DNA from: a phage
Assembly: GCA_012813795.1 (NCBI GenBank)
Contig: GCA_012813795.1_4087.1
DNA: 64,000 bases
Strand: one strand, 5' to 3'
Part shown: one piece after another, positions 1 to 64,000 of the stretch
How positions within the stretch are numbered: position 1 is the first letter of the stretch
How the letters are laid out: the number at the start of each line of letters is the position of its first letter
Translations under genes and position numbers: made by a program
Notes under the pieces: model-generated
Databases searched by the model: none
Seen by the model: the letters and a program-made list of their open reading frames with translations, nothing else
Told to the model about the DNA's origin: nothing

Positions 1-1220
1 CAAGAATAATTGATGATGTTATCGATGCATGTACCGTTCGTGAAGGTGACAGTACTAGCGTTCGTCAATTTGTTAATATAATCCCACTTAAACAATATGT
101 TGGTTTTGATAATTTACGTAACACATCAGTATATAAAGTTATTTTTAATATTGTTCGTTTTCGTATTGGTGATGTTGTCCATGAATCCGATTTACAGCCA
201 GAAAACTTTAACTTCGAGACATTCCTAGAAAACTCTGAACGTTATCTTGACCCTAGAGATAATGAAGAAAAGTTAAGAATGAAAATATACAATTATCAAT
301 TCAGTGGATTGAATAATGAAATATTAGATTTGGATATGAATTTCGACCAACAATTTTATGTAGCTACTACACGTAACCCAGGCCCAATACAAGACCAAGG
401 TAACAGAAGTGGTACACATGCATCACAAGAATTGACCATACAAGGGGTTCAATATAGTAACCCGTTGGATGCTTGGAATAAAACTAGTGATATAAGAAAA
501 GCACGAAGTAAAGGTGAAATTATAACACAAGCCCAAACAGCTTTACTTAATGAAATAGATGAGCAATTAAAAAATGCAATGGGTGTGGGTAATCAAGCAG
601 AACAAGATGCTTATATGAATTATAAAGTTCATGTCCTTCCTGAATACATTGAAGATTATCGTAGTGTATATGAAGAAAATGATATGGGTGCTGATGGTAT
701 TGGCGACCGTAGAGGTGAAATATTCACTATACCAACTGAAGCAACAAATAACCATACAACCTTATCAGCATCTGATAACGATAATAGCAGTACATATGAA
801 ATGGACAGACGTAAAATACGCGACAACTATTATAACCGTCCATTTATGTGTAAGTTGGATATGCGTGTTATTGGTGACCCATATTGGTTGGGATGGGGTG
901 ATCATGCATATCTTCAATATTTGGATATGTTGGTGAATGGTGAAGCATTATATATAAATCCAGAGGATTTCAAATATGCAAATTATATTTCAACCGAAGC
1001 ATATTTGTTATTGAAATTGCAACCTGTAGTTTCAATTAATGATAATACTGGTATTTTGGATATAACCACACCAACTACATTCAACGAAACAATCTATCGC
1101 GTAAACAAAATAATTCATGATTTTGGTACAAACGGCACTTTCACACAACAAATTCAAGGTGCTATTGTCGCTCGTGCACTTAAACGTAAAGATAGTATAA
1201 TAAACCCAGGTGGTGAGTAA
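1..1220 (+). CDS. virion structural protein of the baseplate module, 5-prime truncated at window edge (function unassigned)
   Basis: Reading frame is open from the window start (frame 3) through 1220; ORF track shows only the first internal Met at 279. Stop TAA 1218-1220 overlaps ATG of the spike gene (TAATG). Confidence 0.5.
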   Translation, partial: RIIDDVIDACTVREGDSTSVRQFVNIIPLKQYVGFDNLRNTSVYKVIFNIVRFRIGDVVHESDLQPENFNFETFLENSERYLDPRDNEEKLRMKIYNYQFSGLNNEILDLDMNFDQQFYVATTRNPGPIQDQGNRSGTHASQELTIQGVQYSNPLDAWNKTSDIRKARSKGEIITQAQTALLNEIDEQLKNAMGVGNQAEQDAYMNYKVHVLPEYIEDYRSVYEENDMGADGIGDRRGEIFTIPTEATNNHTTLSASDNDNSSTYEMDRRKIRDNYYNRPFMCKLDMRVIGDPYWLGWGDHAYLQYLDMLVNGEALYINPEDFKYANYISTEAYLLLKLQPVVSINDNTGILDITTPTTFNETIYRVNKIIHDFGTNGTFTQQIQGAIVARALKRKDSIINPGGE

Positions 1221-3883
1221 TGGCAGATACAAGTAAAAAGTTTGCAAAGGAACAGTTGGGTCGTTTTGACCCATCTTATCCACAATTAGCAACCGTTATG
1301 GATAACCGAGATCCTACGAAATCTGGTAAGCTAAAAGTATGGATACAAGGTTCACAAAGTGATAAAAACTCTAAAGATTCATGGATTGAAGCTTCATATA
1401 TGGCCCCGTTTGCTGGTAAAACCCCAGGAATACCAAGTGCAGATAGTTATGGACAGTATCCAAAAGGTTATGGTTTTTGGGCCGTACCACCAGATGTGGG
1501 ATGTACAGTTGTTGTTATTTTTGCACAAGCACGTACATTCCAAGCTTACTGGATTGGGTGTGTTTATGACCAGCGTATGAATACGATGGTTCCTGGTATG
1601 GCAACTGCTGATACAAATTACAATGGCACAGATATGCCATTACCAGTAACTGACTATGATCGTAACACAATCACAACTGACATGCAAGACAAATATATTA
1701 ACGTTCCTGCTGTTGAAGGATTGAAAAAACAAAACTTATTATACGATGATGAAGCAGGTGTTGCAAACCGCAGCAGTACTCGTCAAACAACCAGTACTGT
1801 ATATGGTATGAGTACACCTCGTGGTAATAGTTTTATTCTTGATGATGGATATACAGAAGAAGAATTGACCAAGCCAACATGGGATCAAGACCCTGATGGA
1901 TACCAAGACACACAATTTAACAACCCAGTTAATGACACTCGTGTTGGTTCCCGAAAGAATGAAGGTATTGTTATTAAAACACGTAGTGGTGCACAACTTC
2001 TTATTTCTGAAACCACTGGTAATGTTTTATTAATTAACCGTGATGGTACGGCTCGTATTAAATTCACTGGCGATGGTGATATTGAAATGCACTGTGATAA
2101 AAACATAAACATTCGTGCAGGTCAAGATATTAACATGGTTGCAGGTCGTTCTTATAATATTGAAAGTGGGCAAGACTTCAATACTCGTGTTGGTGGAAAT
2201 ACCAAACTGGAATTGGTCGGTAATTTGGATGCTAAGGTCAATGGTCAGGTTGTAATTAATTCTGGTGCTGATCTTCGTTTGGTTACTGGTGCTTCATTAC
2301 GTCTTCAAAGTGGTAGCAGTACTGATATTACGGCTGGCTCAACAGCATCTGTTAAAGGTTCATCCTCTGCAAACGTTATTGGTGGCTCATCCGTTAACAT
2401 TAGTGGTGGTGGTCAAAACCTAACAGTTGATAGTGCTGGTAACAGTGGTAGTGCTGCATTCATGGCTCCTGATTTTAAAACACCATCAGTGGGTCTTAAT
2501 GATCACATTCATATGATTGCTAACTGGAAAGATGCAGAAAACCACGGTGATAGAGTTGATCCTGGTATAAGTGGTGGTGGTCAAGGTAGTACAACATCTC
2601 CAGTTGAGCCACAACCAGCAAATGATGTTCAACCTACACTTGCAGAGCAACAAGAAACAGACGCAATTCAATTTGTAAATTATGCCCCAGAGACAAGTGA
2701 AGTTCAAACACAAGATTTAATGGCGGCTGAACCAGGAATGACTGGTTATTCGCAGACATTTGAAGGTTTGCATATGCTTATGCCATGTAGCGGTACTATT
2801 CGCCAGAATGGTTATTGGGGTAAGGGTGTAACGACCGAGAATGGAACCAAGCGTGATAGTAGTGGATGGGAAATTCAAGCCCGTGGAAGTGTGGTTGCAC
2901 CAGATGGTGGGATTGTTGGTATCAGTGGTGATGCTCTTATTATTGAACATAAATCTGGTTATAAATCTGTTTTCTATGGTTTAACTTCTGACCTATTCAA
3001 TAAAGATGTTGTTGAAAAAGGACAAGTAATAGGAACTGCTAATGGTATATTACGATTTGAAATAAGAGTTCGCTCATCTAATATCTATGGTTTTAGTGGT
3101 TCAGTTGATCCTGGATTATTCTACACAACTGTAACTGGTCAGGGTTCTGCTGCGGCGAACAAAACATTAATTGGTGGTCAACCATCAACACAAAATAACC
3201 CTAAAGATGTGGTAAGACCATCTGCTGATAGTGATGAATTAGTAATATCAACTCGAATCCGAACAATTGGAACTGGATATTCACAACGTGGTTCACGACA
3301 TGTTCCGCGTCGTAGGGAACGTAAACCTCGAAATGCAGGAACTGCACCAAAAGCAGAACAAAATTATAACGTAGGTAATGTTGATAAAACAGCAGTTGGG
3401 TGGAAAGTTGCCCCAGGTGATTCACAGTTTGTATCTGAACTTAAAGAACATGAAGGTACGATCCAATATCAAACTGCACTTGGATATTTCAGAAATGGAA
3501 AATTCTGGCGTTATATTGATAGTCGTGGTTTTCCTACAATTGGATATGGACATCTTATTGATGGTGGTGAAGATTTCTCTGGTGGTATAACTGAAGCAGA
3601 AGCTGATGCAATGCTAGTACGAGACAGTACTCAAGCAATCAATGATGCAAAATCAATATATGCTGCATGGGATTTAAAAACACCAGTTATTGCTCAACAA
3701 GTACTATGTCAAATGGTATTCCAAATGGGCAAATACAAAGTACAAAAATTCAAGGGTATGCTTGGGTGTTTAGCTAAAGGTGATTATCGTGGTGCTGCTG
3801 CTCATATTCGAAGTTCCGCTTGGTATCGTCAAACAACTCGTCGTGCTGAGTTAATGGCACGTAGAATTGAGGCATGTCAATAA
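1220..3883 (+). CDS. baseplate central spike/hub protein (gp5/VgrG-like) with beta-helical repeats, degenerate M23-like domain and C-terminal T4-type (GH24) lysozyme domain
   Basis: 887 aa. N-terminal OB-like segment; G/S/N/V-rich beta-helix-like repeats (NINIRAGQDINMVAG...); M23-like pattern (APDGGIVG...LIIEHKSGYKSVFYGL...KGQVIGTANGILRFEI) lacking the HxH histidines; C-terminus from about 3390 matches T4 lysozyme motifs (EG...IDSRG...PTIGYGHL...MVFQMG...SAWYRQTTRRA). Confidence 0.75.
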   Translation: MADTSKKFAKEQLGRFDPSYPQLATVMDNRDPTKSGKLKVWIQGSQSDKNSKDSWIEASYMAPFAGKTPGIPSADSYGQYPKGYGFWAVPPDVGCTVVVIFAQARTFQAYWIGCVYDQRMNTMVPGMATADTNYNGTDMPLPVTDYDRNTITTDMQDKYINVPAVEGLKKQNLLYDDEAGVANRSSTRQTTSTVYGMSTPRGNSFILDDGYTEEELTKPTWDQDPDGYQDTQFNNPVNDTRVGSRKNEGIVIKTRSGAQLLISETTGNVLLINRDGTARIKFTGDGDIEMHCDKNINIRAGQDINMVAGRSYNIESGQDFNTRVGGNTKLELVGNLDAKVNGQVVINSGADLRLVTGASLRLQSGSSTDITAGSTASVKGSSSANVIGGSSVNISGGGQNLTVDSAGNSGSAAFMAPDFKTPSVGLNDHIHMIANWKDAENHGDRVDPGISGGGQGSTTSPVEPQPANDVQPTLAEQQETDAIQFVNYAPETSEVQTQDLMAAEPGMTGYSQTFEGLHMLMPCSGTIRQNGYWGKGVTTENGTKRDSSGWEIQARGSVVAPDGGIVGISGDALIIEHKSGYKSVFYGLTSDLFNKDVVEKGQVIGTANGILRFEIRVRSSNIYGFSGSVDPGLFYTTVTGQGSAAANKTLIGGQPSTQNNPKDVVRPSADSDELVISTRIRTIGTGYSQRGSRHVPRRRERKPRNAGTAPKAEQNYNVGNVDKTAVGWKVAPGDSQFVSELKEHEGTIQYQTALGYFRNGKFWRYIDSRGFPTIGYGHLIDGGEDFSGGITEAEADAMLVRDSTQAINDAKSIYAAWDLKTPVIAQQVLCQMVFQMGKYKVQKFKGMLGCLAKGDYRGAAAHIRSSAWYRQTTRRAELMARRIEACQ

Positions 3884-3917
3884 ATATTTTATCCAATAAA
3901 TATTATAGGAGAAGTAT

Positions 3918-4406
3918 ATGAGTAAATGGGAAATTAAACCTGATGATGCACAGTATTTGAAAGAAATTAAAGAGTTTGAAGGTACTATTGCTTTCCAAAC
4001 TAAATTAGGTTATTTCAAGAATGGTAAATTCAGAGTTTATAAAGATAGCCTAGGACTAGATACCATTGGTTACGGTCACTTAGTACTAAAAGGTGAAAAT
4101 TTCAGTGCAGGGCTAACTGAAGCAGAAGCAGAAGCACTACTTCAAAAAGATTCCCTAAATGCATACAGAGAAGCTAACGAGATTTATGATCAATTCGGTA
4201 TGTCTGCACCAATTCAGGTACAACGTGTACTTTGGATGATGATATTCCAAATGGGTAAATCTCGTGTATTGAACTTTAAGAAAGCGATGGCAGCATTGGG
4301 TTGTGGTGATTATAAAACCGCTGGCAAAGAAATGCGTGATTCCGCTTGGTATCGTCAAACAACTTCTCGTGCTGAAAAAATGGCAAGGATTGTTGAATCC
4401 GTATAA
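3918..4406 (+). CDS. T4-type lysozyme (glycoside hydrolase family 24), free paralog of the spike C-terminal domain
   Basis: 162 aa; EFEG...YKDSLG...DTIGYGHL catalytic Glu/Asp/Thr pattern, MIFQMG and SAWYRQTTSRA motifs; RBS AGGAGA 5-10 nt upstream; clearly alignable to residues about 725-887 of the spike protein. Confidence 0.85.
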   Translation: MSKWEIKPDDAQYLKEIKEFEGTIAFQTKLGYFKNGKFRVYKDSLGLDTIGYGHLVLKGENFSAGLTEAEAEALLQKDSLNAYREANEIYDQFGMSAPIQVQRVLWMMIFQMGKSRVLNFKKAMAALGCGDYKTAGKEMRDSAWYRQTTSRAEKMARIVESV

Positions 4407-4419
4407 ATGAGGAAAGTCT

Positions 4420-4815
4420 ATGGCAATAGTTTTTAAAGGTTTCTCTACTCCTGTTGTGGGTAAAACACAAACTCTGTATGATGCTGAGTTGGTGAGACAG
4501 GATTTGATGAACCACTTCAATACAAAGAAAGGTGAAAGAGCATTTGATGCTGATTATGGTTTCATTGCTTGGGATTTGATTTTTGAACTTGATGGTTATA
4601 ATACAAAAAATCTTTTAGAAGCTGACGCTCGTAGAATTATTTCATTAGACCCACGTTTGAATTTAAAAAATCTAACAGTTAGTAATGTTGAATATGGTTA
4701 TCGTTTGGACATAATTTTAGAGTATGTAATGCTTGATAAATTAGAACAACTTACTATAGTATTCGATGCCAGAAGTAATAATAGGATGGCAACGTTTACA
4801 ACATCTAAATTATAA
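4420..4815 (+). CDS. baseplate wedge protein, gp25/GPW-like
   Basis: 131 aa; size and pattern (KGERAFDADYGF...DLIFE) resemble T4 gp25 / P2 W family as recalled; sits between spike-lysozyme and gp6-like genes as in other contractile tails. Confidence 0.65.
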   Translation: MAIVFKGFSTPVVGKTQTLYDAELVRQDLMNHFNTKKGERAFDADYGFIAWDLIFELDGYNTKNLLEADARRIISLDPRLNLKNLTVSNVEYGYRLDIILEYVMLDKLEQLTIVFDARSNNRMATFTTSKL

Positions 4816-4822
4816 TTTACTA

Positions 4823-4848
4823 AGCACTCTTCGGAGTGCTTTTCTTTT
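4823..4848 (+). terminator. rho-independent terminator
   Basis: Hairpin AGCACTC-TTCG-GAGTGCT followed by TTTTCTTTT. Confidence 0.7.
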
Positions 4849-4849
4849 G

Positions 4850-4857
4850 GATAAATA
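4850..4857 (+). promoter_or_regulatory. late-promoter-like box GATAAATA (T4-type TATAAATA-like)
   Basis: Directly after the terminator hairpin and about 55 nt upstream of the gp6-like gene; similar ATAAATA boxes recur upstream of most structural genes. Confidence 0.4.
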
Positions 4858-4914
4858 TTTCTATATAAAATTTCAGTACTGACCCAGTACTTTATTGGCT
4901 TAAAGGATTAATAA

Positions 4915-7900
4915 ATGTCACAACAAAAAAGACAATCTAATTTATACGCGGGGGAAGACTGGACCCAGGTATATGAAAGTTTCTATAAAATCAATCTGAC
5001 AGCTTATGACTTCGACACTATACGTCAAAGTATGATTGATTATTTGCGTCAAACATATCCTGATTCATTCAATGACTGGATTGAGAATGACCAGTTTATC
5101 TTCATTTTAGATACTATTGCAATGCTAGGACAAAACTTAGCGTTTCGTATGGATTTAAACACGCGTGAAAACTTCCTAGATACTGCTAGTCGTCGTGCAT
5201 CTGTGCTTAAATTAGCTAAAATGATCTCCTATTCACCTCGTCGTGCATATCCAGGGCGAGCAACAGCAAAACTAACTGAAATTAAAACGAACCAAGACGT
5301 TCGCAACAGCTATAACGAATCACTTAAAGATAAAATTATCCGTTGGAATGACCCAATGGACTCTAACTGGTATGAGAACTTTATTCTGGTAATGAATAGT
5401 GCATTTGTCAGTACTAACCAGTTTGGTAACCCAGTAAAACGTTTGGATATTAATGGTGTATCTCGTCATTTATATAGAATGAACACTTTACCTATGTCTG
5501 CACCTAATTTACCATTCACGGCTACTGTAAATGGTGAATCCATGACATTTGAGGTCGTAAACCCTGATATTAACGTTATTGGTGTTGATGAAAGACACCC
5601 TGAGCCACAAGAACAGAAATATATTGTGTATCAGAATGATGGTAATGGTTTTAGTTCACCTAATACCGGATTCTTTGTTTATTTTATTCAAGGAACATTG
5701 CAATATCAGGATTTCCAGTACGATGTTAGACAAGAAAACCGTATTCAGGATATTAACGTAGATAATATTAACGAAACTGACGTATGGGTACAGGAAATCA
5801 CAGAAGATGGCATAGTTCGCACTAAATGGACTAAGGTTCCATCAATGGAAAGTATTGCATATAACACAGTAACACGTCAACTTAAAACAATTTATGCTGT
5901 AACTACCCGTGACCGTGACCAAATCAGTATTAAGTTCCCTGATTCACGTAGTGGTGTTGTTCCGCGTGGAACATATCGTGTTTGGTATCGTGTAAGTAAT
6001 GGTGAAACATACAATATCAAAACTGCTGACATTCAAAACAAAAGTGTTAAGTACATTTACAGAACTAAATCACAATCTAACTATGAAAATAGTACATTAG
6101 ATATTAAATTTAGTTTACAATTTGAATCCGACCGTGCACAAAGTGCCGAAACCCTTGAACAAATAAAAGCTCGTGCACCACAAATGTATTATACTCAAAA
6201 CCGTTTTGTGAATGGTGAAGATTATAACATTGCACCATTGAGTCAAGGCAACGCAGTACTGAAATCTAAGGCGATTAACAGGATTTATAGTGGACAATCA
6301 AGATTTATTGATATAAATGACCCAACAGGTAAGTATCAGAACACCGATGTGTTTAGTGATGATGGTGCAATGTACAAAAATGTCACCAAATACAATAAAT
6401 CTGTAAATTTACCAAGTACTAAATCTAATTCTAGTATTGTTATTGATGATATTCAACCATTAATTGGTGAAAATGCTGTTATTCAGAAGTATCAAGCATA
6501 TCCACAGAATACAGTACGTGTTGAATTACAACAAAACTGGGTTCCATCATATAGTTCAAGCTATGCAACTAACACTTATGGTCGTATTGTTGGGGCAACT
6601 GGTACAATTTATGGTGATTATAAAGTTGGTACATTGATTAAATTTGGTAGTAGCTCAAATAATATCGTATGGGCTAGTATTGTTAATGTGTTACCAAACG
6701 GTTTTTATGTTCTAAGTACACCAATTTCTTCCTCAATGCAGATCCAAGAGTATATTAGTCCATATAGAACTCGTTTCAACACTGTTGAAGTTCAAAATAT
6801 AGCTGCAATGTTAGATAAGAAAACAAACTTCATTCTAATTTATGATATTGTATCCACTGCATGGGTTCCTTTGGAGATTACAACTACTAGTGATACTATA
6901 ACATACAATGGTTCGTTGGTGCAGGTGATGGTTAACATCCAATATACTGCTGAAACATGGGAATTTGATTCCAACGGTGTTGAATATGTCTTTGTTGGTG
7001 GTGAAAAAGTTCGTTTTTACTTTGTAAGCTCTAAGAAAATCACTGATATTAGTTCTGGTTCAGTGCAAAGTGATAAAATTGAGATTCTTTCATCGAACTC
7101 TACTAGTACTAGTAACGTAGGTCTAACCAATAACATTGATTTCCAGATTCTGGATACAATAAAACAAGAAAATGGTTATTTGGATGGTTCCAGAGTTGTA
7201 ATTACATCTGAAAGTATGGATAGTAATGGTATTCCATTAAATCCTAACCAATTTCAATCTATCGTCCCTGATTGGACTGGTGAAGATTCTAGAAAGTATG
7301 GTGGTATCTTGGTATTCCAACAAAATGAAGATTTCACTATTTCTTCATTGCCATTACCAAATTCATCCTTCACTATAATGGATTCAACATGGAATTATAC
7401 AATGGATCAGGCATTAGCTGAAACTAATGCGTATAAGAGACAGGAATTCATTCGTAATAATGAAATTCGTTCAACTACATTGAGTGAAGTATATAGTAAA
7501 GGTACGGGTTTTATTATTGCATTCCAATACGAAGGACAATATTACTTCATAGAACAAACCGTTGGTAATAACAATGACCGTTTGGGTGTTCTAATTCAGA
7601 ATATGACTGAAGTTACTGATCCAAGTGCTGCTACACCAGAAACTGCATTCTATCGTTGTATTAAAAACATGGGTACAAGTGTTGACACTAATAAAAAGCT
7701 TAATTATTATGGTTATAAGGATATTACATCTGAACTTACTATAAAAACTAATGCTAGAACGTCCATTAACTTTCACTGGAAACACTATGCACCAGATGAT
7801 AACCGAATCGACCCAAGCAGAACCAACTTAATTGATATGTATGTTTTAACAAACTCATATAAGACTGAAGTTGATATTTGGTTGAAGAATGGTGCTAAGG

Positions 7901-8379
7901 GTGATATGCCGAAACCACCAACCTCTGTTGAATTACAAGATATCTTCAAAGATGTTGAGAAGAAAACAGTAATTAGTGATAGTTTGATATGGCATAGTGC
8001 TGAATACTTACCATTGTTTGGTAATAGTGCTGCACCGGATTATAAAGCTGATTTCAAAGTAGTGAAATTACCGAATAGTACAATGAGTGATGACGAAATT
8101 CGACAAAGTATAGTTTCATTAACTAACCAGTACTTTGCAGTTGAGAACTGGGATTTTGGAGAAAGCTTTTATTATACTGATTTGTGTACATACCTTCATA
8201 CACAACTTGGTAGACATATTAGTACTGTCGTAATTGTAGCTCAAAATCCTAATTCTAAGTTTGGTTCATTGTTCGAGATACCTTCTAGACCTGACCAAAT
8301 ATTCATTAGTACTGCAACAGTTGATAACGTACAAATCGTTAACTCTCTTGCGAAAAGTAATATTAATATTGGTTTTTAA
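4915..8379 (+). CDS. baseplate wedge protein, gp6 / Baseplate_J-like (extended, 1154 aa)
   Basis: N-terminal 120 aa follow the gp6/J-family pattern as recalled from T4 gp6 (YDFDTIRQSMIDYL...FILDTIAMLGQNLAFRMDLNTRENFLDTA); RBS AAAGGA upstream; follows the gp25-like gene. Confidence 0.55.
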   Translation: MSQQKRQSNLYAGEDWTQVYESFYKINLTAYDFDTIRQSMIDYLRQTYPDSFNDWIENDQFIFILDTIAMLGQNLAFRMDLNTRENFLDTASRRASVLKLAKMISYSPRRAYPGRATAKLTEIKTNQDVRNSYNESLKDKIIRWNDPMDSNWYENFILVMNSAFVSTNQFGNPVKRLDINGVSRHLYRMNTLPMSAPNLPFTATVNGESMTFEVVNPDINVIGVDERHPEPQEQKYIVYQNDGNGFSSPNTGFFVYFIQGTLQYQDFQYDVRQENRIQDINVDNINETDVWVQEITEDGIVRTKWTKVPSMESIAYNTVTRQLKTIYAVTTRDRDQISIKFPDSRSGVVPRGTYRVWYRVSNGETYNIKTADIQNKSVKYIYRTKSQSNYENSTLDIKFSLQFESDRAQSAETLEQIKARAPQMYYTQNRFVNGEDYNIAPLSQGNAVLKSKAINRIYSGQSRFIDINDPTGKYQNTDVFSDDGAMYKNVTKYNKSVNLPSTKSNSSIVIDDIQPLIGENAVIQKYQAYPQNTVRVELQQNWVPSYSSSYATNTYGRIVGATGTIYGDYKVGTLIKFGSSSNNIVWASIVNVLPNGFYVLSTPISSSMQIQEYISPYRTRFNTVEVQNIAAMLDKKTNFILIYDIVSTAWVPLEITTTSDTITYNGSLVQVMVNIQYTAETWEFDSNGVEYVFVGGEKVRFYFVSSKKITDISSGSVQSDKIEILSSNSTSTSNVGLTNNIDFQILDTIKQENGYLDGSRVVITSESMDSNGIPLNPNQFQSIVPDWTGEDSRKYGGILVFQQNEDFTISSLPLPNSSFTIMDSTWNYTMDQALAETNAYKRQEFIRNNEIRSTTLSEVYSKGTGFIIAFQYEGQYYFIEQTVGNNNDRLGVLIQNMTEVTDPSAATPETAFYRCIKNMGTSVDTNKKLNYYGYKDITSELTIKTNARTSINFHWKHYAPDDNRIDPSRTNLIDMYVLTNSYKTEVDIWLKNGAKGDMPKPPTSVELQDIFKDVEKKTVISDSLIWHSAEYLPLFGNSAAPDYKADFKVVKLPNSTMSDDEIRQSIVSLTNQYFAVENWDFGESFYYTDLCTYLHTQLGRHISTVVIVAQNPNSKFGSLFEIPSRPDQIFISTATVDNVQIVNSLAKSNINIGF

Positions 8380-8388
8380 TAAAATCGT

Positions 8389-8412
8389 GGCGGCCTTCGG
8401 GTCGCCTTTTTT
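8389..8412 (+). terminator. rho-independent terminator
   Basis: Hairpin GGCGGCC-TTCG-GGTCGCC followed by TTTTTT, after the gp6-like gene. Confidence 0.65.
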
Positions 8413-8460
8413 ATAGCATAAATAAATCAAATGAATGAACGAATTTATGGAGTCCTATAC

Positions 8461-11400
8461 ATGACTAATAATTTTAAGTTTCTACCAACTAAAACGGCAG
8501 AAGCAGTACAACAGAAGCTTTTCATTAAAAGATTACCTGAATGGATGCAAGGCTTAGAAGACATTCAAAAGGTTAGTGATGATGTAATTCAACAATGGTT
8601 CAATCCAGCGGATAATGAAATCGTTGATGGATATATTGGTGATATGGGTTCTCCTGCTGCATCTGCTAAGATTTTCCTTGACGAATCAACCGTTGAACGT
8701 CAGCTATATCAATTATCAACAGCATATGTGTCTCGTAATGATGACACAAGCATTCGTTCGCTTCAATTTTATGATGATTTGGTTGGCTACATGGAACACT
8801 ATGGCACGTTAACTTCAAACGAGAGCCGTCTATTTTCTGGTAAGTTCTATTCTTGGACACCACCAATTAACCCAAACAAAATGACCAACTATAGTTCTTA
8901 TTTGTGGGATAGTAAAAATAGTTTTGGTATCACATCACCTGACTTTATTGTTATGGAACGTGGTGCTGATAACGGTAACACTTGGTCACTACAGAACTTT
9001 TGGTATACTATTGGACAAACCCTAGAAGATGGTACAGTACTAACTGCTGACATGACGCAGGATACTCGTTTTATTCGTGCACAAGCACCAATCATCGAAT
9101 ATAATAAAAACATCGAATTAATCAACTACGGAACAAATTTCCGTGGTATTGTTGACCTATTCTCTGATACAGTTAAACCAGAAGATATCGTTCAAAAGGA
9201 CGTTAACGATGGTATTCGTATCGATGGTATCATTCCACAAGATGGTATGCGTATTCTATTCACCAGTATCGGTAACGTTGGTGAAAACAACCGCATTTAT
9301 AAAGTTTTTATAAAGAAAATGCAAGATGGTTCTCGTACCTATGGTTTGGCACTAGATCCTGACGAGGAATCAGAAGAACGCCCAAGTGGTGAACCCCATA
9401 ACGGTGATGTAATTTTGGTGCGTGATGGTAATGTATATAAAAATACATCCATGTACTGGAATGGTGTTGATTGGGTTAGAGCACAAACCAAATCTGGTAT
9501 CAACGTGTTCCCACAATTCCAATTGTATGACCGTGATGGTTTCAAATTAAACGACACTACTATGTATCCATCAAGTAATTTCGTTGGATCATCACTATTT
9601 GGTTTCAAAATTAACTATAATTATGGCACTGATAAAGTATACGGTTATAATATTGAATTAGGTAATTATAATTACTACATGTACGAAAACTTTCTTCAAA
9701 GTGTTCGTTATACATATGATCATTTGGGTGTTGAAACAGAAATTTCTGGATTATATTACTATAATGTAGTTGGTAAAGATAATGAACTTCACCTTAAGAC
9801 CGATTGGGTTCGCTCAAAGGAAGATTCAAAACAATTTGTTAAACAAACACCACAAATCGAACATACTGATATGTATCGTGTATTCAATACTGTATTTGAA
9901 ATGGAAAACTTCAAAACTCCATTAGAAGGTATGTATGCATATGTCATTGAAGTTGATCGTACCTATCAATATTACAAAGAAGAACGTCAAACCTATATGG
10001 ATTGGCATGTAATTAGTGGTGAAGGTATTCAAAGTGAACGTTTCAATCGCACATTTGAATTAGCCCAGAAAATTATTGATGGTAAGAGTACTGAAATCAT
10101 TGAAATTCAAGTTGATGGTGTGGATGTAACCGATTATACACGTCATGTATATAATAACAAGGTTCAAAGCATCACTTTAGGGGAAGACGTTACTCTTAAA
10201 GATGAATCAGTAATTCAAATTAGAACATATAGCAGTACGGAAGTACCAAATAAAGAGTTGGGTGCATATGAAATCCCAATTAACTTACAAAATAACCCAT
10301 ACAACGATAATATTCTTTATATCAACCAAAGTAATTTTACATTACATTTTAAAGATATCATTCAAAAGAATATTACCAGTGGTTCAGTTGATGATTTCAA
10401 TGACTACGAAGAGCGTTTGTCTAAAGGTTTAGTAGATAACTCTGTAGGTACTAAGATTATCCAAAACGAAGCATCTATGCTACCGTTAATGGCACATTCT
10501 GCAAATGAAGACATTGACCTATTTGAATCTGTATTGTTTATGCAATCAGAGTACTTTCGTTTTGTAAACAAGTTCAATACACAAATGATTCGTTTGTATA
10601 ATGAGAACCCAGCAAACTTCTTAGCTAATAATGCTTCTAATATTGTTGATGAAATTCTAACAATTATTAATATGGGTCATGATAATACATTCCCATTCTA
10701 TTATGACAACGTGGCAAGTACTTCTGGTTTCATTCGTGCTTTTGTACCACCAACTCCACAGTTCTTAGGTATTTTAAAAGCTCACGTTCCAGAAAAAGCA
10801 ACATTTTTGAATGCTGGTAGTAAGCAAAGCTGCTATAACATCAGCCATACTGGTGCAATCACCAAAGCATACCGTGTAATTAACGGTGTTGATAAAATGG
10901 ATGACGTTATATATGAATTAGAAAATCGAATCTTCAATAGTATTGATGTTATTTTCAAAGATGAAGATTACCAACCTAAGCTAGATGCTTCTGACCTTTT
11001 CCCTACTCCGTATTTTAGAGATACAGAGTATAATGATGAAGAGAAGAAGAACTTACTACTACGTGGTTACATTAACTTCATCGCAACCAATGGTATCAGT
11101 AACAGTTCGCATGATTATGATCCAAATAACTGGATGACTTGGAATTATACTGGAACTTATTACATTGTTAATGGTCAACAAACACAAATACCAGCACGTG
11201 GTTCATGGCGAGCAATCTACACTGACCAATTTGGTACATATCGCCCAGCAACCCATCCGTGGGAAATGTTTGGATTCTCCCAACGTCCGGTTTGGTGGAA
11301 CCAAGAGTACGAACCAACAGCAGTTCAAGTTGGTGAACGCGACAGTGATGTTGTTTATGTATATGAGGCATTGGTTCTCAACGAACAAGGTAACATGGTC

Positions 11401-14400
11401 CCTAGTGGGTTGTGGGATGTTGGTAATGAGAAAGGTGATAGCTCAACTGGAACTATCTTATTTGGTGCACGTAAAGGCCAATATGACAAGTATAAACGTT
11501 TTGGTACACAACCATTCAAGATCACCAAAACAGGCAAGCAGACTGCTTCTGGTGTTGATATTTGCGTTATTGAGTACATTGCACCTGAAGTATTAGGTCT
11601 TGTTTATGGTAGTTTGAATCATCGTGCTGAACCTTGGACCTATGGTGACATGGGTGACATGGAATTCACATACATGAACACCTCAATGTTCGCATATGAT
11701 GAATTAATGTTGTTATTCAAAGCTAAACCTGCACAATTCACCAACTATTTCTGGAATACTCGAAATAATACATTAAAAACTGTATCTGGTAACGAACCAC
11801 AGTTTTTATATGGTGATACTCGTTTACGTTTGAACTTTAACAGTGATACAATAGTACATGGTGAGAATAGCACTCGTGTTATTGGTTATCAAATGATTGT
11901 TAGTAACTATTTGATGTATCAAAACAAAAACATCACTACTAAGTACGGTGAAGTTGTTCGTTCTTCTCATATTAATGTTGGTCATAAACTAGGTGGATTC
12001 ACTAAAGCTGACCAATTAACATTTACGTCAGAAGCAACTGGTCTAATTTCACAAGAAAACCAATCTATCGGGTTAGTTCGTTCTAATAATATTAGAAATG
12101 AGCAAATGAGTGCAATTAAAATTACTTGGACTGGTAGTGCTTACCAAATTGATGGTTATGATTTAGTTTCTGCAACATTCAATTATAAATTGCCTGTTAA
12201 AAACGGTCATAAAGTAACTTTGAAAGTTGATAATCGTAATGTTGTTCATTATAATGAGTGGAAAAATGATGCATCAATCCCTTACGGAACTTTGATGAAT
12301 ACATTCCAAGAAGTTTACACATTTATTTGTGGTTATGGTGAGTATCTCAAACAACATGGTTGGATTTTTGAAGAAGTTGATGAATCTGGTATCCAACAGG
12401 ACTGGAATACAATTGCAAAAGACTTTTTAATCTGGAGTCAACAACAATTGAGTACTGGTGAATTCATTTCATGTACTCCATCTGCAATTAAAGCCAAATT
12501 TGGTACAGATTTTGGTTCAGTACAGTCAATTACACAAAATAGTGGTGGTGTTTGGTCACTATTAGATGATTCAAACCAAGGTATCCGTCAATTTGAGATT
12601 GAAACATCTCGTATTGGTAATATATTCACGGTGAGAACTACTGAAGAATCAAATAAACGCATGGCACTTATTCGTTTAAGTATCAGTTCATATGAACATG
12701 CTGTTATTTTTGATGATCAGACTATTTTCGGTGACTATATCTACGAACCAACCTATGGTGCAGTTCAAGAATTGATTAAATTGTATGGATATATCACTGG
12801 TTCATGGTCTGGTCGCTTACAAGCTCCTGGATTTATCATCCTAGAAGCTGGAACATTACCATCATTTGAAACATTGGTATCAAATTTCCAACAGTATTAT
12901 GATAATGAAACTCCAGTTAGTGATGTTCAATTGAATGAACTATCAAATCACTTAATTGGTTATCAGTCTCGCGATTACTTACAACGTATGATCACCAACG
13001 AGCCTGGTAGAATTGATTTCTATAAAGGTTTCATCCACGATAAAGGTACTAACCAAGTACTAGAAAAAGTACTACGTGTATCTAAATCATATAATACTGA
13101 TGAGTATAAAGCATTACAAGAATGGGCATTCCGAGTTGGTTCTTATGGTAACATTGATGGGGTTAAAAATCTTCAATTTAAACTAATTAATAATGAGTTT
13201 AAACAACAACCACAAATGATTTCGTTTGACCGCTATGCTGATAAGGTAGAGTCAGAGAATGAGATCGTATATTATGGTGAAATTGGTGAAGATTCACGCT
13301 GGATTAGTCGTCCTAAAGGTAAATTCTCATTACCTATGCGTAGTGGAAGAAGTGAGAACATCCAATTACCTAATATTGGCCCAGTAACCTTAGATGAAAT
13401 TGATTATACCACATTGAATTATGAAACGGCTAATCAAGATCGCATTAGTTACACGAATAACTTTGGCAAAATACCAACATCTGTTTGGATGTTCCAAGAT
13501 ATTAATAACGAATGGAATATATATGATTTGGTAGACACTGGTATTACAATGGTTTCCATTACACCAATAGAGAATAGCGACCCATATGCTGAGCAATATT
13601 GTAAAGTACTATTGTCTGATGACATCCCACTAATGGATGGTGATTATTACTATTTCGTTGATGAAACAAACTTTATGCCTGACGCACTACGTGAAGAAGG
13701 TCAATATTACACTTCTGGACTAAATCCAAAAGTTATGGTTGTGCCATTTGACACTTCTATCACTATTGACTTCTCAACTGTAGAATCAGCACCACGTTTG
13801 TATCGTTATGTTAGTAGATTCAGCACTCAACAAGAACGTGATGATTATATTGCTAAAAAATACAGTTACAGTGCACCTGAAAGTACTTTGTTTGACCGTC
13901 CTACTACGTATGATGAAAGAACAAACATCACTGCATTGTATTTGAATGTGTTTGACCCAATCAATGGTGTTATTCCTGGTGTAGCAATGCAAGATGTTGA
14001 TTTCATCTCCCCTGTTGATCCAGCACAATATAGCAGTAATGGTGAACTATTACAAGCATGGGGTGCTGAAAAGGTAGGTAAGGTATGGTGGAACACTAGT
14101 ACTGCATTCTATCTGGATTATACCCGTCCAATCTTTGATGAGGATGGAAACGTTGATGTAAAAGCAACTAATGAATATAAGCGTTATAATTGGGGTAAAT
14201 TATTACCACACAGTGTTATTGATGTTCTAGAATGGGTTAGTTCACCAGTAGAACCATACAACTGGGAAAAATATTGTGCAGAACAAGCCAATAAAAATAA
14301 AAACAACACCATGTATCTCCCAAGTGGGGTTGCGATGGATGATAACTATAGTTCATCTATGGAATATGATCCAATCACCGATACATATGTAGTTCGTTAT

Positions 14401-17400
14401 TATTTCTGGGTTCGTAATACAATTTATGTTCCACCAATGACTACTCGTAGTAAGTCTTGTACTGATATTGCACGTATTATTCAAGATCCAACACAATTGA
14501 ATGTTCCTTGGTTTGCACCTATTAACGAAAATAGTTTCATTCTAAGTAATATGCAATTTGAAGTTAATGATGATACAAGCATTTTGACAATTTCATATAG
14601 AAATGACAATATTGAAGTCCTGAAGCATGACCAATATCAACTTTGTAAAGAAGGTGATAGTTATGACTTTAACCCAGATATTTGGAATTCTCTATGGAAC
14701 TCACTAATTGGTCAAGAAACTACTTCAACTGGTGTTGTAAATGAAATAGTTTATCCTAAAGTTGAAACTGGTTTGGGTTCTAATAAAACTTGGTTCCAGA
14801 ATGTTATTGAAGCTCGTCGTGCGTTTGTTGAGAGTGCTAATAACTTTTACCGTTCACATAACATCACAACTAACAGTGTTGTTATGAATGATGTCTTTAA
14901 TGTTAAAACATTAAAAATGAACCCGAATGATATTACATTCCGTGTTCTATCATTTAACAATGAATTGGTAATTGCACCAGAAGACAACCGCTTCAAAGAG
15001 AATGATGCAGTATTTGTAAGTTCCATTGGAACATTACCAGCACCATTATCTTCAAGTTCTGTATATTTTGTTCACATTGATCCAAATGGATACATTCAAT
15101 TGATGAACAGTCCAAGCACAGTTGGTAGTACTGTCACAATCACTCTAGAAAATAGAGGCGAAGGTCAACACAAGATGATTAAACAAGCTGACTTCATTGA
15201 ATCACTTGGTACATCGTTGGATATGACACAGTACTGGAATCTAGCTGATTGGTACGATACTGGATACGATAGTAACACTGAATATACACAAGAAGTTAGT
15301 TTAGATGACGCAAACACTAAAAATTACCAAATTGGTGATATTATCCGTGTAACTGATAGTGATGGCGTTTGGACATTATACATCAAGACTGCATCTCGCA
15401 ATAATGTATACTGGAGAGCTATTGGACGTGAGAATAGTACTGTTGAATTGAATTCAATGTTATATTCTAGTTACAATGTTTATAATGATGATGGTTCTTT
15501 GAATTCTCATGAGGTTAACGTTCGTAATGCGTTAGCGTTGTTGAAAAATTCATTCGATTTATATCAAAGTAATATTGTATTTGATATGGTTAAGTACGTG
15601 CACACTGAACAAAGTGTTGTTGATTGGGTATTCAAAACCTCCTATATCTATATCGTAGGTTTGGAGCAATCACTAGTACAGAACTACTCAAATGACAACT
15701 TGATTAATCAAATTGTTGAGTACTTCGAGGAAGTTAAACCATACAGAACCAAAATCCGTTCTCAAATCGAACAGAAAACTTCTGATGATGATTTGATTAA
15801 TGGTATTAGTAATGACCTTGACCCAGATGGCTATATTTTAGTTGATGGTGTGTGGGTTAAGACTGAAAAAGACATTTGGGATTTAGAATATGCACAATTC
15901 AATGATGTAACTCAACGTTGGGAAAAGATTGGTTCACTACCAAGTGACTTTATCACACCTAATAGACGATTCCAAGAAATAGACGTTATTATGCATTATG
16001 ATAATATTCAATGTGAACAGTATGATAGTAATTATACAATTGATGAGTTGAAATCAACCAATAGTAAGTATCAATCCAACGAGGCTGATGTAGGTAATAA
16101 TTATGAATTACAGAGATATGTTTATACATTCCCTGAATATGATAATAATACCTTAATTTCACAAATTGGTATTGAAATGACTACCAAATATTCAGATTTG
16201 GATATTAGTAATGGTGTTATTAAAGGAATTGATGCATGGTATAAAGCACATTCAACTGATATCGCATCAACTGACCAATTTACTACTGATTTGGAGCAGG
16301 TAACTGCTGATACAAACAATAGTAATATTTTAGAAGATGTTAAAAAATATATTCAATATAATACATTAGCAACTCGTGTGAAAATGTTTAATAATATATC
16401 TGATGATATGGTTTCTAATGAGATTGGTTGTCCGTTTAAGGGTACAAACTATAATGATAATCCTAATACTCGCCTCCCATTCGGGTTTAGTGCAAGTAGT
16501 GATTATAACTATGGTTATTTTGAGATTAGTATTGAACTATATGAAAAATATGTCGATATGATCAAGAAAAATCACCCAGAGTTTACAAACGAAGACCAAA
16601 TTCGTAACATTCTTGAAATAGAATATGGTGTTTATTGCTACAAGTATGATACCACATTAAATGACCGTTATTATTCTGATACCGTTCATGTTTTATCTGC
16701 TATGCGACAAACATTTAATAAGAATATTCTAGATCATTATTATGTTGCTAGAGAAATCTTAAGTAATCGTTCAGTTGAGAAGTATGCTTTTGTTATGATG
16801 CCAAGAAAGTATGTGTATGTTGTGAATGCGGCGGGTGAATATCTACCGATTCCTGAAAGTTACAGCATATCTGATTTCATGGAAGACTTGTTCATAACAA
16901 CCGGAGAATCAGTTGTATTGGCTGAAATTGATTTAAATGATTTACCACAAGACCAGAATAATCCTATGTATTCTGCATACATTGAAGTACTGGAAAGTAT
17001 TAATACCGCGAAATATTTCAATGATATGAACGCATTCGATAACTTGGCATTGGAATCACAAACCAAGTCCATTAAATGGGAAGTTAAAGATAGTGAGATT
17101 GATCCTTATATCATCGACATTTCTGAACTAAACCCATCAGGAAGAACAATGGCACAATTGCGTTTCACTGTTGATGGTTATGGTTTCGATGAAGTTGCTC
17201 AAGAGCAATTAAAAGACACGAGTAGATTCCAAATTGAGGGTATGATCGTACAGAACCCTTACAATATGTCAGAAGCAATTGTAAGTATTCCATCATATGA
17301 TATTGTCATCGAGAATATGGGTAAAGATGTGTTTAAAGATTCAGAAAAATACTTCTTCCCAATTTCAGAAATTAAAACAATTACTGAAATCAAGGTTCAT

Positions 17401-18438
17401 GATGAAGGATTGAAAAATGGTGATAAGGTTGTGATTTTCACACCAGATGGTGAAGATTATGTACGATTCCAAGATGGTGAATGGGTAACTATACTAAGTG
17501 CTAGTAAAATCCAAACCTCCAAAAAACCAAAACTGTACACTGTGCGTGTATTGGGTAACGGAAACGTTGAGTTGGTTGATGGTAACGGTGTTGCATTGAT
17601 GTTTGATAGTGTAACTAAGCGTGAAAGTAATGAGCGTTTTTATACATTATCAATGAACTTAGTTAGAATCCGCACTTTCCAAGACCCTGAGTTTGATGAC
17701 AATGGCCTTAAACTATATGAAAATAATCGTCATTATAGTATACATGCATTGAACTATGAAGTATTCTATGACGAAACATTATATGGTGGTAAATTCAATG
17801 ATGGTATCACATCTGATGAGATTGATTTGTGGTTAGTTTCCAATGAGATTTTTGAAGTTGATGGTATTACAATTGATAATGGTTATAATCAACCAATCAC
17901 TGGTAAAGGTGTTCTAGGTGAACTAGTACGAGCTAAAATGACTGATGGTATTGAAATCACTGTATTTGAATACGATGTTGATGTTATTCAACCAGTACTA
18001 AGTTATGATCGCGTGTGGCAGTATGCACAACCAGTGGTCAATAACACGTTCATCAAAGAGGTAGGATGTAATGTTATTAACATTACAACTGTTGAAGATG
18101 AGGCAATCACTTATGTTGCTAAACCTCGTTCAATAAGCCCATATATCATTACTGATTCAGTACTGTCAGGTGCTGCGGCACAGAATGATGATATTATTGT
18201 GGTTGGATATGAGAAGGTTCAGGTAAGAAATACTGATCGTCTATTACGTGGTGTCATGTATAGTGCGGAGCATAATTTCACAAAAGGAACTTCTTATAGC
18301 TTCAATGGATTGAACTTAGGAAGCATTGATAAGTTTACTCAATATCAAAACTTCTATCCACCAATTCCATTAGAGACATTCAGAAATGGATTGTCAATTA
18401 CTGGAACCGATATCGAAAAACTTTTGAATATTCAATAA
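8461..18438 (+). CDS. giant virion-associated structural protein (about 3300 aa), function unassigned
   Basis: Single uninterrupted ORF; ORF track begins at ATG 8431 but ATG 8461 has a GGAG RBS and lies downstream of an ATAAATA late-promoter-like box (8418-8424). Last gene of the baseplate operon, followed by a strong terminator. Confidence 0.6.
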   Translation: MTNNFKFLPTKTAEAVQQKLFIKRLPEWMQGLEDIQKVSDDVIQQWFNPADNEIVDGYIGDMGSPAASAKIFLDESTVERQLYQLSTAYVSRNDDTSIRSLQFYDDLVGYMEHYGTLTSNESRLFSGKFYSWTPPINPNKMTNYSSYLWDSKNSFGITSPDFIVMERGADNGNTWSLQNFWYTIGQTLEDGTVLTADMTQDTRFIRAQAPIIEYNKNIELINYGTNFRGIVDLFSDTVKPEDIVQKDVNDGIRIDGIIPQDGMRILFTSIGNVGENNRIYKVFIKKMQDGSRTYGLALDPDEESEERPSGEPHNGDVILVRDGNVYKNTSMYWNGVDWVRAQTKSGINVFPQFQLYDRDGFKLNDTTMYPSSNFVGSSLFGFKINYNYGTDKVYGYNIELGNYNYYMYENFLQSVRYTYDHLGVETEISGLYYYNVVGKDNELHLKTDWVRSKEDSKQFVKQTPQIEHTDMYRVFNTVFEMENFKTPLEGMYAYVIEVDRTYQYYKEERQTYMDWHVISGEGIQSERFNRTFELAQKIIDGKSTEIIEIQVDGVDVTDYTRHVYNNKVQSITLGEDVTLKDESVIQIRTYSSTEVPNKELGAYEIPINLQNNPYNDNILYINQSNFTLHFKDIIQKNITSGSVDDFNDYEERLSKGLVDNSVGTKIIQNEASMLPLMAHSANEDIDLFESVLFMQSEYFRFVNKFNTQMIRLYNENPANFLANNASNIVDEILTIINMGHDNTFPFYYDNVASTSGFIRAFVPPTPQFLGILKAHVPEKATFLNAGSKQSCYNISHTGAITKAYRVINGVDKMDDVIYELENRIFNSIDVIFKDEDYQPKLDASDLFPTPYFRDTEYNDEEKKNLLLRGYINFIATNGISNSSHDYDPNNWMTWNYTGTYYIVNGQQTQIPARGSWRAIYTDQFGTYRPATHPWEMFGFSQRPVWWNQEYEPTAVQVGERDSDVVYVYEALVLNEQGNMVPSGLWDVGNEKGDSSTGTILFGARKGQYDKYKRFGTQPFKITKTGKQTASGVDICVIEYIAPEVLGLVYGSLNHRAEPWTYGDMGDMEFTYMNTSMFAYDELMLLFKAKPAQFTNYFWNTRNNTLKTVSGNEPQFLYGDTRLRLNFNSDTIVHGENSTRVIGYQMIVSNYLMYQNKNITTKYGEVVRSSHINVGHKLGGFTKADQLTFTSEATGLISQENQSIGLVRSNNIRNEQMSAIKITWTGSAYQIDGYDLVSATFNYKLPVKNGHKVTLKVDNRNVVHYNEWKNDASIPYGTLMNTFQEVYTFICGYGEYLKQHGWIFEEVDESGIQQDWNTIAKDFLIWSQQQLSTGEFISCTPSAIKAKFGTDFGSVQSITQNSGGVWSLLDDSNQGIRQFEIETSRIGNIFTVRTTEESNKRMALIRLSISSYEHAVIFDDQTIFGDYIYEPTYGAVQELIKLYGYITGSWSGRLQAPGFIILEAGTLPSFETLVSNFQQYYDNETPVSDVQLNELSNHLIGYQSRDYLQRMITNEPGRIDFYKGFIHDKGTNQVLEKVLRVSKSYNTDEYKALQEWAFRVGSYGNIDGVKNLQFKLINNEFKQQPQMISFDRYADKVESENEIVYYGEIGEDSRWISRPKGKFSLPMRSGRSENIQLPNIGPVTLDEIDYTTLNYETANQDRISYTNNFGKIPTSVWMFQDINNEWNIYDLVDTGITMVSITPIENSDPYAEQYCKVLLSDDIPLMDGDYYYFVDETNFMPDALREEGQYYTSGLNPKVMVVPFDTSITIDFSTVESAPRLYRYVSRFSTQQERDDYIAKKYSYSAPESTLFDRPTTYDERTNITALYLNVFDPINGVIPGVAMQDVDFISPVDPAQYSSNGELLQAWGAEKVGKVWWNTSTAFYLDYTRPIFDEDGNVDVKATNEYKRYNWGKLLPHSVIDVLEWVSSPVEPYNWEKYCAEQANKNKNNTMYLPSGVAMDDNYSSSMEYDPITDTYVVRYYFWVRNTIYVPPMTTRSKSCTDIARIIQDPTQLNVPWFAPINENSFILSNMQFEVNDDTSILTISYRNDNIEVLKHDQYQLCKEGDSYDFNPDIWNSLWNSLIGQETTSTGVVNEIVYPKVETGLGSNKTWFQNVIEARRAFVESANNFYRSHNITTNSVVMNDVFNVKTLKMNPNDITFRVLSFNNELVIAPEDNRFKENDAVFVSSIGTLPAPLSSSSVYFVHIDPNGYIQLMNSPSTVGSTVTITLENRGEGQHKMIKQADFIESLGTSLDMTQYWNLADWYDTGYDSNTEYTQEVSLDDANTKNYQIGDIIRVTDSDGVWTLYIKTASRNNVYWRAIGRENSTVELNSMLYSSYNVYNDDGSLNSHEVNVRNALALLKNSFDLYQSNIVFDMVKYVHTEQSVVDWVFKTSYIYIVGLEQSLVQNYSNDNLINQIVEYFEEVKPYRTKIRSQIEQKTSDDDLINGISNDLDPDGYILVDGVWVKTEKDIWDLEYAQFNDVTQRWEKIGSLPSDFITPNRRFQEIDVIMHYDNIQCEQYDSNYTIDELKSTNSKYQSNEADVGNNYELQRYVYTFPEYDNNTLISQIGIEMTTKYSDLDISNGVIKGIDAWYKAHSTDIASTDQFTTDLEQVTADTNNSNILEDVKKYIQYNTLATRVKMFNNISDDMVSNEIGCPFKGTNYNDNPNTRLPFGFSASSDYNYGYFEISIELYEKYVDMIKKNHPEFTNEDQIRNILEIEYGVYCYKYDTTLNDRYYSDTVHVLSAMRQTFNKNILDHYYVAREILSNRSVEKYAFVMMPRKYVYVVNAAGEYLPIPESYSISDFMEDLFITTGESVVLAEIDLNDLPQDQNNPMYSAYIEVLESINTAKYFNDMNAFDNLALESQTKSIKWEVKDSEIDPYIIDISELNPSGRTMAQLRFTVDGYGFDEVAQEQLKDTSRFQIEGMIVQNPYNMSEAIVSIPSYDIVIENMGKDVFKDSEKYFFPISEIKTITEIKVHDEGLKNGDKVVIFTPDGEDYVRFQDGEWVTILSASKIQTSKKPKLYTVRVLGNGNVELVDGNGVALMFDSVTKRESNERFYTLSMNLVRIRTFQDPEFDDNGLKLYENNRHYSIHALNYEVFYDETLYGGKFNDGITSDEIDLWLVSNEIFEVDGITIDNGYNQPITGKGVLGELVRAKMTDGIEITVFEYDVDVIQPVLSYDRVWQYAQPVVNNTFIKEVGCNVINITTVEDEAITYVAKPRSISPYIITDSVLSGAAAQNDDIIVVGYEKVQVRNTDRLLRGVMYSAEHNFTKGTSYSFNGLNLGSIDKFTQYQNFYPPIPLETFRNGLSITGTDIEKLLNIQ

Positions 18439-18440
18439 CA

Positions 18441-18476
18441 AAAAAGGAGAGCCAATGGCTCTCCTTTTCTTTTTCT
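18441..18476. terminator. bidirectional rho-independent terminator between convergent giant gene and clpA
   Basis: AAAAA GGAGAGCC-AAT-GGCTCTCC TTTTCTTTTTCT; A-run upstream and T-run downstream. Confidence 0.8.
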
Positions 18477-20761
18477 TACACTACAGATGGGGTTTTAACT
18501 TGACGCTTTGGTTTGATAGCCAATTTGCCGTTAATTACATCAAATGTTACGTTTCCACCATTTACCAGAGAACCACACAGCATTTCTTTAGCCAGAGGAA
18601 CACGGATATTTTGTTCAATGGTACGTTTCATTGGACGTGCACCCATTCCAGGCTGAACACCATTTGCTTCTAACCATTCACGGGCCGCTTTAGTAATAGT
18701 TACTTTCACGCCACGTTCTTTGATTTGTTCATTTAGACCAGCCATGAACTTATCGATAACACTTTGGATAGCTTCACTAGATAGCTCATTGAACTTCACG
18801 ATACTATCGATACGGTTTAGGAATTCAGGTGGTAGGAAAGCTTTCACTGCTTTCTCTTGTGCAGTTTCACCACCACTTAAACCCAGACTGCGTTTGTTTG
18901 CATCTGCTGCACCTAGGTTGGTAGTCATAATAACTGTTACGTTGTTAAAGTAAACAGTTTTACCTTGAGAACCAGTTAGATGACCTTCATCCAGAACCTG
19001 TAGGAAGGTTAGCAGTACTTTAGGGTGAGCTTTCTCAATTTCGTCCAGAAGTAGGACAGCATTTGGGAATTGCTCAATCTTATCCAACAGTAGACCATTA
19101 CCAGTGTCATGACCAACATAACCTGGAGGTGAACCAATTAGTTTTGCAACGGTATGTTCTTGTGAAAATTCAGACATATCGAAGCGAATCAGTTCAGACC
19201 CCATTGCATCTGCTAGTGCTTTGGTAATTTCAGTTTTACCAGTACCAGATGGACCGACAAACATGAATGCACCTTGAACACTTGCTTTCTCACGCAGACC
19301 TGCACGGGCAACCATTACGTTATCTACCAATTTCTCAACTGCTTCTTCTTGACCGAATACACGGCTACGAAGTGCTGCTGGTAGTGACTTCATGCGTTCA
19401 GTTTCAGTACATGCCACTACGTTGATATCCAAGTTTGCAATTCCAGAAACAACTTCTTGAATTGTGCGTAGTGAAATTACGTTATCAGAATCATCACGTG
19501 AACGTTTCTTAGCTGCTGCTGCATCCATCAGGTCGATTGCTTTGTCTGGGAAGTGCTTGTTCTTCAGGAACTTATCACTCAAAGACACAATCGCATCCAT
19601 TGCTTCAGCACTGAAAGTTACGTTATGGAATTTCTCATAAGTACCTTGTAGACCATTTACAATCGCACGAGTTTCTTCAATTGTTGGCTCAACTACGTCA
19701 ATTTTCATGAAACGACGAGTTAGTGCACTATCTTTCTCGATATTTTTACGGTATTCATCGTAAGTAGTTGCACCGATTACACGAATCTCACCACGAGATA
19801 GTGCTGGTTTCAACATATTACTCATGTCCATTGAGCCGTTGCTTGCAGAACCTGCACCAACCATGATATGGATTTCATCGATGAACACGATTGTATTTTC
19901 ACGCTTCTTCAGTTCTTTGAGAAGATTATCAATACGCTCTTCGAATTCACCACGGTACTTAGTTCCAGCAGTTAGTGCACCAACGTTGAGAGACAAAATC
20001 TCAATGTTTTGTAGATGTTCTGGTACATTACCATCAACGATTGCTTGTGCTAAACCATCAACAATCTGAGTTTTACCAACACCAGCTTCACCAGTAAGAA
20101 TAGCATTCTTTTTAGTTTTACGTGCTAATGTTTCAATCAGTGCGTCCAGTTCTTTTTGACGCCCAATCATTGGGTCCAGTTTGCCATCTTTAGCCAACTG
20201 TGTTAGGTTGGTCGTGTAATCTTCAATTGATTTCTGTTTTGATGCAGGTTGTTGTTGAGCCACCTTTTTCTCCCCAGTAGGTTCATCAGCGATGCTTTGT
20301 AGGTTAATTTCAGAATCAAGAGATTCTACATATTTCTGAAGAGTACGGGCCGCTTCAGTGCGAGTTACACCCTCTTCCAACAATGCTGCTTCTAATGCAG
20401 TGTTTGGGAATGACAAACATTCAAACAGTACAAAGAATGCATCAATTGAGAAATCGTCACGTTTGAGTTGTTCGATGACAGATTTCTTAGATAGTTCTTG
20501 CATTACACGATTGACGATTAGTGTAGTGCGATTAACTTCTTCCCCCATAGTGCTGCGTGGTGCGTGTGGAACATTGGTATTTTTCAGATATTCAATCAAG
20601 CGATCACGCACTTTCGTTGCGTCAACGTTCATTGTCCCAAATACATCAATAATGCTATCCACTGTCAGCACTGTAGCACTGATGTGATCGATTGTCAAGA
20701 AAGTATGACCCATAGAGGTTGCAAGGTCGTCGCTGCTTTTGAATAGCTGTGTTAAATTCAT
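18476..20761 (-). CDS. clpA: ATP-dependent Clp protease ATP-binding subunit ClpA homolog (two-ring AAA+ unfoldase)
   Basis: 761 aa; N-domain, D1 Walker A GEAGVGKT and Walker B IVFIDEIH, D2 Walker A GPSGTGKT and Walker B LLLDEIEKAH, and a hydrophobic-Gly-Leu tripeptide (KRSLGL) at the position of the ClpP-docking loop; alignable with bacterial ClpA over full length. RBS GGAGAG upstream. Confidence 0.9.
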   Translation of the reverse strand: MNLTQLFKSSDDLATSMGHTFLTIDHISATVLTVDSIIDVFGTMNVDATKVRDRLIEYLKNTNVPHAPRSTMGEEVNRTTLIVNRVMQELSKKSVIEQLKRDDFSIDAFFVLFECLSFPNTALEAALLEEGVTRTEAARTLQKYVESLDSEINLQSIADEPTGEKKVAQQQPASKQKSIEDYTTNLTQLAKDGKLDPMIGRQKELDALIETLARKTKKNAILTGEAGVGKTQIVDGLAQAIVDGNVPEHLQNIEILSLNVGALTAGTKYRGEFEERIDNLLKELKKRENTIVFIDEIHIMVGAGSASNGSMDMSNMLKPALSRGEIRVIGATTYDEYRKNIEKDSALTRRFMKIDVVEPTIEETRAIVNGLQGTYEKFHNVTFSAEAMDAIVSLSDKFLKNKHFPDKAIDLMDAAAAKKRSRDDSDNVISLRTIQEVVSGIANLDINVVACTETERMKSLPAALRSRVFGQEEAVEKLVDNVMVARAGLREKASVQGAFMFVGPSGTGKTEITKALADAMGSELIRFDMSEFSQEHTVAKLIGSPPGYVGHDTGNGLLLDKIEQFPNAVLLLDEIEKAHPKVLLTFLQVLDEGHLTGSQGKTVYFNNVTVIMTTNLGAADANKRSLGLSGGETAQEKAVKAFLPPEFLNRIDSIVKFNELSSEAIQSVIDKFMAGLNEQIKERGVKVTITKAAREWLEANGVQPGMGARPMKRTIEQNIRVPLAKEMLCGSLVNGGNVTFDVINGKLAIKPKRQVKTPSVV

Positions 20762-20800
20762 GTTCTCTCCTATGTGATTCTTCTCACTGTCATTAAAATC

Positions 20801-20828
20801 ATTATATCACATTCTTTCAGTTTGTCTA
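20801..20828 (-). promoter_or_regulatory. sigma70-like promoter upstream of clpA (TAGACA-N16-TGATATAAT)
   Basis: Minus strand reads TAGACA, 16-nt spacer, extended -10 TGATATAAT; about 35 nt upstream of the clpA RBS. Confidence 0.6.
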
Positions 20829-20869
20829 CCTAGTAAATACAGATATACCGATTTATTTTGGAGAACAAA

Positions 20870-22366
20870 ATGGCATACAGAATGTGGAAAAAAGGTAGAA
20901 CCAATGATTATAAATTCATAGATTCTGCCATTGCTGAACAATACAATATTGGTGGCGTAGACATGTGGCTTTATGCCTTTGTCGGTGCTAAACCATCAAC
21001 AACTCCTAACGACTATTCTTACGGTGGTGATTATATCACTGATGGTTCCGCTGCGTCAAGTATTGGTGACCTAATTTTTGGTGAAACCTCAAATCGTAGT
21101 TACAATCTAGAGGCTATCACACTTAGTTGTGTTTATCAAGTACAAGAAGCAACACCTGATTTAAAAATTCCTGGGTTGTTCTTTAACTTCAACACAATGG
21201 ACATTACAGTTCATTATAACACAATGATGCAGCGATTGGGAAGAAAAATTATGCCTGGTGATGTAATTGAACTTCCAAACCTTCGTGATTTCGATGTTGT
21301 TGGTAAAGATTCAGGTTTAAACCGTTTTTACGTAGTTCAGGACGGCTTTAGAACATCTGAAGGTTACTCTGCAACATGGCAACATCACATTTACAAAATT
21401 CGTGTCAAGCCTATTACCGATTCACCTGAGTACGCGGACTTACTTACTAATAATGATTATCCAGACAACCCAGATGACCCAAATAATGGTAATGGTAACA
21501 GTGGTTCTAATGGTTCTTCACCAAACAGCAGTTATGATAACGAAATGGATATCATGAACCGTATTATAATGCAAGCTGATGATGAAGTCCCTTATATCCA
21601 CTTCACAAATGAACATATATACGATGATAGACCAGATACAACCGATTTGTCAAAGTTTGTTCTTAATGGATATGACTTCCCAGAAGAACCAGCTAACAAA
21701 ATGTACTTCTTGAAGAAAACTTTACCAGTACTGAAAGAGAAAGTCAACAATTCATGGGAAAATGTTTCAGTACCATATGGAACAACGTTTCCACGTAAAC
21801 CATCTGATGGTGATTTCTTCTATAAAGAGAATGATTCAGATGTTACGGGATATTCCCTGTATCAATATGACAAATCTGTCAAAAAGTGGCTCAATTGTGA
21901 TGTAGAATACTCAACAGGTGATGTTCCACCTAAAAATGCTGAAGATTTTTACATTCAATATGAAAAACCAACAATGTACCAGTACTTAGATGGTACATGG
22001 CAAGTTCCACCAGATACACATGTTAACTTACCTTTCAGTTCTAACAGTGTATATGGTAACATAGACTCGCAACAAGATTCAAGACCTAAAATTCCACCTG
22101 CTCGCGGCACTGTGCAAGAAGGGGACACGTTCCCATCTGATCCTACTGATGGTGAATACTTCTATCGCACGGATTACAACCCTGTAACTCTTTGGGAATA
22201 CAGTGAAGTTAAAAAGTCTTGGGTAATCTTTGATTATGGTGGACGTAAACCGTGGGAAGGTGCTGATTTGGCCCTAACCGAGTTCGTTAACAGTCCTAAT
22301 CGTGTCCCATTACACGACGCGGCAAAACCAAACACTCTATACCGTGCAAAAGGGGATAAAGAATGA
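20870..22366 (+). CDS. putative tail fiber-associated protein with two tail-fibre-repeat-like modules
   Basis: ORF track start 20858 is TTG; ATG 20870 has a GGAG RBS. Two internal repeats (TFPRKPSDGDFFYKENDSD...KKW and TFPSDPTDGEYFYRTDYNP...KKSW) resemble the phage tail fibre repeat family. Confidence 0.5.
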   Translation: MAYRMWKKGRTNDYKFIDSAIAEQYNIGGVDMWLYAFVGAKPSTTPNDYSYGGDYITDGSAASSIGDLIFGETSNRSYNLEAITLSCVYQVQEATPDLKIPGLFFNFNTMDITVHYNTMMQRLGRKIMPGDVIELPNLRDFDVVGKDSGLNRFYVVQDGFRTSEGYSATWQHHIYKIRVKPITDSPEYADLLTNNDYPDNPDDPNNGNGNSGSNGSSPNSSYDNEMDIMNRIIMQADDEVPYIHFTNEHIYDDRPDTTDLSKFVLNGYDFPEEPANKMYFLKKTLPVLKEKVNNSWENVSVPYGTTFPRKPSDGDFFYKENDSDVTGYSLYQYDKSVKKWLNCDVEYSTGDVPPKNAEDFYIQYEKPTMYQYLDGTWQVPPDTHVNLPFSSNSVYGNIDSQQDSRPKIPPARGTVQEGDTFPSDPTDGEYFYRTDYNPVTLWEYSEVKKSWVIFDYGGRKPWEGADLALTEFVNSPNRVPLHDAAKPNTLYRAKGDKE

Positions 22367-23706
22367 AAGTAGAATACTACTATGATGGTCAATTTCGTCG
22401 AGTACTGAAACATCTTATCAGGATCTTTGGTGGATTTCAAGTACAAAATGGTGTTGATGACGAAGGTAAACCAAGATATAAACAAGTTCCATGCAGATAT
22501 GCAGATATTTCACGTTTAGCAGCAGCAGTTATTAATGGTAATAGTGAAAACGTAATGCCAACTGCTCCTATTATGACTATTAGTGTGAATCAATTGAAAT
22601 TGGATCGTAAAAGTATCCGTTCAAATGCGAACGAAACTATTATTATGGGGACAAATAAGTCCCCTGCACCAAATGAATTCACTCCTGAGTTGGATAAGCA
22701 GTATAAAATAACAAGACATAACCCTGTCCCTTGGACATTTACATTTGATTTAAACATATGGGTTACACAACTGCAAACAAAAATGGAATTATATGAGCAA
22801 ATCAGTACATTGTTTGCTCCAAGTGTTCAATTGCAACTATCTGATAACCCATTAGACTGGACGGCACAAAGTGATGTAGAATTAATTGACTGTCAATTCA
22901 GTACTCGTGGATTTCCACAAGGAACTGATACTGAACTTGATATTATGGTTCTTACATTTGAAACAACTATATGGTTATCATTACCTGCTATCGTTGAAAA
23001 GCCAAAGCTTATACAACAGATAACAACTAATATAGAAAGTGGTCGTGATGAATTGGATTTTGAAATAGGAAACTATCAGGATATAATTACTGATGTATTC
23101 ACTCCTAAAAATTTATGCATCAAAGTTGAAGAAATAACAGAAGCATCGGATAAAAACGCAGATACTTATGTCCTTACATTGGTAAGTCAAAGTATGAGTG
23201 AGAGAACATCCAACGGTGGTATATATTCTTGGGAGAAATATATTCAGTACTTAGAGCCTGAATACAAAGATAAGAAACTCGGTATTAAATTCCAACAAGC
23301 AATCGAAGAAAGTAATCCTTTGCGTGGAACTATAATATCAATGGGACACGAAGATAAGGCAAACAAGATTGTTGTTCAATTGGATAGTAGTAATTATGTT
23401 GTTGATTACTCAATCATAGCGTTGATATCCAAAGATGCAGAATTGTATTCAGCTATACCTGAACAATATTATGTAAATAATAGTGCAAGAGATTTAATTT
23501 ACAAAGACACAGTTATTCCACCAAATTATTTGTTCAAAATAACAAATGAAGGTGCTGAACTAATTGAACCGTCTTCAGTACTTAATTATGTTTACAATCG
23601 TCAAGACAGTCACTATTATAGATACAATGAAAAATTCAAATGGCATAAGAGTATTATGTCGCAATACCGTCAGGGATATTGGAAGATATCATTCACTGAC
23701 AAATAA
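22363..23706 (+). CDS. hypothetical protein, probably virion-associated
   Basis: 447 aa ORF, ATGA start/stop overlap with the upstream gene (translational coupling); no recognisable motif. Confidence 0.45.
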   Translation: MKVEYYYDGQFRRVLKHLIRIFGGFQVQNGVDDEGKPRYKQVPCRYADISRLAAAVINGNSENVMPTAPIMTISVNQLKLDRKSIRSNANETIIMGTNKSPAPNEFTPELDKQYKITRHNPVPWTFTFDLNIWVTQLQTKMELYEQISTLFAPSVQLQLSDNPLDWTAQSDVELIDCQFSTRGFPQGTDTELDIMVLTFETTIWLSLPAIVEKPKLIQQITTNIESGRDELDFEIGNYQDIITDVFTPKNLCIKVEEITEASDKNADTYVLTLVSQSMSERTSNGGIYSWEKYIQYLEPEYKDKKLGIKFQQAIEESNPLRGTIISMGHEDKANKIVVQLDSSNYVVDYSIIALISKDAELYSAIPEQYYVNNSARDLIYKDTVIPPNYLFKITNEGAELIEPSSVLNYVYNRQDSHYYRYNEKFKWHKSIMSQYRQGYWKISFTDK

Positions 23707-23715
23707 GGAGGATGT

Positions 23716-24180
23716 ATGAATGAGGCAGTAGGAGCAATATTTTTATCTAAAAGTACTGGTCATATGATGCTCAATCTTAGATCTGAAAGCAGTACCTATT
23801 CAAACAACTGGGCTTTTGTTGGTGGAAAACTCGAATACAACGAATCCCCTTTGCAAGCTTTACATCGTGAAATACGAGAAGAATTGGGAGATTCGTTACC
23901 TGATATAATTGATATTATACCCTTTGATGTATTTTGTACAAAGAATGGTAAGTTCAAATATTATTCTTTCGTTGTTGTTGTTGAAAATGAGTTTGTTCCT
24001 ATTCTCAATAAGGAAAGCTCTGGATATGCTTGGGTTAAAATTGGCTCATGGCCTAAACCACTACACCCTGGAGCTAAAAACACTTTATTAAATGTTAATT
24101 TGATGAAAGATTTTTATTCTTTGTGGGAAAGTATAAACGCTGGTACGCAATTTGTCAACAGCCTACCATATAGATATTAA
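23716..24180 (+). CDS. Nudix hydrolase
   Basis: Canonical Nudix box GGKLEYNESPLQALHREIREELG (G-x5-E-x7-REUxEExGU); RBS AAGGAGGA upstream; followed by a bidirectional terminator. Confidence 0.8.
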   Translation: MNEAVGAIFLSKSTGHMMLNLRSESSTYSNNWAFVGGKLEYNESPLQALHREIREELGDSLPDIIDIIPFDVFCTKNGKFKYYSFVVVVENEFVPILNKESSGYAWVKIGSWPKPLHPGAKNTLLNVNLMKDFYSLWESINAGTQFVNSLPYRY

Positions 24181-24200
24181 AAAAAGGAGCCAATGGCTCC
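24170..24200. terminator. bidirectional rho-independent terminator
   Basis: AAAAAA GGAGCC-AAT-GGCTCC TTTTTCTTTT between convergent Nudix (+) and minus-strand genes; same hairpin family as 18441-18476. Confidence 0.8.
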
Positions 24201-24213
24201 TTTTTCTTTTGTA

Positions 24214-25311
24214 TTACACACCAATGATTGGAATACCAGTAATGTTAAGAAGTACTGAAGCCTGAAGCTTAACACTTTGCCCAGTTCCTAAACCAGATAT
24301 TGAACCATCTATACGGAAACCTAAATGTTTACCAGTATTAAGGGAATTTATAACCCATGCTTCATAATCTGTTTTTGTCATTCCACCGGGATTTGGAATT
24401 GTAGGATCTACTCCATTAACTACCATATTAACATCCCATGTAGGTTGTGAACTGGTAATAACATCTTTAATAACTTCTAAACTTGTAATTCGACGTGGGT
24501 CTGGAATCTCACTACATGGTATAGAACCTGGCACAAAAGCACCTTCGTTGTCAATGTAGAATTGACCTTTGATGATAAATGTCTTGGAGTTGAATGGCAA
24601 TGAAACAACTTCACCAGTACTATCCTGTACTTCGCGAATCATAATTTTCAAATCATAGAAATAGTTACTTCCGAATTGGAAAACACCATTACCATTACTA
24701 AAGGATGTCCAGTTATCTGGATCTACCTTAGAACCACCACCTAAGTTGAAATATGCAAGTGTCTTAGTACTTTCAGTTTGGGTAAATTCAATATATTTCT
24801 TACCTAAATCATAGTTTATATCCAAAAGTGATGAATATTCTTTGTTTTCAGGACGAGATGTTTGAATTTCACGCCATTCTTTATTTTTCATCAAAACACG
24901 GAGTGAATCGCCGTTATTTGTCAAAACCATACGACCCATCACACTACTTTCACCATCAGGAATGGTGTTGAATATAGTGATCATTGGAATTGATGCCCAA
25001 TCTGACTCTGATGCAGTATCTATCGGTTGGCGTGCGTTATCTACTAGAGAAATAAGTAGTTCACCAATGTTACCAGTGTTTTTATACCAAATTTGTCCCT
25101 TAACACTACCACGAGGTGCAGATGGCCCACTAAAATGCTCAACTAAGTGTAGGAAGTTCTCGTTCCATGCCTGACCATAACCAACTTTATTACGACCAAC
25201 TAAGTTAATTGGGACTGGGTTGGTCCCTGGTTGATTAGGACCAAGGATGACGTTGTTTGGAATGGAAGCATAAATGCTCCCATCACTGCGATATATAGTA
25301 TAATTATTCAT
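24214..25311 (-). CDS. hypothetical protein (possibly fiber/baseplate-associated)
   Basis: 365 aa ORF on the opposite strand inside the fiber region; tight spacing with the next two minus-strand ORFs. Confidence 0.45.
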   Translation of the reverse strand: MNNYTIYRSDGSIYASIPNNVILGPNQPGTNPVPINLVGRNKVGYGQAWNENFLHLVEHFSGPSAPRGSVKGQIWYKNTGNIGELLISLVDNARQPIDTASESDWASIPMITIFNTIPDGESSVMGRMVLTNNGDSLRVLMKNKEWREIQTSRPENKEYSSLLDINYDLGKKYIEFTQTESTKTLAYFNLGGGSKVDPDNWTSFSNGNGVFQFGSNYFYDLKIMIREVQDSTGEVVSLPFNSKTFIIKGQFYIDNEGAFVPGSIPCSEIPDPRRITSLEVIKDVITSSQPTWDVNMVVNGVDPTIPNPGGMTKTDYEAWVINSLNTGKHLGFRIDGSISGLGTGQSVKLQASVLLNITGIPIIGV

Positions 25312-25321
25312 TTACCACTCC

Positions 25322-25936
25322 TTACTGTAGTTGTACACGAACAGTATATTTTATTTGTAAAACACGATTCGCACTTTTCTCTACTGGGTGGAAAATAATA
25401 TGAGATAACGGCATACCATTATCACCATCAGTATATAAACCCAATTCATCAAATACGTAAGTACCATCCATATTAGTACTGGAACTTGTATTCTGATCAA
25501 CTGGTTCACCTAGACCTAAAGTGCAAATACAGACGATATCGGTATATGCTTGGCCTGGAATGTGAACAGTTGTGATGTTATTATACTGTGAATCAATACT
25601 ACTTGAGATTCTAGGGTTTATTTTCTTCAAATATGTTTGTGAATATAGACCACCAAATGAGGTTACACGTGGTTTTTTATATGTTACACGACCAGTACTT
25701 AATACAACAGTACCACCGTTACCAAAACGCATTTCTGATATTGACCCAACTGGGATACCGGAACTATCTTGGTTGTATGCTAGTGCGTTAGCAATTGCAG
25801 TACTCATGTTTTCTGGGTGAATTGCGTTCGATTTATCGAGTACAATTTTTTCATTCGCAGGATCAGTAACGTCAGTAATTAGTACATGACCCTTAACGAA
25901 CAGTTTTGGTTGTTCTGTTTCTAATTTCATTTCCAA
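25322..25936 (-). CDS. hypothetical protein
   Basis: 204 aa ORF, 10 nt from the downstream gene; no motif recognised. Confidence 0.45.
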   Translation of the reverse strand: MEMKLETEQPKLFVKGHVLITDVTDPANEKIVLDKSNAIHPENMSTAIANALAYNQDSSGIPVGSISEMRFGNGGTVVLSTGRVTYKKPRVTSFGGLYSQTYLKKINPRISSSIDSQYNNITTVHIPGQAYTDIVCICTLGLGEPVDQNTSSSTNMDGTYVFDELGLYTDGDNGMPLSHIIFHPVEKSANRVLQIKYTVRVQLQ

Positions 25937-25939
25937 TCC

Positions 25940-26437
25940 TTAAAAGTTTATTAAAATTTCTTCAATTTTTCCAGCCATACTCTTTTGAACATCTGATGGA
26001 TTCTGACTGATGTAATTACGGTCAATACCAACTTTCAAATATGTAAAATTGCCTGTTAGCGTCTCTGCAAATGTCCCAGTTGTACCATGCTCAAGCATAC
26101 TATCACCATTATTTGGATTGTATATTCTGGTATCAGTAAATTCCAGATAATAATTACATGATTCTGTAAATTTAATTGGGAACCAATCATCATCGGTTGG
26201 ATTACTAGCTAATGTTGCCAAAACATAAATTCGTCCAATAAATTCACGTAATGTGAAGGAAATTGTATGTAGACCTGTAGTACTACCATAGTAACCACCA
26301 CTTGCCATTGGTAATGTCACTTCGTTCCAGTGATAATCGTCATTTGATGGATACCAACTATCAGAATCTGGAAAATCCTGAATAGCTCCATCTTTTCCTT
26401 TGCGTTTGAAAAGAAAATTCTTTGATCTTAAAGCCAT
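25940..26437 (-). CDS. hypothetical protein
   Basis: 165 aa ORF; AAGGG RBS; AATAAATA late-promoter-like box upstream on the minus strand. Confidence 0.45.
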   Translation of the reverse strand: MALRSKNFLFKRKGKDGAIQDFPDSDSWYPSNDDYHWNEVTLPMASGGYYGSTTGLHTISFTLREFIGRIYVLATLASNPTDDDWFPIKFTESCNYYLEFTDTRIYNPNNGDSMLEHGTTGTFAETLTGNFTYLKVGIDRNYISQNPSDVQKSMAGKIEEILINF

Positions 26438-26503
26438 TGTTAAGCCCTTTTGTGTAGTGAACTTTCATTTATTTATTATTGGTCTTCGTTGCTGCATTGA
26501 ACA

Positions 26504-26511
26504 GATAAATA
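26504..26511 (+). promoter_or_regulatory. late-promoter-like box GATAAATA
   Basis: About 35 nt upstream of the ATG at 26547 in a divergent intergenic region; minus strand carries AATAAATA at 26470-26477. Confidence 0.4.
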
Positions 26512-26546
26512 TTCCTATATGATAACAATTCATAAAGGGAATAATT

Positions 26547-27674
26547 ATGACAATTTCATTCAACAATGGGTCTGGCGGTTCATGTAACAATTCTGGTATT
26601 AAGAGTTTAGTAATTAACTCTGCTGGTCATTTGATTGTAACATTCGCTGATAATACAATACAAGATTTGGGTCTAGTCGTTGGACATGACGGTACTAATG
26701 GTAAAAATTTCTATCCTGATGATGTTGGTATGGAAATACCAGACGGTACATTTGCAGTTGATAAACCAGAAGGTTGGTGTTATTTAAGTCTAGCAAATGG
26801 AACTGCAAAACTATATTTTAAAACAAATGATGCTGGTGTAGAACCAAGTACTTGGAACACAGTAGAATTTGGTAAAGGTGATACTGGTGCACCAGGTAAA
26901 TCATTTAAAATTGATTCTTCTGGTCCTGTTTTTCCAACCACTGGTCTATTTGACCAATATACTTTCTATAATACTTCCGATGGTAAAGTGTATTTTTATA
27001 ATCAAAAAGCTGGTTCATGGAGTAATGGTATTGATTTCCGTGGTGAACAAGGTCCACGTGGTCGTTTCCATATTGACAGTGACGGTCCTGCTTTCCCAAG
27101 TATTGATAACTTACCAGAAGATTATTGCTTTTATAACACGACTGATGGAAAACTATATTACGTAGATATTAATAAGCAAACCACCCCTCCAACAAAAGAA
27201 TGGAGTGAAGGTATTGAGTTCCGTGGTAAAGATGGTGAACCTGGTCCAGAAGGTAAGCAAGGTGATACGGGTCAGAATGGTAAAGATTCAATTATCGTTG
27301 TAAACACGATTGATCATTCATGGACCAACGCAGTATTGGTAATCGGTACATGCCCAGCAGGTTATGTAGTAACTAATATTGAAGTTGATATCACCCAAGC
27401 TTATATTGACCCTGTAACTGAAATGCACATTCGTGTAGGTGGGGAAGCACAAGAAGATATCGGCGGTACTATTATTGCACCAGTTGATTATTTTGATATC
27501 AACCGTGCACTACGCTTTATCGTTAATGAAACAAACCATGAACCGTCAGCAGAAGATGAAATCATTGCTTGTGTTTTTAATGAATCAGTTAATAACAGTA
27601 ATTATGGTCAAATGAAAGTAATTTGTACTCTAGCATGGCAAGCACCAATCCAACCAATTGAAAACAACATCTAA
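26547..27674 (+). CDS. tail fiber-like protein with short collagen-like G-X-Y triplet runs and duplicated tail-fibre-repeat modules
   Basis: GKGDTGAPGK, GEQGPRG, GKDGEPGPEGKQGDTGQNGKD; two similar modules (SGPVFPT...FYNTSDGKVYFY...W and DGPAFPS...FYNTTDGKLYY...W); GATAAATA box at 26504-26511, RBS AAAGGGA. Confidence 0.6.
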   Translation: MTISFNNGSGGSCNNSGIKSLVINSAGHLIVTFADNTIQDLGLVVGHDGTNGKNFYPDDVGMEIPDGTFAVDKPEGWCYLSLANGTAKLYFKTNDAGVEPSTWNTVEFGKGDTGAPGKSFKIDSSGPVFPTTGLFDQYTFYNTSDGKVYFYNQKAGSWSNGIDFRGEQGPRGRFHIDSDGPAFPSIDNLPEDYCFYNTTDGKLYYVDINKQTTPPTKEWSEGIEFRGKDGEPGPEGKQGDTGQNGKDSIIVVNTIDHSWTNAVLVIGTCPAGYVVTNIEVDITQAYIDPVTEMHIRVGGEAQEDIGGTIIAPVDYFDINRALRFIVNETNHEPSAEDEIIACVFNESVNNSNYGQMKVICTLAWQAPIQPIENNI

Positions 27675-27687
27675 GGGGGATTGATTA

Positions 27688-28056
27688 ATGGCAGTTTTTT
27701 CTAACTTTGAAGGGACAATTTTACACAAACAATCTGGGGGTAAATATGTAGTAACAGTAGCTGGTGCATTCGTAGGAAAATATGAACAGCTTAAAGCAGC
27801 AGTAGTTGGTGCTAAAACTATTAGAACACATAACACTGCATGGGGTACAAACCAATATGCTAAAGCAGCAGGTACAAGAATTGTAATTCCTGGTGCTGGT
27901 GAAAATGGAACTGATCTCCACACTCATATAACACGAGCTACATACGTGGTCAACTCGGTATTTTGCATTGATATAGCAGACGAAATAAAAACTGCTTTCC
28001 CTGATGAGACTCCATTGTTAGCCGAATCCCCAATTACATACATTACACTTCCATAA
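27688..28056 (+). CDS. hypothetical protein sharing an N-terminal decapeptide with the next gene
   Basis: 122 aa; begins MAVFSNFEGT, next gene begins MAVFSNLEGT; RBS AAGGGGGA. Confidence 0.5.
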   Translation: MAVFSNFEGTILHKQSGGKYVVTVAGAFVGKYEQLKAAVVGAKTIRTHNTAWGTNQYAKAAGTRIVIPGAGENGTDLHTHITRATYVVNSVFCIDIADEIKTAFPDETPLLAESPITYITLP

Positions 28057-28073
28057 TAAGGAGATATTTCAAA

Positions 28074-28976
28074 ATGGCAGTTTTTTCTAATTTAGAAGGA
28101 ACTTTGAAGAAGAAATTTATTCTAGGTAAAAATGGTGCACAATTCACGACAAATGGTGATATTGTGCAAATCCAAGATTATTCTGGAACAAGACTTCTTC
28201 CAGTTTCTGCTGGTGACCCAACCGCAAACACACACCTAGTAACCTTAGCATATTTTAATGCTCATGGTGGTAGTGGTGCAAGTGGTATTTTGCGTGGTGA
28301 TATCGCTCCTGCTGATACACTAGGAACTGATGGTGATGTTTATTTTATGGTTGATGCAACCAACATCGTTCAAATATATATTAAAGACCTTGGGATTTGG
28401 AAACCATTTAATGGTGGTGGTCCAGTAACCGATAGTCCTTATGTAACTTCATTCTCGGTCCCTGTTGCAGCATTTGTTCTTATTCCTGGAACAGTCGATG
28501 AATATACATATACCATTCCTGAATCACAACATGACCGTGGTCGTGACATTTTAGTTCAAATGGAAGATACACCAACAGACGGTAATCCAAATATTCGTAG
28601 TGTGGTTAATTCCGAAATTACATTGTCTGGATTTGGGGATATTACAATTAAAATGCTTGGCCTCCCAGATGGTATTACTGAGGTTAAAGTTAATATTATA
28701 GGAGCAACCGCTATGACTACCCCATACGGAAAATTGATTAACAAAGCAGACTGGATTGCTGCTGCTGATAAATTCACTTACACTGTCACTGCTGATACAC
28801 ATAAACAAAGTCCTGATTCTTTGTACGTGGCAATCTATGGTAATGATGTACCTGGTTCAACAGCATCTGCACCGTTTGATTTGGTATTCGTTGATACACA
28901 AATTGATACAGATGGTAATGTTACTTTTGTATCTGATGAACAATTCAGTGGTAAGATTGTTATCGCTGGGAAATAA
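28074..28976 (+). CDS. putative tail fiber / receptor-binding protein
   Basis: 300 aa; N-terminus MAVFSNLEGT shared with the preceding ORF; RBS AAGGAGA; followed by a hairpin terminator. Confidence 0.5.
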   Translation: MAVFSNLEGTLKKKFILGKNGAQFTTNGDIVQIQDYSGTRLLPVSAGDPTANTHLVTLAYFNAHGGSGASGILRGDIAPADTLGTDGDVYFMVDATNIVQIYIKDLGIWKPFNGGGPVTDSPYVTSFSVPVAAFVLIPGTVDEYTYTIPESQHDRGRDILVQMEDTPTDGNPNIRSVVNSEITLSGFGDITIKMLGLPDGITEVKVNIIGATAMTTPYGKLINKADWIAAADKFTYTVTADTHKQSPDSLYVAIYGNDVPGSTASAPFDLVFVDTQIDTDGNVTFVSDEQFSGKIVIAGK

Positions 28977-28983
28977 GATTTAT

Positions 28984-29015
28984 GCCAGGTATGGTGTCTT
29001 AGTGCCTGGCTTTTT
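28984..29015 (+). terminator. hairpin terminator (large loop)
   Basis: GCCAGG ... CCTGGC stem followed by TTTTT. Confidence 0.45.
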
Positions 29016-29090
29016 CATATATACAAATAAATAATTACATATTAACACAGTTAATAAGTATTTTAATTTTACCCAAATGGAGGGAAATGA

Positions 29091-32000
29091 ATGTACTCGA
29101 TAAAAACAGATCTAGCAGTAACTGGTAATACTAATGTTGGTAAAGAATTATCAGTTAAAGGTAATGCGGTCTTCGATAAAAACGTAACCATTAAGGGGAC
29201 CGTTAGTTTCGCTGATGCTACCTTCACTGCAATTACAGTAGATCAAGCAACAATCAACACAACACTCGATGTTACAGGCAAAGCGTCACTGAAGGGTGGA
29301 ATGGATGTACTTGGTAATACAGTTATTGGTAATACTACTGCTGGTTCCGATACAGCAACTATTAATTCCAATGCTACTTTTAATGGCACTTCTACTTTTG
29401 CCAAAGATATTACACAAACATCAGGAAAAGCAATTTTTCAAGATACCACCACTTCTGCATTAGAAGTTAATGGTACAACAACATTAAATGGTAACCTCAC
29501 TGCTGCGGCAGCAACCACTGCAAGCTTTGATAAATTAACAGCTAATGAAGCAACCATTGCAACTGTATCAGCAACTGATATTACTGCAACTGGTGCAACC
29601 GTTGAGAATCTAACTGTAACTGGTAAATTAGATGGTGATTTCACACTAGGTGATGTAAACACTGACAATTTAGTTGTTAATAAATTATCAACACTAAAAG
29701 GTGCAGTAACTCTAGAATCAAACATCATTGGTACTAATTCCGTAGCCAACCTTAAAGCTGTATCTTTAGGTTCTAACGCTGCGGATACAACTACCCGTGT
29801 TGGTTTTGCATATACAGCACCAGGTCTACGCCCAACTGTAATTCTACAAAACGAAGTGCAGTCCGAGTTAATGACCCCAGCAAATCTAACAGTACTTAAA
29901 ACTGCTACATTTGGTGATGTATCAGCAGCAACCAATGGTATTACCGCAAAAGGCTTGAACTTATTTGATTACCTAACTCTTTCTGGTAACTCAATTCAAG
30001 ATCCAAATACACCTATTCTACGTGTAACTAAAGGTAAAACACAATTAACTGACCTACAAGTTGATGGAACTACTAATATTACTGGTAAAACTACTGTTGG
30101 TGATTTGGATATTACTGGAACACTATCAGGTAACTTTGTACTAAGTGATATTACTGCGGATAATTTAGTTGTTGAAAAACTAACTACACTAAAAGGTGCA
30201 TTAAACCTAGAATCTAATATTGTTGGTTCAACTGCGAATGCTAATTTAAAATCTGTCACTTTAGGTGGAAACGTAGCAGACACGAATGCTAAAGTTAACT
30301 TTACATATACTGCTCCTGGTTTACGTCCAACTGTAATTCTACAAAACGAAGTACAGTCCGAATTAATGACCCCAGCAAATCTAACAGTACTTAAAACTGC
30401 TACATTTGGTGATGTATCTGCATCTACCTACGGTATTACAGCAAAAGGTTTGAACCTATTTGATTATTTGAAAATAACTGGTAATGCGGTACAAGATCCG
30501 AATACCTTAACTCTCGATGTTGGTGGTAAAGCACAATTCAAAGACGTTAATTTCACTGGTACAGTTACTGGTTTTGTTCCAGACATTTCTGGTCAAGATA
30601 TTACACCTAAAGATGTTATTGCTTCTGGTAATATTAGTGGTGTTAATCTAGATGCTTCTGGTACACTAACAGTTGGTGGGGATTCCGTTCTAAAAGGCAC
30701 AACTATAACTGATTTGACTGTTACTGGAACTACAACTGGTATTACACTAGCTGGTCAAGACATTACTCCTAAAGATGTAACTGCATCTGGTAATGTTAAA
30801 GGTGTTGACGTAACTGCATCTGGAAACCTAAAAGTTAACGGTACTACCACATTGGCTGGTAACACGGTAGTTGATGGTTTATTTGAAGTTGTTGGTCAAA
30901 CAACCACTGTTAAAGATTTAAACGTTACTGGTACACTATCTGGTGCTGCAATTAAAGCAAACGTTGATGGTCTAGACATTCTACCTAATTCTGTAACCAC
31001 AACTGAAGAAGTTGCAGTGGGGACTAATCTAAGTGTTGGTGGAAACGCACTCTTTAGTGGCTTGAAAGTTGAAGTTACTGGTAAAGTTACTGGTGTTGGT
31101 TCTGATGCATTAGAAACTGGTTCAATTGAATCTGACGGTACTATCACTGCCCCAAATATCACAGCAACTACTAAAGTGACCGCAGCTTCCGCACAAATTA
31201 CCGGAACCGGAACTGGTCTAAGTGTAGATCATAATGCATCAGTTGGTGGTGATTTGAATGTTACTGGAACTTTAACTGCTGGCGTTATTGACCTACACGA
31301 TGCAGAAGTAACTGTTAAAAAACTTAATGTATCTGAAAGTGCACATGTTGGTGGTGACCTAACAGTTGACGGTACAGTTGACCTAAGTGCAGCTATTGTA
31401 ACTGTTAAATCTCTAACTAGTACTGGTCCAGTAATTAGTAAGGATACTACTGGAACTAACATTTTACCAAAATTACAAAGTACTGATATTACTACAACTA
31501 ACAGTACAACTGGTACAGCAACAGTAACTACAGCAAATATTTCTACATTAAATGTTACTGGTGAAAGTACATTGGCTGCTGTTTCTGCTGTTTCTGTTAC
31601 CACTCCTACTATTGTGAATACCGATGGTATTAATTTAGAAAATGACACAATTGCACATGGTAACCTAACTGTTAAAGGTACATTTACCCCTGAAGGTGGA
31701 TTAGATTTAAGCCCAGTTGATATCAGTTCTAAATCATTAACAACAACTGAAGGTGCAACCATTGGTGGAAGCTTAACTGTTGATGGTGCAATTAATGCTG
31801 CTGCGGCAGATCTAACTGTTAAATCACTAACATCTTCTGGTGTTATCACTGTTACTGAAAATACTGAACCAAGTATTCTACCAAAACTAACAAGTACTGA
31901 AGCAACCGCTGGTAAATTGAATGTTACTGGTGATGCAACAGTCGGTGGTAAAGCGACCGTTTCTGGTGCACTTGAAGTTACTGGTGCTTCAACATTTGGT

Positions 32001-34634
32001 AACGCAGTAACTGTAAACGTCGGTGGTATTACTGCTAAAGGTGGCTTGACTGTTGCTTCTGGAAACTTGAAAGTTGCTGCTGCGGCAGTGGTTGATGGTT
32101 CAGTAAGTGCTGGTTCATACACAAGTGCTGGAGATAAAATAACACTAGCTAAACCAACAGATGTTACTGGTGATTTGCACGTTGAAGGTGCTTTCACTGC
32201 AACTTCCGTTGATTTTAGTGATACTAATTTGACTGTTAAATCACTACAAGTTAATAATGACGTTACTATTGATGGTAACTTAACTATCAAAAATGCTGAG
32301 TTGGAAACTAACACATTAGCAAGTACTACAAGTACTACTGTTGGTACTGACCTAATTCTAACTACTGGTACAATTACTGGTGCTCCAATAATTTCTGGTG
32401 CTACTACACTAAGTTCAACACTACATACAGTGGGTGCTGCAACTTTTGATAGTACTGTTGATGTTGGTGGTAAAATTACTTCTAAATCAATCCAAGTAAG
32501 TGATACTGGTGTTGGTGTAGCTGTTGATAATGATGCAACTGTTGGTGGTTATTTGACAATTGGTGAAACATTAGGTGTTACTGGGTTAAGTACTCTATCT
32601 GGTGGGGTTGATGCAGGTTCTGCATTAATTAAAACTACTGGTGAAGTTCAATCCGCAACTCTTCAAACTTCTGGTAAAGCAACACTAGCAAGTGTTGATG
32701 TTTCAGGTGATGCAGTTGTTACTGGTGACCTAACTGTTAAAGGTGCATTTACACCTGAAGGTAGCCTAAACATAGGTTCTGCTGTTCTAAACGTTGAAGG
32801 TATTGATGCAAGTGCTAACTTAACTGCACTCGGTTCTGTAACTGCTGGTACTACACTAACTGTTACTGGTGTTTCAACTCTAAATGGTGGTACTAACACT
32901 ACTACTCTTTCAACAAGTGGTAAAGCTACATTAAGTAGTGCGGAAGTTACTGGTGCTCTAAGTGCTGGTGGTGCTTTAACTGTTACTGGCACTACAAATC
33001 TAACTGGAAAACTAACCGCTGGTGAAGCTGCTCTCAGTTCACTAACAGTTTCTGGTGATGTTACCATTAATGGAACACTAAACCCTGGAACATTGGATCT
33101 ATCTACTACTCCAGTTGATGCGAAAAGCTTGAAATCCAGAGAAACACTAGAAGTTACTGGCCTAAGCACACTAACTGGTGGTTTGGCTGTTAGTGCAAAT
33201 GCCGCAATCACTGCTGCTGGTGACATTACAGGTACGACAATTACCACAACTGGTAAAGGTACATTTGGTAGTGCAGAAGTAACTACTGGTTTGACTGTTG
33301 GTGGTGCTTTGGTTGTTAATGGTGCATCCGTGAACATCTCTGATGCTTCTACTGTGACTATGCCTAAAGCTGATATTTCTGCGAAAGGTATTATCATCGG
33401 TACTAAAGTTAGTTCAAGATCGGAAACTATCCAATTTGTTGGTGATACTTATATTGGTAATGACCTATTTGTTGCTGGTAATATTAACGGTTCAGTAGAT
33501 TTGGATGGTCAGGATATTTCCCTGAACTCATTAACTTCTAATACCACAATTCACGCAGTTGAGGATATTACTACTGATGAAGATATGCACGCACGTGCTG
33601 CAACATTCGGTGCAAAAGGTTCAACATCTAACAGCCTAACTGTTAATGGTAACGCAGTAACTACTGGCGACTTTACGGTTACTGGTAAGATTATTGGTAC
33701 ACTGGACCAATCTGCAAGTGCAGTCGAAGTTAAATCTCTAACTTCTACAACCTTTATCGCTGCTAACACAACCCTTACCGTTGGTTCAACAATCACTGCT
33801 GAAGGTTTGAGTACATTGAAAGGTGGTATTGTAACTAATGGTGCTACAATCAACGCTGGTGCTGGTGCTATCACCACAACTGGTGATGTTTCTGGTGCAA
33901 ACGTTAATGTATCTGGTGCAGTATCAACTGCAACTATTACAACTTCTGGCCTAGCAACTATGGCAAGTGCTAAGATTAACACTACTCTAGCAGTTACTGG
34001 TGCAACTACACTATCTGATGTTGTTACTATCGGTAAGAAACTAACTGTTAGTACTGGTGGTATCGAAATCACTGCGGGTGGCTTCAATGTAGTTGCGGGT
34101 GGTGCAGCAATTACTGGTGCTACTAACCTTAAAGGTGCTGTAACACTAGGTTCTGCGTCTGCTGATGCAATCACAGTTACTGGTACATCTTCATTTGCTG
34201 AAAATGCAACATTTGCTAAAGATGTAACTATTGAAGGTACACTACATACTGATATTGCTGATTTAGTAACTGAAAGTGTAACTACTAAAAAGTATGCTGT
34301 TACACCTGCTGCTAAAGTTACTGCTTCTGGTGTGGCTCCGTCTGAAGGGACATGGACACCTGATGGTCAATCAAATGTGTATTATATCACACTTGACCAA
34401 GCAACAACTACTCTTGGTCCAATTAACGGATTGATTGGAAGTGGGAAGGCTGGTTCTTACTATATCTACGTACAACAAGATGCAACTGGTGGACGTGAAT
34501 TTACCACTGATGGTACTTATGCAGTAGTAGGTGGTGAGATTAATAAAACACAAAATACAGTTAGTATCATTCAGTTGATTTATGATGGATACAGCCCAGT
34601 AGTAGATATGTTTATAGCTCAACGTACTGCTTAA
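29091..34634 (+). CDS. long tail fiber-like protein, highly repetitive (1847 aa)
   Basis: T/G/A/V/L-rich fibrous composition with recurring TVTG / LTV / TGxT motifs; internal tandem duplication of about 165 aa; RBS GGAGGG; AATAAATA box at 29025-29032. Confidence 0.7.
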   Translation: MYSIKTDLAVTGNTNVGKELSVKGNAVFDKNVTIKGTVSFADATFTAITVDQATINTTLDVTGKASLKGGMDVLGNTVIGNTTAGSDTATINSNATFNGTSTFAKDITQTSGKAIFQDTTTSALEVNGTTTLNGNLTAAAATTASFDKLTANEATIATVSATDITATGATVENLTVTGKLDGDFTLGDVNTDNLVVNKLSTLKGAVTLESNIIGTNSVANLKAVSLGSNAADTTTRVGFAYTAPGLRPTVILQNEVQSELMTPANLTVLKTATFGDVSAATNGITAKGLNLFDYLTLSGNSIQDPNTPILRVTKGKTQLTDLQVDGTTNITGKTTVGDLDITGTLSGNFVLSDITADNLVVEKLTTLKGALNLESNIVGSTANANLKSVTLGGNVADTNAKVNFTYTAPGLRPTVILQNEVQSELMTPANLTVLKTATFGDVSASTYGITAKGLNLFDYLKITGNAVQDPNTLTLDVGGKAQFKDVNFTGTVTGFVPDISGQDITPKDVIASGNISGVNLDASGTLTVGGDSVLKGTTITDLTVTGTTTGITLAGQDITPKDVTASGNVKGVDVTASGNLKVNGTTTLAGNTVVDGLFEVVGQTTTVKDLNVTGTLSGAAIKANVDGLDILPNSVTTTEEVAVGTNLSVGGNALFSGLKVEVTGKVTGVGSDALETGSIESDGTITAPNITATTKVTAASAQITGTGTGLSVDHNASVGGDLNVTGTLTAGVIDLHDAEVTVKKLNVSESAHVGGDLTVDGTVDLSAAIVTVKSLTSTGPVISKDTTGTNILPKLQSTDITTTNSTTGTATVTTANISTLNVTGESTLAAVSAVSVTTPTIVNTDGINLENDTIAHGNLTVKGTFTPEGGLDLSPVDISSKSLTTTEGATIGGSLTVDGAINAAAADLTVKSLTSSGVITVTENTEPSILPKLTSTEATAGKLNVTGDATVGGKATVSGALEVTGASTFGNAVTVNVGGITAKGGLTVASGNLKVAAAAVVDGSVSAGSYTSAGDKITLAKPTDVTGDLHVEGAFTATSVDFSDTNLTVKSLQVNNDVTIDGNLTIKNAELETNTLASTTSTTVGTDLILTTGTITGAPIISGATTLSSTLHTVGAATFDSTVDVGGKITSKSIQVSDTGVGVAVDNDATVGGYLTIGETLGVTGLSTLSGGVDAGSALIKTTGEVQSATLQTSGKATLASVDVSGDAVVTGDLTVKGAFTPEGSLNIGSAVLNVEGIDASANLTALGSVTAGTTLTVTGVSTLNGGTNTTTLSTSGKATLSSAEVTGALSAGGALTVTGTTNLTGKLTAGEAALSSLTVSGDVTINGTLNPGTLDLSTTPVDAKSLKSRETLEVTGLSTLTGGLAVSANAAITAAGDITGTTITTTGKGTFGSAEVTTGLTVGGALVVNGASVNISDASTVTMPKADISAKGIIIGTKVSSRSETIQFVGDTYIGNDLFVAGNINGSVDLDGQDISLNSLTSNTTIHAVEDITTDEDMHARAATFGAKGSTSNSLTVNGNAVTTGDFTVTGKIIGTLDQSASAVEVKSLTSTTFIAANTTLTVGSTITAEGLSTLKGGIVTNGATINAGAGAITTTGDVSGANVNVSGAVSTATITTSGLATMASAKINTTLAVTGATTLSDVVTIGKKLTVSTGGIEITAGGFNVVAGGAAITGATNLKGAVTLGSASADAITVTGTSSFAENATFAKDVTIEGTLHTDIADLVTESVTTKKYAVTPAAKVTASGVAPSEGTWTPDGQSNVYYITLDQATTTLGPINGLIGSGKAGSYYIYVQQDATGGREFTTDGTYAVVGGEINKTQNTVSIIQLIYDGYSPVVDMFIAQRTA
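29622..30525 (+). repeat. intragenic tandem duplication (period 495 bp, about 165 aa) inside the long fiber gene
   Basis: Protein segments GKLDGDF...QDPNT and GTLSGNF...QDPNT are collinear; a core of about 95 nt (29832-29926 vs 30327-30421) is identical except for two substitutions, while the flanks are clearly more divergent. Confidence 0.85.
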
Positions 34635-34702
34635 TATATATGGTGCGGGGATTTTCCCCGCACTGTATTGTAAATAATTTAATTTTTTAATGAGGTAATA
34701 TT

Positions 34703-35479
34703 ATGGCTCAATTTACATATGTAAGTGGTAGTTCACCTACTGATTATAAACTAGGAAATATAATTTCAAATCCAATAAATGTAAAAGGTCTTTCATTAAG
34801 TCCACCACCACCCAATGATCCTACTGGTGAATATCATTATACCTACAGCGATATTAGACCATTGTATGGTATAAAAACATCACCCGATGCAGTACTACCA
34901 ATAAAAACTGATGAAGTTCGTAAACTTGAAGGTTTTTGGTGGTTGGATTATGCATCAATTGGAGACAAAAACACCAAAGGTGAATATCTAGAATATCGTA
35001 AACCAAAAGGTGATGCAGTAGTTACATTTAACGAAACCGAAGTAGCACCATATGCAGCATTAACAGCAGTAAAAACACAAACCTACATTGATATGGATTT
35101 GGCTGATGTTAAAGCTGATTTGAAGCAAAGAACCGCATCTGAACGAGATAATTTAATTAATAGTGGTTATCATTACGGAACAGTTGATGTAACATTCCCT
35201 AGTGATGTTAATGGTCGTCAGATGTTAAACAACTATTATACACAAGCGATTAATGGTTCCCAAACTATTAATATCTATCTAGATAGTGGTGAGATTGTAA
35301 CAGTTGATGGTGATGAGATGGTTGAAATTTTCAATGGTCTATTGGCACAAATCGACGGTTACTTTGATGCAGCAACTGCACAACAAACTGCAATTGATGC
35401 AGCAACTACAATCATTGATGCACAAAAAGCAGCAACTTTTGTATATCCAGATCAATCTAAGATCCCAGTACGTGATTAA
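34703..35479 (+). CDS. hypothetical protein (possible fiber accessory or assembly factor)
   Basis: 258 aa ORF immediately after the long fiber gene and before another fiber gene; no motif recognised. Confidence 0.45.
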   Translation: MAQFTYVSGSSPTDYKLGNIISNPINVKGLSLSPPPPNDPTGEYHYTYSDIRPLYGIKTSPDAVLPIKTDEVRKLEGFWWLDYASIGDKNTKGEYLEYRKPKGDAVVTFNETEVAPYAALTAVKTQTYIDMDLADVKADLKQRTASERDNLINSGYHYGTVDVTFPSDVNGRQMLNNYYTQAINGSQTINIYLDSGEIVTVDGDEMVEIFNGLLAQIDGYFDAATAQQTAIDAATTIIDAQKAATFVYPDQSKIPVRD

Positions 35480-35489
35480 TAAACACTAA

Positions 35490-35519
35490 GGTCAACTATG
35501 GTTGGCCTTTTCTTTTTCT
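35490..35519 (+). terminator. rho-independent terminator
   Basis: GGTCAAC-TATG-GTTGGCC (one G-U pair) followed by TTTTCTTTTTCT. Confidence 0.65.
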
Positions 35520-35560
35520 TAAAATAAATACTTGATATAATTGTATGAGGATAGTCAATA

Positions 35561-37534
35561 ATGTCAATTAATAGAATTCGTGGTGATGGTGGTGTTATCA
35601 TAGATAGCAAAGCTTTCCTTGAACTACCAAAAGCCCCAACGATAGTAACAGCAGACCAAATGCGTACAGGTATGATTCGATACAACACTGAATGGAAAGC
35701 ATTCGAAGGTGTTCTCGAATTTGAAGATGGTTCAGTTGCGTATAGACGTTTTGCAAACCTAGATGCAAATGGCAAACTATTGTCATCTCAATTACCAGAT
35801 TCTGTAACAAGTGGATTGCAATTCCTTGGTACATATGATGCTATTGAAGATGATACAAATCCACCAGCATCCTATACAGCATTACCTGCACCATCTGTTT
35901 CCTTAAATGGTGATTATTATGTTGTTCGTGGTGTTATGGATGCAGCACAAGAGCACTATACACAAAATACCCCCACAACAAGCCCAGTTAAATTCACACC
36001 AGTGAATCCAACTGGTCAAGGTGATTGGATTGAAATTCTATATTATATAGATCAAAACCCAATTGAACCAACTAAAAAATTGGTAAGTTATGCGTTTGCT
36101 CGTATTATAACAACTGCAATCCCAGCAAGTGGTCATGAAGGTCTTGTGAATTTGGCACAAGATGAATCGATCACTACACCTTTTGATACATCTTTGACAC
36201 CACAAGGCCAAACTGCATTAGCTGATAGTGACTGGATTATCATCACTGAAACTAAAAACATTCGCCTACGTCAGTCAAGAGCTAGTATTTCAGCTTCTTC
36301 AGTACTGTATGATAACACTATCATGGTTGGTAGTCAACGTCAATTTAGTACCAACGCAGGTACAGTTCAAACTACCTTAGATAACCTCGTATTAGAGGGC
36401 TTACGCCGCACTGGTGACTCTATGGTTGATGATGGACTGATAGGCAAAGGAAGACTAGGGGTAACTTATGGTAGTGCTACAGAGCCAGCTATAGGCTTTA
36501 ATAACGCACCATATGACCCAAACACTAACCCAGGAAACGATCCAAGTAAATGGACTGACACAAAAACTGGTATTTTCCACCCAGCAGATGCCGCTATTGG
36601 TTTAACCACAGCAGGTGTTGAACGTGTGCGAGTAACAAATGGTTCTTTGAATTTATATCAAAGCACTACTACCCCCGCATCTGCACCAACATTACGTTTT
36701 GCTAATGCTTCCAACACAAACGTAGGCATTAGTGGTGAAAATAATATTTTGTCATTTAGTTCTATGAACAAAGTACAAGTTGAAATACAAAATGGTGTAA
36801 CCAAATTACATGGAAACTTAGAAGTTGATGGTATTAGTACTTTAACGGGTGATGTTACGGCGGTTTCAAATGTTACAACTAATGGTAATTTGAACGTTAA
36901 AGGGAATACTATATTAGGAACTGGTAGTTCAACTAATTTATTAACAGTTAACTCGGTGTCCACGTTTAATAAAGAAACTAATTTTATCAATGCTAATAAT
37001 AATTTTAATGGAATCCTGCTAACCAGTGGTAATTCATTTAGATTTGCACACGTTACCAACGATATTAATATGAAACTACTAAACGGTGAATTGCGTATGG
37101 ATGTTCGTGGTTATGCGGATTTATCTGTATATGACAGTAATGTGTTGCGTACACGTATTAACCGTTATGGTATCCAATTACCAGTACTGACAACTGTTAA
37201 TGACAGTGAAGGTGTTGATGGTATGATTGCGTACTCTGAACAGAATAGAACATCAATGCAGAAAGTTGATGGTAAATGGGTTCCGATTGGTTCTGGTACA
37301 GTAAGAACTACATTATTCACTGTTGATAATTGGGTACTTGATGGTGCATATTACAGACTGACAGTTCCAGAAACTGATATAGTTAATGCTGAAATTCAAG
37401 AACAAGTAGCAACTGATGAATTTGTTAAAGTTGATGTTGATAGTGTTAAGTTTACATTAACTGGTGTAGTTTATAGTATTCCTTCTTCTCCTGATGTTCG
37501 TTTTGCAGGAAGAACATTAGTAACCGTGAAATAA
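35561..37534 (+). CDS. tail fiber protein
   Basis: 657 aa; N-terminal conserved-looking segment (GMIRYNTEWKAFEGV), fibrous middle and distinct C-terminus; RBS GAGGA; both ATAAATA and TGATATAAT boxes upstream. Confidence 0.55.
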   Translation: MSINRIRGDGGVIIDSKAFLELPKAPTIVTADQMRTGMIRYNTEWKAFEGVLEFEDGSVAYRRFANLDANGKLLSSQLPDSVTSGLQFLGTYDAIEDDTNPPASYTALPAPSVSLNGDYYVVRGVMDAAQEHYTQNTPTTSPVKFTPVNPTGQGDWIEILYYIDQNPIEPTKKLVSYAFARIITTAIPASGHEGLVNLAQDESITTPFDTSLTPQGQTALADSDWIIITETKNIRLRQSRASISASSVLYDNTIMVGSQRQFSTNAGTVQTTLDNLVLEGLRRTGDSMVDDGLIGKGRLGVTYGSATEPAIGFNNAPYDPNTNPGNDPSKWTDTKTGIFHPADAAIGLTTAGVERVRVTNGSLNLYQSTTTPASAPTLRFANASNTNVGISGENNILSFSSMNKVQVEIQNGVTKLHGNLEVDGISTLTGDVTAVSNVTTNGNLNVKGNTILGTGSSTNLLTVNSVSTFNKETNFINANNNFNGILLTSGNSFRFAHVTNDINMKLLNGELRMDVRGYADLSVYDSNVLRTRINRYGIQLPVLTTVNDSEGVDGMIAYSEQNRTSMQKVDGKWVPIGSGTVRTTLFTVDNWVLDGAYYRLTVPETDIVNAEIQEQVATDEFVKVDVDSVKFTLTGVVYSIPSSPDVRFAGRTLVTVK

Positions 37535-37562
37535 AAAAAGGGAGACAAATGTCTCCCTTTTC
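37533..37562. terminator. bidirectional rho-independent terminator between fiber gene (+) and thyA (-)
   Basis: AAAAAAA GGGAGACA-AA-TGTCTCCC TTTTCT. Confidence 0.75.
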
Positions 37563-37564
37563 TA

Positions 37565-38494
37565 TTATACAGCCATTGGTGCTTTGATTGTTGGCATTGG
37601 ATTGTAATTCAAAAGTTTGAAAGAATCCATTGTAAAATCTTCAATATCGGTAATTGAAGGATCTAGCCATAGTTCTGGTAATTCACGTGGTTCACGTTGA
37701 AGTTGTTCTTTTACTTGTTCAACGTGGTTTTTGTAAATGTGACAATCACCACCATTCCAAATAAACTCACCAACCTCAAGTCCAGTGATTTGTGCAATCA
37801 TATGGGTTAGTAGTGAATAGCTACTAATATTAAATGGTACTCCCAAAAATAGATCCGCACTGCGTTGATGTAGAATACAGCTTAGCTTGCCCTGTACGAC
37901 ACAAAACTGTACAAAGCTATGGCAGGGTGGTAAAGTCATATCATCAAGCTCACCGACGTTCCAGGCACTTAGAATGTGACGGCGACCATATGGGTCGGCT
38001 TTAATACCCTCAATAACTTGTTTTAGCTGGTCAGTAACTCGACGCATAACAACACCATGAGCACCAGTATAATCAATAACTTTATAACCTTTATCTTTCA
38101 ATTCTTGAATTTCTTCAGTACTGGTACTGAATTTATAATCTTCCCATTCACGCCATTGCTTACCATAAACTGGTCCAAGCTCACCATTAGAATATCCAAG
38201 AGCTACACCTTGATTAAGGTAGTTATCTGTCCAAATTGTTTTCTTTTCCCAATCACGAGTGCCGTGTAGAATTTCACACAAGCGACGCTCATCATGAGAA
38301 CCTTCAATGAACCATAATAATTCTGAAGTCATTGCTTTCCAAGCTAAACGTTTGGTTGTCACTGCTGGAAAGCCTTGTTGAAGGTCAAAACGCATTTGTT
38401 GACCGATTAGTTTGATAGTACCTACACCTGTACGATCAGTACTTTCTACGCCTTCATCCAGAATTTTTTGATATAGTTCTTGTAGTTGTTTCAT
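37565..38494 (-). CDS. thyA: thymidylate synthase (ThyA family, with a small-domain insert)
   Basis: 309 aa; DRTGVGT, LAWKAMTSELLWF, ILSAWNVGELD, catalytic PCH and the dUMP-specifying Asn in GVPFNISSY; alignable along its length with bacterial ThyA apart from an insert of about 35 aa. Confidence 0.9.
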   Translation of the reverse strand: MKQLQELYQKILDEGVESTDRTGVGTIKLIGQQMRFDLQQGFPAVTTKRLAWKAMTSELLWFIEGSHDERRLCEILHGTRDWEKKTIWTDNYLNQGVALGYSNGELGPVYGKQWREWEDYKFSTSTEEIQELKDKGYKVIDYTGAHGVVMRRVTDQLKQVIEGIKADPYGRRHILSAWNVGELDDMTLPPCHSFVQFCVVQGKLSCILHQRSADLFLGVPFNISSYSLLTHMIAQITGLEVGEFIWNGGDCHIYKNHVEQVKEQLQREPRELPELWLDPSITDIEDFTMDSFKLLNYNPMPTIKAPMAV

Positions 38495-38497
38495 TGT

Positions 38498-39088
38498 TCA
38501 TCCTTGAAAAAATGTTGTAAAGTGCATCATATGCTTTTCTTGTGCATTTCTTGAGCCTATTCCCGTCCAATTTCCATGTGGCTTAGGTACTGATGCGGTT
38601 TCTTCGAATTCTTTTAGTACTGGATTATATGAATATACTTTTCTGTCATTAATGTCATAGCAGTATATTTCAGGATTATCAGTACTGTCAATATACATTT
38701 GTACAGCCCATGCAGTACCACCACTGACTTGAGTAGGTGAAACCAGTGATGCCATACAATAAACTCTCTCTGTGTTTAAAATTTGATATCTATTACGTGC
38801 TAATAGATTATAAACATATGAGCCAGGTTTAGGAACACGGCGTTGTAATGAATAACATGCCATGTTTAGTTGGTGTAGAATAGAACTATCATTCAAAATA
38901 TAAGATGGGATTTCTAATATAGTACTTTCATCAACACTATGATTATGATTTTTGAATGAAAAGTTAATTACATTAAAACCATTTTCCATAGCATATAAAG
39001 TAAAAAAGCGGTCTGCACCTTGTGCACCACCGCTATAAAATGTATTAGTTAATCCCTTGATTGCTTCATCAAGTTCATTTATCGTCAT
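38498..39088 (-). CDS. hypothetical protein with GGAQGAD Rossmann-like motif (possible SLOG/DprA-like nucleotide-binding fold)
   Basis: 196 aa; N-terminal FYSGGAQGADRF motif is reminiscent of SLOG/LOG/DprA-type Rossmann proteins; lies directly upstream of thyA in the same operon. Confidence 0.4.
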   Translation of the reverse strand: MTINELDEAIKGLTNTFYSGGAQGADRFFTLYAMENGFNVINFSFKNHNHSVDESTILEIPSYILNDSSILHQLNMACYSLQRRVPKPGSYVYNLLARNRYQILNTERVYCMASLVSPTQVSGGTAWAVQMYIDSTDNPEIYCYDINDRKVYSYNPVLKEFEETASVPKPHGNWTGIGSRNAQEKHMMHFTTFFQG

Positions 39089-39380
39089 TCTTATGTTCCA
39101 AAGCAGACATTAATTCTTGTAAATTCTCATCCTCTAATGCGAAACTGGTTTCAAGGGCTGCCAAAATGACAGCACCAGCTTTGATTAAGGACTCTCTAAA
39201 TTCATCGAATGATACATGCTTATCGGGGCGAGTTGCCCCTTCGAAGAGATAATAGGCACATAAGGAAGCCCAATCATTCTTTGTTTTAAGTGTATCAGAT
39301 AATGTATTTGGATTATCTATTTGTTTCTGTCTTTCTTCAGTTATTTTGAGAATGATATCTTCTCTAGTAACTTTAGCCAT
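39075..39380 (-). CDS. hypothetical small protein
   Basis: ORF track start 39401; ATG at 39380 overlaps the upstream stop (AATGGCTAA), suggesting translational coupling; 101 aa from that start. Confidence 0.4.
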   Translation of the reverse strand: MAKVTREDIILKITEERQKQIDNPNTLSDTLKTKNDWASLCAYYLFEGATRPDKHVSFDEFRESLIKAGAVILAALETSFALEDENLQELMSALEHKNDDK

Positions 39381-40029
39381 TCTTACGCTCTGCAAAAACA
39401 AGTTTTAGTTTCTCAATTGCTTTGGTTTGAGAAATACCTTCTGGGAGTTCAATGTAAAAAACTTTCTTATCAGAATCAGTTTTCACATTCGTTTCGTTGG
39501 GACGAAGAGAAGGTTCTAGGTTATAAGCACGCTCATAATGCTCTTTAGATAATTGATCATATTTTGCAGCAGTTTTTAGTAGTTCATCAACAATAGTTTC
39601 ATCTTCGACTTTTGTATCTTGAACTTGTGGATTGAATGGGTTGTAATCTTTTACTTTACCATCTTCATGTTTTTTACTTTCATTACCGTCGATTGCATCA
39701 TTCAGTACATCAAGTGAAATCTTGTTGTTACCGCCAGTGTGCATGTCAATATCACAAGTACGGACCTTACGTAGATATTGTAGATTGTGAAGAACATCTA
39801 GCATTTTACGACCATCGAGATAACCTACTTGATGCATAACTTCCCAAAGTTCAACAGAAGCTTGTCCACGACCCATAACTAAATCGGTTACAGCAGATAC
39901 ATATGCTTCTGGAAGTGAGTCACGATACACCACTAGACAATGATCATGATCATCTGGAAGTGAACGCCAAACAACGAAAACACGAGAACCAGTATTACGA
40001 ATTACACCTGTGTGACGAATAGCAGCCAT
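39373..40029 (-). CDS. hypothetical protein
   Basis: 218 aa ORF with ATG/stop overlap with the upstream gene; no motif recognised. Confidence 0.5.
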   Translation of the reverse strand: MAAIRHTGVIRNTGSRVFVVWRSLPDDHDHCLVVYRDSLPEAYVSAVTDLVMGRGQASVELWEVMHQVGYLDGRKMLDVLHNLQYLRKVRTCDIDMHTGGNNKISLDVLNDAIDGNESKKHEDGKVKDYNPFNPQVQDTKVEDETIVDELLKTAAKYDQLSKEHYERAYNLEPSLRPNETNVKTDSDKKVFYIELPEGISQTKAIEKLKLVFAERKNG

Positions 40030-40271
40030 TATTCTTCCCCTTCTGTACCAGCGGTATCTTGTGCTTGAGCAGCAGCTTCTTCACGTTCTTTGATATCAGC
40101 AAGTGCTTTATCAGCAAATTTAACGAACTTAGAAACAATTGGTGCTACGTTCACTAGTTCATCAACTTGAAACGCATTACGTGCAACCGCAGATTCCATA
40201 ATACGAGCAGCGTTGATTAGGTCAACTAGGTCTAGGATTACTTCGTCTTGTGCATTGTTTTCAGTACTCAT
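40029..40271 (-). CDS. hypothetical small acidic protein
   Basis: 80 aa; first gene after the promoter at 40305-40332. Confidence 0.45.
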   Translation of the reverse strand: MSTENNAQDEVILDLVDLINAARIMESAVARNAFQVDELVNVAPIVSKFVKFADKALADIKEREEAAAQAQDTAGTEGEE

Positions 40272-40304
40272 ATATTACTCTCCATGTATGTTATTACAAT
40301 TTCC

Positions 40305-40332
40305 ATTATATCATAGTTAATTGGGTTGTCCC
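40305..40332 (-). promoter_or_regulatory. sigma70-like promoter (GGGACA-N16-TGATATAAT)
   Basis: Extended -10 TGATATAAT with GGGACA at -35 on the minus strand, just downstream of the vWA terminator and upstream of the 80-aa gene. Confidence 0.5.
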
Positions 40333-40337
40333 AATTA

Positions 40338-40368
40338 TAAAATAAAAGAGAACGACGAATCGTTCTCT
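40338..40368 (-). terminator. rho-independent terminator after the vWA gene
   Basis: Perfect 8-bp stem AGAGAACG / CGTTCTCT with a T-rich tail on the minus strand. Confidence 0.65.
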
Positions 40369-40378
40369 ATATTTATTT

Positions 40379-41854
40379 TTACGAACGTTGGCGTTTTTTG
40401 TCCGCTTCATATTCGTAGTGAACAGTTTCACCAAATGGTGCTACTTTGTTCGGGTTACTGTGGATTACAAACAGTGTTTTACAGTAGTTAGGATCACCCC
40501 ATGACTGCCACGGTTCACCATCGGTAAACATGATAAGCTGCTTAGGCTTATAATTGTCATGCTTCATGTGAACCCAAACTGCTTCAAAGTCAGTACCGCC
40601 ACCACCTTTAACTGGATATTCAAGAATCTTACGTTCTTCACCAGTTTTATAATCCATCACAGTATAAACTTCAGTATCAAATGTCATGATACGAATTTTA
40701 AACTGCTTGAATTGTTTAGTGATGCCTAGTACTTCACTGATGAAATCGCGAAGCATATCTTCACTGATAGAGCCTGATGCATCGAGTGCAATTGCAATAT
40801 CAATATCGTCATCTGGTTTCATGCCTGGGAAGATTGGATTCCCATAGAATGAACCGTTAGAACCAAAACCAGCACCCCACGAACGGCGGCTTGGGCTTTG
40901 ATAGGTCGCATCGGACTTCAACCAACTACGAAGAGTACGTTGAAGTTTAGAACGCCAGTCAATTTTTGGTTCTTTAAAGTTATTGATCATACGAGCGATT
41001 TCAGCAGGAGTACCACCTGCACGAGCAGCATTCATCATTGCTGTTTTGAAATCGTCCATGTATTCACGTTTTTGTGCTTCAGATGCACCACCTTCACCAC
41101 CTTCACCATCTTGTGGTACATCGTGTTGGTCAATGGTAGTGCCTTTGCCTTTACCATTTTGGATATCACCAAAAGTACCGCGTGATTTACCTTCACCTTC
41201 ACCACTACCAGATTGTGGCTGACCTTCACCTTCATCTTGATCTTGTTTATCTTCTTCTTCTAGAAGAATATAAATCTCTTCGGCGGTCATACCATCATAC
41301 TTCTTATCATACAACCATTGACTTTGAATCTTACCAATTTTTTCACGAACAATAATTTGGTTGATTGCGTAGTCTGCTGCACGGTTGTAGCGTTGTGGGT
41401 CACGCATACCACGACGAAGGAAGTGATCGTATGCACAGTGAAGAATTTCATGACAGATAACTGCAATCAGGTTTTCATCAGTCAAACCTTCGGTCATTTC
41501 TTTCAATTGTTCTTCAGTTACTTCAGGATGCTTCTCACGAATTGCTTCTTCGTATGCTTCTTTCTTGCTTGGGTCTTGAATACCCATGATAAATTCTACG
41601 TTATAGAATAAATGTTTACCATCTACTGCTAAGGTACGACACCATGTATTGTTTGCAACTGGACGCAGACGTGAAGCCAGTACACCAAAGAATGGAGCAG
41701 TTAACATCAGAGAAGTACGAGCAAGAATCAAACGGTCTTGGCATTCTTTCTGGAGTTGTGGTGTTACGTCGCTAAATTTCTTATCGGACATGATATTTCC
41801 TCGTTTAGTTAAGATAAAAGAAGGATACCATGTGGCATCCTTCTTGTCAAACAT
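40379..41854 (-). CDS. von Willebrand factor A (vWA) domain protein with N-terminal HExxH metallopeptidase-like domain
   Basis: 491 aa; HEILH zincin-like motif (VICHEILHCAYDH) in the N-terminal half; MIDAS-type DxSxS motif (ALDASGSIS) in the C-terminal half; Gly/Glu/Gln-rich linker; RBS AGGAAA. Confidence 0.75.
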   Translation of the reverse strand: MFDKKDATWYPSFILTKRGNIMSDKKFSDVTPQLQKECQDRLILARTSLMLTAPFFGVLASRLRPVANNTWCRTLAVDGKHLFYNVEFIMGIQDPSKKEAYEEAIREKHPEVTEEQLKEMTEGLTDENLIAVICHEILHCAYDHFLRRGMRDPQRYNRAADYAINQIIVREKIGKIQSQWLYDKKYDGMTAEEIYILLEEEDKQDQDEGEGQPQSGSGEGEGKSRGTFGDIQNGKGKGTTIDQHDVPQDGEGGEGGASEAQKREYMDDFKTAMMNAARAGGTPAEIARMINNFKEPKIDWRSKLQRTLRSWLKSDATYQSPSRRSWGAGFGSNGSFYGNPIFPGMKPDDDIDIAIALDASGSISEDMLRDFISEVLGITKQFKQFKIRIMTFDTEVYTVMDYKTGEERKILEYPVKGGGGTDFEAVWVHMKHDNYKPKQLIMFTDGEPWQSWGDPNYCKTLFVIHSNPNKVAPFGETVHYEYEADKKRQRS

Positions 41855-41865
41855 TCTTTTAGTTA

Positions 41866-43191
41866 TTAACCAAGAGAACGTGCTTTGCGTACTAGGTCAG
41901 AGTACTTCATAACGAAGTCTTTGAACGCTGGAACATCTTTGTACGCAATCGCTACCTTATGTTGAGTGATGGTACGAATTGCTAGTACTGCCAGTTCTGC
42001 CTGAGTTTCGGAGAAGTTACGGTCCAGGAAGGTGATGAAGTTGTTGCACAGCTTGCCCCACTCTTCAACTGGAAGACGTTGTTCTTGCTTCTCATTGTAC
42101 AGGTCGATAATTTTATAAACCAGATTCAGAGAGATGAAGTAGTTCGCAGAAATATCCAGCGTTGCATCAATCTCTTTAATCTCACCCTGTAGGATGGACA
42201 TAGTATCTGGTAGTTTAGATACGTTTTCTACGTATTCGATATATTCAGTTGCTACACCTTCACCAACACGACCAGCGATTAGAGCACGGAACACTTCTTT
42301 ATCAATGTTGTTGCCTTTCTTCAGGTCTTCGTAGCGTGCTACTGCTTCCCATGAACGTGGAGAAGTACCACCACTGTGAGAAGGATCTTGTGGGCTAAGG
42401 GTGTTGAAGTACTTAGCACCAGTGTTGTTGATGAACGCAACAGTACCTGGGTTCAAACGCTTAGCAATCGCGTAATCGTCAATCCAATCTTGATGGTAAG
42501 GAACCATTTCGATGTGGGTCATACGGTCACGTAGTGGCGTTGCCAGAGAGAACGTTACGCCGCCATCAGTTTCACGGTTACCTGCTGCGAGAATCAGTGC
42601 AGTCTTAGGTAGCTTCATCTCACCAACACAACGGTCGAGGATTAGCTGATAAGACGCTGCCTGTACAATCGGCATAGCAGAGTTAATTTCGTCAAACAGG
42701 ATAACACCTTTCCAATCTGGAGACAGTTTCAGTACTTTAGGTGCTGCCCATACAACTGCTGTTTCAGCAATGTAATCTTTAGCTGTTTCCAGTTCAGATT
42801 CAATCAGTTGTTTGCCATCCATATCCAGGAACACTTTTTCAGGGACTGGGATACCACGTAGGTCACTTGGTTCAATCTGTGACAAACGGAAGTCGATGAA
42901 GTTAGTGTCTTGGTCAATCAGTTTTGCTTCAAACGCTGCCAGTTCGCGGCGAAGTGCATCAGCATTTTCAGCATCAACTTCAATTTGTTGTTTCATGAAC
43001 TCGATTTTAGCCAAGTTATCCTTACGAAGAGGATAGTTCTCGTCAGCGTATTGACGTGCAATCGCAGACTTACCGATACCAGGGCTACCCCAAATCATCA
43101 GACTGTCCTGAATTTTATCTGCCAGAGCCATAGCCATTTTTGCTTTCTTAGGAGTCAGTTTTACGTTCAGGATATCTTGTTGTTCGCTCAT
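41866..43191 (-). CDS. AAA+ ATPase, MoxR/CobS-like
   Basis: 441 aa; Walker A GSPGIGKS, Walker B ILFDEINSA, sensor region LILAAGNRETDG; immediately upstream of the vWA gene (the classical MoxR-vWA pairing). Confidence 0.8.
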   Translation of the reverse strand: MSEQQDILNVKLTPKKAKMAMALADKIQDSLMIWGSPGIGKSAIARQYADENYPLRKDNLAKIEFMKQQIEVDAENADALRRELAAFEAKLIDQDTNFIDFRLSQIEPSDLRGIPVPEKVFLDMDGKQLIESELETAKDYIAETAVVWAAPKVLKLSPDWKGVILFDEINSAMPIVQAASYQLILDRCVGEMKLPKTALILAAGNRETDGGVTFSLATPLRDRMTHIEMVPYHQDWIDDYAIAKRLNPGTVAFINNTGAKYFNTLSPQDPSHSGGTSPRSWEAVARYEDLKKGNNIDKEVFRALIAGRVGEGVATEYIEYVENVSKLPDTMSILQGEIKEIDATLDISANYFISLNLVYKIIDLYNEKQEQRLPVEEWGKLCNNFITFLDRNFSETQAELAVLAIRTITQHKVAIAYKDVPAFKDFVMKYSDLVRKARSLG

Positions 43192-43357
43192 GTGTATTTT
43201 CCTTTTGTTGGATAAAAAACTAGGTTTATATTATAACCAATCCGTTGGCAAAAGTAAAGGAACTGTGTTAAAAGTATTTTAACTTATCAGTTCCTTATCT
43301 TCAGTGAATCATCCGTGTGTTTAAAAAGGTCAATCTTGTTTGCCGTCTTGATGTGGT

Positions 43358-43385
43358 CATTATATCACATCGTTCAGGCTTGTCA
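43358..43385 (-). promoter_or_regulatory. consensus sigma70-like promoter (TTGACA-N16-TGATATAAT), proximal copy
   Basis: Minus strand reads TTGACA AGCCTGAACGATGTGA TATAAT; upstream of the AAA-ATPase/vWA operon. Confidence 0.65.
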
Positions 43386-43451
43386 ACAACTTTTTTTTCT
43401 TTCTTTTTCAATCTCACATCTTGTGATTTTGAAATCTTGCTTCGTGACGTT

Positions 43452-43479
43452 CATTATATCACGTTAATCTGTACTGTCA
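43452..43479 (-). promoter_or_regulatory. consensus sigma70-like promoter (TTGACA-N16-TGATATAAT), distal copy
   Basis: Minus strand reads TTGACA GTACAGATTAACGTGA TATAAT; in tandem about 94 bp upstream of the proximal copy. Confidence 0.65.
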
Positions 43480-43544
43480 ACATCTTTTTCATTTTTATTT
43501 TCGAAGCGTTCTACATATGCATCGAAAATAACTGCTTGAAATCA

Positions 43545-43889
43545 TCACCGACACAATGTTAATTCAGTAACTACCATTGCGTCGGAGAGATATATGTAGT
43601 AGCCATCAACATAATAAGGACTTCTACATATTCTATCAAGCGATGTAAATATTATAGAGCTTTTGAACTCTCTTAGCAAGGGGATTTTTGTAAATTCATA
43701 AAGATTATTTTCTTCACAAATCATAAATCCATACTTACTAAGCCTCAAACCACCACCAGTTCTGAAGTTTTCAAAAATAGACATCAGAAGCATTCTGTCA
43801 GTGATTTCAGCGTCCGATTCATGTACTTCTTTAACTTTTATAAGTACTTCATTTTGAAATTCAGTGCTGTTAGTGGGTTGTGGTATCAT
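43545..43889 (-). CDS. hypothetical protein
   Basis: 114 aa ORF, tightly packed with upstream ORFs. Confidence 0.4.
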   Translation of the reverse strand: MIPQPTNSTEFQNEVLIKVKEVHESDAEITDRMLLMSIFENFRTGGGLRLSKYGFMICEENNLYEFTKIPLLREFKSSIIFTSLDRICRSPYYVDGYYIYLSDAMVVTELTLCR

Positions 43890-43891
43890 AA

Positions 43892-44293
43892 TTACATCCC
43901 CACAAAACCTTGTCTGGCAGCATAAGAAGGAGCATCTTTAACTTTATAGCTACGATGACCTTCACTGTCAACTTTAGGAGCCATATCTTCAGTACCGAAA
44001 TCTTCTTCAATTTCTTTAGTACTGTCTTTTGCTTCTAAGTCATCATTATATTCCACATCTGCCAAAATGTCACATGCTTTTTTAAGTTTTTCTGCGATTT
44101 CTTTATGGTCAGAACCTTCTTCTTTTGCTTTATCAACTAAAGCAACTAAAGATGTAGTGATTTCCTTTAGTAAATCAACGATAACGTTGTCCGAATCTTC
44201 TTGGACAACGATACCATTTTCTTCTTGAGGAACTTCTTCTTCTGCCATAATCGCATCTAGTGATTCCACTAGTTCACGATAGTTATATGACAT
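43892..44293 (-). CDS. hypothetical acidic protein
   Basis: 133 aa, Glu/Asp-rich. Confidence 0.45.
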   Translation of the reverse strand: MSYNYRELVESLDAIMAEEEVPQEENGIVVQEDSDNVIVDLLKEITTSLVALVDKAKEEGSDHKEIAEKLKKACDILADVEYNDDLEAKDSTKEIEEDFGTEDMAPKVDSEGHRSYKVKDAPSYAARQGFVGM

Positions 44294-44294
44294 A

Positions 44295-45233
44295 TTACTT
44301 ATCTCCTAGAAACTTATTGTACTTACTTTGGAGACTTTCAAAAATGTCTTCTACAGATTCGTCTTCTTCAGACTCTTCTTCTTCAGCTTCGTAAACATTA
44401 AGTGGGTTATCACCTAGAGCAGTACCAGGTGCTTTTGGCTTGAATTCATGTACACGATGTACATTGCCTTCATTATCATATTCTTCTGGATTTGGAACAT
44501 TGTCAAGTTCTTCTTGAACAACACGTCTCCAGTAGAATTGGTTTCCTTTAGGAACTACGATGAAGTTATCACCTTCAACACCATTGGTTTTAGCTTGACC
44601 ATCTTGAACAGCATCGTATTCAGAACGGAAAGGACCAAAATCAGTTGTGTCAAGTGCTGGACTCTCTTCTTCTAGACTTAGGTCAGGAAGGATTTGAGAT
44701 TCAGTAACTTCTTCTTCATCTTCATCTACTGCTTCAGTAACAGGAAGACCAGCTAGAGACATCATACGACCGAAATCGAATTCTTCTTCAATAACTTCTT
44801 CGTCTTCATCTGATAGAGTAGATTCTAGCTTAGGTTGACCACTCATGTCAAGAGAAAGTTCATCTTCTTCACCAGGAGCTTCAACATCGATAACTGGAAT
44901 GTCAGCTTCACCTTCTGCATCAGCACCGAAATCAGTTACTGAACCAGATAGATCATCAACAGCTTGTGCTAGTGGGTCTTCTTCACCAATTTCTGGAACA
45001 GGTGCTACATCAGCACCCATTTCTGGAGCAACAACTTCTGGTTCTTCCGCTGAACCACCAAAAGAACCGAAGTCAAGTGGAGCGATTGGAGAAACAGTAG
45101 GTGCTACGGATGATTGCTTTTCAGCTTGACCAGCTAGTGCAAGCATACGGGATAGTGCTTCTAGATCAGCAGATTCTAGACCAGCAATATCAATTTTAAC
45201 CTGTGCTTCATTAATTTTTTTTGCCATTTTCAA
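44295..45233 (-). CDS. hypothetical highly acidic protein
   Basis: 312 aa, long Glu/Asp-rich stretches (EEEESEEDESVED at C-terminus); function not inferable. Confidence 0.5.
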   Translation of the reverse strand: MKMAKKINEAQVKIDIAGLESADLEALSRMLALAGQAEKQSSVAPTVSPIAPLDFGSFGGSAEEPEVVAPEMGADVAPVPEIGEEDPLAQAVDDLSGSVTDFGADAEGEADIPVIDVEAPGEEDELSLDMSGQPKLESTLSDEDEEVIEEEFDFGRMMSLAGLPVTEAVDEDEEEVTESQILPDLSLEEESPALDTTDFGPFRSEYDAVQDGQAKTNGVEGDNFIVVPKGNQFYWRRVVQEELDNVPNPEEYDNEGNVHRVHEFKPKAPGTALGDNPLNVYEAEEEESEEDESVEDIFESLQSKYNKFLGDK

Positions 45234-45246
45234 TAAATCCTTTTAG

Positions 45247-46719
45247 TTATTCATCATTATTATTTAATGATTTTAAAATCTGCACTACTTCATCTTTATT
45301 ACCAGCCAATAGAATGTCAGCGGCTAGTAAAGAAACCTTATCACCACGGGTTAGCAGTACTGTAATCTTTTTCGCATAAGGAGAAGATTTAATTTGTGAT
45401 GCAAGTGCTTCCATACCATTCCCTTGCTCAACTTCTGGTTCAGGGGTCGGTTCTGGTTTAGGCTCTTCCTTTGGTTCTTCTTTCGGTTCAGCCTGTGCTT
45501 CAGGTTTAGGTTCTTCTTGTGCTTTTGGTTCTTCTTGTGGTGCGTCATTTGGTTTAGGTTCATTCTCTGATTTAGAAGATTCAAAACGATCCAGAATAGC
45601 TTGTGCAGCACTTTTTGGAATCATTTTACCATCTGGACCAATGAATCGATCACCACCAACGTATACATATTCTTTGCCTTTCTTAGAAGTAACTTTTGTT
45701 CCGATTTTCATTGCACCAGATTCGTTATGTTTAAGAATGGCTTGTTGTGCAGCACGCTCAATACTTTGTGCAGCACCTGAATTTAGTTGTTTTTTAGTTT
45801 CAACATCAAACCAAGCACCACGTTGTTTAGCATAAGTTTTGTTTTTACCAGAAGTAAAACGGTATCCATCTGGTACACCAACTGCTGGTTCATCTTCAGC
45901 TTCGGTAACTTTTTCTGGCTTCGGTACAGAACCAAAACGTTGTTCTTCACCAGTACTAGCACCAGTTAAAGAAGGAAAATCTTCAGGATTTGCCTTAACG
46001 AACTGTGAATATGCTTGGAAAATAGCTTTCGAGCCTTGTTCAGATACTACCACATTACCGTCATTATCGCAAAATTCTTTACCGTTCCATTCAGAACGAA
46101 CATTACCTTGAATCAATACAGATTTCAATGGGATTAGTTTATTGTTTGTAGATAATTGGCGAGCAATGCGAAGACCTTCTTCACTTAGTTTACGTGTCAT
46201 TTCTGGGCTTACAGGGCGACCGCTTTTTAGTTCAACAAAGCGATGACTGTTAGGAATAAACTTATATCCTTGAACTACAATACCTGCTGGGATAGAAATA
46301 TCTTGTGCATGTGGGGGTAGAATATAAAATTTCAAAGTACTCCACTCTTTTTGTAGAGTTTCTTTGGAAACTTGATATACACGTTGTTCATCACCCATTA
46401 GTTCTGTAATCACTTCACTTTCAGAAAGAATAGTACCGTCATCACTATGGAAGCGGCTTTCACCGATGAACGTACACTCTTTTCCATTGTGAAGATAGTT
46501 TTCGCCAATTTTAAATGCAGTGTTTGATTTATTGTTGTGCTCAACAATTTGTTGTCGAGCACAAGCATACATATTTGGATATTTTTGTGGATCAACCATC
46601 ATCATATTACTATCATTGAACCACATACCTTCTAAGAAGACATATTTTGCTCCAGTATGGGAAGTATAGATATACCCATTAGGAACTACCGTACTTTCAG
46701 TACTGAATAATTTAAGCAT
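45247..46719 (-). CDS. hypothetical protein with internal repeats and a PE/K-rich low-complexity linker
   Basis: 490 aa; repeated KIGxxYxxxGKExxFxGxxRFxxxDG modules; EEPKAQEEPKPEAQAEPKEEPKEEPKPEP tract. Confidence 0.5.
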   Translation of the reverse strand: MLKLFSTESTVVPNGYIYTSHTGAKYVFLEGMWFNDSNMMMVDPQKYPNMYACARQQIVEHNNKSNTAFKIGENYLHNGKECTFIGESRFHSDDGTILSESEVITELMGDEQRVYQVSKETLQKEWSTLKFYILPPHAQDISIPAGIVVQGYKFIPNSHRFVELKSGRPVSPEMTRKLSEEGLRIARQLSTNNKLIPLKSVLIQGNVRSEWNGKEFCDNDGNVVVSEQGSKAIFQAYSQFVKANPEDFPSLTGASTGEEQRFGSVPKPEKVTEAEDEPAVGVPDGYRFTSGKNKTYAKQRGAWFDVETKKQLNSGAAQSIERAAQQAILKHNESGAMKIGTKVTSKKGKEYVYVGGDRFIGPDGKMIPKSAAQAILDRFESSKSENEPKPNDAPQEEPKAQEEPKPEAQAEPKEEPKEEPKPEPTPEPEVEQGNGMEALASQIKSSPYAKKITVLLTRGDKVSLLAADILLAGNKDEVVQILKSLNNNDE

Positions 46720-46731
46720 TGTATTATCCCC

Positions 46732-47289
46732 TTACGAAATCATTCGAAGTAGTTGCTCACGTTCAGCAGGACTTAGACCTTGTAGAATACCAGCAATACC
46801 TTGTGATTGGGTAGATGGATTCGCCGCTGGTTGTGGTGGTTCATTTGAAGCTTGTGGTGCTGCTGCTGGTTCACTTTGTGGTTTAGCTGGTGCTGGTGCT
46901 GGCTCTTCTTGATCACGATATGTGTTCATGTATTCACGAGAAGCCTGTAGTAGAGCGTTACCAACATCTTTAGGTGTGAAAGAACGGCGTTGGTTATTAC
47001 CAAGGAATTTCACATCCAATTGATTACCTTTGAAGAATTGTGCAACATCAGCATATGGAACAGAGCTTTGTGCTTTACCATATTTTTTACCAATATATCG
47101 TTTAAATTCAGCCCATAGGCGGTTAGCTTCTGCACCAACTTCCTGTGCACCTTGCTCAATCTGCCCACTACCGAACATACCTTTTACTTTCCCTTTAGCA
47201 CTATCAATAGCACTTTGAGAACGACTATAAGGACGAGCTTCATTCAGTTCATTGTCCTCATACTCAAACATTTCATTAAGTATACTCAT
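46732..47289 (-). CDS. hypothetical protein with Pro/Ala-rich C-terminal region
   Basis: 185 aa ORF; PAPAPAKPQSEPAAAPQ tract. Confidence 0.45.
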   Translation of the reverse strand: MSILNEMFEYEDNELNEARPYSRSQSAIDSAKGKVKGMFGSGQIEQGAQEVGAEANRLWAEFKRYIGKKYGKAQSSVPYADVAQFFKGNQLDVKFLGNNQRRSFTPKDVGNALLQASREYMNTYRDQEEPAPAPAKPQSEPAAAPQASNEPPQPAANPSTQSQGIAGILQGLSPAEREQLLRMIS

Positions 47290-47292
47290 CGT

Positions 47293-47823
47293 TTATTCCT
47301 TTTTACCAAAACCAGCACTCATATATTGAGAGTATTTATTATCACGTTTAATCTCTTCTTTTGCGTCTTCAACTGCTTTGTCAGCACGTTCTTGACCAGA
47401 AATACCAGTACTATCTACTGCATCACCGAAATCTTTTCCGATAACACGAATTTCGTCAAAATCAACGTCATCTTCACTGATTGACATTTCAATTTGACGT
47501 GGTTCATCTTTACCGCGAACACGAATAAGTGCTTCAGTAACAGATAGAAGGTTTCCAATTTCATACATTAGTACATTAGACTGTACACCACGATTGCATT
47601 TGAAATCAAACATCCAGATTTCACCACAATCTAGTTCATAAAAGTCTAGTGGTTTTTCCATGAAAATAGTTTTCTTCAGAGCACCAACTTCGAAAGCATC
47701 ATAGCGATCTACTAGACGTTGGGTAACTTTACTCAATTGTTCAGTACTAGGTTCAAATGCAAATTTGACACGATATTCATATACAGGTTTATTTTCTGTT
47801 AGAATTTGTTGTAGTTTGTTCAT
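47293..47823 (-). CDS. hypothetical protein
   Basis: 176 aa ORF. Confidence 0.45.
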   Translation of the reverse strand: MNKLQQILTENKPVYEYRVKFAFEPSTEQLSKVTQRLVDRYDAFEVGALKKTIFMEKPLDFYELDCGEIWMFDFKCNRGVQSNVLMYEIGNLLSVTEALIRVRGKDEPRQIEMSISEDDVDFDEIRVIGKDFGDAVDSTGISGQERADKAVEDAKEEIKRDNKYSQYMSAGFGKKE

Positions 47824-47851
47824 TTAATAACTCCATTAATGGTCGTTTAAG

Positions 47852-49965
<2,114 letters not shown>

Positions 49966-49975
49966 AGTACTCTCC

Positions 49976-50752
49976 TTAAAAACCTATATTACCGAATACA
50001 CGGTCAATGATATCTAGTCCTTGGTTTACTTTTTCTGGTAGTAATGAATTAATGCGAGTACTATACATTTCTTCAATATTATCAAATTGAATACAATTAT
50101 CAGGTTTAATTGTAATATCCATAGTTACTGGTGCACTAGAGCTATATTCCAATGTATCGTAACTAATATTGGTGATGATACACCCTGTAAGAACAAAGTA
50201 TTCCATTACACCAGCACTGTTATAGTTTGAGCCACCAATGAACTGATCTACTGCATTAACCAACCCACCATTATTTGTCACAGCGGTAGCAGCAGAAACA
50301 GCAGTATTTCTTGCTAAATCTTCAATGCTGTCATCAGTATTACGTCCATTTAGCATTTGAATAACCATACCAAATTTATATGAACCATAGTCCTGATCAC
50401 TTCTGGATGTAATTCGTCGTTGAAAATCTAATTGTTTTTGTAACTGTCTTGACAATGCTTTAGCACTTTCATTACCGATTGAATCACGAATTGTTAGTGT
50501 GATGGGTTCCCAGTTATGATTACCAATATATGTAGTATTGGTAGTAAAATGGTTCAACTTATGAGTACTGAATGTTACTGTTGGTCTATCAACTTTATCA
50601 ACATCTAATGCGATGTGATCACGCTCATCAATATCAGTACCGAAATTATAAACAATAACTCTAAATTTATACTTAGCTTTAGGTTGTAGCATTGTTTTAT
50701 TTCTTCCCGATGGTAATGGAACGCCATATTTACTAATCATGTTTTTTGCCAT
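49976..50752 (-). CDS. tail tube protein paralog
   Basis: 258 aa; N-terminus YGVPLPSG...QPKAKYKFRVI closely parallels the adjacent 227-aa protein (YGVPLAGG...QPKAKYKFRVI). Confidence 0.55.
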   Translation of the reverse strand: MAKNMISKYGVPLPSGRNKTMLQPKAKYKFRVIVYNFGTDIDERDHIALDVDKVDRPTVTFSTHKLNHFTTNTTYIGNHNWEPITLTIRDSIGNESAKALSRQLQKQLDFQRRITSRSDQDYGSYKFGMVIQMLNGRNTDDSIEDLARNTAVSAATAVTNNGGLVNAVDQFIGGSNYNSAGVMEYFVLTGCIITNISYDTLEYSSSAPVTMDITIKPDNCIQFDNIEEMYSTRINSLLPEKVNQGLDIIDRVFGNIGF

Positions 50753-50800
50753 AGCAACCTCTTTTAATTTAAGGTATTATACTTTATTTAGCATAAAAAA

Positions 50801-50832
50801 AGCCCCGAAATAGTTTCGAGGCTTTAGAAGTA
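50801..50832 (-). terminator. rho-independent terminator between the two tail tube paralogs
   Basis: Minus strand hairpin (one mismatch) followed by TTTTTTTAT. Confidence 0.6.
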
Positions 50833-50839
50833 TCTTTAA

Positions 50840-51523
50840 TTAATCAAAGAAGTTTGTATCAGGTAGTGTAGTACTACTAATGTTGGTTTGTGCACCACTA
50901 ATAGAAGATGCAGTACTTGGGTTACCGAAACCAGTAACTTCATCACCGAATGCTTCACCGTTTGGACCCAACTTAGCACAACCATCTGGTTGAACACTCA
51001 TTGTAATAACTTGTGCTTCGCTTGAAGAGTAATCCCAATCACCAAAGTTGCTGGATTCAATAAAGCAACCCTGACAAACCCAAGTACTTAGAGTACCTTC
51101 AAAAAGGTTTGTTGCATTTTCGCTGTTAGAACCATCTAGTTCTTGAATCCACATTTCAAATTTAAACTGGGAATCAGTCATACGAGATTCTTGACTATAG
51201 TAGTTGAATTCTTTACGCATTTGGTTGTAAAGTGCTTTTGCTGAAGCATTACCAACTGAATCACGGAAAGCAACTTCAATCGCATCCCAAGTATATTTGC
51301 CTTTATAGTGTGCGGAACTGTTATAACTATGAACAGTTACGTTTTCATGCGATACTGATACTGCACCAACAGTGTTAGTATCTAGTGTAATCATGTTGCC
51401 ATCATCATTGGCACCAAAACCAAAGAAAATTACACGGAATTTATATTTTGCTTTTGGTTGTTTCATTGAAATACGACCACCACCAGCAAGCGGAACGCCA
51501 TATCGATCTAGCATAGTAGCCAT
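50840..51523 (-). CDS. tail tube protein
   Basis: 227 aa; T4 gp19-like pattern as recalled (W..I.V.F.D..GN.SAKALY); directly downstream of sheath on the same strand; RBS AGGAGA. Confidence 0.6.
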   Translation of the reverse strand: MATMLDRYGVPLAGGGRISMKQPKAKYKFRVIFFGFGANDDGNMITLDTNTVGAVSVSHENVTVHSYNSSAHYKGKYTWDAIEVAFRDSVGNASAKALYNQMRKEFNYYSQESRMTDSQFKFEMWIQELDGSNSENATNLFEGTLSTWVCQGCFIESSNFGDWDYSSSEAQVITMSVQPDGCAKLGPNGEAFGDEVTGFGNPSTASSISGAQTNISSTTLPDTNFFD

Positions 51524-51558
51524 TTATATTCTCCTGTTATGGAATGACATCTTTATAT

Positions 51559-51566
51559 TATTTATC
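51559..51566 (-). promoter_or_regulatory. late-promoter-like box GATAAATA upstream of tail tube gene
   Basis: Minus strand GATAAATAA about 35 nt upstream of the tube ATG (51523). Confidence 0.4.
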
Positions 51567-51865
51567 TATTACTTACACTTTTATTGAAGTATCTCATCAA
51601 CAGGAAACCAATCTATATTCACACAATACAAGTACTTTTTTTCTTGTTTATGATCTGTATAGTTTACACCAACCGACCATTTACCATTTGTGTAAACATT
51701 GTATTCTCGAATTATACCGACAATGTTCCAAATTTTGTATAAAAGCTTTAAGGATTTTTACGGCATCGTCCTGTGTTGTTACAGTTTTACTTACATCTTG
51801 TAATGTTTTTTTAAGTATTTCTTCCATATTATTCCTGATCGTTGAATTAATAACATAACGTATTT

Positions 51866-51892
51866 AATTTTAAACAATAAAAAAGGGAACCA
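51866..51892 (-). terminator. rho-independent terminator after tail sheath gene
   Basis: GGGAACC-ATAT-GGTTCCC followed by a T-run on the minus strand, 20 nt past the sheath stop. Confidence 0.75.
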
Positions 51893-51910
51893 TATGGTTC
51901 CCTTAGTGTG

Positions 51911-61497: not shown

Positions 61498-61900
61498 TTA
61501 CGTAATCCTCATACTGTTCGTATACACGCATTATACTCTGATATGTCACAAAGTCAATACCAAAGGTATCATCAATGAACTGATATTGCATAAACTCTTC
61601 CTCGGTAGCACCAATAGGAAGTGTGCCGTTTCGTTGATCGTTTGATTGAACATCTTCAATGTACATCAAACCTATACTTTCATCTAAAGTGATATCTATC
61701 ATAAAAACATCTTCACTATAAAACATGTTATATGAACGGATGAAAAGATTACCAGTTCTATCAAAACTTGATACATGTGTTTCAACGTAGGTTCTATCTA
61801 AACTAAAGAATAAACCAGTACCATCGGGTTTTCGTTGGTCTTTCAATTTAATTTCGATAGCATCAAATATCGGTTTAATATTAAACTTTTTCATAAGCAA
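61484..61900 (-). CDS. hypothetical protein, tandem paralog B
   Basis: 138 aa; C-terminal half (QYQFIDDTFGIDFVTYQSIMRVYEQYE) parallels paralog A. Confidence 0.45.
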   Translation of the reverse strand: MLMKKFNIKPIFDAIEIKLKDQRKPDGTGLFFSLDRTYVETHVSSFDRTGNLFIRSYNMFYSEDVFMIDITLDESIGLMYIEDVQSNDQRNGTLPIGATEEEFMQYQFIDDTFGIDFVTYQSIMRVYEQYEDYVIGRY

Positions 61901-62076
61901 ATCACATACTTATTACTATGTGGATCGTAACAGTAAGAGTCGTTCACCTTAATGCCAGGTTTGAGTTCCAGGGTTGTACCCATTTCAGTACTGGGTTCTG
62001 CATCACAATAAATCATCACACCAATGCCACCGAGTAAGGCTATGATACATATAACTGCACCTATTGTATATTCCAT
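61891..62076 (-). CDS. small predicted membrane protein
   Basis: ORF track start 62079 is GTG; ATG at 62076 has an AGAGGT RBS. One hydrophobic segment (AVICIIALLGGIGVMIY). Confidence 0.4.
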   Translation of the reverse strand: MEYTIGAVICIIALLGGIGVMIYCDAEPSTEMGTTLELKPGIKVNDSYCYDPHSNKYVICL

Positions 62077-62093
62077 CACTATACCTCTGTTAT

Positions 62094-62179
62094 AAAAAGT
62101 AATTATACATTTTATTGTACAATATAAAAAGGTCTTAAAAAGTAATTATACATTTTATTGTACAATATAAAAAGGTCTT
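62094..62179. repeat. perfect 43-bp tandem direct repeat, two copies
   Basis: AAAAAGTAATTATACATTTTATTGTACAATATAAAAAGGTCTT at 62094-62136 and again at 62137-62179; spans the 3-prime end of ORF 62112-62525 and the region upstream of the small membrane protein gene. Confidence 0.9.
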
Positions 62180-62525
62180 TCACATTATCATAAGTAATGT
62201 TAGATAGATCATAAATCAATGATAACTGAAAAAATGAAGCTTCGTCTATATCTACTGGGATTATAACATCATCATCTTCTGCCATTTTATTATCGTAGTA
62301 TTTTATGTGGTCTTCATTAAACTCAATAGAGATTGATACTGCGTTGGATTTCATATCTTCAATTAATCCAATCAAATTAGATTTATCATTAATAAAAAAT
62401 CCAATTCCAACCCTACGGTCATCTGGATATGGATAGTACCATCTATTAAATACTAGACTATCTGGTAAATCAACATCATGTGTTGATACGAGAGATTTTA
62501 CAATTTCCATCCAAGCATAATTCAT
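62112..62525 (-). CDS. hypothetical acidic protein
   Basis: 137 aa; 3-prime end overlaps the 43-bp tandem repeat; RBS GGAG. Confidence 0.45.
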   Translation of the reverse strand: MNYAWMEIVKSLVSTHDVDLPDSLVFNRWYYPYPDDRRVGIGFFINDKSNLIGLIEDMKSNAVSISIEFNEDHIKYYDNKMAEDDDVIIPVDIDEASFFQLSLIYDLSNITYDNVKDLFILYNKMYNYFLRPFYIVQ

Positions 62526-62540
62526 AATTAAAACTCCATA

Positions 62541-62567
62541 AGAAAAGGGACAGAAATAATCTGTCCC
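62541..62567 (-). terminator. hairpin terminator after hpf
   Basis: GGGACAG-AAATAAT-CTGTCCC followed by TTTTCT on the minus strand. Confidence 0.55.
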
Positions 62568-62576
62568 TTTGTTATA

Positions 62577-62909
62577 TTACTCTTCTTCGTCAGTTACATC
62601 AACTACAACTGGACGGTCTGGATGGTTTCGGTGGTGCAATTTAATGCTTTTGTCTTTACTGAATACAGTTTCCATTTTTTCGAATGAATCGACAATCGCC
62701 TTGTATAAATCTGCATCATCGGCAGTAACAGACTTACCACCTGATGTTAAAGTTACTGCGTACTGTGTCTTATGCTCTTTTTTCACATGAACACCAATAT
62801 TCAGTACTGAAGAATCACTAAATTTATTTAGAGTGTTTGCTTCTTGATGAATTGCGTCATGGATTGCTGGAGTAATATCAACATTACCTTGAATAACTAG
62901 ATTTAGCAT
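62577..62909 (-). CDS. hpf: ribosome hibernation promoting factor / RaiA-family homolog
   Basis: 110 aa; LNLVIQGNVDITPAI...VHVKKE...VTLTSGGKSVTADDADLYKAIDSF...KLHH follows the HPF/YfiA pattern as recalled from E. coli HPF; followed by a hairpin terminator. Confidence 0.75.
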   Translation of the reverse strand: MLNLVIQGNVDITPAIHDAIHQEANTLNKFSDSSVLNIGVHVKKEHKTQYAVTLTSGGKSVTADDADLYKAIVDSFEKMETVFSKDKSIKLHHRNHPDRPVVVDVTDEEE

Positions 62910-62923
62910 ACTTCACCTTCCTT

Positions 62924-63853
62924 TTATATTGAGCTTAACAAAGTATCCGCTCTGTTTGTTACTTGCCTATACCATAAGGAATTTTTGATTTCTCTTTTAA
63001 ACTTCTTATGATTTTCAGCTTCAGCACTTCTCCATAGTTTATTAAATGAGGCCAACTTATCAACACCCATCGTGTAAGCCATGTCAAAGAGAATACGTTG
63101 TTGGTCTTTTGTAAGATTTACTGCATTTTTTTTCTTCATTAGAGTTGTAAAGTCATTATATGTCCTTTTCAAATCTTGAAGTAATAGTTTATGTGCTTGT
63201 GCTTTGGTAATACCGTTTCTGTACTTAATTGCATCAGATTCACGTGGACCGAGGTAGTGACCATATGCGATTGTGTAGTTACCTTTCATATCCTTATAAG
63301 GATGAAATTTTGAATTGTAGAAAGGAACTCCAACTTTTCCCCCAAGTAAACGTCTTTTGTTCTTGGACTGAAATTCAATTGAACCTTCAGCTTCTTTGAT
63401 GTGTGCTACTATTTCAGGATCATTATAATCGAAAAGTACTACCACATCAGGTAACAGTACGTCTTTCAAATCCTCTTTTGTTGGGATAAAGATACCCTGC
63501 GATGTATGAAGTTTAGCATTAAGATTGATATTCTTCAATACTGTAACGTAATCATCTAACAACACATTATGCGGTTTAAACTTCTTAGCTATCGAATGAT
63601 AACTATCACCGTATTCAACAGTATAATGTTTCTCGCTGCCCGGAACTACTTTAGGTGTATACCCTTTGGGTAATTCCTGCTTTTGAATTTGTGTAACTTG
63701 CGGTTTTAAATTGTGCACCTGACTTTCGCCCGATGATGATGCACGACCATGATGAGAAAAACCATAAAAAAATCCAAACGCAGCGATGATAACAAGTGAA
63801 ACTAATAAGCCTATGGCTGTCTTAGTTTTAGGTGTTTGTATCGCTATTGTCAA
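62924..63853 (-). CDS. membrane-anchored LysM + T4-type (GH24) lysozyme (candidate signal-anchor endolysin)
   Basis: 309 aa; N-terminal hydrophobic segment (AIGLLVSLVIIAAFGFFYGF), LysM-like YTVEYGDSYHSIAKKF, C-terminal lysozyme motifs (EAEGS...YKDMKG...YTIAYGH...LWYRQVTNRA). Start is TTG with a GGAGG RBS 5 nt upstream. Confidence 0.7.
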   Translation of the reverse strand: MTIAIQTPKTKTAIGLLVSLVIIAAFGFFYGFSHHGRASSSGESQVHNLKPQVTQIQKQELPKGYTPKVVPGSEKHYTVEYGDSYHSIAKKFKPHNVLLDDYVTVLKNINLNAKLHTSQGIFIPTKEDLKDVLLPDVVVLFDYNDPEIVAHIKEAEGSIEFQSKNKRRLLGGKVGVPFYNSKFHPYKDMKGNYTIAYGHYLGPRESDAIKYRNGITKAQAHKLLLQDLKRTYNDFTTLMKKKNAVNLTKDQQRILFDMAYTMGVDKLASFNKLWRSAEAENHKKFKREIKNSLWYRQVTNRADTLLSSI

Positions 63854-63972
63854 AAACGCCTCCTTTGTTTGCGTGTTATGATGAGCAATTACAAAGAGGG
63901 CTTATGAGGCCATTTGCAAAAGCCTCATCGGACTTTCTACAATACTGAACTGTTCTTACTGAACATTTAAGT

Positions 63973-64000
63973 AGTATAGCATACTTTTTTGTTATATCAA
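63973..64000 (-). promoter_or_regulatory. sigma70-like promoter (TTGATA-N16-TGCTATACT) at window edge
   Basis: Minus strand reads TTGATA, 16-nt spacer, TGCTATACT; upstream of the LysM-lysozyme gene. Confidence 0.45.

Follow-up and report, generated by a model that had tools for sequence, protein, structure and literature searches.

The locus examined here lies at the start of a 64-kb window (64,000 nucleotides, the whole stretch of phage DNA that was analysed). It encodes a spike protein containing an M23-like domain and a lysozyme, with a free lysozyme paralog in the next gene. [quoted passage not shown]

Parts of the arrangement have been described before. The RaK2 paper (2013) reports three related lysozymes and an unusual 886-aa baseplate lysozyme, with "no apparent database matches" for the flanking regions. 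The CBB paper (2017) raises the possibility that an M23 domain lies centrally, and records which of the proteins occur in virions. The spike layout is already published, and only the loss of metal-binding residues seems unreported; the accessible portions of the published Rak2-like accounts make no mention of zinc-ligand loss, dating of the duplication, or a regulatory role. As an object the locus is ordinary: the literature already contains the unusual layout, the M23 domain as a possibility, and the paralogous lysozymes. The gain is a sharper annotation, in which the M23-like module is a conserved degenerate LytM domain and is not to be named a peptidase.

Domain structure of the central spike

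The locus is a baseplate cluster, in which the ORF list of the 64-kb window gives, on the + strand, the spike, the free lysozyme and a gp25-like gene in this order. The spike ORF (1220..3883, +) encodes 887 aa, matches phrog_13211 over its full length, and has 96% DNA identity to A4_584 of phage A4. Gene order around the spike, with gp25-like and gp6-like neighbours, is kept across the genomes compared. Rak2-like homologs (RaK2 gp078 with gp073 and gp029; CBB_240 with CBB_239 and CBB_187; phAPEC6 gp241; phage A4 A4_584 and A4_583) share the gene family and order, with 55–99% protein and 77–96% DNA identity. A frameshift in the upstream structural gene (ORF listed from 279) was considered and rejected: the reading frame is already open where the window begins and is identical to that of phage A4, and the apparent frameshift is therefore a window-edge effect.

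The spike begins with an OB-fold domain of the gp5/VgrG type (aa 23–116; 1286..1567, +), which matched PF04717 with 29.4 bits (cut-off 23.8) and aligned weakly to the VgrG OB region in a profile comparison. A triple β-helix region (aa ~250–400; 1967..2419, +) follows, for which DUF2345 scored 30.3 bits, just under the cut-off of 30.7. The spike family profile matched both VgrG (7e-6) and a gp5-type spike (9e-4). An N-terminal OB fold followed by a triple β-helix is the mark of a gp5/VgrG-type spike, and the gp5-like architecture proposed earlier is thus borne out. An AF2 monomer of the N-terminal 470 residues (pLDDT 56.8, pTM 0.31), in which pLDDT values of 74–87 were limited to the β-helix stretch, was left out of the fold search. 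Just past the β-helix, an HxH motif (H429, H431; 2504..2512, +), invariant in 40 homologs, is a candidate metal-binding apex. Its alignment with the HTHKH of the tail-tip protein gp86 (9zd7) was marginal (E ~0.05–0.09), and a match to VgrG1 was only apparent, the aligned part being a His-tag.

Two linkers separate the remaining domains. Linker 1 (aa 436–507; 2525..2740, +) is Gly/Pro-rich, contains a conserved PANDV motif in the alignment, and has the highest dN/dS within the spike gene (~0.3). Linker 2 (aa 658–727; 3191..3400, +) contains, in an alignment of its own, a conserved ELVV-x-T-x-V-x-SIGSGYSQRGS motif and, after it, a basic stretch, with V675, G691 and P696 invariant among the homologs.

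The lysozyme sits C-terminal to the β-helix, where relatives of the spike have a GH24, GH19 or M15 domain. The trimeric spike protein T4 gp5 has an OB fold, a triple β-helix and a GH24 lysozyme. The window spike shares these three elements, but its domain order is not that of gp5: the gp5 lysozyme is inserted between OB fold and helix, whereas that of the window comes after the helix, and the window spike has a LytM domain, which T4 lacks. "Evolved" VgrG spikes of type VI secretion, such as V. cholerae VgrG3, also have an effector or enzyme after the β-helix, and VgrG additionally contains a gp27-like part. Spike homologs are present in CBB and phAPEC6 virions, according to the published proteomes. 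We conclude that the 887-aa protein is the cell-puncturing central spike, a trimer, of a jumbo myophage of the Rak2/121Q type, a coliphage.

Loss of the metal site in the LytM domain

The segment between the linkers (aa 508–657; 2741..3190, +) has the LytM/M23 fold. The Pfam profile PF01551 scored 21.0 bits (E 3.9e-4), below the gathering cut-off of 28.7, and the spike family profile was significant against M23 structures in the PDB (4e-7). An hhalign comparison of the family profile with a single lysostaphin sequence aligned only 18 columns, and a fold search of a viral library added only that phage tape-measure, internal and lysin proteins often have M23 folds.

Positions were mapped onto M23 by MAFFT alignment with reference sequences, and then with canonical M23 sequences from the profile search; the SpoIIQ alignment was also used for positions 587, 610 and 612. 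The HxxxD zinc ligands are absent from the window spike, in which the equivalent residues are S547 and E551, and the HxH motif and the catalytic His of YxH are likewise absent, with I610, R612 and G587 in their place. Of 88 homologs, 70 have Arg and 5 have His at position 547, 50 have Ile and 2 have Asp at position 551, and none has His at 587, 610 or 612. The domain has lost all five metal-binding or catalytic residues, from which we predict that it is incapable of acting as a canonical zinc peptidase. The replacement of the zinc ligands suspected in the preliminary description is thus upheld, and so is its suggestion that the module was retained for a non-catalytic role. W550, G580 and R616 are each present in 88/88 homologs, H577 and E614 are nearly invariant, the groove scaffold residues (H577, G580, F613, E614, R616, D630-P631) are kept, and the dN/dS of the domain is 0.06–0.18.

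A non-canonical active site, made up for example of H577, E614 and E551, could in theory still make the domain an enzyme. The near-invariance of the first two residues and the Glu at the Asp-ligand position in the window sequence suit this idea. However, the positions of H577, E614 and R616 are conserved scaffold, rather than metal ligands, in canonical M23 enzymes too, and the predominance of Ile at 551 and the complete absence of His at 587, 610 and 612 also argue against it. We regard such an enzyme as very improbable.

A fold that lacks its metal site and is nevertheless conserved characterizes the degenerate LytM factors, so far known from bacterial division, sporulation and conjugation machinery, where they are docking or regulatory partners of cell-wall hydrolases. 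Like EnvC, NlpD, ActS, DipM, SpoIIQ and Csd2, the window domain has lost the metal site of the LytM fold and yet been conserved by selection. Such factors function through the groove that surrounds the dead site, and the invariant R616 is the equivalent of EnvC R405 and DipM R589. These proteins serve cells in division, shape or sporulation and often carry coiled-coil or LysM partner domains, whereas the window LytM domain is virion-borne, judging from the proteomes of its homologs, and fused to a muramidase. Neither a degenerate LytM domain on a phage spike nor a phage amidase activator was found in the open-access literature. The M23 domains of the tail-tip cell-wall hydrolases phi29 gp13, which has an H(x)7D motif, and Tuc2009 Tal2009 are endopeptidases according to a review, and these phages infect Gram-positive hosts; the window domain, by contrast, retains no catalytic residue and is carried by a contractile-tail spike.

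Three GH24 lysozymes and the age of the duplication

The tethered GH24 (T4-type) lysozyme domain (aa 728–887; 3401..3880, +) and the free lysozyme of 162 aa (3918..4406, +) matched PF00959 with 34.7 and 35.2 bits, respectively (gathering cut-off 22.3 bits), and the tethered domain also matched gp5 and T4 lysozyme in the PDB. Both keep the Glu/Asp/Thr triad, as had been noted earlier for the tethered domain, and are predicted to be functional muramidases. The triad residues, E745, D767 and T773 in the tethered copy and E21, D43 and T49 in the free copy, correspond to E11, D20 and T26 of T4 lysozyme. An alignment with gp5 matches the D and T positions as well, and in both copies about 13 inserted residues separate Glu from Asp.

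A third GH24 paralog of 309 aa (62924..63853, −), found by tblastn and as an ORF, contains an N-terminal transmembrane segment, a LysM-like stretch (LysM E 0.017) and a lysozyme domain (PF00959 E 1.9e-11), and is 30–32% identical to each of the other two copies by tblastn. It fits the published description of CBB_187, and the literature treats the membrane-anchored third paralog as the predicted endolysin of the Rak2-like phage group. The earlier picture of one tethered and one free muralytic enzyme is therefore right as to the presence of both, but incomplete.

The free lysozyme is a clear paralog of the tethered domain. At the DNA level the two copies in the window are only 62% identical. 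A single clade (89–98% bootstrap) unites the free copies of Asteriusvirus, Alcyoneusvirus, Mimasvirus, Munch and EJP2, and its branching mirrors that of the tethered copies. Together, these observations indicate that the duplication is older than these genera, so that the "local duplication" of the preliminary description stands as a tandem copy, but not as a recent event. Gene conversion between the lysozyme copies was not visible, and neighbour-joining gave no placement for the free copies beside P0084 and P0077, as regards independent duplications or one deep duplication. Judging from its sequence, the free lysozyme arose long ago as a tandem duplicate of the tethered domain and has kept the canonical catalytic residues. 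T4 also has a free GH24 paralog (gene e), located elsewhere in the genome. The T4 paralog is the endolysin and is not adjacent to the spike gene, whereas that of the window is adjacent, and the predicted endolysin is the third, membrane-anchored copy.

The free lysozyme has its own AGGAG ribosome-binding site, and no signal or transmembrane segment was present in its 162 aa. Its setting, between the spike and gp25-like genes, is not a lysis cassette with holin or spanin genes. The gp25-like baseplate wedge gene (4420..4815, +; PF04965 E 3.9e-9; phrog_43) is the last of the apparent transcription unit, and directly 3′ of it a consensus scan alone gave a terminator-like hairpin and T-run (4822..4851, +), with an 8-bp stem, a TTCG loop and a T-rich tail. 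A candidate T4-type late promoter, "AATAAATA", is present 5′ of the free lysozyme, but was dropped because TATAAATA is depleted in the window (1 match vs 8.4 expected).

We propose that the free lysozyme is transcribed with the baseplate genes, and is most likely a soluble, non-structural muramidase that would act late in infection alongside the membrane-anchored third paralog. Its homologs were undetected in the CBB and phAPEC6 virion proteomes. It could instead be no lysis enzyme but a baseplate or assembly protein present in few copies, since mass spectrometry easily misses low-copy baseplate proteins, the gene lies within the apparent transcription unit of the spike and gp25-like genes, with a terminator-like hairpin only after gp25, and its position is kept across genera. 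We consider this rather unlikely: the same virion data yielded the spike but not the free lysozyme, several related lineages have the same baseplate gene order without a free lysozyme, and in RaK2 1.8 kb of small ORFs part the free lysozyme from the spike.

Proposed role of the LytM domain

Residues 1–~435, comprising the OB fold, a conserved middle region, and the triple β-helix ending in the invariant HxH, would form the puncturing device, and a two-domain payload of LytM followed by GH24 would hang by a flexible linker from the C-terminal end of the helix. Tail contraction would carry the payload into the periplasm, where the muramidase would open the cell wall locally. [quoted passage not shown] PrgK (pCF10 type IV secretion) belongs to a Gram-positive conjugation system and carries an SLT-fold muramidase and a CHAP domain; it has no spike, and its homology to the window spike is confined to the LytM fold. 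If the LytM domain does control the tethered muramidase, it would be a second solution, beside T4 gp5, for keeping a tail lysozyme quiet until penetration. The domain identities, ligand loss, conservation, duplication age and three paralogs were shown here; we infer how the payload is arranged, that the LytM domain docks or regulates a partner, and what the free copy does. Taken whole, with the soluble, non-structural free lysozyme, this account is the best explanation we can offer, and we hold it with somewhat more belief than doubt.

Alternatively, the dead LytM domain may regulate no enzyme, and be a cell-wall binding or purely structural module, which anchors the lysozyme on stem peptides via the former substrate groove or packs round the spike tip. 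M23 grooves bind stem peptides or cross-bridges, according to a review, the groove scaffold residues are kept, and three LytM copies per trimer could form a collar. This reading, suggested in the preliminary description, also requires no additional partner, and is possible, if on the unlikely side. Against it, the characterized degenerate LytM domains in the literature covered work through protein–protein docking, and an indirect effect via peptidoglycan binding was tested and rejected by the DipM authors. Furthermore, W550, an invariant residue specific to the family, lies where the metal site used to be, a position that suggests binding of a new ligand and not of the original substrate.

The docking partner might, in place of the tethered muramidase, be a host enzyme. 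A mimic of EnvC, NlpD or ActS would dock AmiA, AmiB or AmiC in the periplasm, free these amidases from auto-inhibition, and recruit them for wall opening at the entry site. The EnvC docking residues K321, V324, Y350, V353, V355, Y401 and R405 were mapped onto the window domain using an EnvC sequence the residue numbers of which match the published ones. The counterpart of R405 is the invariant R616, and that of V324 is position 551, where Ile predominates; K321, by contrast, is replaced by N/Y/S at 548, Y401 falls at position 612, which varies, and the loop of Y350 is shorter. The activation residues are thus only partly conserved, and no specific EnvC signature was found, the matches being limited to a generally conserved Arg and one hydrophobic position. 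EnvC is also weak by sequence profile (E 0.04) compared with LasA or SpoIIQ, active M23 enzymes score as well, and an open-access literature search found no paper on such a mechanism. We therefore consider this mimicry improbable. We give slightly less credence still to a virion-delivered mimic of EnvC, NlpD or DipM that locally activates host autolysins (AmiA, AmiB, AmiC or lytic transglycosylases). If true, such an action would be a new phage entry mechanism, in which the wall is opened by host enzymes in addition to the phage's own lysozyme, and the dead LytM domain would be a natural, constitutively active amidase activator. For enzybiotic mining of jumbo-phage lysins, peptidase activity is not to be expected from the LytM domain.

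The spike and its degenerate LytM domain

The 887-aa ORF at 1220-3883 (+) encodes a gp5/VgrG-type spike whose C-terminal payload combines a dead LytM domain with an intact GH24 domain. Two Pfam domains scored above cut-off, a gp5/VgrG OB fold (aa 23-116) and Phage_lysozyme (aa 765-882). Two others fell short of it: a DUF2345 beta-helix segment, by a narrow margin, and Peptidase_M23 (aa 555-608, E 3.9e-4). Among solved structures, a profile built from the first 470 residues matched VgrG (7e-6) and a gp5-type spike (9e-4), in line with the OB/beta-helix architecture proposed in the preliminary description. AF2 modeled these residues as a monomer with low confidence (pLDDT 56.8; 74-87 in the helix region alone), and the fold was assigned from sequence evidence instead. 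Immediately after the beta-helix lies an HxH motif (aa 429-431; 2504-2512, +), invariant in 40 homologs, which we suspect of forming a metal-binding apex, by analogy with the P2 gpV and phi92 gp138 spikes. Its alignment with HTHKH near the end of the solved tail-tip protein 9zd7 was marginal (E ~0.05-0.09). The spike chain runs another 450 residues beyond this candidate apex.

Fold comparison of the M23-like domain (aa 508-657) gave values of 13.3 for Csd3, 13.2 for StM23 and Vibrio cholerae EnvC, 12.9 for DipM, 12.1 for lysostaphin, 11.9 for SpoIIQ, 11.7 for PrgK and LytM, and 11.2 for phi29 gp13; Foldseek agreed on a LytM-type fold. Catalytic positions were mapped once with lysostaphin, LytM and EnvC reference sequences, and once with canonical M23 sequences from an exhaustive profile search (e.g. 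P0157 and P0181), and the two mappings concurred. The equivalents of HxxxD are S547 and E551, that of the YxH His is G587, and those of HxH are I610 and R612. In the spike, this confirms the earlier remark that the expected histidines appear replaced. None of 88 full-length homologs has His at 587, 610 or 612. At position 547, 70 of them carry Arg and 5 carry His; at position 551, 50 carry Ile and 2 carry Asp. W550, G580 and R616 are present in all 88 homologs, and H577 and E614 in 87 each. The dN/dS of the segment was 0.06 against phage A4 and 0.18 against PBECO4, for which synonymous sites are near saturation. The replaced ligand and catalytic positions, the invariant residues and the low dN/dS argue for a conserved, predicted non-catalytic domain, and not a decaying relic. 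In a search of 1.84 billion representatives, this variant was restricted to spikes of 870-1000 aa, with seven at E<=3e-39 and the next at 8e-18.

The spike architecture and the lysozyme paralogy are already known. NCBI contains a protein 99% identical to the spike, and one PHROG covers its full length. The RaK2 paper (2013) describes three related lysozymes (ORF029, ORF073 and ORF078), and counts the 886-aa gp078 among the largest lysozymes of baseplates. It calls the domain composition of gp078 very unusual: a helix lies between unmatched regions and the lysozyme is C-terminal. The CBB paper (2017) covers the trio CBB_238, CBB_239 and CBB_240, and points out that CBB_240 and its homologs may have a central M23 domain (Pfam E 6.5e-4). 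Neither loss of the metal ligands in this domain nor a phage spike bearing a degenerate LytM was found reported in the open-access papers searched, and the identity of the domain as a conserved degenerate LytM is apparently the sole new point.

Possible role of the LytM domain

More distant relatives have only the OB and helix chassis in common with the spike, and end in GH24 alone, a GH19 chitinase-like domain, an M15 peptidase, or no payload (P0088, P0095, P0098, P0101, P0103, P0112, P0117, P0092 and P0105). The spike C-terminus thus looks like an exchangeable cell-wall payload following a spike chassis, as in 'evolved' VgrG proteins. After contraction, the payload would reach the periplasm, where its muramidase would cut the cell wall, an explanation that we hold at slightly better than even confidence.

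The best-documented behavior of degenerate LytM domains is to dock a partner in the groove that surrounds the old active site. EnvC and NlpD are amidase activators, while DipM uses the groove to dock and stimulate an amidase and lytic transglycosylases; this binding depends on the Arg that corresponds to R616. PrgK, from the pCF10 secretion system, carries a degenerate LytM that lowers the activity of a neighboring muramidase in the same polypeptide. Because of this docking behavior and the PrgK precedent, and because the spike variant is found only together with this GH24 domain, we tentatively favor a role in regulating the tethered muramidase in cis or in positioning it, by analogy and at somewhat less than even probability. 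A peptidoglycan-binding or structural role ranks second and is rather unlikely. Activation of host autolysins, as by EnvC, ranks last and is improbable, since active M23 enzymes match the fold as well as degenerate ones and most of the EnvC residues required for activation are not conserved; it is also the most interesting reading, and if true, the importance of the domain would rise sharply.

Linker 2, between the LytM and lysozyme domains (aa 658-727; 3191-3400, +), is strongly conserved in the motif ELVV-x-T-x-V-x-SIGSGYSQRGS-xx-VPRR, with V675, G691 and P696 invariant; a basic run comes next. The motif may serve as a strand or helix for docking, or be cleaved.

Lysozyme paralogs

The tethered lysozyme (aa 728-887) and the 162-aa free lysozyme (3918-4406, +) are identical at 84/158 residues (E 6e-57) and 62% of DNA positions, which establishes the suggested paralogy. 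Both retain the equivalents of T4 lysozyme E11, D20 and T26, leaving the Glu/Asp/Thr triad intact, as described for the tethered domain, and both have a ~13-residue insertion between Glu and Asp. This insertion recurs in a third, anchored GH24 paralog (62924-63853, -; 309 aa), which has an N-terminal transmembrane segment and a LysM-like stretch, shares 30-32% identity with the tethered and free lysozymes, and corresponds to the predicted endolysin of Rak2-like phages in the CBB paper. Directly downstream lies a 110-aa gene (62577-62909, -) that matches the ribosome hibernation/sigma-54 modulation family (Pfam Ribosomal_S30AE, E 3.8e-10), which would be a phage-encoded HPF/RaiA-like protein.

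Tethered, free and anchored copies from eight phages and several metagenomic contigs were placed in neighbor-joining trees. One clade (bootstrap 98% and 89% in two analyses) united the free copies of Asteriusvirus, RaK2, GAP32, CBB, XbC2, Munch and EJP2, and its internal branching mirrors that of the tethered copies. These topologies indicate that the duplication is older than these genera, and that the copies have not been homogenized. The preliminary interpretation held for the most part: one tethered and one free enzyme are present and paralogous, but the duplication is not recent, and the anchored paralog had been overlooked. Vibrio phage 2.275.O and the metagenomic contigs of P0080 and P0076 (loci L009, L010 and L012) keep the baseplate gene order but lack the free copy in the interval from spike to gp25 gene. 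The contigs of P0084 and P0077 carry it there, with uncertain tree placement, and in RaK2 four small ORFs (1711-3494 of locus L003; 1.8 kb) separate it from the spike.

Both copies are under purifying selection. The T26-equivalent Thr is retained in 10/10 free and 14/19 tethered copies, being replaced by D, N, S, I or V in the tethered lysozyme of several lineages (e.g. EJP2, Munch, P0010, P0015 and P0019; spike homolog alignment, aa 767-778), where the tethered copy diverges faster than the free one. The phAPEC6 virion proteome contains the spike gp241 and lacks gp242 and gp243, and the gp25-like protein and the spike are the sole members of the CBB trio stated in the CBB paper to be confirmed as structural in Rak2-like phages. 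The proteomics and the canonical catalytic residues fit a soluble, non-virion role for the free lysozyme late in infection. It may instead be a low-copy structural protein, given that it is encoded within the baseplate operon and that these proteomes have low sensitivity.

Baseplate locus

The spike and free lysozyme ORFs were located where the preliminary description had placed them. Across 8.4 kb, the DNA is 96.3% identical to that of Escherichia phage A4 (Asteriusvirus); identity to jumbo coliphages such as PBECO4, 121Q and phAPEC6 is ~77%. The start codon of the spike gene, an ATG, overlaps the stop codon of the structural gene before it. A 34-nt spacer with an AGGAG site precedes the free lysozyme, and a terminator-like hairpin is located only 3' of the gp25-like gene (4420-4815), so the free lysozyme is probably co-transcribed with the baseplate genes. 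The 64-kb window has a single copy of the T4 late-promoter octamer TATAAATA, compared with 8.4 expected from shuffles, despite a late sigma factor annotated adjoining this region in the close relative A4; late promoters in the window must therefore differ from the T4 type. The gp25-like gene is followed by a wedge gene (1154 aa) and, directly 3' of the latter, a giant ORF (8431-18438, +; 3335 aa). Its counterparts at the same position in relatives exceed 3000 aa, apart from one truncated at 1318 aa by the contig end, and the phAPEC6 counterpart, gp245, is included among the detected virion proteins.

Follow-up and report, generated by a model that had tools for sequence, protein, structure and literature searches.

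Why does a jumbo phage carry a gene for a large unfoldase of bacterial type on the opposite strand of its virion structural module, and which partners would the encoded protein work with? The gene, clpA, lies in a 64-kb stretch of phage DNA (hereafter the window) that belongs to an Asteriusvirus, a Rak2/121Q-like jumbo phage, and shares 96% identity with Escherichia phage A4. Reporting the gene as such adds nothing: the protein is deposited and annotated (EON7637220.1), and when sought in related phages the gene is found annotated in A4, 121Q, RaK2 and others, with a PHROG family and mentions in the literature, where ClpA appears in reviews as one of the jumbo-phage chaperones. What is gained is a corrected framing, in which clpA is not a stray bacterial moron beside tail genes but part of a Clp set.

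Domain organization and integrity of the phage ClpA

In the list of open reading frames of the window, clpA spans 18476..20761 on the minus strand and encodes 761 amino acids, from an ATG start to a stop codon at 18476–18478. The ClpA model TIGR02639 is matched over positions 5–733 of 734 (761 bits, E 1e-228), and E. coli ClpA (PDB 1ksf) aligns end to end over residues 17–741 (E 9e-180). Residues 2–755 match positions 11–760 of the 764 in the phrog_4871 profile (1007 bits, E 1e-302), and the ‘ClpA-like protein’ A4_579 of phage A4 is 99.3% identical, differing at a few residues. The protein scores below the equivalog cut-off of TIGR02639 (993 bits) and that of the NCBIfam ClpA model NF008263 (654 bits vs a cut-off of 1350), and is therefore named ClpA-type, or ClpA-like, and not an equivalog of bacterial ClpA. 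Despite these scores, ClpA is its best-scoring NCBIfam family, with 636 bits for the ClpB model and 535 bits for ClpV. ClpB, ClpC and ClpV share the two AAA+ rings and the Clp N-domain fold, but the IGL-type loop of the phage protein has no counterpart in ClpB and ClpV. ClpB, ClpC and Hsp104 chains, like the ClpB and ClpV models, match it in two separate stretches; for the models this is because the phage ClpA has no M-domain, its D1-D2 alignment with E. coli ClpA being colinear, with no insertion. Lack of this coiled coil, which lies between D1 and D2, sets ClpA apart from ClpB and ClpC.

E. coli ClpA, the unfoldase of ClpAPS (PDB 1ksf, 6w1z, 7uiv), has the same organization, with an N-domain, D1 and D2 and without an M-domain. 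The two proteins are 42.6% identical overall, and the phage ClpA lacks the four residues that E. coli ClpA has at 19–22, and has no methionine where the E. coli protein has its internal start M169. The N-domain (residues 1–158; 20288..20761, minus strand) is divergent, with 23.7% identity to that of E. coli ClpA in the alignment, and its match to the double-repeat domain Pfam Clp_N (PF02861) is sub-threshold (E 0.0013, 19.3 bits vs a cut-off of 20.7). In the AlphaFold model, residues 1–175 have a mean pLDDT of 81, and the best 50 PDB matches that Foldseek returns for the N-domain are all N-domains of ClpC, ClpA, ClpB or Hsp104 (TM 0.57–0.71), E. coli ClpA-N (1r6o_B) among them at TM 0.66 and 21% identity. 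It is thus the predicted fold that identifies this region as a Clp N-domain. A flexible linker follows (residues about 159–178; 20228..20287, minus strand), delimited from pLDDT and alignment: residues 159–175 have a pLDDT below 50, and there is an 11-residue insertion relative to E. coli, with low conservation in the clade.

The two AAA+ modules were delimited by alignment to E. coli ClpA, to which D1 is 51.5% and D2 46.2% identical. D1 (residues about 179–445; 19427..20227, minus strand) possesses a Walker A motif GEAGVGKT at 224–231, the pore-1 residues KYR at 268–270, Walker B residues D295 and E296 (FIDEIH) and the arginine fingers R349 and R350, none of which varies in an alignment of 12 clade sequences and each of which is conserved in at least 98% of 112 sequences. 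D2 (residues about 446–745; 18527..19426, minus strand) also matches Pfam AAA_2 (170 bits) and ClpB_D2-small (77 bits). It possesses Walker A GPSGTGKT at 503–510, pore-1 GYVG at 547–550, Walker B D573 and E574 (LLLDEIEKAH), sensor-1 N615, arginine finger R650 and sensor-2 GARPM at 707–711, and its ATPase motifs are conserved across the 112 clade sequences. The Walker, KYR/GYVG, arginine-finger and sensor-2 motifs are identical to those of E. coli or conservatively changed; in the pore-1 loops (AGTKYRGEFE in D1, SPPGYVGH in D2), which in ClpA grip the substrate (PMC9663308), the key residues are the same.

At the ClpP-docking loop position, L626-G627-L628 (18878..18886, minus strand) aligns with E. 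coli I617-G618-L619, within KRSLGL (residues 623–628) as against RKSIGL. Position 626 is L, I, M or V in 110 of 112 clade sequences and position 628 mostly M, L, V or F, while G627 is present in 94 of 112; the glycine missing from ∼16% of clade ClpAs in my alignment may reflect loop misalignment. Since IGL loops (residues 610–628) dock in clefts of ClpP (PMC9663308), the tripeptide is a predicted ClpP contact, of the [LIV]-G-[FL] docking-loop type.

Open reading frame, profiles and alignment therefore agree with the first-pass annotation, which had described a full-length unfoldase of ClpA type that combines the N-domain and both AAA+ rings with a ClpP-docking loop. The Walker, arginine-finger, sensor and pore-loop motifs are all intact, and the gene evolves with a dN/dS of ∼0.09; motif conservation and dN/dS together rule out a pseudogene. 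clpA is under purifying selection and apparently encodes a functional double-ring AAA+ unfoldase, which would act as an ATP-hydrolysing hexamer.

Setting, regulatory elements and history of the gene

As had been described from the letters alone, clpA sits on the opposite strand within the virion structural module, here the tail/baseplate module. The further statement that it lies between a giant structural gene and fibre genes stands in its first half: the convergent neighbour encodes a 3335-aa giant protein. On the promoter side, however, there are no fibre genes but a gene for a 498-aa unnamed protein and then a T4 gp15-like tail-sheath stabiliser (PF16724), the long tail fibre gene starting ∼8 kb beyond these neighbours. 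The 498-aa protein is labeled ‘structural’ in A4, and its ortholog gp247 was not found in phAPEC6 virions. ClpA was not found there either, and the phAPEC6 proteome rules it out as a virion component.

The sigma70-like promoter initially proposed for clpA is well conserved. This promoter, P1 (20801..20828, minus strand), scores 11/12 in the scan and lies 40 nt upstream of the ATG, with a -35 TAGACA (20828–20823), a 16-nt spacer and an extended -10 TGaTATAAT (20809–20801). TGnTATAAT stands at the same alignment position in A4, 121Q, RaK2, GAP32, CBB and Serratia BF, and other non-structural genes of the window have promoters of this motif class. The number of promoter-like sites near clpA shows no excess over shuffled expectation in the motif scan. 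A candidate second promoter, P2 (TTGACG-18-TGaTATAAT; 21030..21059, minus strand), also scores 11/12 and lies ∼270 nt upstream of the ATG, antisense inside the coding sequence of the divergent neighbour. 121Q, GAP32, CBB and Serratia BF retain TTGACA-18-TATAAT with unrelated spacer sequence, and in RaK2, where an insertion displaced the old -35, a new TTGACT stands exactly 18 nt from the TATAAT; P2 may function as a second clpA promoter. A Shine-Dalgarno sequence GGAGAG (20765..20770, minus strand) precedes the ATG by 3 nt, and AGGAG is conserved in relatives.

The bidirectional terminator that had been noted downstream is of the intrinsic type, a perfect hairpin (18442..18468, either strand) common to the convergent giant gene and clpA, with a 12-bp stem, a 3-nt loop, an A-run on one side and a T-run on the other (folding energy -24 kcal/mol). 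It is kept in 6 of 6 relatives, with compensatory stem changes (GGAGAGCC/GGCTCTCC vs GGGAGCC/GGCTCCC). For the divergent gene, a weak T4-late-promoter-like motif, GTAAATAC (20833..20840, plus strand), lies ∼30 nt upstream of the likely ATG (20870), and TAAATA is seen by eye at the corresponding place in 121Q, RaK2, GAP32 and CBB; for CBB, ATAAATA is reported as the late motif preceding structural genes (PMC5259590). The exact T4 late motif, TATAAATA, has one match in the window, which is uninformative. clpA thus differs from the structural genes in both promoter class and strand. From its sigma70-type promoter or promoters it would be transcribed by the host RNA polymerase ahead of the surrounding late genes, a timing read from promoter motifs, and the transcript would end at the shared hairpin.

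In every Rak2-like phage examined the gene has the same place and orientation, and its antisense orientation, position, promoter and terminator are kept as far as GAP32, CBB and Serratia BF. It is a non-structural core gene of these jumbo phages of enterobacteria. A4_579, 121Q gp581, phAPEC6 gp246c and RaK2_00069, members of phrog_4871 (‘ATP-dependent protease’), are the same gene, with no material difference. ClpA is 85% identical to its counterparts in 121Q and phAPEC6, 74% to that of RaK2 and 60% to that of GAP32, a divergence in step with that of the structural neighbours (60–85% for ClpA vs 49–77%).

These observations bear on the earlier suggestion that an island-like placement reflects horizontal acquisition. 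Its antisense orientation and a GC content slightly above that of its flanks (0.41 vs 0.31–0.39) might be taken to indicate an assembly chimera, a recent moron from the host or a decaying pseudogene. The GC excess falls at first codon positions, reflecting amino-acid composition, whereas GC3 is phage-like (0.31 vs 0.57 in E. coli clpA), as is codon usage (r 0.83 with phage genes vs r 0.38 with E. coli genes). Against 5,426 E. coli genomes, blastn finds only a 123-bp match at 71.5%, to the chromosomal clpA, and the same junctions are shared by seven phages that were sequenced independently and by a further, independent 22-kb Logan contig. Because the junctions recur in independent genomes, a host-DNA chimera is refuted even without read-level evidence, and a recent capture is likewise ruled out by the E. 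coli search, the codon and GC3 analysis and the conserved junctions. With the catalytic motifs intact and dN/dS low, artefact or decay in any of these forms is barely credible, and clade-wide synteny, phage-like codons and neighbour-paced divergence all oppose the island interpretation. Among the best 120 matches, the nearest bacterial ClpAs are only 41–42% identical (E. coli, 42.6%), with no host affinity, and bacterial sequences are too few to name a donor. The best match from outside the clade, P0114 (46% identical), is another phage, and adjacency to the giant and tail genes is partly kept in this relative. Any capture of clpA from a bacterium is, judging from these comparisons, older than the whole clade.

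Phage-encoded ClpP and ClpS-like proteins

No clpS or clpP had been seen adjacent to clpA, and tblastn indeed finds no homolog of either anywhere in the 64-kb window. The lack of a clpP in the window would be in keeping with a model in which E. coli ClpP is bound by the phage ClpA, whose divergent N-domain would help either to turn host proteolysis to new targets or to compete with host ClpA and ClpX for ClpP. Host ClpP is abundant as infection starts, and with the hydrophobic-Gly-hydrophobic loop kept, LGL is close enough to the host IGL, in similar flanks, for docking on host ClpP, or mixed rings, to be possible. Partners were however sought in the whole genome of phage A4, and a ClpP-family peptidase, A4_455, is encoded there (PF00574, E 8e-42). 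Its triad S113, H139 and D188 aligns with that of E. coli ClpP and is invariant in 64 clade sequences, and an identical protein, EON7637332.1, belongs to the same accession series as the ClpA of the window. The phage ClpP is 37.8% identical to E. coli ClpP and shows clade-specific, conserved changes at positions that I take, from the E. coli ClpP literature, to line the ATPase-docking pocket; this remodelling suggests a dedicated partner. Since this ClpP, its triad intact, and also a ClpS-fold adaptor are encoded in the same genome, redirection of host ClpP, as first proposed, is now the less likely mechanism, and I consider it unlikely.

Some orthologs of A4_455 are named ‘head maturation protease’ in RefSeq, but a capsid role is unlikely, since a T4-type S77 prohead protease is encoded separately, between portal and scaffold. 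A single ClpP peptide reported from CBB virions is too weak to interpret. A4_467 (‘ClpP/crotonase-like’) was rejected as a second active ClpP, its triad being lost (N/L/I by alignment) and its Pfam match marginal, and A4_469 (‘protease’) has no informative family match.

The ClpS-fold adaptor has a core ∼30% identical to E. coli ClpS, and an extra N-terminal domain. At the positions that, following the ClpS literature, are presumably those of the N-degron pocket, D35 and T38 are kept, with the changes N34D, D36P, M40A and H66N relative to E. coli. A folded structure is predicted for the N-terminal 70 residues (pLDDT 78–91). In E. coli ClpS the N-terminal extension is disordered and needed for hand-off (PMC9663308). 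With pocket residues missing and the N-terminal domain folded, the protein may work differently from a canonical ClpS.

A comparison by number of records and by host genus finds ClpA, ClpP and the ClpS-like protein each in ∼70 phage records, from the same host genera. In A4 the three genes are dispersed, with ClpA at ∼178 kb, ClpP at ∼88 kb and the ClpS-like protein at ∼263 kb. The bacterial clpS-clpA operon arrangement is not present in A4, and in 80 viral ClpA loci neither ClpS nor ClpP is encoded within 5 kb. This non-operon layout is a point against a protease private to the phage. The phage ClpA thus differs from that of E. coli in lying outside a clpS-clpA operon, and in having likely partners that are phage-encoded and divergent. 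By sequence, clpA belongs with two other genes to a phage Clp set, both conserved and dispersed, of unfoldase, peptidase and ClpS-fold adaptor.

Proposed role during infection

Clp genes are not confined to this clade. Agrobacterium phage Atu_ph07 has a set of ClpX, ClpA, ClpB, ClpP and ClpS, and ClpP and ClpS have been noted in jumbo phages (Iyer et al., 2021; PMC7824862). As here, these sets consist of bacterial-type unfoldases, peptidases and adaptors with presumed host-takeover or assembly functions. At least 501 ClpA relatives were confirmed among 600 matched stretches listed in IMG/VR, so that the type is common in large viral contigs, and other viral ClpAs among these matches are ∼38–41% identical to the one described here. 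Unlike those of other jumbo phages, the Rak2-like set is a ClpA/ClpP/ClpS trio with a degenerate second ClpP-like gene, fixed clade-wide. ClpA is reported as highly conserved in most Rak2-like phages (PMC6102473), and a literature search found no functional, transcriptomic or other experimental work on their Clp genes.

I consider it reasonably probable that the phage encodes its own ClpA-ClpP-ClpS protease, which would be expressed before the late genes and degrade selected proteins during infection. The LGL loops of the D2 ring would dock on a tetradecamer of ClpP, most likely that of the phage itself, encoded ∼90 kb away, and the divergent N-domain would most probably receive the ClpS-fold adaptor. 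Together the three would unfold and degrade their substrates.

The position of clpA could instead point to virion assembly, with ClpA as a ClpP-independent unfoldase or chaperone for very large tail and baseplate proteins (for example the 3335-aa protein), which it would remodel or thread. Adjacency to the giant and tail genes is strict across the clade and partial in the 46%-identical relative, and the same phage also has GroES-like and DnaJ-like genes. E. coli ClpA has a ClpP-independent chaperone activity on P1 RepA. An assembly role has been generically proposed for jumbo-phage ClpA and ClpX (Iyer et al., 2021; PMC7824862). However, most of the clade has kept the ClpP-docking tripeptide, a cognate ClpP and the ClpS-fold adaptor are present in the same phages, and promoter class and strand are unlike those of structural genes. 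ClpA is also absent from virions, although an assembly chaperone need not be found there. I therefore regard a ClpP-independent assembly chaperone as quite unlikely.

Returning to the phage-encoded protease, a host-insulated, orthogonal pathway can be put forward tentatively, and as a whole seems doubtful. The remodelled ClpP pocket would take only the phage ClpA, whose N-domain would pair only with the phage adaptor, and the N-terminal domain of the latter would replace the hand-off extension and recognise substrates. Switched on early from consensus sigma70 promoters, the pathway would then destroy either particular host proteins, for instance those of defence or stress, or phage proteins made early.

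If the phage does carry its own Clp protease, it would offer a tractable case of a virus that brings its own regulated-proteolysis machine, and protein-degradation engineering would have in the phage ClpA and ClpP a naturally occurring, orthogonal ClpAP pair of interest.

The clpA gene and its product

The clpA open reading frame occupies 18476–20761 on the minus strand, and encodes 761 amino acids from an ATG start. Its best Pfam matches are AAA_2, AAA, AAA_lid_9 and ClpB_D2-small, and the top NCBIfam model is that of ClpA (TIGR02639; 761 bits, E 1e-228, model positions 5–733 of 734); ClpB and ClpV score lower, and the ClpA score falls short of the 993-bit equivalog cut-off. The closest solved structures are those of E. 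coli ClpA (E 9e-180, residues 17–741); ClpB, ClpC and Hsp104 structures align solely as two separate stretches. In a global alignment the protein is colinear with E. coli K-12 ClpA, without an M-domain, at 42.6% identity overall; the two AAA+ modules D1 and D2 reach 51.5% and 46.2%, but the N-domain is divergent (23.7%).

All catalytic elements were found in D1 (Walker A GEAGVGKT, residues 224–231; pore-1 loop KYR, 268–270; Walker B D295/E296; arginine fingers R349/R350) and D2 (Walker A GPSGTGKT, 503–510; pore-1 loop GYVG, 547–550; Walker B D573/E574; sensor-1 N615; arginine finger R650; sensor-2 GARPM, 707–711). The first-pass annotation had described a full-length ClpA with both AAA+ rings, an N-domain and a KRSLGL loop at the ClpP-docking position, and this description holds: in the alignment, KRSLGL (623–628) is matched to RKSIGL of E. 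coli, the IGL loop, which fits into the clefts of ClpP (PMC9663308). The docking tripeptide is hydrophobic-Gly-hydrophobic in most of 112 phage-clade ClpAs, with L, I, M or V at position 626 in 110 and G627 in 94. The N-terminal 158 residues give a sub-threshold Clp_N match, yet an AlphaFold model of residues 1–175 (mean pLDDT 81; 159–175 disordered) has Clp/Hsp100 N-domains only as its best 50 PDB matches (TM 0.57–0.71, which is moderate; 21% identity to the E. coli ClpA N-domain), and the model thus indicates a genuine but divergent N-domain.

Across the region, identity to Escherichia phage A4 (Asteriusvirus) is 96%, and as an annotation the gene is not new: the A4 ortholog, A4_579 ('ClpA-like protein'), is 99.3% identical, orthologs are annotated in 121Q, PBECO4, phAPEC6, RaK2 and many more, phrog_4871 matches at 1007 bits, and NCBI has an identical protein from a 357,761-bp contig whose label is E. 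coli. ClpA was noted as highly conserved in most Rak2-like phages in the Atu_ph07 paper (PMC6102473), and listed among jumbo-phage AAA+ chaperones by Iyer et al. (PMC7824862). In IMG/VR viral contigs, at least 501 ClpA-type relatives were confirmed among the 600 matched stretches listed. Literature searches found no experimental study of these phage ClpAs. Proteins identical to the phage ClpA, ClpP and ClpS-like protein sit in NCBI as 'Escherichia coli' on contigs of ~350–358 kb, which are therefore whole jumbo-phage genomes within bacterial assemblies, under bacterial names.

Conservation and origin of the locus

Gene order and orientation are the same in six of six relatives: on one side clpA converges on a giant gene, and on the other it diverges from a ~500-aa gene, with a gp15-like sheath stabiliser next in line. 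Among these, identity is 60–85% for ClpA, tracking its neighbours (49–77%), and a phage contig with 46% ClpA identity retains the upstream NUDIX / gp15-like / ~476-aa block. The phage ClpAs form a single clade in a neighbour-joining tree, are ~39–44% identical to E. coli ClpA irrespective of host, and in database searches extend down to ~53% identity before a fall to bacterial ClpA at ~41%. The GC3 of clpA is 0.31, against 0.24–0.30 for its neighbours and 0.57 for E. coli clpA; its codon usage correlates with that of phage genes at r 0.83 and of E. coli genes at r 0.38, and its modest GC excess falls in first codon positions. Recent capture from a bacterium is thus rejected, the island-like acquisition previously proposed is not supported, and clpA is an old core gene, inherited vertically.

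A host-DNA chimera is rejected, since 5,426 complete E. coli genomes yield a sole match of 123 bp at 71.5% identity, to chromosomal clpA, and an independent 22-kb assembly carries an identical clpA with the same neighbours; the junction neighbours also recur in the six relatives. Nor is this a decayed pseudogene, as the Walker and docking-loop motifs are intact on alignment, and comparison with 121Q gives a dN/dS of 0.088 and with RaK2 one of 0.117, synonymous sites being close to saturated. Artefact or decay is therefore refuted, and retains a negligible probability.

The antisense position of clpA within the structural module stands as first described, but this placement does not make ClpA a virion component: mass spectrometry of phAPEC6 virions identified 62 proteins, including the giant gp245 and gp248, and gp246c, the ClpA (85% identical to that of the window), is not among them. 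The 3335-aa product of the giant gene (8431–18438, plus strand), adjoining clpA, lacks any Pfam domain at E ≤0.001; its phAPEC6 ortholog, gp245 (382 kDa), was confirmed in virions with 17 peptides. Elsewhere in the tail module, a NUDIX hydrolase gene (23716–24180, plus strand) directly follows the gp15-like sheath stabiliser, an adjacency that persists even in the distant P0114 phage contig.

A separate difference from A4 lies at 27688–28056 (plus strand), where an in-frame deletion of ~1.8 kb has reduced the counterpart of A4_571 (723 aa, 'colanic acid-degrading protein') to an ORF of 122 aa. This ORF retains the first ~10 and last 115 residues (98% identical), within flanks 99% identical to A4. 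The depolymerase domain is apparently missing from this phage, which may point to a host-range difference.

Candidate promoters and terminator around clpA

A candidate promoter, P1 (20828–20801, minus strand; TAGACA-16-TGaTATAAT, 11/12 with an extended -10), stands 40 nt upstream of the clpA ATG, followed by a GGAGAG Shine-Dalgarno. At the other end, clpA and the convergent giant gene have stop codons separated by 37 nt, and between these sits a perfect 12-bp terminator hairpin (18442–18468), bordered by an A-run and, on its opposite side, a T-run. Scan counts near clpA are not above shuffled expectation, so it is conservation of the sites that carries the weight. In the orthologous loci of A4, 121Q, RaK2, GAP32, CBB and Serratia phage BF, oriented alike, TGnTATAAT, AGGAG and the hairpin are all at corresponding places, with compensatory changes in the hairpin stem. 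The sigma70-like promoter (20801–20828) and bidirectional terminator of the first-pass annotation are both supported by this conservation.

Across the window, the extended -10 motif TGNTATAAT has 17 matches against 7.1 ± 2.2 expected (0 of 100 shuffles reach 17), most of them TGATATAAT, while the exact T4 late motif TATAAATA has 1 match against 8.4 expected. Where an intergenic TGNTATAAT has a -35 resembling TTGACA or TGGGACA, what follows lies on the minus strand; ClpA and an AAA-ATPase/VWA operon are among these genes. The divergent neighbour of clpA carries instead a TAAATA-type motif, resembling the late promoters described for phage CBB (PMC5259590). The mechanical ORF start of this neighbour is TTG 20858 (plus strand); the true start is likely ATG 20870, in agreement with the A4 annotation and preceded by a GGAGA Shine-Dalgarno.

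A second candidate promoter, P2 (21059–21030, minus strand; TTGACG-18-TGaTATAAT), lies antisense within the coding sequence of the divergent neighbour. Its equivalent is TTGACA-18-TATAAT in 121Q, GAP32, CBB and BF, with essentially unrelated spacer sequence, and in RaK2 a 15-nt insertion moved the old -35, a new TTGACT standing exactly 18 nt from TATAAT. The hexamers and exact 18-nt spacing are kept in these five relatives, a pattern that looks like selection on the promoter itself. Another sigma70-like site aimed at clpA (21213–21242, minus strand), of which the -10 alone is conserved, lies within the same neighbour; transcripts from it and from 21030–21059 would run antisense to the neighbour's 5' end. 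From these motifs, I infer that clpA would be transcribed by host sigma70 RNA polymerase, earlier than the surrounding late genes.

The ATPase/VWA operon (40379–43191, minus strand) encodes an AAA-type ATPase (441 aa), then a DUF2201 'putative metallopeptidase' / VWA-like protein (491 aa), and is preceded by two tandem TTGACA-N14-TGATATAAT candidate promoters (43359–43367 and 43453–43461, minus strand). In phAPEC6, mass spectrometry detected the orthologous ATPase, gp265c, in virions.

Candidate ClpP and ClpS-like partners

The absence of an adjacent clpS or clpP, noted earlier, extends to the whole 64-kb window, where no ClpP or ClpS homolog was found, and the entire A4 genome was therefore examined. 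There, A4_455 (at ~88 kb) is a true ClpP (PF00574, 143.7 bits), with 37.8% identity to E. coli ClpP, the triad S113/H139/D188, and a C-terminal extension of ~17 residues. It is unlikely to be the head-maturation enzyme, since a T4-type prohead protease (A4_8, at ~213 kb; PF03420) sits between portal and scaffold. A second, degenerate ClpP-like protein, A4_467 ('ClpP/crotonase-like', L006:45219–45824), lies ~7 kb from the true ClpP; in the alignment it has lost the triad (N/L/I), and it begins with a hydrophobic, signal-peptide-like stretch.

Profile and hhalign evidence identifies A4_74 (at ~263 kb) as a ClpS-fold 'protease adapter'. Because its Pfam ClpS match is marginal, it was tested further: a family profile (17 sequences) retrieves nothing but ClpS chains from the PDB (best E 1.6e-5), and hhalign to E. 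coli ClpS gives 88% probability across the core. The alignment shows several N-degron pocket residues of E. coli ClpS substituted (D36P, M40A and H66N). Ahead of the core, ~65–70 residues are predicted to fold into three strands and helices, a domain for which the PDB offers no recognisable structural relative; in E. coli ClpS this end is instead a disordered extension, which threads into the ClpA pore (PMC9663308). The adaptor gene (L010:13162–13707) directly follows a translation initiation factor IF3-like gene, after a 15-nt gap.

Co-distribution of the three genes was compared by record counts and host genera. The phage collection holds 72 records of the ClpS-like gene, 70 of ClpP (≥60% identity) and 69 of the ClpA locus, with a nearly identical breakdown over Escherichia, Klebsiella, Salmonella, Erwinia, Yersinia, Serratia, Cronobacter, Pectobacterium and Xanthomonas. 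In the window's source genome, ClpA (EON7637220.1) shares the 357,761-bp contig with the ClpS-like protein (EON7637136.1), and a ClpP identical to that of A4 (EON7637332.1) is in the same accession series as EON7637220.1. Triad and oxyanion residues are invariant across 64 phage-clade ClpPs, which share substitutions absent in bacterial matches: V44K (64/64), L114G (61/64), F82N/S and R192E/K/Q. These positions presumably line the ATPase-docking pocket of E. coli ClpP. Together with the co-distribution and the kept docking tripeptide, such pocket changes fit a dedicated ClpA-ClpP pair.

The phage LGL does resemble the host's IGL, so hijacking of host ClpP by the phage ClpA is conceivable, if unlikely. 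A ClpP-independent assembly chaperone for giant tail proteins, suggested by the conserved adjacency to giant tail genes, seems slightly less likely again, given that ClpA keeps its ClpP-docking loop, that the phage encodes cognate partners and that clpA has a promoter class of its own. The reading I favour, as the probable one, is that a functional ClpA-type unfoldase is made ahead of the late genes, and would make up a phage-encoded protease together with the ClpP and ClpS-fold adaptor that the phage itself supplies. The initial observation is confirmed and its interpretation partly supported, and the interest of the locus lies chiefly in a possible orthogonal phage ClpAPS system.

Follow-up and report, generated by a model that had tools for sequence, protein, structure and literature searches.

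A 12-mer, TCATTATATCAC, recurs letter for letter at four places in a stretch of phage DNA of 64,000 nt, which is referred to as the window in the following, and the locus at 20799-20829 contains the first of these copies. The questions raised by this locus are whether the repeat is an element in its own right or the most regular part of a larger promoter family, which genes stand behind it, and which sigma factor would read it.

The window is 99.2-99.4% identical, in reverse-complement orientation, to Escherichia phage A4 (ON286972), a Rak2-like jumbo myovirus of the genus Asteriusvirus with a genome of 355.5 kb. The region is common to approximately 60-70 relatives, the hosts of which belong to Escherichia, Klebsiella, Salmonella, Erwinia, Serratia, Yersinia, Pectobacterium and Cronobacter. 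It represents a tail and baseplate module, inside which minus-strand islands of non-structural genes are found. The genes of importance for the present analysis are the following.

18476-20761, minus strand: ClpA-like gene, in a non-structural island
37565-38494, minus strand: thymidylate synthase, reached by a small-ORF operon that is headed by an 80-aa ORF (40029-40271)
start codon at 43191, minus strand: MoxR-type ATPase with its DUF2201/VWA partner, in a non-structural island
54668-55294, minus strand: dNMP kinase, in a non-structural island
ATG at 59123, minus strand: Nudix/glutaredoxin/macro-domain operon, in a non-structural island

Recurrence of the 12-mer

Exact copies of TCATTATATCAC begin at 20799, 43357, 43451 and 55551, all on the plus strand, with the minus strand reading GTGATATAATGA in each case. 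Shuffling gave a mean expectation of 0.04 copies, and none of 100 shuffles reached four, so that the occurrence of the repeat at four sites in a single orientation, as reported in the first-pass annotation, is borne out by the exact scan. The shorter 9-mer TGATATAAT is found 11 times, versus 2.0 expected. Seven of its copies are located between genes or at the 5' edge of a gene (20801, 40305, 43359, 43453, 55553 and 59163 on the minus strand, 35533 on the plus strand), and four within coding sequence (21030, 34381 and 49031 on the minus strand, 23901 on the plus strand); the probability of finding at least six of the 11 in the non-coding fraction of the window, which amounts to approximately 5%, is about 5e-6. 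At all seven intergenic or 5'-edge sites TG stands one base before TATAAT, as in an extended -10 element.

The upstream hexamers described earlier are present as well, with TTGACA at 43475-43480 and 43381-43386 and TAGACA at 20823-20828, each at a spacing of 16 nt, and with GGGACA at 40327-40332 and 59185-59190 for the two variant sites. The copy at 55551 had been said to lack a -35 element; this is correct, because a terminator hairpin sits at that position. At the level of sequence, the proposal of extended -10 promoters of the sigma-70 type is thereby supported, and the sites are indeed co-oriented with non-structural genes on the minus strand, 33-261 nt upstream of the ClpA-like gene, the ATPase/VWA pair, the small-ORF operon that leads to thymidylate synthase, and the Nudix operon. 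Loose sigma-70-like matches are not enriched in the region (56 versus 69 expected); generic scanning for the sigma-70 consensus is uninformative here, and the signal resides only in the strict extended -10 architecture. The best two consensus matches in 20 kb are the tandem sites at 43451 (P1) and 43357 (P2), both with 12 of 12 positions together with TG.

It might be argued that the sites are no promoters at all, the 12-mer being the product of chance, of coding constraint or of some other signal, for instance a site for a nuclease or for packaging. Such a view could draw on the four copies of TGATATAAT inside genes and on the copy at 55553, which doubles as a ribosome-binding site and start codon, but it is hardly credible in the face of a chance expectation of 0.04 and of sites which are intergenic, co-oriented, placed at a fixed distance from a second box, and kept at orthologous positions while their spacers diverge.

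The predicted promoter family in the genome of phage A4

In the A4 genome, GTGATATAATGA is present in six copies, all on one strand. The pattern TGnTATAAT occurs at 85 sites, 33 of which lie in the intergenic 9% of the genome, an enrichment of approximately fourfold, and 30 of these 33 are co-directional with a gene that begins at most 300 nt downstream. The first-pass annotation had held that an equal frequency of the motif inside genes would speak against promoters; what is found instead is this intergenic enrichment, and the in-gene copies, 30 sense and 22 antisense, are without clear strand bias.

The family was defined by a position weight matrix, iterated from the intergenic A4 sites until it converged. 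It comprises approximately 47 sites, 46 of 47 on one strand, which are strongly enriched between genes and follow the pattern A-rich tract, TGGGACA, 13 nt, then G-TG-A/C-TATAAT-GA. The A-rich tract extends from -45 to -39 and the heptamer, T-G-G/A-G-A-C-A, from -35 to -29, followed by the 13-nt variable spacer; in the -10 region, the matrix frequencies are G 0.60, T 0.91, G 0.98, A 0.60, TATAAT 0.94-1.0, G 0.53 and A 0.51. Each letter of the 12-mer is the majority base of this matrix. About 3.6 exact 12-mers are predicted among 47 sites, as compared to six observed genome-wide and five within the 47-site set, and ordinary promoter consensus thus suffices to explain the exact repeats. The notion of a special 12-mer element has to be given up accordingly, since it is merely the consensus of a bigger family; the four exact copies in the window are very probably consensus copies of an extended -10 core, G-TG-A-TATAAT-G-A, covering positions -16 to -5. 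Family sites in A4 precede the genes of a gp55-like late sigma factor, DNA polymerase, ssb (with a tandem pair), primase and exonucleases, and furthermore those of topoisomerase, a Clp protease and a tRNA.

Predicted promoters of the non-structural islands

Applied to the window, the family matrix assigns scores of 24-31 to the sites at 20801, 40305, 43359, 43453 and 59163, whereas shuffled windows yield 0.3 hits at a score of at least 14. It also picks up the in-gene site at 49031; the lack of an upstream box keeps the score of the site at 55553 below 9. The five high-scoring sites are good members of the family. In all of them the heptamer ends 13 nt before the TG, and they are situated either 33-39 nt upstream of start codons with a Shine-Dalgarno sequence or, at 167 and 261 nt, ahead of a structured leader.

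20799..20829, minus strand: predicted promoter of the ClpA-like gene, GTAGACA (20823-20829), 13 nt, TGATATAAT (20801-20809); score 24.5
40305..40333, minus strand: predicted promoter of the 80-aa ORF operon, TGGGACA-N13-TGATATAAT; score 25.5
43357..43387, minus strand: predicted promoter P2 of the tandem pair, A-rich tract, GTTGACA, 13 nt, TGATATAAT; score 30.7
43451..43481, minus strand: predicted promoter P1 of the tandem pair, A-rich tract, GTTGACA, 13 nt, TGATATAAT; score 28.2
59163..59191, minus strand: predicted promoter of the Nudix hydrolase gene, TGGGACA-N13-TGATATAAT; score 28.0
43257-43296, minus strand: leader hairpin of the ATPase, AAGGAACUG...CAGUUCCUU, with a U-rich tail behind it, downstream of the tandem promoters and ahead of the ATPase gene

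Upstream of the ClpA-like gene, 39 nt separate the -10 element from the ATG at 20761, with GGAG as Shine-Dalgarno sequence; the promoter is kept in phage 121Q as GTAGACA-N13-TGATATAAT. The promoter of the 80-aa ORF follows directly on a terminator hairpin (40347-40368), and its boxes and spacing are kept, with a diverged spacer, in 121Q, BF17, UE-S1, SD-6, RaK2, 7t3, fHe-Yen9-03 and CBB. The promoter at 59163, in front of the ATG at 59123 and of an operon which includes glutaredoxin and macro-domain genes, is likewise kept in 121Q.

The ATPase start codon at 43191 is 167 nt downstream of P2, which is kept in four Asteriusvirus relatives; P1, a further 94 nt upstream and thus 261 nt from the start codon, is present in every Asteriusvirus relative examined, with TGATACAAT or TGTTATAAT as variants. 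Between P2 and the ATPase gene, the leader hairpin overlaps a third promoter-like site, TTTACT-N17-TATAAT (43230-43258, minus strand). These leader elements (43230..43296) are kept in relatives, and the matching hairpin of CBB has been listed as terminator Torf215. A scan of the whole window against Rfam at gathering thresholds returned zero matches, so the 350-nt gap which holds P1 and P2 does not correspond to a known RNA family. A greedy ORF caller had placed a plus-strand ORF at 43317-43562, making P1 and P2 appear antisense; this ORF is spurious, the annotations of A4, 121Q, BF17 and UE-S1 being without a gene there, and the stretch is treated as intergenic.

Conservation and the published promoter class

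Three promoter classes were derived by MEME for Pectobacterium phage CBB (Buttimer et al. 2017, PMC5259590), namely RpoD-like promoters with an UP element, a 'divergent RpoD-like' class (Promoter 1), and ATAAATA late boxes; the divergent class was reported for Cronobacter phage GAP32, too. Table S6 of the same work (PMC5259590) lists 18 CBB sites of the form TGAAACG-N13-TGnTATAAT, a 7+13+9 layout. The window family shares with them the 7-nt upstream box, exactly 13 nt of spacing and TGnTATAAT, as well as the gene set, that is, DNA synthesis genes and a gp55-like sigma factor. Three members even occupy orthologous positions: 20801 corresponds to Porf_235, TGGAACG-N13-TGCTATAAT, upstream of the ClpA-like gp235; 40305 corresponds to Porf_218; and 59163 corresponds to Porf_193, TGAAACA-N13-TGGTATAGT, upstream of the nudix gene gp193. 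What differs is the box itself, TGAAACG in CBB and TGGGACA here, with TAGACA or TTGACA at some sites; in the notation of the full heptamer, the window has TGGGACA, GTAGACA or GTTGACA, and only G2, A5 and C6 are shared with the CBB box. The predicted window family is accordingly regarded as a lineage variant of the CBB/GAP32 Promoter 1 class, both sets being computer predictions. It restates, for a new genus, a class which had been predicted by MEME in CBB and GAP32, and is in this respect largely ordinary. Promoter analyses are contained neither in the RaK2 paper nor in the Sharanji paper. The record of Yersinia phage fHe-Yen9-03 annotates minus_35 and minus_10 signals (the latter of 9 nt) at two orthologous sites, one upstream of the ATPase and one upstream of the ORF orthologous to 40029-40271, which follows the VWA/DUF2201 gene.

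In a comparison by eye of eight relatives from several genera, the boxes and the 13-nt spacing were found to be kept and the spacers to have diverged. This can be seen for the site upstream of the 80-aa ORF.

Window: TGGGACAacccaattaactaTGATATAAT
121Q: TGGGACAacttataaaaataTGATATAAT
BF17: CGGGACAgcttggaaaaaggTGATATAAT
RaK2: TTGAACAaaataaatattccTGATATAAT
CBB: TGAAACGtaccaaaattttaTGGTATAAT

Upstream of the ATPase, the Asteriusviruses have their tandem pair with perfect TTGACA, whereas CBB has a single TGAAACG site, which is outside its published table. RaK2, 7t3, CBB and the Yersinia phage possess one promoter each at this place, provided with the box of their own lineage: TTTGACA in RaK2, GGGACA in 7t3 and TGAAAC(G/A) in CBB and the Yersinia phage. 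A single promoter with a lineage box thus stands where the TTGACA pair is found in Asteriusviruses, from which it follows that, at one orthologous site, a lineage box can take the place of TTGACA and vice versa.

Doubtful copies

Three further occurrences require separate treatment.

55551..55562, minus strand: 12-mer without a -35 element, directly after a terminator hairpin (about 55571-55599), upstream of a 96-aa ORF (55297-55587) and the dNMP kinase gene
49031..49039, minus strand: in-gene TGATATAAT, in sense orientation inside a structural-protein gene, 160 nt upstream of a head-completion gene
35533-35541, plus strand: TGATATAAT abutting an ATAAATA late box (35524-35530), after a terminator hairpin

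The copy at 55551, counted earlier among the promoters, is real as a 12-mer, but in the window phage it runs into the start of the following ORF: it holds both the probable ribosome-binding site (GGTGA) and the only in-frame ATG (as TATAATG) of the 96-aa ORF. In 121Q the same 12-mer stands behind the same terminator, approximately 27 nt before a normal Shine-Dalgarno sequence and ATG, and is there a conserved non-coding extended -10 element devoid of a -35 box. A deletion of approximately 41 nt has brought the 96-aa ORF up against this copy in the window phage and in A4. With the only ATG lying inside TATAATG, a transcript from 55553 would serve the dNMP kinase and not the 96-aa ORF. CBB has an ATAAATA box at this position. 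The copy may be an extended -10-only promoter.

No -35-like heptamer accompanies the site at 49031, where CGAGCCG is found instead; the 9-mer is present at the same place in 121Q, and whether it represents an internal promoter or a coding coincidence is uncertain. The plus-strand variant of the first-pass annotation does exist, at 35533-35541 rather than at 35532-35540. It is located upstream of a structural gene (35561-37534) and was not retained as a variant of the family, since 121Q keeps just the adjacent ATAAATA box and not TGATATAAT. With ATAAATA next to it and alone kept in 121Q, the site is reassigned to the late class, and it is probably not a family member.

Early, probable middle and late promoter classes

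The small-ORF early region of A4 (6-25 kb) is characterized by a different signal, AAAAAGTAC-TTG(A/C)CA-N16-GTATAAT-nnTTTACATC, followed by a 5' UTR hairpin. These early promoters are very stereotyped and without the canonical TGn, and the extended -10 family avoids the region. The window sites, on the other hand, do have TGn, together with other flanks and a location within the structural module; no early-type promoter was seen in the window by the sigma-70 consensus scan. At the other end of the series, ATAAATA is depleted in the window (14 versus 30 expected), and most of its copies are located just upstream of structural genes. The minus-strand family sites do not carry the ATAAATA box of the T4-type late promoters (TATAAATA / ATAAATA), and their separation from the ATAAATA late boxes, as drawn in the first-pass annotation, is upheld by the lack of this box. 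Enrichment of 7-mers in A4 intergenic DNA revealed no fourth class, just the early, middle and late boxes, terminators and Shine-Dalgarno sequences.

One alternative, in line with the view of the first-pass annotation, is that unmodified host E-sigma-70 uses the sites as ordinary early promoters as soon as infection begins. The perfect sigma-70 extended -10 element would agree with this, and so would TTGACA and the A-tracts at P1 and P2; E. coli extended -10 promoters need no -35 element. The suggestion is nevertheless unlikely, because the small-ORF region has a separate, stereotyped early class with another -35, another -10 flank and another 5' UTR, because the family keeps away from that region and stands ahead of replication and late-sigma genes, and because a non-host heptamer is conserved within each genome. 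In view of the gene set and of the three-class layout, the extended -10 family is probably composed of sigma-70-family promoters of a middle (delayed-early) class. A literature search for TSS, RNA-seq or expression-timing data on Rak2-like coliphages found none.

The middle class would thus follow a distinct set of early promoters and precede the ATAAATA late class. In the window it would drive the islands of non-structural genes embedded within the late structural module, and genome-wide the genes for replication, recombination and nucleotide metabolism as well as that of the gp55-like late sigma factor. Its full signal would consist of four parts, an A-rich UP-like tract at approximately -45 to -39, a -35-like heptamer, exactly 13 nt, and TGnTATAAT. 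Going by the consensus, the core of host RNA polymerase with a sigma factor of the sigma-70 family would bind TGnTATAAT by means of regions 3.0 and 2.4 of this factor, the DNA would melt from -11, and transcription would start approximately 7 nt downstream. Through the lineage-specific heptamer, a phage-encoded factor that sets the timing most likely comes to recognize the promoter as well.

Possible recognition by sigma factors

In all genera examined, the -10/TG element agrees perfectly with the host sigma-70 consensus, and two window members, P1 and P2, have perfect TTGACA and A-tracts; that host E-sigma-70 would be able to use these promoters is a reasonable, if not firm, expectation. Host-RNAP dependence of the sites, as proposed in the first-pass annotation, is plausible.

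The phage has a sigma-70-family factor of its own, an observation with a bearing on host-RNAP dependence. This protein, A4_181, is encoded outside the window and matches Pfam regions 2 and 3, the match to region 4 being below threshold. In group-1 sigma factors, a WW dyad and the residues H..E serve recognition of -12/-11 and of TG; in A4_181, T-S replaces the WW dyad and Y..V replaces the TG-contacting H..E of region 3.0. Should the family be its regulon, the phage sigma factor would be one in which the tryptophan dyad and the TG contacts typical of housekeeping sigma factors are gone. Region 2.4 of the phage sigma factors varies between genera, the -10 motif TGnTATAAT being invariant. Both the replaced residues and this variation favour host sigma-70 as the factor able to read the -10 element.

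The heptamer behaves differently from the -10 element, in that it is fixed within each genome and different between lineages, as is compiled below with the putative recognition helix of the sigma factor.

A4 and 121Q: heptamer TGGGACA; putative helix SRSS(V/I)HRKY
PHA46: heptamer TGGGACA (14-nt spacer); putative helix SRTSLHRCY
RaK2: heptamer yTGAACA; putative helix VRGTLHYKF
CBB: heptamer TGAAACG; putative helix SKATLSRRY
Yersinia phage: heptamer TGrAACA; putative helix SKATLSRRY

All of these phages have hosts among the Enterobacterales, and host sigma-70 alone would hardly explain a heptamer that differs between them. It is probably read by a phage factor, for which the phage sigma factor appears as the most likely candidate, although the identification can be made only tentatively. 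The sigma factor of PHA46 has 45% identity to that of CBB and 38% to that of A4, yet it shares the helix residues and the heptamer with A4. A position-by-position covariation of helix and heptamer is suggestive, and just that, because approximately four lineages are available and the boxes of RaK2 and PHA46 are alignable with a 1-nt offset.

A scheme can be drawn up in which host core and a phage sigma-70-family factor (the A4_181 orthologue) read the whole promoter, with region 4.2 recognizing the heptamer; the cascade would then proceed from host sigma-70 for the early genes via the phage sigma-70-like protein for the family to the gp55-like sigma factor for the ATAAATA late class. This scheme is conceivable, though the case for it is a divided one. 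The heptamer, fixed within a genome and specific to the lineage, is what it would lead one to expect, the putative recognition helix changes in step with it, and PHA46 matches A4 in both although its sigma factor is overall closer to that of CBB; A4 has no fourth intergenic motif class that could be attributed to the phage sigma factor, and in A4 and CBB alike the late-sigma gene has a member of the class in front of it. It is difficult to reconcile, however, with the loss of the group-1 residues for -12/-11 and TG (WW to TS, H..E to Y..V), with a region 2.4 that is not conserved between genera while TGnTATAAT is invariant, with the sub-threshold Pfam match to region 4, and with the perfect host TTGACA in some family members; moreover, the covariation is fragile with about four independent lineages and a possible 1-nt offset for RaK2 and PHA46. 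That the family as such is the regulon of the phage sigma-70-like protein, the region 4.2 helix having co-evolved with the lineage heptamer, should likewise be taken as a tentative suggestion.

An upstream box at a fixed distance may also be read by an activator. In the manner of T4, an AsiA-like protein would remodel region 4 of sigma-70 and a MotA-like activator would bind the heptamer, and the combination of a good sigma-70 -10 element with TGn and a fixed-distance upstream box, in front of replication and late-sigma genes, is indeed reminiscent of such sigma appropriation. The T4 MotA box reads (a/t)(a/t)(a/t)TGCTTtA and is centred near -30. The box of the family is not a MotA box, and its distance of 16 nt upstream of TATAAT is ordinary -35 spacing. 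With T4 MotA and AsiA as queries against the A4 genome and ORFs, tblastn gave a best E value of 1.4 and phmmer no hit, at sequence-level sensitivity only; since neither protein is detected in A4, appropriation of the T4 type is downgraded to a quite improbable explanation. Middle-class promoters of the sigma-70 family, with a heptamer probably read by a phage factor, are the preferred reading.

Significance and comparison with known systems

The analysis provides a testable promoter catalogue for the jumbo coliphages of the genus Asteriusvirus, with three classes defined by sequence, and the family shows where the non-structural islands inside the late module would get their transcription. Wider interest attaches only to the -35-like box, whose variation from lineage to lineage appears to follow that of the phage sigma factor's recognition helix. 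If confirmed, this tracking would explain the role of the conserved sigma-70-like gene of the 'group 2' jumbo phages; the regulon reading, if true, would provide natural orthogonal pairs of sigma factor and -35 box, useful for engineering, and a defined early-middle-late cascade for the Rak2-like phages.

With the extended -10 promoters of E. coli, the family has in common the TG one base before a perfect TATAAT and the preference for G at -16, and the -35 element may be weak or missing there, like at 55553. The family differs in keeping a non-consensus heptamer at fixed spacing, at approximately 40 sites of one genome.

The middle promoters of T4 combine, in a similar way, a good sigma-70 -10 element, often with TGn, and a phage-specific upstream box; they serve genes for replication, nucleotide metabolism and the late sigma factor, and are placed between an early class and a late class of the TATAAATA type. 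In T4, however, the upstream element is the MotA box, whereas the family matrix has TGGGACA at -35 to -29 and no TGCTT, and A4, without a detectable MotA or AsiA homologue, has instead a protein of the sigma-70 family (regions 2 and 3, weak 4).

A third precedent is provided by the phage sigma cascades, with gp28 and gp33/34 of SPO1 and gp55 of T4. Here, too, a phage protein of the sigma family could redirect the host core once the early phase is over, and A4 possesses the gene of a gp55-like late sigma factor. The middle promoters of SPO1, on the other hand, are unlike those of the host in both boxes, whereas the -10 element of the window family is that of the host consensus.

The Leader of the ATPase Gene

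The gene for a MoxR-type ATPase is preceded by a gap of 350 nt, inside which a tandem pair of consensus promoters is located.

43192-43544, minus strand: gap 5' of the MoxR-type ATPase gene
43257-43296, minus strand: conserved hairpin with U-rich tail, downstream of the tandem promoters
43230-43258, minus strand: third promoter-like site, TTTACT-N17-TATAAT, overlapping the U-rich tail

In Pectobacterium phage CBB, the counterpart of the hairpin is annotated as terminator Torf215 (PMC5259590), and the order of promoter, hairpin, and ATPase gene is preserved across genera. This conserved layout suggests that the promoter-hairpin region may function as an attenuator-type leader or give rise to a short RNA. 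The fold z-score here is -3.3, and no match was obtained in Rfam.

Three promoters of the same family in Escherichia phage A4 are each followed by 680-900 nt lacking an annotated gene on that strand, which could hold unannotated small genes or non-coding RNAs.

A4 ~65.1-65.8 kb (L004): gap behind a family promoter
A4 125.7-126.4 kb (L005): gap behind a family promoter
A4 205.5-206.3 kb (L006): gap behind a family promoter

Promoter Elements and Sigma Factors

The box ATAAATA is under-represented in the window (14 observed vs 30 expected, both strands); its sites include those at 3880, 4851, 8418, 26470, 26505, 29027, 35524, 47853, 51559, and 54624. The copies mostly lie immediately 5' of structural genes. 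Overall depletion together with this placement fits a functional late-promoter box that would be avoided elsewhere. One copy adjoins a family promoter, so the operon behind the latter may be transcribed from a middle as well as a late start.

40370-40376: ATAAATA, directly before a terminator hairpin and the 40305 promoter

Relative to the related phage 121Q, the window phage and A4 have lost ~41 nt between the -10 core 12-mer and the next open reading frame (55540-55600, minus strand). The loss took away the Shine-Dalgarno sequence and ATG of this frame, and the sole ATG left to it is inside the -10 box (TATAATG).

In A4, a near-identical element consisting of GGTTGACTTCGGTCAGCC, a T-run, and TGyTATAAT occurs in 6-7 copies at 328.8-338.7 kb (L008). 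It looks like a terminator/promoter fusion, with the -35 hexamer TTGACT within the terminator stem. The same hairpin accounts for three terminator listings in CBB (333-335 kb; PMC5259590), despite sigma proteins of A4 and CBB that are only ~34% identical. Orthologues of the A4 sigma-70-family protein A4_181 (L008 19937-20899, L018-L021, and L026 were compared) evolve fast, with 74% identity inside the genus and 32-45% when different genera are compared; this type of sigma carries a 12-residue insertion ahead of the region 4.2 recognition helix, and the WW dyad conserved in region 2 is missing from it. The label 'putative sigma factor / sigma 54' given in A4 and 121Q to the reading frame at 62577-62909 (minus strand) was rejected, as its Pfam match is Ribosomal_S30AE, a ribosome hibernation/sigma-54 modulation protein.

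A Nudix Gene in Two Reading Frames

58694-59123, minus strand: Nudix gene, directly 3' of promoter 59163

The coding sequence of this gene is divided over two reading frames: the first starts with the ATG at 59123, reads MRYSCGIIFYRDGQILVGHTT..., and stops after 31 codons, while the remaining Nudix domain (GQKHWDLPKGK...REcyEEtG) is in the +1 frame relative to this N-terminal piece. The extra nucleotide is identical in the window, A4, and 121Q, and differences between window and 121Q in the N-terminal piece are mostly synonymous in the first frame. Programmed +1 frameshifting in the vicinity of ACA-CGG could account for the arrangement, or else the gene could be conserved in split form; in CBB, gp193 comprises the entire Nudix protein in a single frame.

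Follow-up and report, generated by a model that had tools for sequence, protein, structure and literature searches.

The window, by which we mean the whole 64,000-nucleotide stretch of DNA that was analysed, is part of the genome of a jumbo coliphage (genus Asteriusvirus, PBECO4/121Q/RaK2-like group). Over positions 1-60309 it is collinear with Escherichia phage A4, a 355.5-kb member of Asteriusvirus (ON286972), at 96-97.5% identity, and the region described below is 99.4% identical to that phage; more remote kin of this region are present in PBECO4, 121Q, UE-S1 and further RaK2-like jumbo phages. Within positions 1-60309, a single large indel relative to A4 was found, a gap of 1803 bp placed exactly at the start of the first of the two genes under study.

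These two genes belong to a cluster of co-oriented tail genes, all on the plus strand. The cluster is headed by a gene for a 375-aa tail protein (26547..27674, from the ORF list; phrog_13565 'tail protein', E 1e-197). A Shine-Dalgarno-like AAGGGGG (27673..27679), read from the sequence and the same in A4, lies 8 nt 5′ of the ATG of the first gene, an ORF of 122 aa plus stop (27688..28056), and the 20 nt preceding this ATG are identical to A4. A 17-nt intergenic gap follows, in which a second Shine-Dalgarno sequence, AAGGAG, was read (28058..28063), and then comes the intact gene of a 300-aa virion structural protein (28074..28976; phrog_10468 'virion structural protein', E 3.7e-77, residues 1-300). 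A terminator-like hairpin made of a 9-bp stem and TTTTT closes the cluster (28984..29016; RNA fold -15 kcal/mol, z -2.66), and a terminator is annotated at the equivalent place in UE-S1. In A4, the order is the 375-aa tail protein, the 723-aa A4_571, and the 300-aa structural protein. Synteny extends further, the 375-aa tail protein preceding the gene or genes that carry the N-terminal module described below in A4, UE-S1, RaK2 and GAP32.

The first-pass annotation had noted that the two genes start almost identically and are otherwise unrelated, and had suggested a swappable pair of receptor-binding proteins attached to the virion by a shared ten-residue adapter. The resemblance is real. The two products start with MAVFSNFEGT (gene 27688-28056) and MAVFSNLEGT (gene 28074-28976), identical at 9 of 10 residues, and the gene starts are identical at 26/30, 31/45 and 40/60 nt. 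A degenerate 29-nt pattern that fits either start was found at exactly two places in the 64-kb window, where none is expected (100 shuffles). No third copy of the module was detected with the N-module HMM in any six-frame ORF of the window. The part of the claim that concerns the rest of the proteins is correct for the two ORFs of the window, for which BLASTP of the 122-aa against the 300-aa product gave an N-terminal match only (12/19 identical residues, E 4e-4). It fails for the full-length allele of the A4 type: there, A4_571 and its 300-aa neighbour are alike over ~109 N-terminal residues (39% identity, E 3e-18, BLASTP, A4_571 residues 1-106).

The comparison with A4 reveals what the first gene is made of. 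The corresponding slot of A4 is occupied by A4_571 (USL83647.1), a 2172-bp gene whose 723-aa product is annotated 'colanic acid-degrading protein'. The ORF of the window joins the first 32 nt of this gene directly to its last 337 nt, exactly 1803 bp, or 601 codons, being missing in between, so that the 122-aa product corresponds to residues 1-10 of A4_571 joined to residues 612-723. The retained 5′ end (27688..27719) encodes MAVFSNFEGT and is an exact common prefix with A4_571. The retained 3′ end (27720..28056, by alignment to A4_571) encodes the C-terminal ~112 residues and the stop codon. It differs from A4 at 3 of its 337 nt (99.1% identity), with no frameshift and no nonsense change. At the protein level, the last 112 residues are 98% identical to A4_571 residues 612-723, and 113 of 115 residues are identical when the C-terminal block is aligned to residues 609-723.

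Profile and structure comparisons gave the same picture. The phrog_6117 profile (colanic acid degradation) aligned to the 122-aa ORF over positions 594-709 of 711 only. Residues 104-722 of A4_571 match the phi92 gp150 colanidase (PDB 6E0V/6E0W, PHROG 6117; E 6e-216 with 6E0V), to which the C-terminus of the window ORF is thus homologous via A4_571. In 6E0V the beta-helix directly adjoins the C-terminal domain, and this domain is present in the 122-aa ORF, its A4 equivalents aligning to residues ~512-623 of the 6E0V chain. The beta-helix catalytic body (~residues 104-600 of A4_571) is absent. Relative to the full-length A4_571, the window ORF lacks residues 11-611: the beta-helix is missing as a whole, as are the neck and the greater part of the N-terminal module. 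The complete N-terminal module is absent as well, only HMM positions 1-12 aligning (E 0.0016), and the retained MAVFSNFEGT is the sole piece of the N-terminal anchor that survives in this gene. A Pfam search and a word-indexed homologue search with the 122-aa protein both returned no match, and an AF2 model of it, computed on a shallow alignment, had a pLDDT of 31.

The first slot of the cluster was found to hold a colanidase tailspike of ~713-723 aa, or a disrupted copy of it, in A4 and in all other Asteriusvirus records whose locus was inspected; the same-slot gene, intact or disrupted, is present in UE-S1, 121Q, JNE01, vB_Ec-M-J and a contig from another E. coli assembly (L007). The Asteriusvirus records among the matches listed align to nearly the whole 723-aa query, mostly as one full-length gene and in a few cases as a split one. 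The 122-aa protein falls into a 90% cluster of nine distinct sequences, eight of which are 723 aa long, and the short gene is therefore the derived, deleted allele. The reverse polarity, in which a short ancestral gene would have received a colanidase insertion, was discarded in view of the distribution of the full-length allele and of the continuity of C-terminal domain and beta-helix in 6E0V. The exact 122-aa protein was found on one contig only, where it is labelled 'hypothetical protein' by NCBI; this contig, of 357,761 bp and carrying EON7637228.1 / EFL4883656.1, represents an entire jumbo-phage genome within the assembly of an E. coli isolate. Taken at the level of sequence comparison, the first gene is very probably the remnant of a 723-residue colanic-acid-degrading tailspike that has undergone a 1.8-kb in-frame deletion.

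The junction was examined at the nucleotide level. The two megablast segments obtained against A4 overlap at 27710..27719, where the window reads AAGGGACAAT. The breakpoints fall in a 10-nt imperfect direct repeat, AAGG[G/A]ACAAT, whose two copies (AAGGGACAAT on the 5′ side and AAGGAACAAT on the 3′ side) are alike at 9 of 10 nt. Exact microhomology is limited to ACAAT (27715-27719), the crossover lying inside this pentamer, and one copy of the repeat is kept, at 27710-27719. The junction sequence had no match in IMG/VR, and its one match in the JGI metagenomes, in an unrelated gene, is a chance one. The region is absent among complete RefSeq E. coli genomes.

A probable sequence of events can be drawn from these observations. 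The ancestral cluster would have been composed of the 375-aa tail protein, a ~720-aa colanidase, the 300-aa structural protein and the terminator, with the last two proteins starting with the same module. As the sequence shows, an in-frame deletion of 1803 bp between the repeat copies then removed codons 11-611 of the tailspike gene, probably by replication slippage or by microhomology-mediated illegitimate recombination. Since start codon, ribosome-binding site and stop codon are all kept, translation should still yield a protein of 122 aa, in which the C-terminal domain follows directly on the first ten residues. Such a protein could presumably neither be mounted on the virion nor degrade colanic acid, because only 10 of the ~64 anchor residues are left and the beta-helix is gone. 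Virions should consequently be devoid of colanidase activity, and the phage would stay viable because the colanidase tailspike is an accessory one. With 3 differences from A4 in 337 nt and no further lesion, the retained sequence fits a recent deletion. Compared with other microhomology deletions in phage genomes, the event has the usual features, a short direct repeat with 5 exact nt of which one copy is left, and nothing about it is unusual; the frame happens to be kept in both this deletion and the one described next.

At least three other disruptions of the colanidase gene were found in public data. P0001 (contig L007) has lost 1536 bp, again in frame, between imperfect repeats of ~14 nt. 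JNE01 and its relatives have a 1-nt frameshift, and the resulting 141-aa truncated product is present on 28 contigs from several sources. In vB_Ec-M-J the gene is split inside an A-run, which could be a sequencing error. A word-indexed homologue search with the N-module profile returned six short proteins only, among them the L007 deletion allele and the JNE01 truncation. These other disruptions of the same gene support the view that the colanidase tailspike is dispensable. Both large deletions are in frame, for which the probability by chance is ~1 in 9.

The second gene is intact and carries the complete module, which aligns over HMM positions 1-114 (E 6.5e-50) and occupies aa 1-112 (28074..28409, delimited by BLASTP to A4_571, phmmer and family alignments). 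Its product is the orthologue of 121Q gp572, GAP32_221 and A4_570, and by sequence it is a full member of the 'virion structural protein' family of RaK2-like jumbo phages (phrog_10468). In an AF2 model of mean pLDDT 74.9, the module is followed by two beta-sandwich domains, these C-terminal domains reaching ~90; in the monomer, residues 1-11 have a pLDDT <50 and residues 12-65 are at 54-72. A Foldseek search of this model against the PDB gave no match with E < 1e-3. Members of the family (121Q gp572, GAP32_221, A4_570 and RaK2 ORF061w) share the same synteny, from tail protein to family gene to long tail fibre, and vary in their C-termini: the protein of the window has two beta-sandwich domains, some metagenomic homologues have a single one, and the RaK2 member lacks them. 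A published function was not found for this type of structural protein, and the RaK2 papers that were checked do not discuss ORF061w. The proposal that the second gene encodes an alternative receptor binder is not borne out by these data: its product is a structural protein conserved throughout the RaK2-like jumbo phages, with no evident host-specific receptor role.

The module itself was then delimited. It extends over ~64-110 aa and comprises an anchor (aa 1-64) followed by a single 'GDxY...W' repeat of hairpin type (aa ~65-112); unrelated fibre proteins contain this repeat in many copies, as judged from multi-stretch phmmer matches. The first ~22 residues (MA[VI]FSN[LF]xGT...LGKxG) are the most conserved part, and M1, G9 and T10 are nearly invariant in family alignments. 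No family covering the N-module was found in the copies of Pfam and NCBIfam that were searched. Colanidases of phi92-like phages match residues 86-722 only of A4_571, and the N-terminus of phi92-like gp150 differs from that of A4_571. The phi92-like matches starting at residue 86, the N-terminus of A4_571 is therefore a separate, lineage-specific module placed on a mobile enzymatic body.

In a tblastn search the module was present in 72 phage records, all of them RaK2-like jumbo phages, on proteins of ~286-300 aa; the Asteriusvirus phages of Escherichia and Salmonella have it twice per genome, the others once. A search for related loci with a narrow alignment returned RaK2-like jumbo phages only, with one module gene each. 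GAP32 has only the structural protein, of ~287 aa, and ORF061w of RaK2 consists of the module alone (115 aa, virion structural protein in RefSeq). When 1.84 billion representative proteins were searched exhaustively with phmmer, the module was found at the extreme N-terminus of 281-294-aa orthologues, of stand-alone forms of 113-115 aa and of the 723-aa colanidase. Two further proteins start with it as well: one of 780 aa, which has a pectate-lyase-like region together with a Peptidase_S74 chaperone (Pfam; contig L024), and a fibre of 1226 aa that weakly matches BNR (Asp-box) (Pfam; contig L025). The metagenomic contig L024 encodes in addition a second, different beta-helix tailspike with the module (58% identity over 64 residues). 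Both module-bearing tailspikes of L024 carry the precomputed label PF27114 'Phage_tail_beta'. No module shorter than ~60 residues was found among the other family members in the exhaustive phmmer search.

The expectation that other phages would show the module on different C-terminal bodies was thus confirmed. The module most likely mounts tailspike and structural protein on the same kind of site of the baseplate or fibre apparatus, an attachment role that we argue from analogy and from the distribution of the module. Multi-tailspike phages with conserved N-terminal anchors include RaK2 (gp526-gp534), CBA120 (TSP1-4) and Klebsiella phages (PMC6872550, PMC10253068). The logic is the same here, one N-terminal module combined with interchangeable enzymatic or fibre bodies, and L024 has two such tailspikes. 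At the sequence level, none of these anchor families has detectable similarity to the module, and in RaK2 only ORF061w matches it.

The near-identity of the two gene starts can now be accounted for. The starts look so similar because conservation of the module peaks in its first ~22 residues in all the proteins described; the two starts are the surviving tip of a common module, and do not represent an adapter of ten residues. The conservation of the decapeptide in distant members of the family points to purifying selection. Gene conversion between the two starts was also considered and discarded, the decapeptide being kept in distant members such as those of RaK2, L024 and L025.

How, then, should the pair be read? 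That the two genes form a functional pair of alternative receptor-binding proteins, mounted through the ten shared residues, appears extremely improbable. The decapeptide is highly conserved across the family, neither ORF has lost its start codon, its ribosome-binding site or its open frame, and the module heads different bodies in other phages, all of which would suit such a pair. However, the 122-aa ORF is not an alternative receptor-binding protein but the deletion product of a 723-aa tailspike, and it has no beta-helix. Its decapeptide is a deletion stump, 54 of the ~64 anchor residues having gone; the modules of the other family members found in the exhaustive search have at least ~60 residues. 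With a deletion remnant in the first slot, there is therefore no functional swappable pair at this locus. As the module heads unrelated bodies elsewhere, the adapter idea does hold for the ancestral gene pair, and it is valid for the module in general; it is in this window, where the first gene is broken, that it does not apply.

We also considered that the short gene might be an artefact of assembly or consensus calling, the real population being full-length or of mixed alleles. The allele is known from one contig only, its junction is missing from IMG/VR and has a single, chance counterpart at JGI, and jumbo-phage contigs of isolate assemblies may stem from heterogeneous carrier populations. 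Against this, a repeat of 5-10 nt is far too short to cause a collapse in short-read assembly, the junction is clean and in frame with perfectly collinear flanks, and another assembly has an independent deletion of this kind, so that an artefact seems very improbable. A different possibility is that the deletion is genuine and that the in-frame remnant was kept for a function, for example because its free C-terminal domain binds colanic acid or acts as a decoy, or because translation through it protects the expression of the downstream gene. The conservation of frame in the two large deletions and the 337 nt free of frameshift or stop, with only 3 substitutions, would be expected in that case. 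Yet statistics cannot be drawn from only two events, the downstream gene is provided with a strong AAGGAG ribosome-binding site of its own, the 99.1% identity to A4 is equally well explained by a recent deletion, and in JNE01 and vB_Ec-M-J the disruptions are frameshifts, in which the frame was lost. We regard such a retained function as very improbable. The reading we retain is that of a deletion remnant: what lies in this window is a broken accessory tailspike beside an intact structural gene, and not a working swappable pair.

A broader proposal, which we consider unlikely but worth stating, is that loss of the colanidase body is recurrent and selected rather than accidental, the slot being shed during persistence in the host while translation through it is kept. 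It is built on the four independent disruptions, on the frame of both large deletions and on the origin of the allele in a jumbo-phage contig of an isolate assembly. A carrier state, or hosts poor in colanic acid, are examples of settings in which such a loss could take place. In a smaller variant, the ultra-conserved first ~10 residues may be a docking strand, and the 122-aa remnant may still decorate the virion.

N-terminal anchors common to several proteins are well known, as are microhomology deletions, and the current understanding of either stands. What is new here is one allele and a newly delimited module, both of known kinds, and the finding is in that sense an ordinary one. Its practical value is modest and concerns the annotation of Asteriusvirus genomes, the choice of phages and the prediction of depolymerase activity. 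A colanic-acid depolymerase activity of phi92 gp150 is reported in literature cited by PMC13450770; the fEgEco12 and Sharanji papers make no mention of colanic acid. The 122-aa 'hypothetical protein' in this jumbo phage marks the predicted loss of a colanic-acid depolymerase, and this loss is expected to alter performance on mucoid or biofilm-forming E. coli relative to the near-identical phage A4. More generally, the N-module, a ~64-aa anchor starting with MA[VI]FSN[LF]xGT, tags proteins that are likely mounted at the same site in RaK2-like jumbo phages, and it provides a handle for finding accessory tailspikes, as well as fusion points for engineering.

Three more disrupted colanidase alleles were found in other Asteriusvirus genomes. 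The allele carried by L007, a contig from another E. coli assembly, has an in-frame deletion of 1536 bp and encodes a protein of 201 aa (6001-6606). At the locus of phage JNE01 (L008, 2137-4279), a 1-nt frameshift leaves a product of 141 aa consisting of the N-terminal module only, and this frameshift product is present on 28 contigs. In the third allele, at the locus of vB_Ec-M-J (L009, 2501-4643), the gene is split within an A8 run.

Sharing of an N-terminus between genes of one locus was also seen in an uncultured phage, on a metagenomic contig of 119.9 kb (L024, Logan SRR18476386), whose locus 8001-18343 encodes two different tailspikes (8001-10343, and 16571 to beyond 18343), both beginning with the MAIFS(N/S)L.GT module. 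Two fibre-like genes of ∼900 aa, located between them (10428-13136 and 13757-16516), have in common another N-terminus, MSKKI.G.L.V...GKN, which is distinct from the module of the tailspikes. We conclude that this single locus holds two separate shared-N-terminus pairs.

The second half of the N-terminal module, residues ∼65-112, is similar to a class of hairpin-like repeats found in the 375-aa tail protein encoded upstream (26547-27674), where 'G..Y...W' motifs are repeated; unrelated fibre proteins, too, contain many copies of such repeats. The 375-aa protein also contains a short collagen-like Gly-X-Y stretch, and its matches to the Pfam Collagen and WW families are weak. From aa ∼121 to aa 300 (28434-28976), the protein of 300 aa is predicted to be built of two similar beta-sandwich domains (AF2 pLDDT about 90). 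Only one such domain is present in the metagenomic homologues P0027 and P0031, and none in RaK2 ORF061w, a stand-alone module protein, so that domain number varies within the family.

Elsewhere in the window, the long-tail-fibre gene (29091-34634, 1847 aa) contains an internal duplication of ∼350 nt, with copies roughly 480 nt apart (29664-30011 and 30147-30466). Its translation gives two near-identical peptide blocks (...APGLRPTVILQNEVQSELMTPANLTVLKTATFGDVSA...), and cross-matches to phage A4 also reveal the duplication. A NUDIX hydrolase gene (23716-24180) lies inside the baseplate/tail structural cluster, a position conserved in A4, UE-S1, RaK2 and GAP32. The 64-kb comparison with A4 is collinear except for a ∼630-bp segment without alignment (60309-60938); this stretch has either been replaced locally or is hypervariable.

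The 357,761-bp contig encoding the exact 122-aa and 300-aa proteins is labelled 'Escherichia coli' at NCBI, and full-length sister alleles are found on contigs of 351-359 kb, which likewise bear the name E. coli or E. coli O157. No such jumbo-phage genome was found among complete RefSeq E. coli genomes. The labels of these contigs mean that whole jumbo-phage genomes are concealed within bacterial isolate assemblies.

Follow-up and report, generated by a model that had tools for sequence, protein, structure and literature searches.

A homogenised core in an ancient two-unit repeat of an Asteriusvirus long tail-fibre gene points to short-tract gene conversion

How can two repeat units that have otherwise diverged share a tract of 92 nucleotides that is almost identical between them? 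This question is raised by a long tail-fibre gene in a stretch of 64,000 nucleotides (the window) that belongs to an Escherichia jumbo phage (genus Asteriusvirus). The answer favoured here, with a probability of roughly 0.8, is that the tract was homogenised by short-tract gene conversion before the phage of the window, Escherichia phage A4 and a metagenome-assembled genome of the same lineage (GCA_025677605.1, L017; the MAG) split from each other, that this event came atop older concerted evolution, and that it took place in shaft modules which had been duplicated anciently. The coordinates of all features are collected in Table 1.

Several lines of evidence bear on the nature of the gene. 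Megablast found one close relative, Escherichia phage A4 (ON286972, Asteriusvirus, 355 kb), with 95.4% identity over the whole gene; the A4 counterpart, A4_569, is annotated as "long tail fiber proximal subunit". Among PHROGs, the window protein was matched to phrog_4549 ("tail fiber protein", E = 1.4e-179) and the products of adjoining genes to virion-structural families, and the locus is syntenic with annotated structural proteins in phages A4, UB and JNE01. A Pfam scan of the fibre protein returned no family at E <= 0.1, and PF26209 (Phage_phiTE_241_C) is recorded for its MAG orthologue. The counterpart in fENko-Kae01 was detected by mass spectrometry according to the note in its record. 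Similarly, gp256 of phAPEC6 (180 kDa), which occupies the equivalent position a few genes before the thymidylate synthase gp259c, was detected by mass spectrometry in virions (PMC7247149). Judged by its profile and sequence matches and by its position among structural genes, the window protein is assigned as a phage long tail fibre. The label "proximal subunit" on the A4 protein, a name of the T4 gp34 type, is the depositors' own GenBank annotation, and the window protein is not classed as a gp34 on its account.

Table 1. Features of the long tail-fibre gene discussed in the text, in window coordinates.
Feature	Position	Strand	Details
Long tail-fibre gene	29091-34634	+	5544-nt ORF, 1847 aa; T/G/V/N-rich repetitive shaft protein
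Repeat unit 1	29598-30092	+	aa 170-334, 165 aa
Repeat unit 2	30093-30587	+	aa 335-499; similarity to unit 1 detectable until near aa 494
Mosaic patch in unit 1	29646-29826	+	about 14% divergence from A4 and the MAG; adjoins the core on the right
Core copy 1	29832-29923	+	homogenised, 92 nt; encodes PTVILQNEVQSELMTPANLTVLKTATFGDV(S); flanking mismatches at 29831 and 29924
Core copy 2	30327-30418	+	compared with copy 1, A for G at 30353 and 30362, both synonymous
Longest perfect run between the units	29868-29923	+	56 nt; partner 30363-30418
"Mid" segment, SAATNGITAKGLNLF	29924-29968	+	82% nt identity to 30419-30463

Within this gene, the repeat search returned a two-copy direct repeat with a spacing of 495 nt (29598-29897 versus 30093-30392, 73% identity), and an ungapped identity profile at an offset of 495 remains above background from about 29600 to 30020, with a peak of 0.93-1.00 at 29826-29915. 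A codon-by-codon comparison places the two units collinear and in frame, and in a BLASTP comparison aa 170-334 and aa 335-494 are 68% identical (E = 7e-68). The original prediction had described a 495-bp tandem duplication of collinear 165-aa units, and the repeat search, the offset profile and the codon comparison all bear this out; the coordinates that it gave (29622-30525) and its core of 95 nt were essentially right and only slightly off, as the units start at 29598 and the core measures 92 nt. A tblastn search over the window with the unit as query found no copies beyond units 1 and 2. Each unit has the form of a module in which a conserved, non-repetitive core motif, YTAPGxRPTVILQNE.QSELM.P..L.V.K.A.FG...YGIT..GLN..DYL, lies inside variable sequence rich in T, G, V and N, and the units are placed in the N-terminal third of the fibre shaft.

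The duplication itself is ancient. Of the 13 Asteriusvirus orthologues that were inspected, every one (13/13) has the units at this position, and two units are found there in A4, the MAG, JNE01, UB, BF17, PBECO4, 121Q, ph0011 and CMSTMSU, with a unit period of 165 aa in the window lineage versus 170 aa in other Asteriusviruses. Both units of a two-unit query were covered in one place in 58 tblastn records, among them distant jumbo phages of Salmonella, Klebsiella, Erwinia, Serratia, Pectobacterium, Cronobacter and Yersinia (29-35% identity), in whose fibres two or three unit-like modules are discernible. The right flank of window unit 2 holds 12 diagnostic sites of the unit 2 type versus 2 of the unit 1 type, that of window unit 1 holds 8 of the unit 1 type versus 4 of the unit 2 type, and a one-residue gap in window unit 2 is common to every other unit 2, indicating that each window unit has its own orthologues. 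These comparisons argue that the duplication is genus-wide and predates the diversification of Asteriusvirus, and that only the core is young.

The core copies, which encode aa 248-278 and 413-443 of the 1847 residues, differ at 2 of 92 nucleotides (29858 and 29867 in the numbering of copy 1, where unit 1 has G and unit 2 has A), versus 109 of 334 positions elsewhere in the repeat (Fisher p = 2e-11). When the core sequence was searched for with up to three mismatches allowed, exactly two sites were found, and 0 in 100 shuffles. Third codon positions differ in 2 of 30 cases in the core versus 53 of 112 outside (p = 1.8e-5), and codons for the same amino acid are identical in 27 of 29 cases in the core versus 44 of 77 outside (Fisher p = 3.7e-4). 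A permutation scan of the same-amino-acid codons of the window phage, in which the location of the tract was not pre-selected, gave p = 0.0044; the tract is short, and all of these core statistics rest on about 30 codons. The scan and the Fisher tests thus agree with the earlier description of a near-identical core between more divergent flanks, and a precise alignment places the divergence outside the core instead of spreading it uniformly over the repeat.

Purifying selection on the protein, together with codon preference, might be thought to produce such a core without any recombination, as protein conservation within the unit is highest at the core, whichever phage and whichever of the two units is considered. 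Synonymous sites, however, are not kept by selection on the protein. The YTAPGLR codons directly to the left of the core are equally conserved and specify the same amino acids, yet 5 of the 7 are synonymously different (2/7 identical), and to the left of the core 24 of 41 same-amino-acid codons are identical, the synonymous sites of the flanks being near saturation. Furthermore, six other phages (JNE01, BF17, UB, PBECO4, 121Q and ph0011), in which the protein identity between the cores of the two units is 67-87%, retain 9-16 identical codons among 20-25 that specify the same amino acid. The clustering of identical codons reaches significance in the window and is borderline in A4 (p = 0.049), and the same scan in these six phages gave no significant result in any of them. 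An explanation by protein selection and codon preference is thus very unlikely.

The homogenisation is restricted to one lineage. The nucleotide identity of the unit 1 core to the unit 2 core reaches 0.98 for the window and 0.94 for A4; it is 0.79 in JNE01, 0.76 in BF17 and ph0011, 0.70 in UB and PBECO4, and 0.67 in 121Q. Synonymous sites are homogenised in the core only, and in the lineage of the window, A4 and the MAG only, and this supports the gene conversion that the original prediction had suggested. The same comparison bears on the idea that the 92 nt are a functional element at the nucleotide level, such as an RNA structure, an internal promoter or terminator or a regulatory site, that is kept twice. 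The folding energy is weakly below average (z = -1.5 and -2.3), which might be taken in favour of such an element, but these z-scores are unremarkable, and such a function would require the nucleotide sequence of the core to be kept between the units in other Asteriusviruses as well, where it is not. An Rfam search with the core returned no match, and scanning the core for promoter-like and terminator-like sites found none. A nucleotide-level element, to which very little likelihood is given, was rejected on the basis of these folding values, the Rfam result and the scan.

Repeats of this type can be mis-polished in short-read assemblies, with reads of one unit correcting the other, and the original prediction had named an assembly collapse or expansion artefact as something that would refute it. 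The window, A4 (from Ireland) and the MAG, however, independently show two units and near-identical cores with private substitutions, and the flanks of the cores remain well differentiated. Three independent assemblies that have the same architecture together with private substitutions are taken to exclude an assembly or polishing artefact, the chance of which is put as extremely small.

The comparison of these genomes also gives an indication of the age of the event. The six cores of the window, A4 and the MAG show pairwise differences of 0-5 of 92 nucleotides and a single fixed paralogue-specific site (29867), indicating, for a lineage sample of three genomes, that the conversion predates their split. 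Its age is comparable to that of the ~3.5% divergence that separates the window from A4. The fixed site lies inside the tract and would be either a substitution that followed the conversion or a sign that the tract was discontinuous. The mean identity of the window core to the units of other phages is unit 1-like (0.79 versus 0.72-0.73), and a conversion from unit 1 to unit 2 was first read from these means; this direction was dropped, as five diagnostic core sites split into two of the unit 1 type, two of the unit 2 type and one other.

Beneath the recent conversion lies an older and partly decayed layer of homogenisation, which includes the mid segment. The two window units agree with each other at 12 amino-acid positions in a state other than the one common to both units of at least five of the six other phages, versus 4 positions of the orthology type. 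Seven of the 12 fall in the core and the 45 nt that follow it, and several residues of this mid segment are common to both window units and absent from other phages.

It is proposed that the two cores, as they remain similar, pair with each other out of register during replication or recombination. In the ancestor of the window, A4 and the MAG, such pairing of 29832-29923 with 30327-30418 would have been resolved as a non-crossover exchange with a tract of at most 92 nt, so that one core was overwritten with the other and the accumulated synonymous differences were erased. One fixed and a few private substitutions would have followed the conversion. Older conversions, now partly decayed, would have left the lineage-specific residues that are common to both window units. 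Were the same pairing resolved as an unequal crossover or by template switching, one in-frame unit would be gained or lost, and a change of this kind has occurred at least twice among relatives, giving three-unit fibres. The molecular route may thus have been recombination or template switching. The perfect run between the units (Table 1) is a potential substrate for further unequal exchange.

A superficially similar arrangement would be that of a diversity-generating retroelement, in which the two cores would play the parts of template and variable repeat; there are two near-identical repeats of about 90 nt, and both window differences are A in unit 2 versus G in unit 1. Both repeats, however, lie in frame in the N-terminal third of the shaft and not in the C-terminal ligand-binding tip. 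Furthermore, 2 of many adenines differ, C/T and T/G are among the differences seen in A4 and the MAG, and the core sequences are stable across the three genomes instead of hypervariable. The position of the repeats (aa 248-278 and 413-443) and the pattern of substitutions led to the rejection of a retroelement target, a reading that is scarcely credible.

Gene conversion at the core has counterparts among relatives in which the number of units has changed. The fibre genes of JP4 and CRJP21, which are 99.6% identical to each other, carry three units, and their length of 6390 nt corresponds to a UB-like gene plus exactly 510 nt, or one extra unit; BLAST of the gene gives two overlapping alignments that are offset by 510 nt. 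The middle unit is nearly identical to unit 2 up to nucleotide ~309 of the alignment and to unit 1 from ~314 onwards, which places the junction at the equivalent of window positions 29907-29912, within the core. Such a chimeric middle unit is what would be expected from an unequal crossover between unit 2 and unit 1. A second three-unit fibre, protein P0006 (2120 aa) of metagenome scaffold L018, has a middle unit that is unit 2-like for about the first 50 nt and unit 1-like thereafter, and 84% identical to its own unit 1, which marks it as the product of an older event, independent of the one in JP4 and CRJP21. The original prediction had proposed that slipped or unequal recombination could vary fibre length, and had pointed to homologous fibres in related phages; the occurrence of two versus three units among Asteriusvirus relatives, with three in JP4/CRJP21 and L018, supports this proposal.

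Exchange between phages has also left its mark on the window gene. The mosaic patch in unit 1 is surrounded by sequence, including unit 2, that is 99-100% identical to A4 and the MAG; in the first 234 nt, unit 1 of the window has 34 and 32 differences from A4 and the MAG, respectively, and unit 2 has 0-1. Further mosaic patches in the fibre gene are found at 31251-31430 and 34311-34634. The patch in unit 1 ends at the core, indicating that the core serves as a recombination boundary between phages. Taken together, the JP4 junction, the L018 chimera and the edge of the patch indicate that the conserved core is a recurrent point of exchange.

It might be argued from this mosaicism between close relatives, and from the end of the diverged unit 1 patch at the core, that both cores gained the same sequence through recombination with the genomes of other phages, with the conserved core as the crossover point. 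Such inter-genome exchange would, however, require the same 92 nt to have been imported twice, separately and into two positions, whereas a single event within the gene is enough, and a donor with the window core was not found, the best outside matches being 77-85%. Pairing out of register between co-infecting sister genomes would mechanistically be the same process as the intragenic conversion. Separate import from other phages is thus unlikely, although it is the least improbable of the alternatives to gene conversion.

What the units contribute to the fibre may be approached through a homologue whose structure is partly modelled. The tail-fibre chain of phage phiTE (9cuy_g) is homologous to the window protein (E = 4e-26), with aa 353-610 of the window fibre aligned to residues 183-437 of the chain. 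The phiTE long tail fibre (PDB 9CUY/9MJN) is a trimer, the unmodelled part of which is predicted to form an extended beta-helix with flexible regions (PMC11972413). It is thus a trimeric fibre with sequence homology to the region that contains the units, but it has 793 aa versus 1847 aa in the window, and its modelled residues (14-171) lie upstream of the aligned region. As this homologue is a trimer with a predicted beta-helical part, the unit is likely to be a module of the shaft, and a fibre with one unit more would probably be longer. A change in the number of units would be expected to alter both the length and the function of the fibre. An AlphaFold2 single-sequence monomer of the two-unit segment came out all-beta with a mean pLDDT of 41 and ~30 over the cores, and is unusable; a search for homologous proteins gave 5 matches for the two-unit query and 0 for the core alone. 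A more speculative and rather doubtful notion is that the core of each unit forms a structural node of the trimeric shaft; it might be a hinge or a knot, for example, or the place where accessory fibres or tailspikes dock. Recombination at the core might then tune the length of the fibre or the number of nodes (two or three), with effects on adsorption or host range, and conversion might keep the nodes interchangeable.

Tail fibres decide which bacteria a phage attacks, and Asteriusvirus jumbo phages are under characterisation for therapy. The locus offers a clean natural example of a fibre gene that is remodelled from within, with a conserved shaft-module motif as the site of recombination. 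The outcomes of recombination at the core would include silent homogenisation, as in the window, the exchange of segments between phages, as in the mosaic patch, and the gain of a module, as in JP4/CRJP21 and L018. A testable prediction is that lysates contain a ladder of copy-number variants in steps of 495 bp, and the JP4-type junction offers a natural in-frame site for engineering fibres of different length.

Phage fibre genes are well known for intragenic recombination, duplication and mosaicism, and the window is a new example and not a new mechanism; a literature search found no paper on this duplication or conversion in Asteriusvirus fibres. For gene 37 of T4, which encodes the distal tail fibre, Tetart and colleagues reportedly described in 1996 duplications that arose through recombination mediated by motifs. 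The two systems resemble each other in that short conserved motifs of a fibre gene are sites of exchange, with in-frame duplications of small segments and mosaic genes as the result. In T4, however, the duplicated segment lies in the C-terminal adhesin region, and the expansion of host range is reported to have been demonstrated experimentally, whereas the window has an ancient duplication in the N-terminal third of the shaft and a recent non-crossover conversion. Concerted evolution is known in tandem repeats of bacterial surface proteins and in multigene families. The likeness here is that paralogues are closer to each other than orthologues in defined tracts with sharp boundaries, and that conversion occurs beside unequal crossover; the differences are that the window has two units only, a tract of at most 92 nt and a viral structural gene as its setting.

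A third comparison, and the closest experimental precedent, is with the Enterococcus phage EfV12-phi1, in which experimental coevolution repeatedly gave rise to tandem in-frame duplications within the long tail-fibre gene; these duplications measured 1.8 kb and accompanied increased infectivity (PMC6365445). Common to both systems are tandem in-frame shaft copies that lie upstream of the receptor-binding part and that vary in number between related phages. In EfV12-phi1 the copies are new and do not differ from each other; they appeared under selection in a matter of days and are linked to increased infectivity (PMC6365445), whereas those of the window lineage are old and diverged, with 65% nucleotide identity in the flanks, and the change from two to three units is seen between natural isolates.

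The final ~320 nt of the fibre gene stand apart from the rest of it, as identity to phage A4 falls to 69-74% over this 3' end, and to 79% against the MAG over window 34311-34400, in contrast to the remainder of the gene, which is mostly 96-100% identical. From the sequence, this segment looks like a swapped C-terminal tip of the fibre, the tip being the portion with the greatest likelihood of touching the receptor or a distal partner.

A second divergent patch lies in the shaft, where identity to A4 and the MAG is 81-88%. It falls within a stretch of short internal repeats that follow the pattern (I/V)DLSAA.VTVKSL (repeat family D12), and two neighbouring copies of this repeat are closer to each other in A4 and the MAG than in the window. 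Judged by these alignments, this likeness hints at additional, small-scale conversion between shaft repeats. Degenerate copies of two further families, D8 and D16, lie at 32639, 32885, 33218 and 33913 (spacings of 246, 333 and 696 nt; identity 61-74%), showing that the entire fibre is made of reiterated modules. Fibres of the UB/JP4 type carry a further tandem repeat, farther downstream, of ~410 nt (offset 336 nt, ~90% identity), and no such ~90% repeat was seen in the window. The two antisense ORFs that overlap the repeat units show no equivalence between unit 1 and unit 2; most likely, they arise incidentally from the fibre gene's codon composition.

Coordinates of features in and around the fibre gene and in related fibres
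Feature	Location	Strand	Basis or remark
122-aa ORF	window 27688-28056	+	remnant of A4_571
Antisense ORF, 165 aa	window 29438-29935	-	ORF list; overlaps repeat units
Antisense ORF, 95 aa	window 29996-30283	-	ORF list; overlaps repeat units
Divergent shaft patch	window 31251-31430	+	
Degenerate repeats, D8 and D16	window 32639-33969	+	repeat search
Divergent 3' end	window 34311-34634	+	
Downstream tandem repeat, JP4 gene (L016)	nt 4427-5172 of gene		
Downstream tandem repeat, UB gene (L003)	nt 3917-4662 of gene		

Upstream of the fibre gene, the 122-aa ORF is the residue of a 723-aa protein of A4, A4_571, labelled “colanic acid-degrading protein”. A 1803-nt in-frame deletion has fused codon 10 to the final 112 codons, and the junction carries an imperfect 10-nt microhomology (AAGGGACAAT / AAGGAACAAT). 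A putative depolymerase or tailspike, retained in both A4 and UB, has apparently been lost from the window phage.

Immediately 3' of the fibre gene, JNE01 (L002, 10303-12113) harbors a second very long gene of 6363 nt; the same slot is occupied in the window, A4 and UB by a structural gene of 258-262 aa. Tblastn with a protein query from the repeat units found three “places” in several Asteriusviruses, and consequently additional fibre genes bearing such units may exist in some of these genomes. The orthologue in CMSTMSU (L008), whose record is marked UNVERIFIED_ORG, is broken into several CDSs annotated as “flagellar hook-length control protein FliK”, and is probably frameshifted or misassembled as well as misannotated. 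The same label is also present in EJP2.
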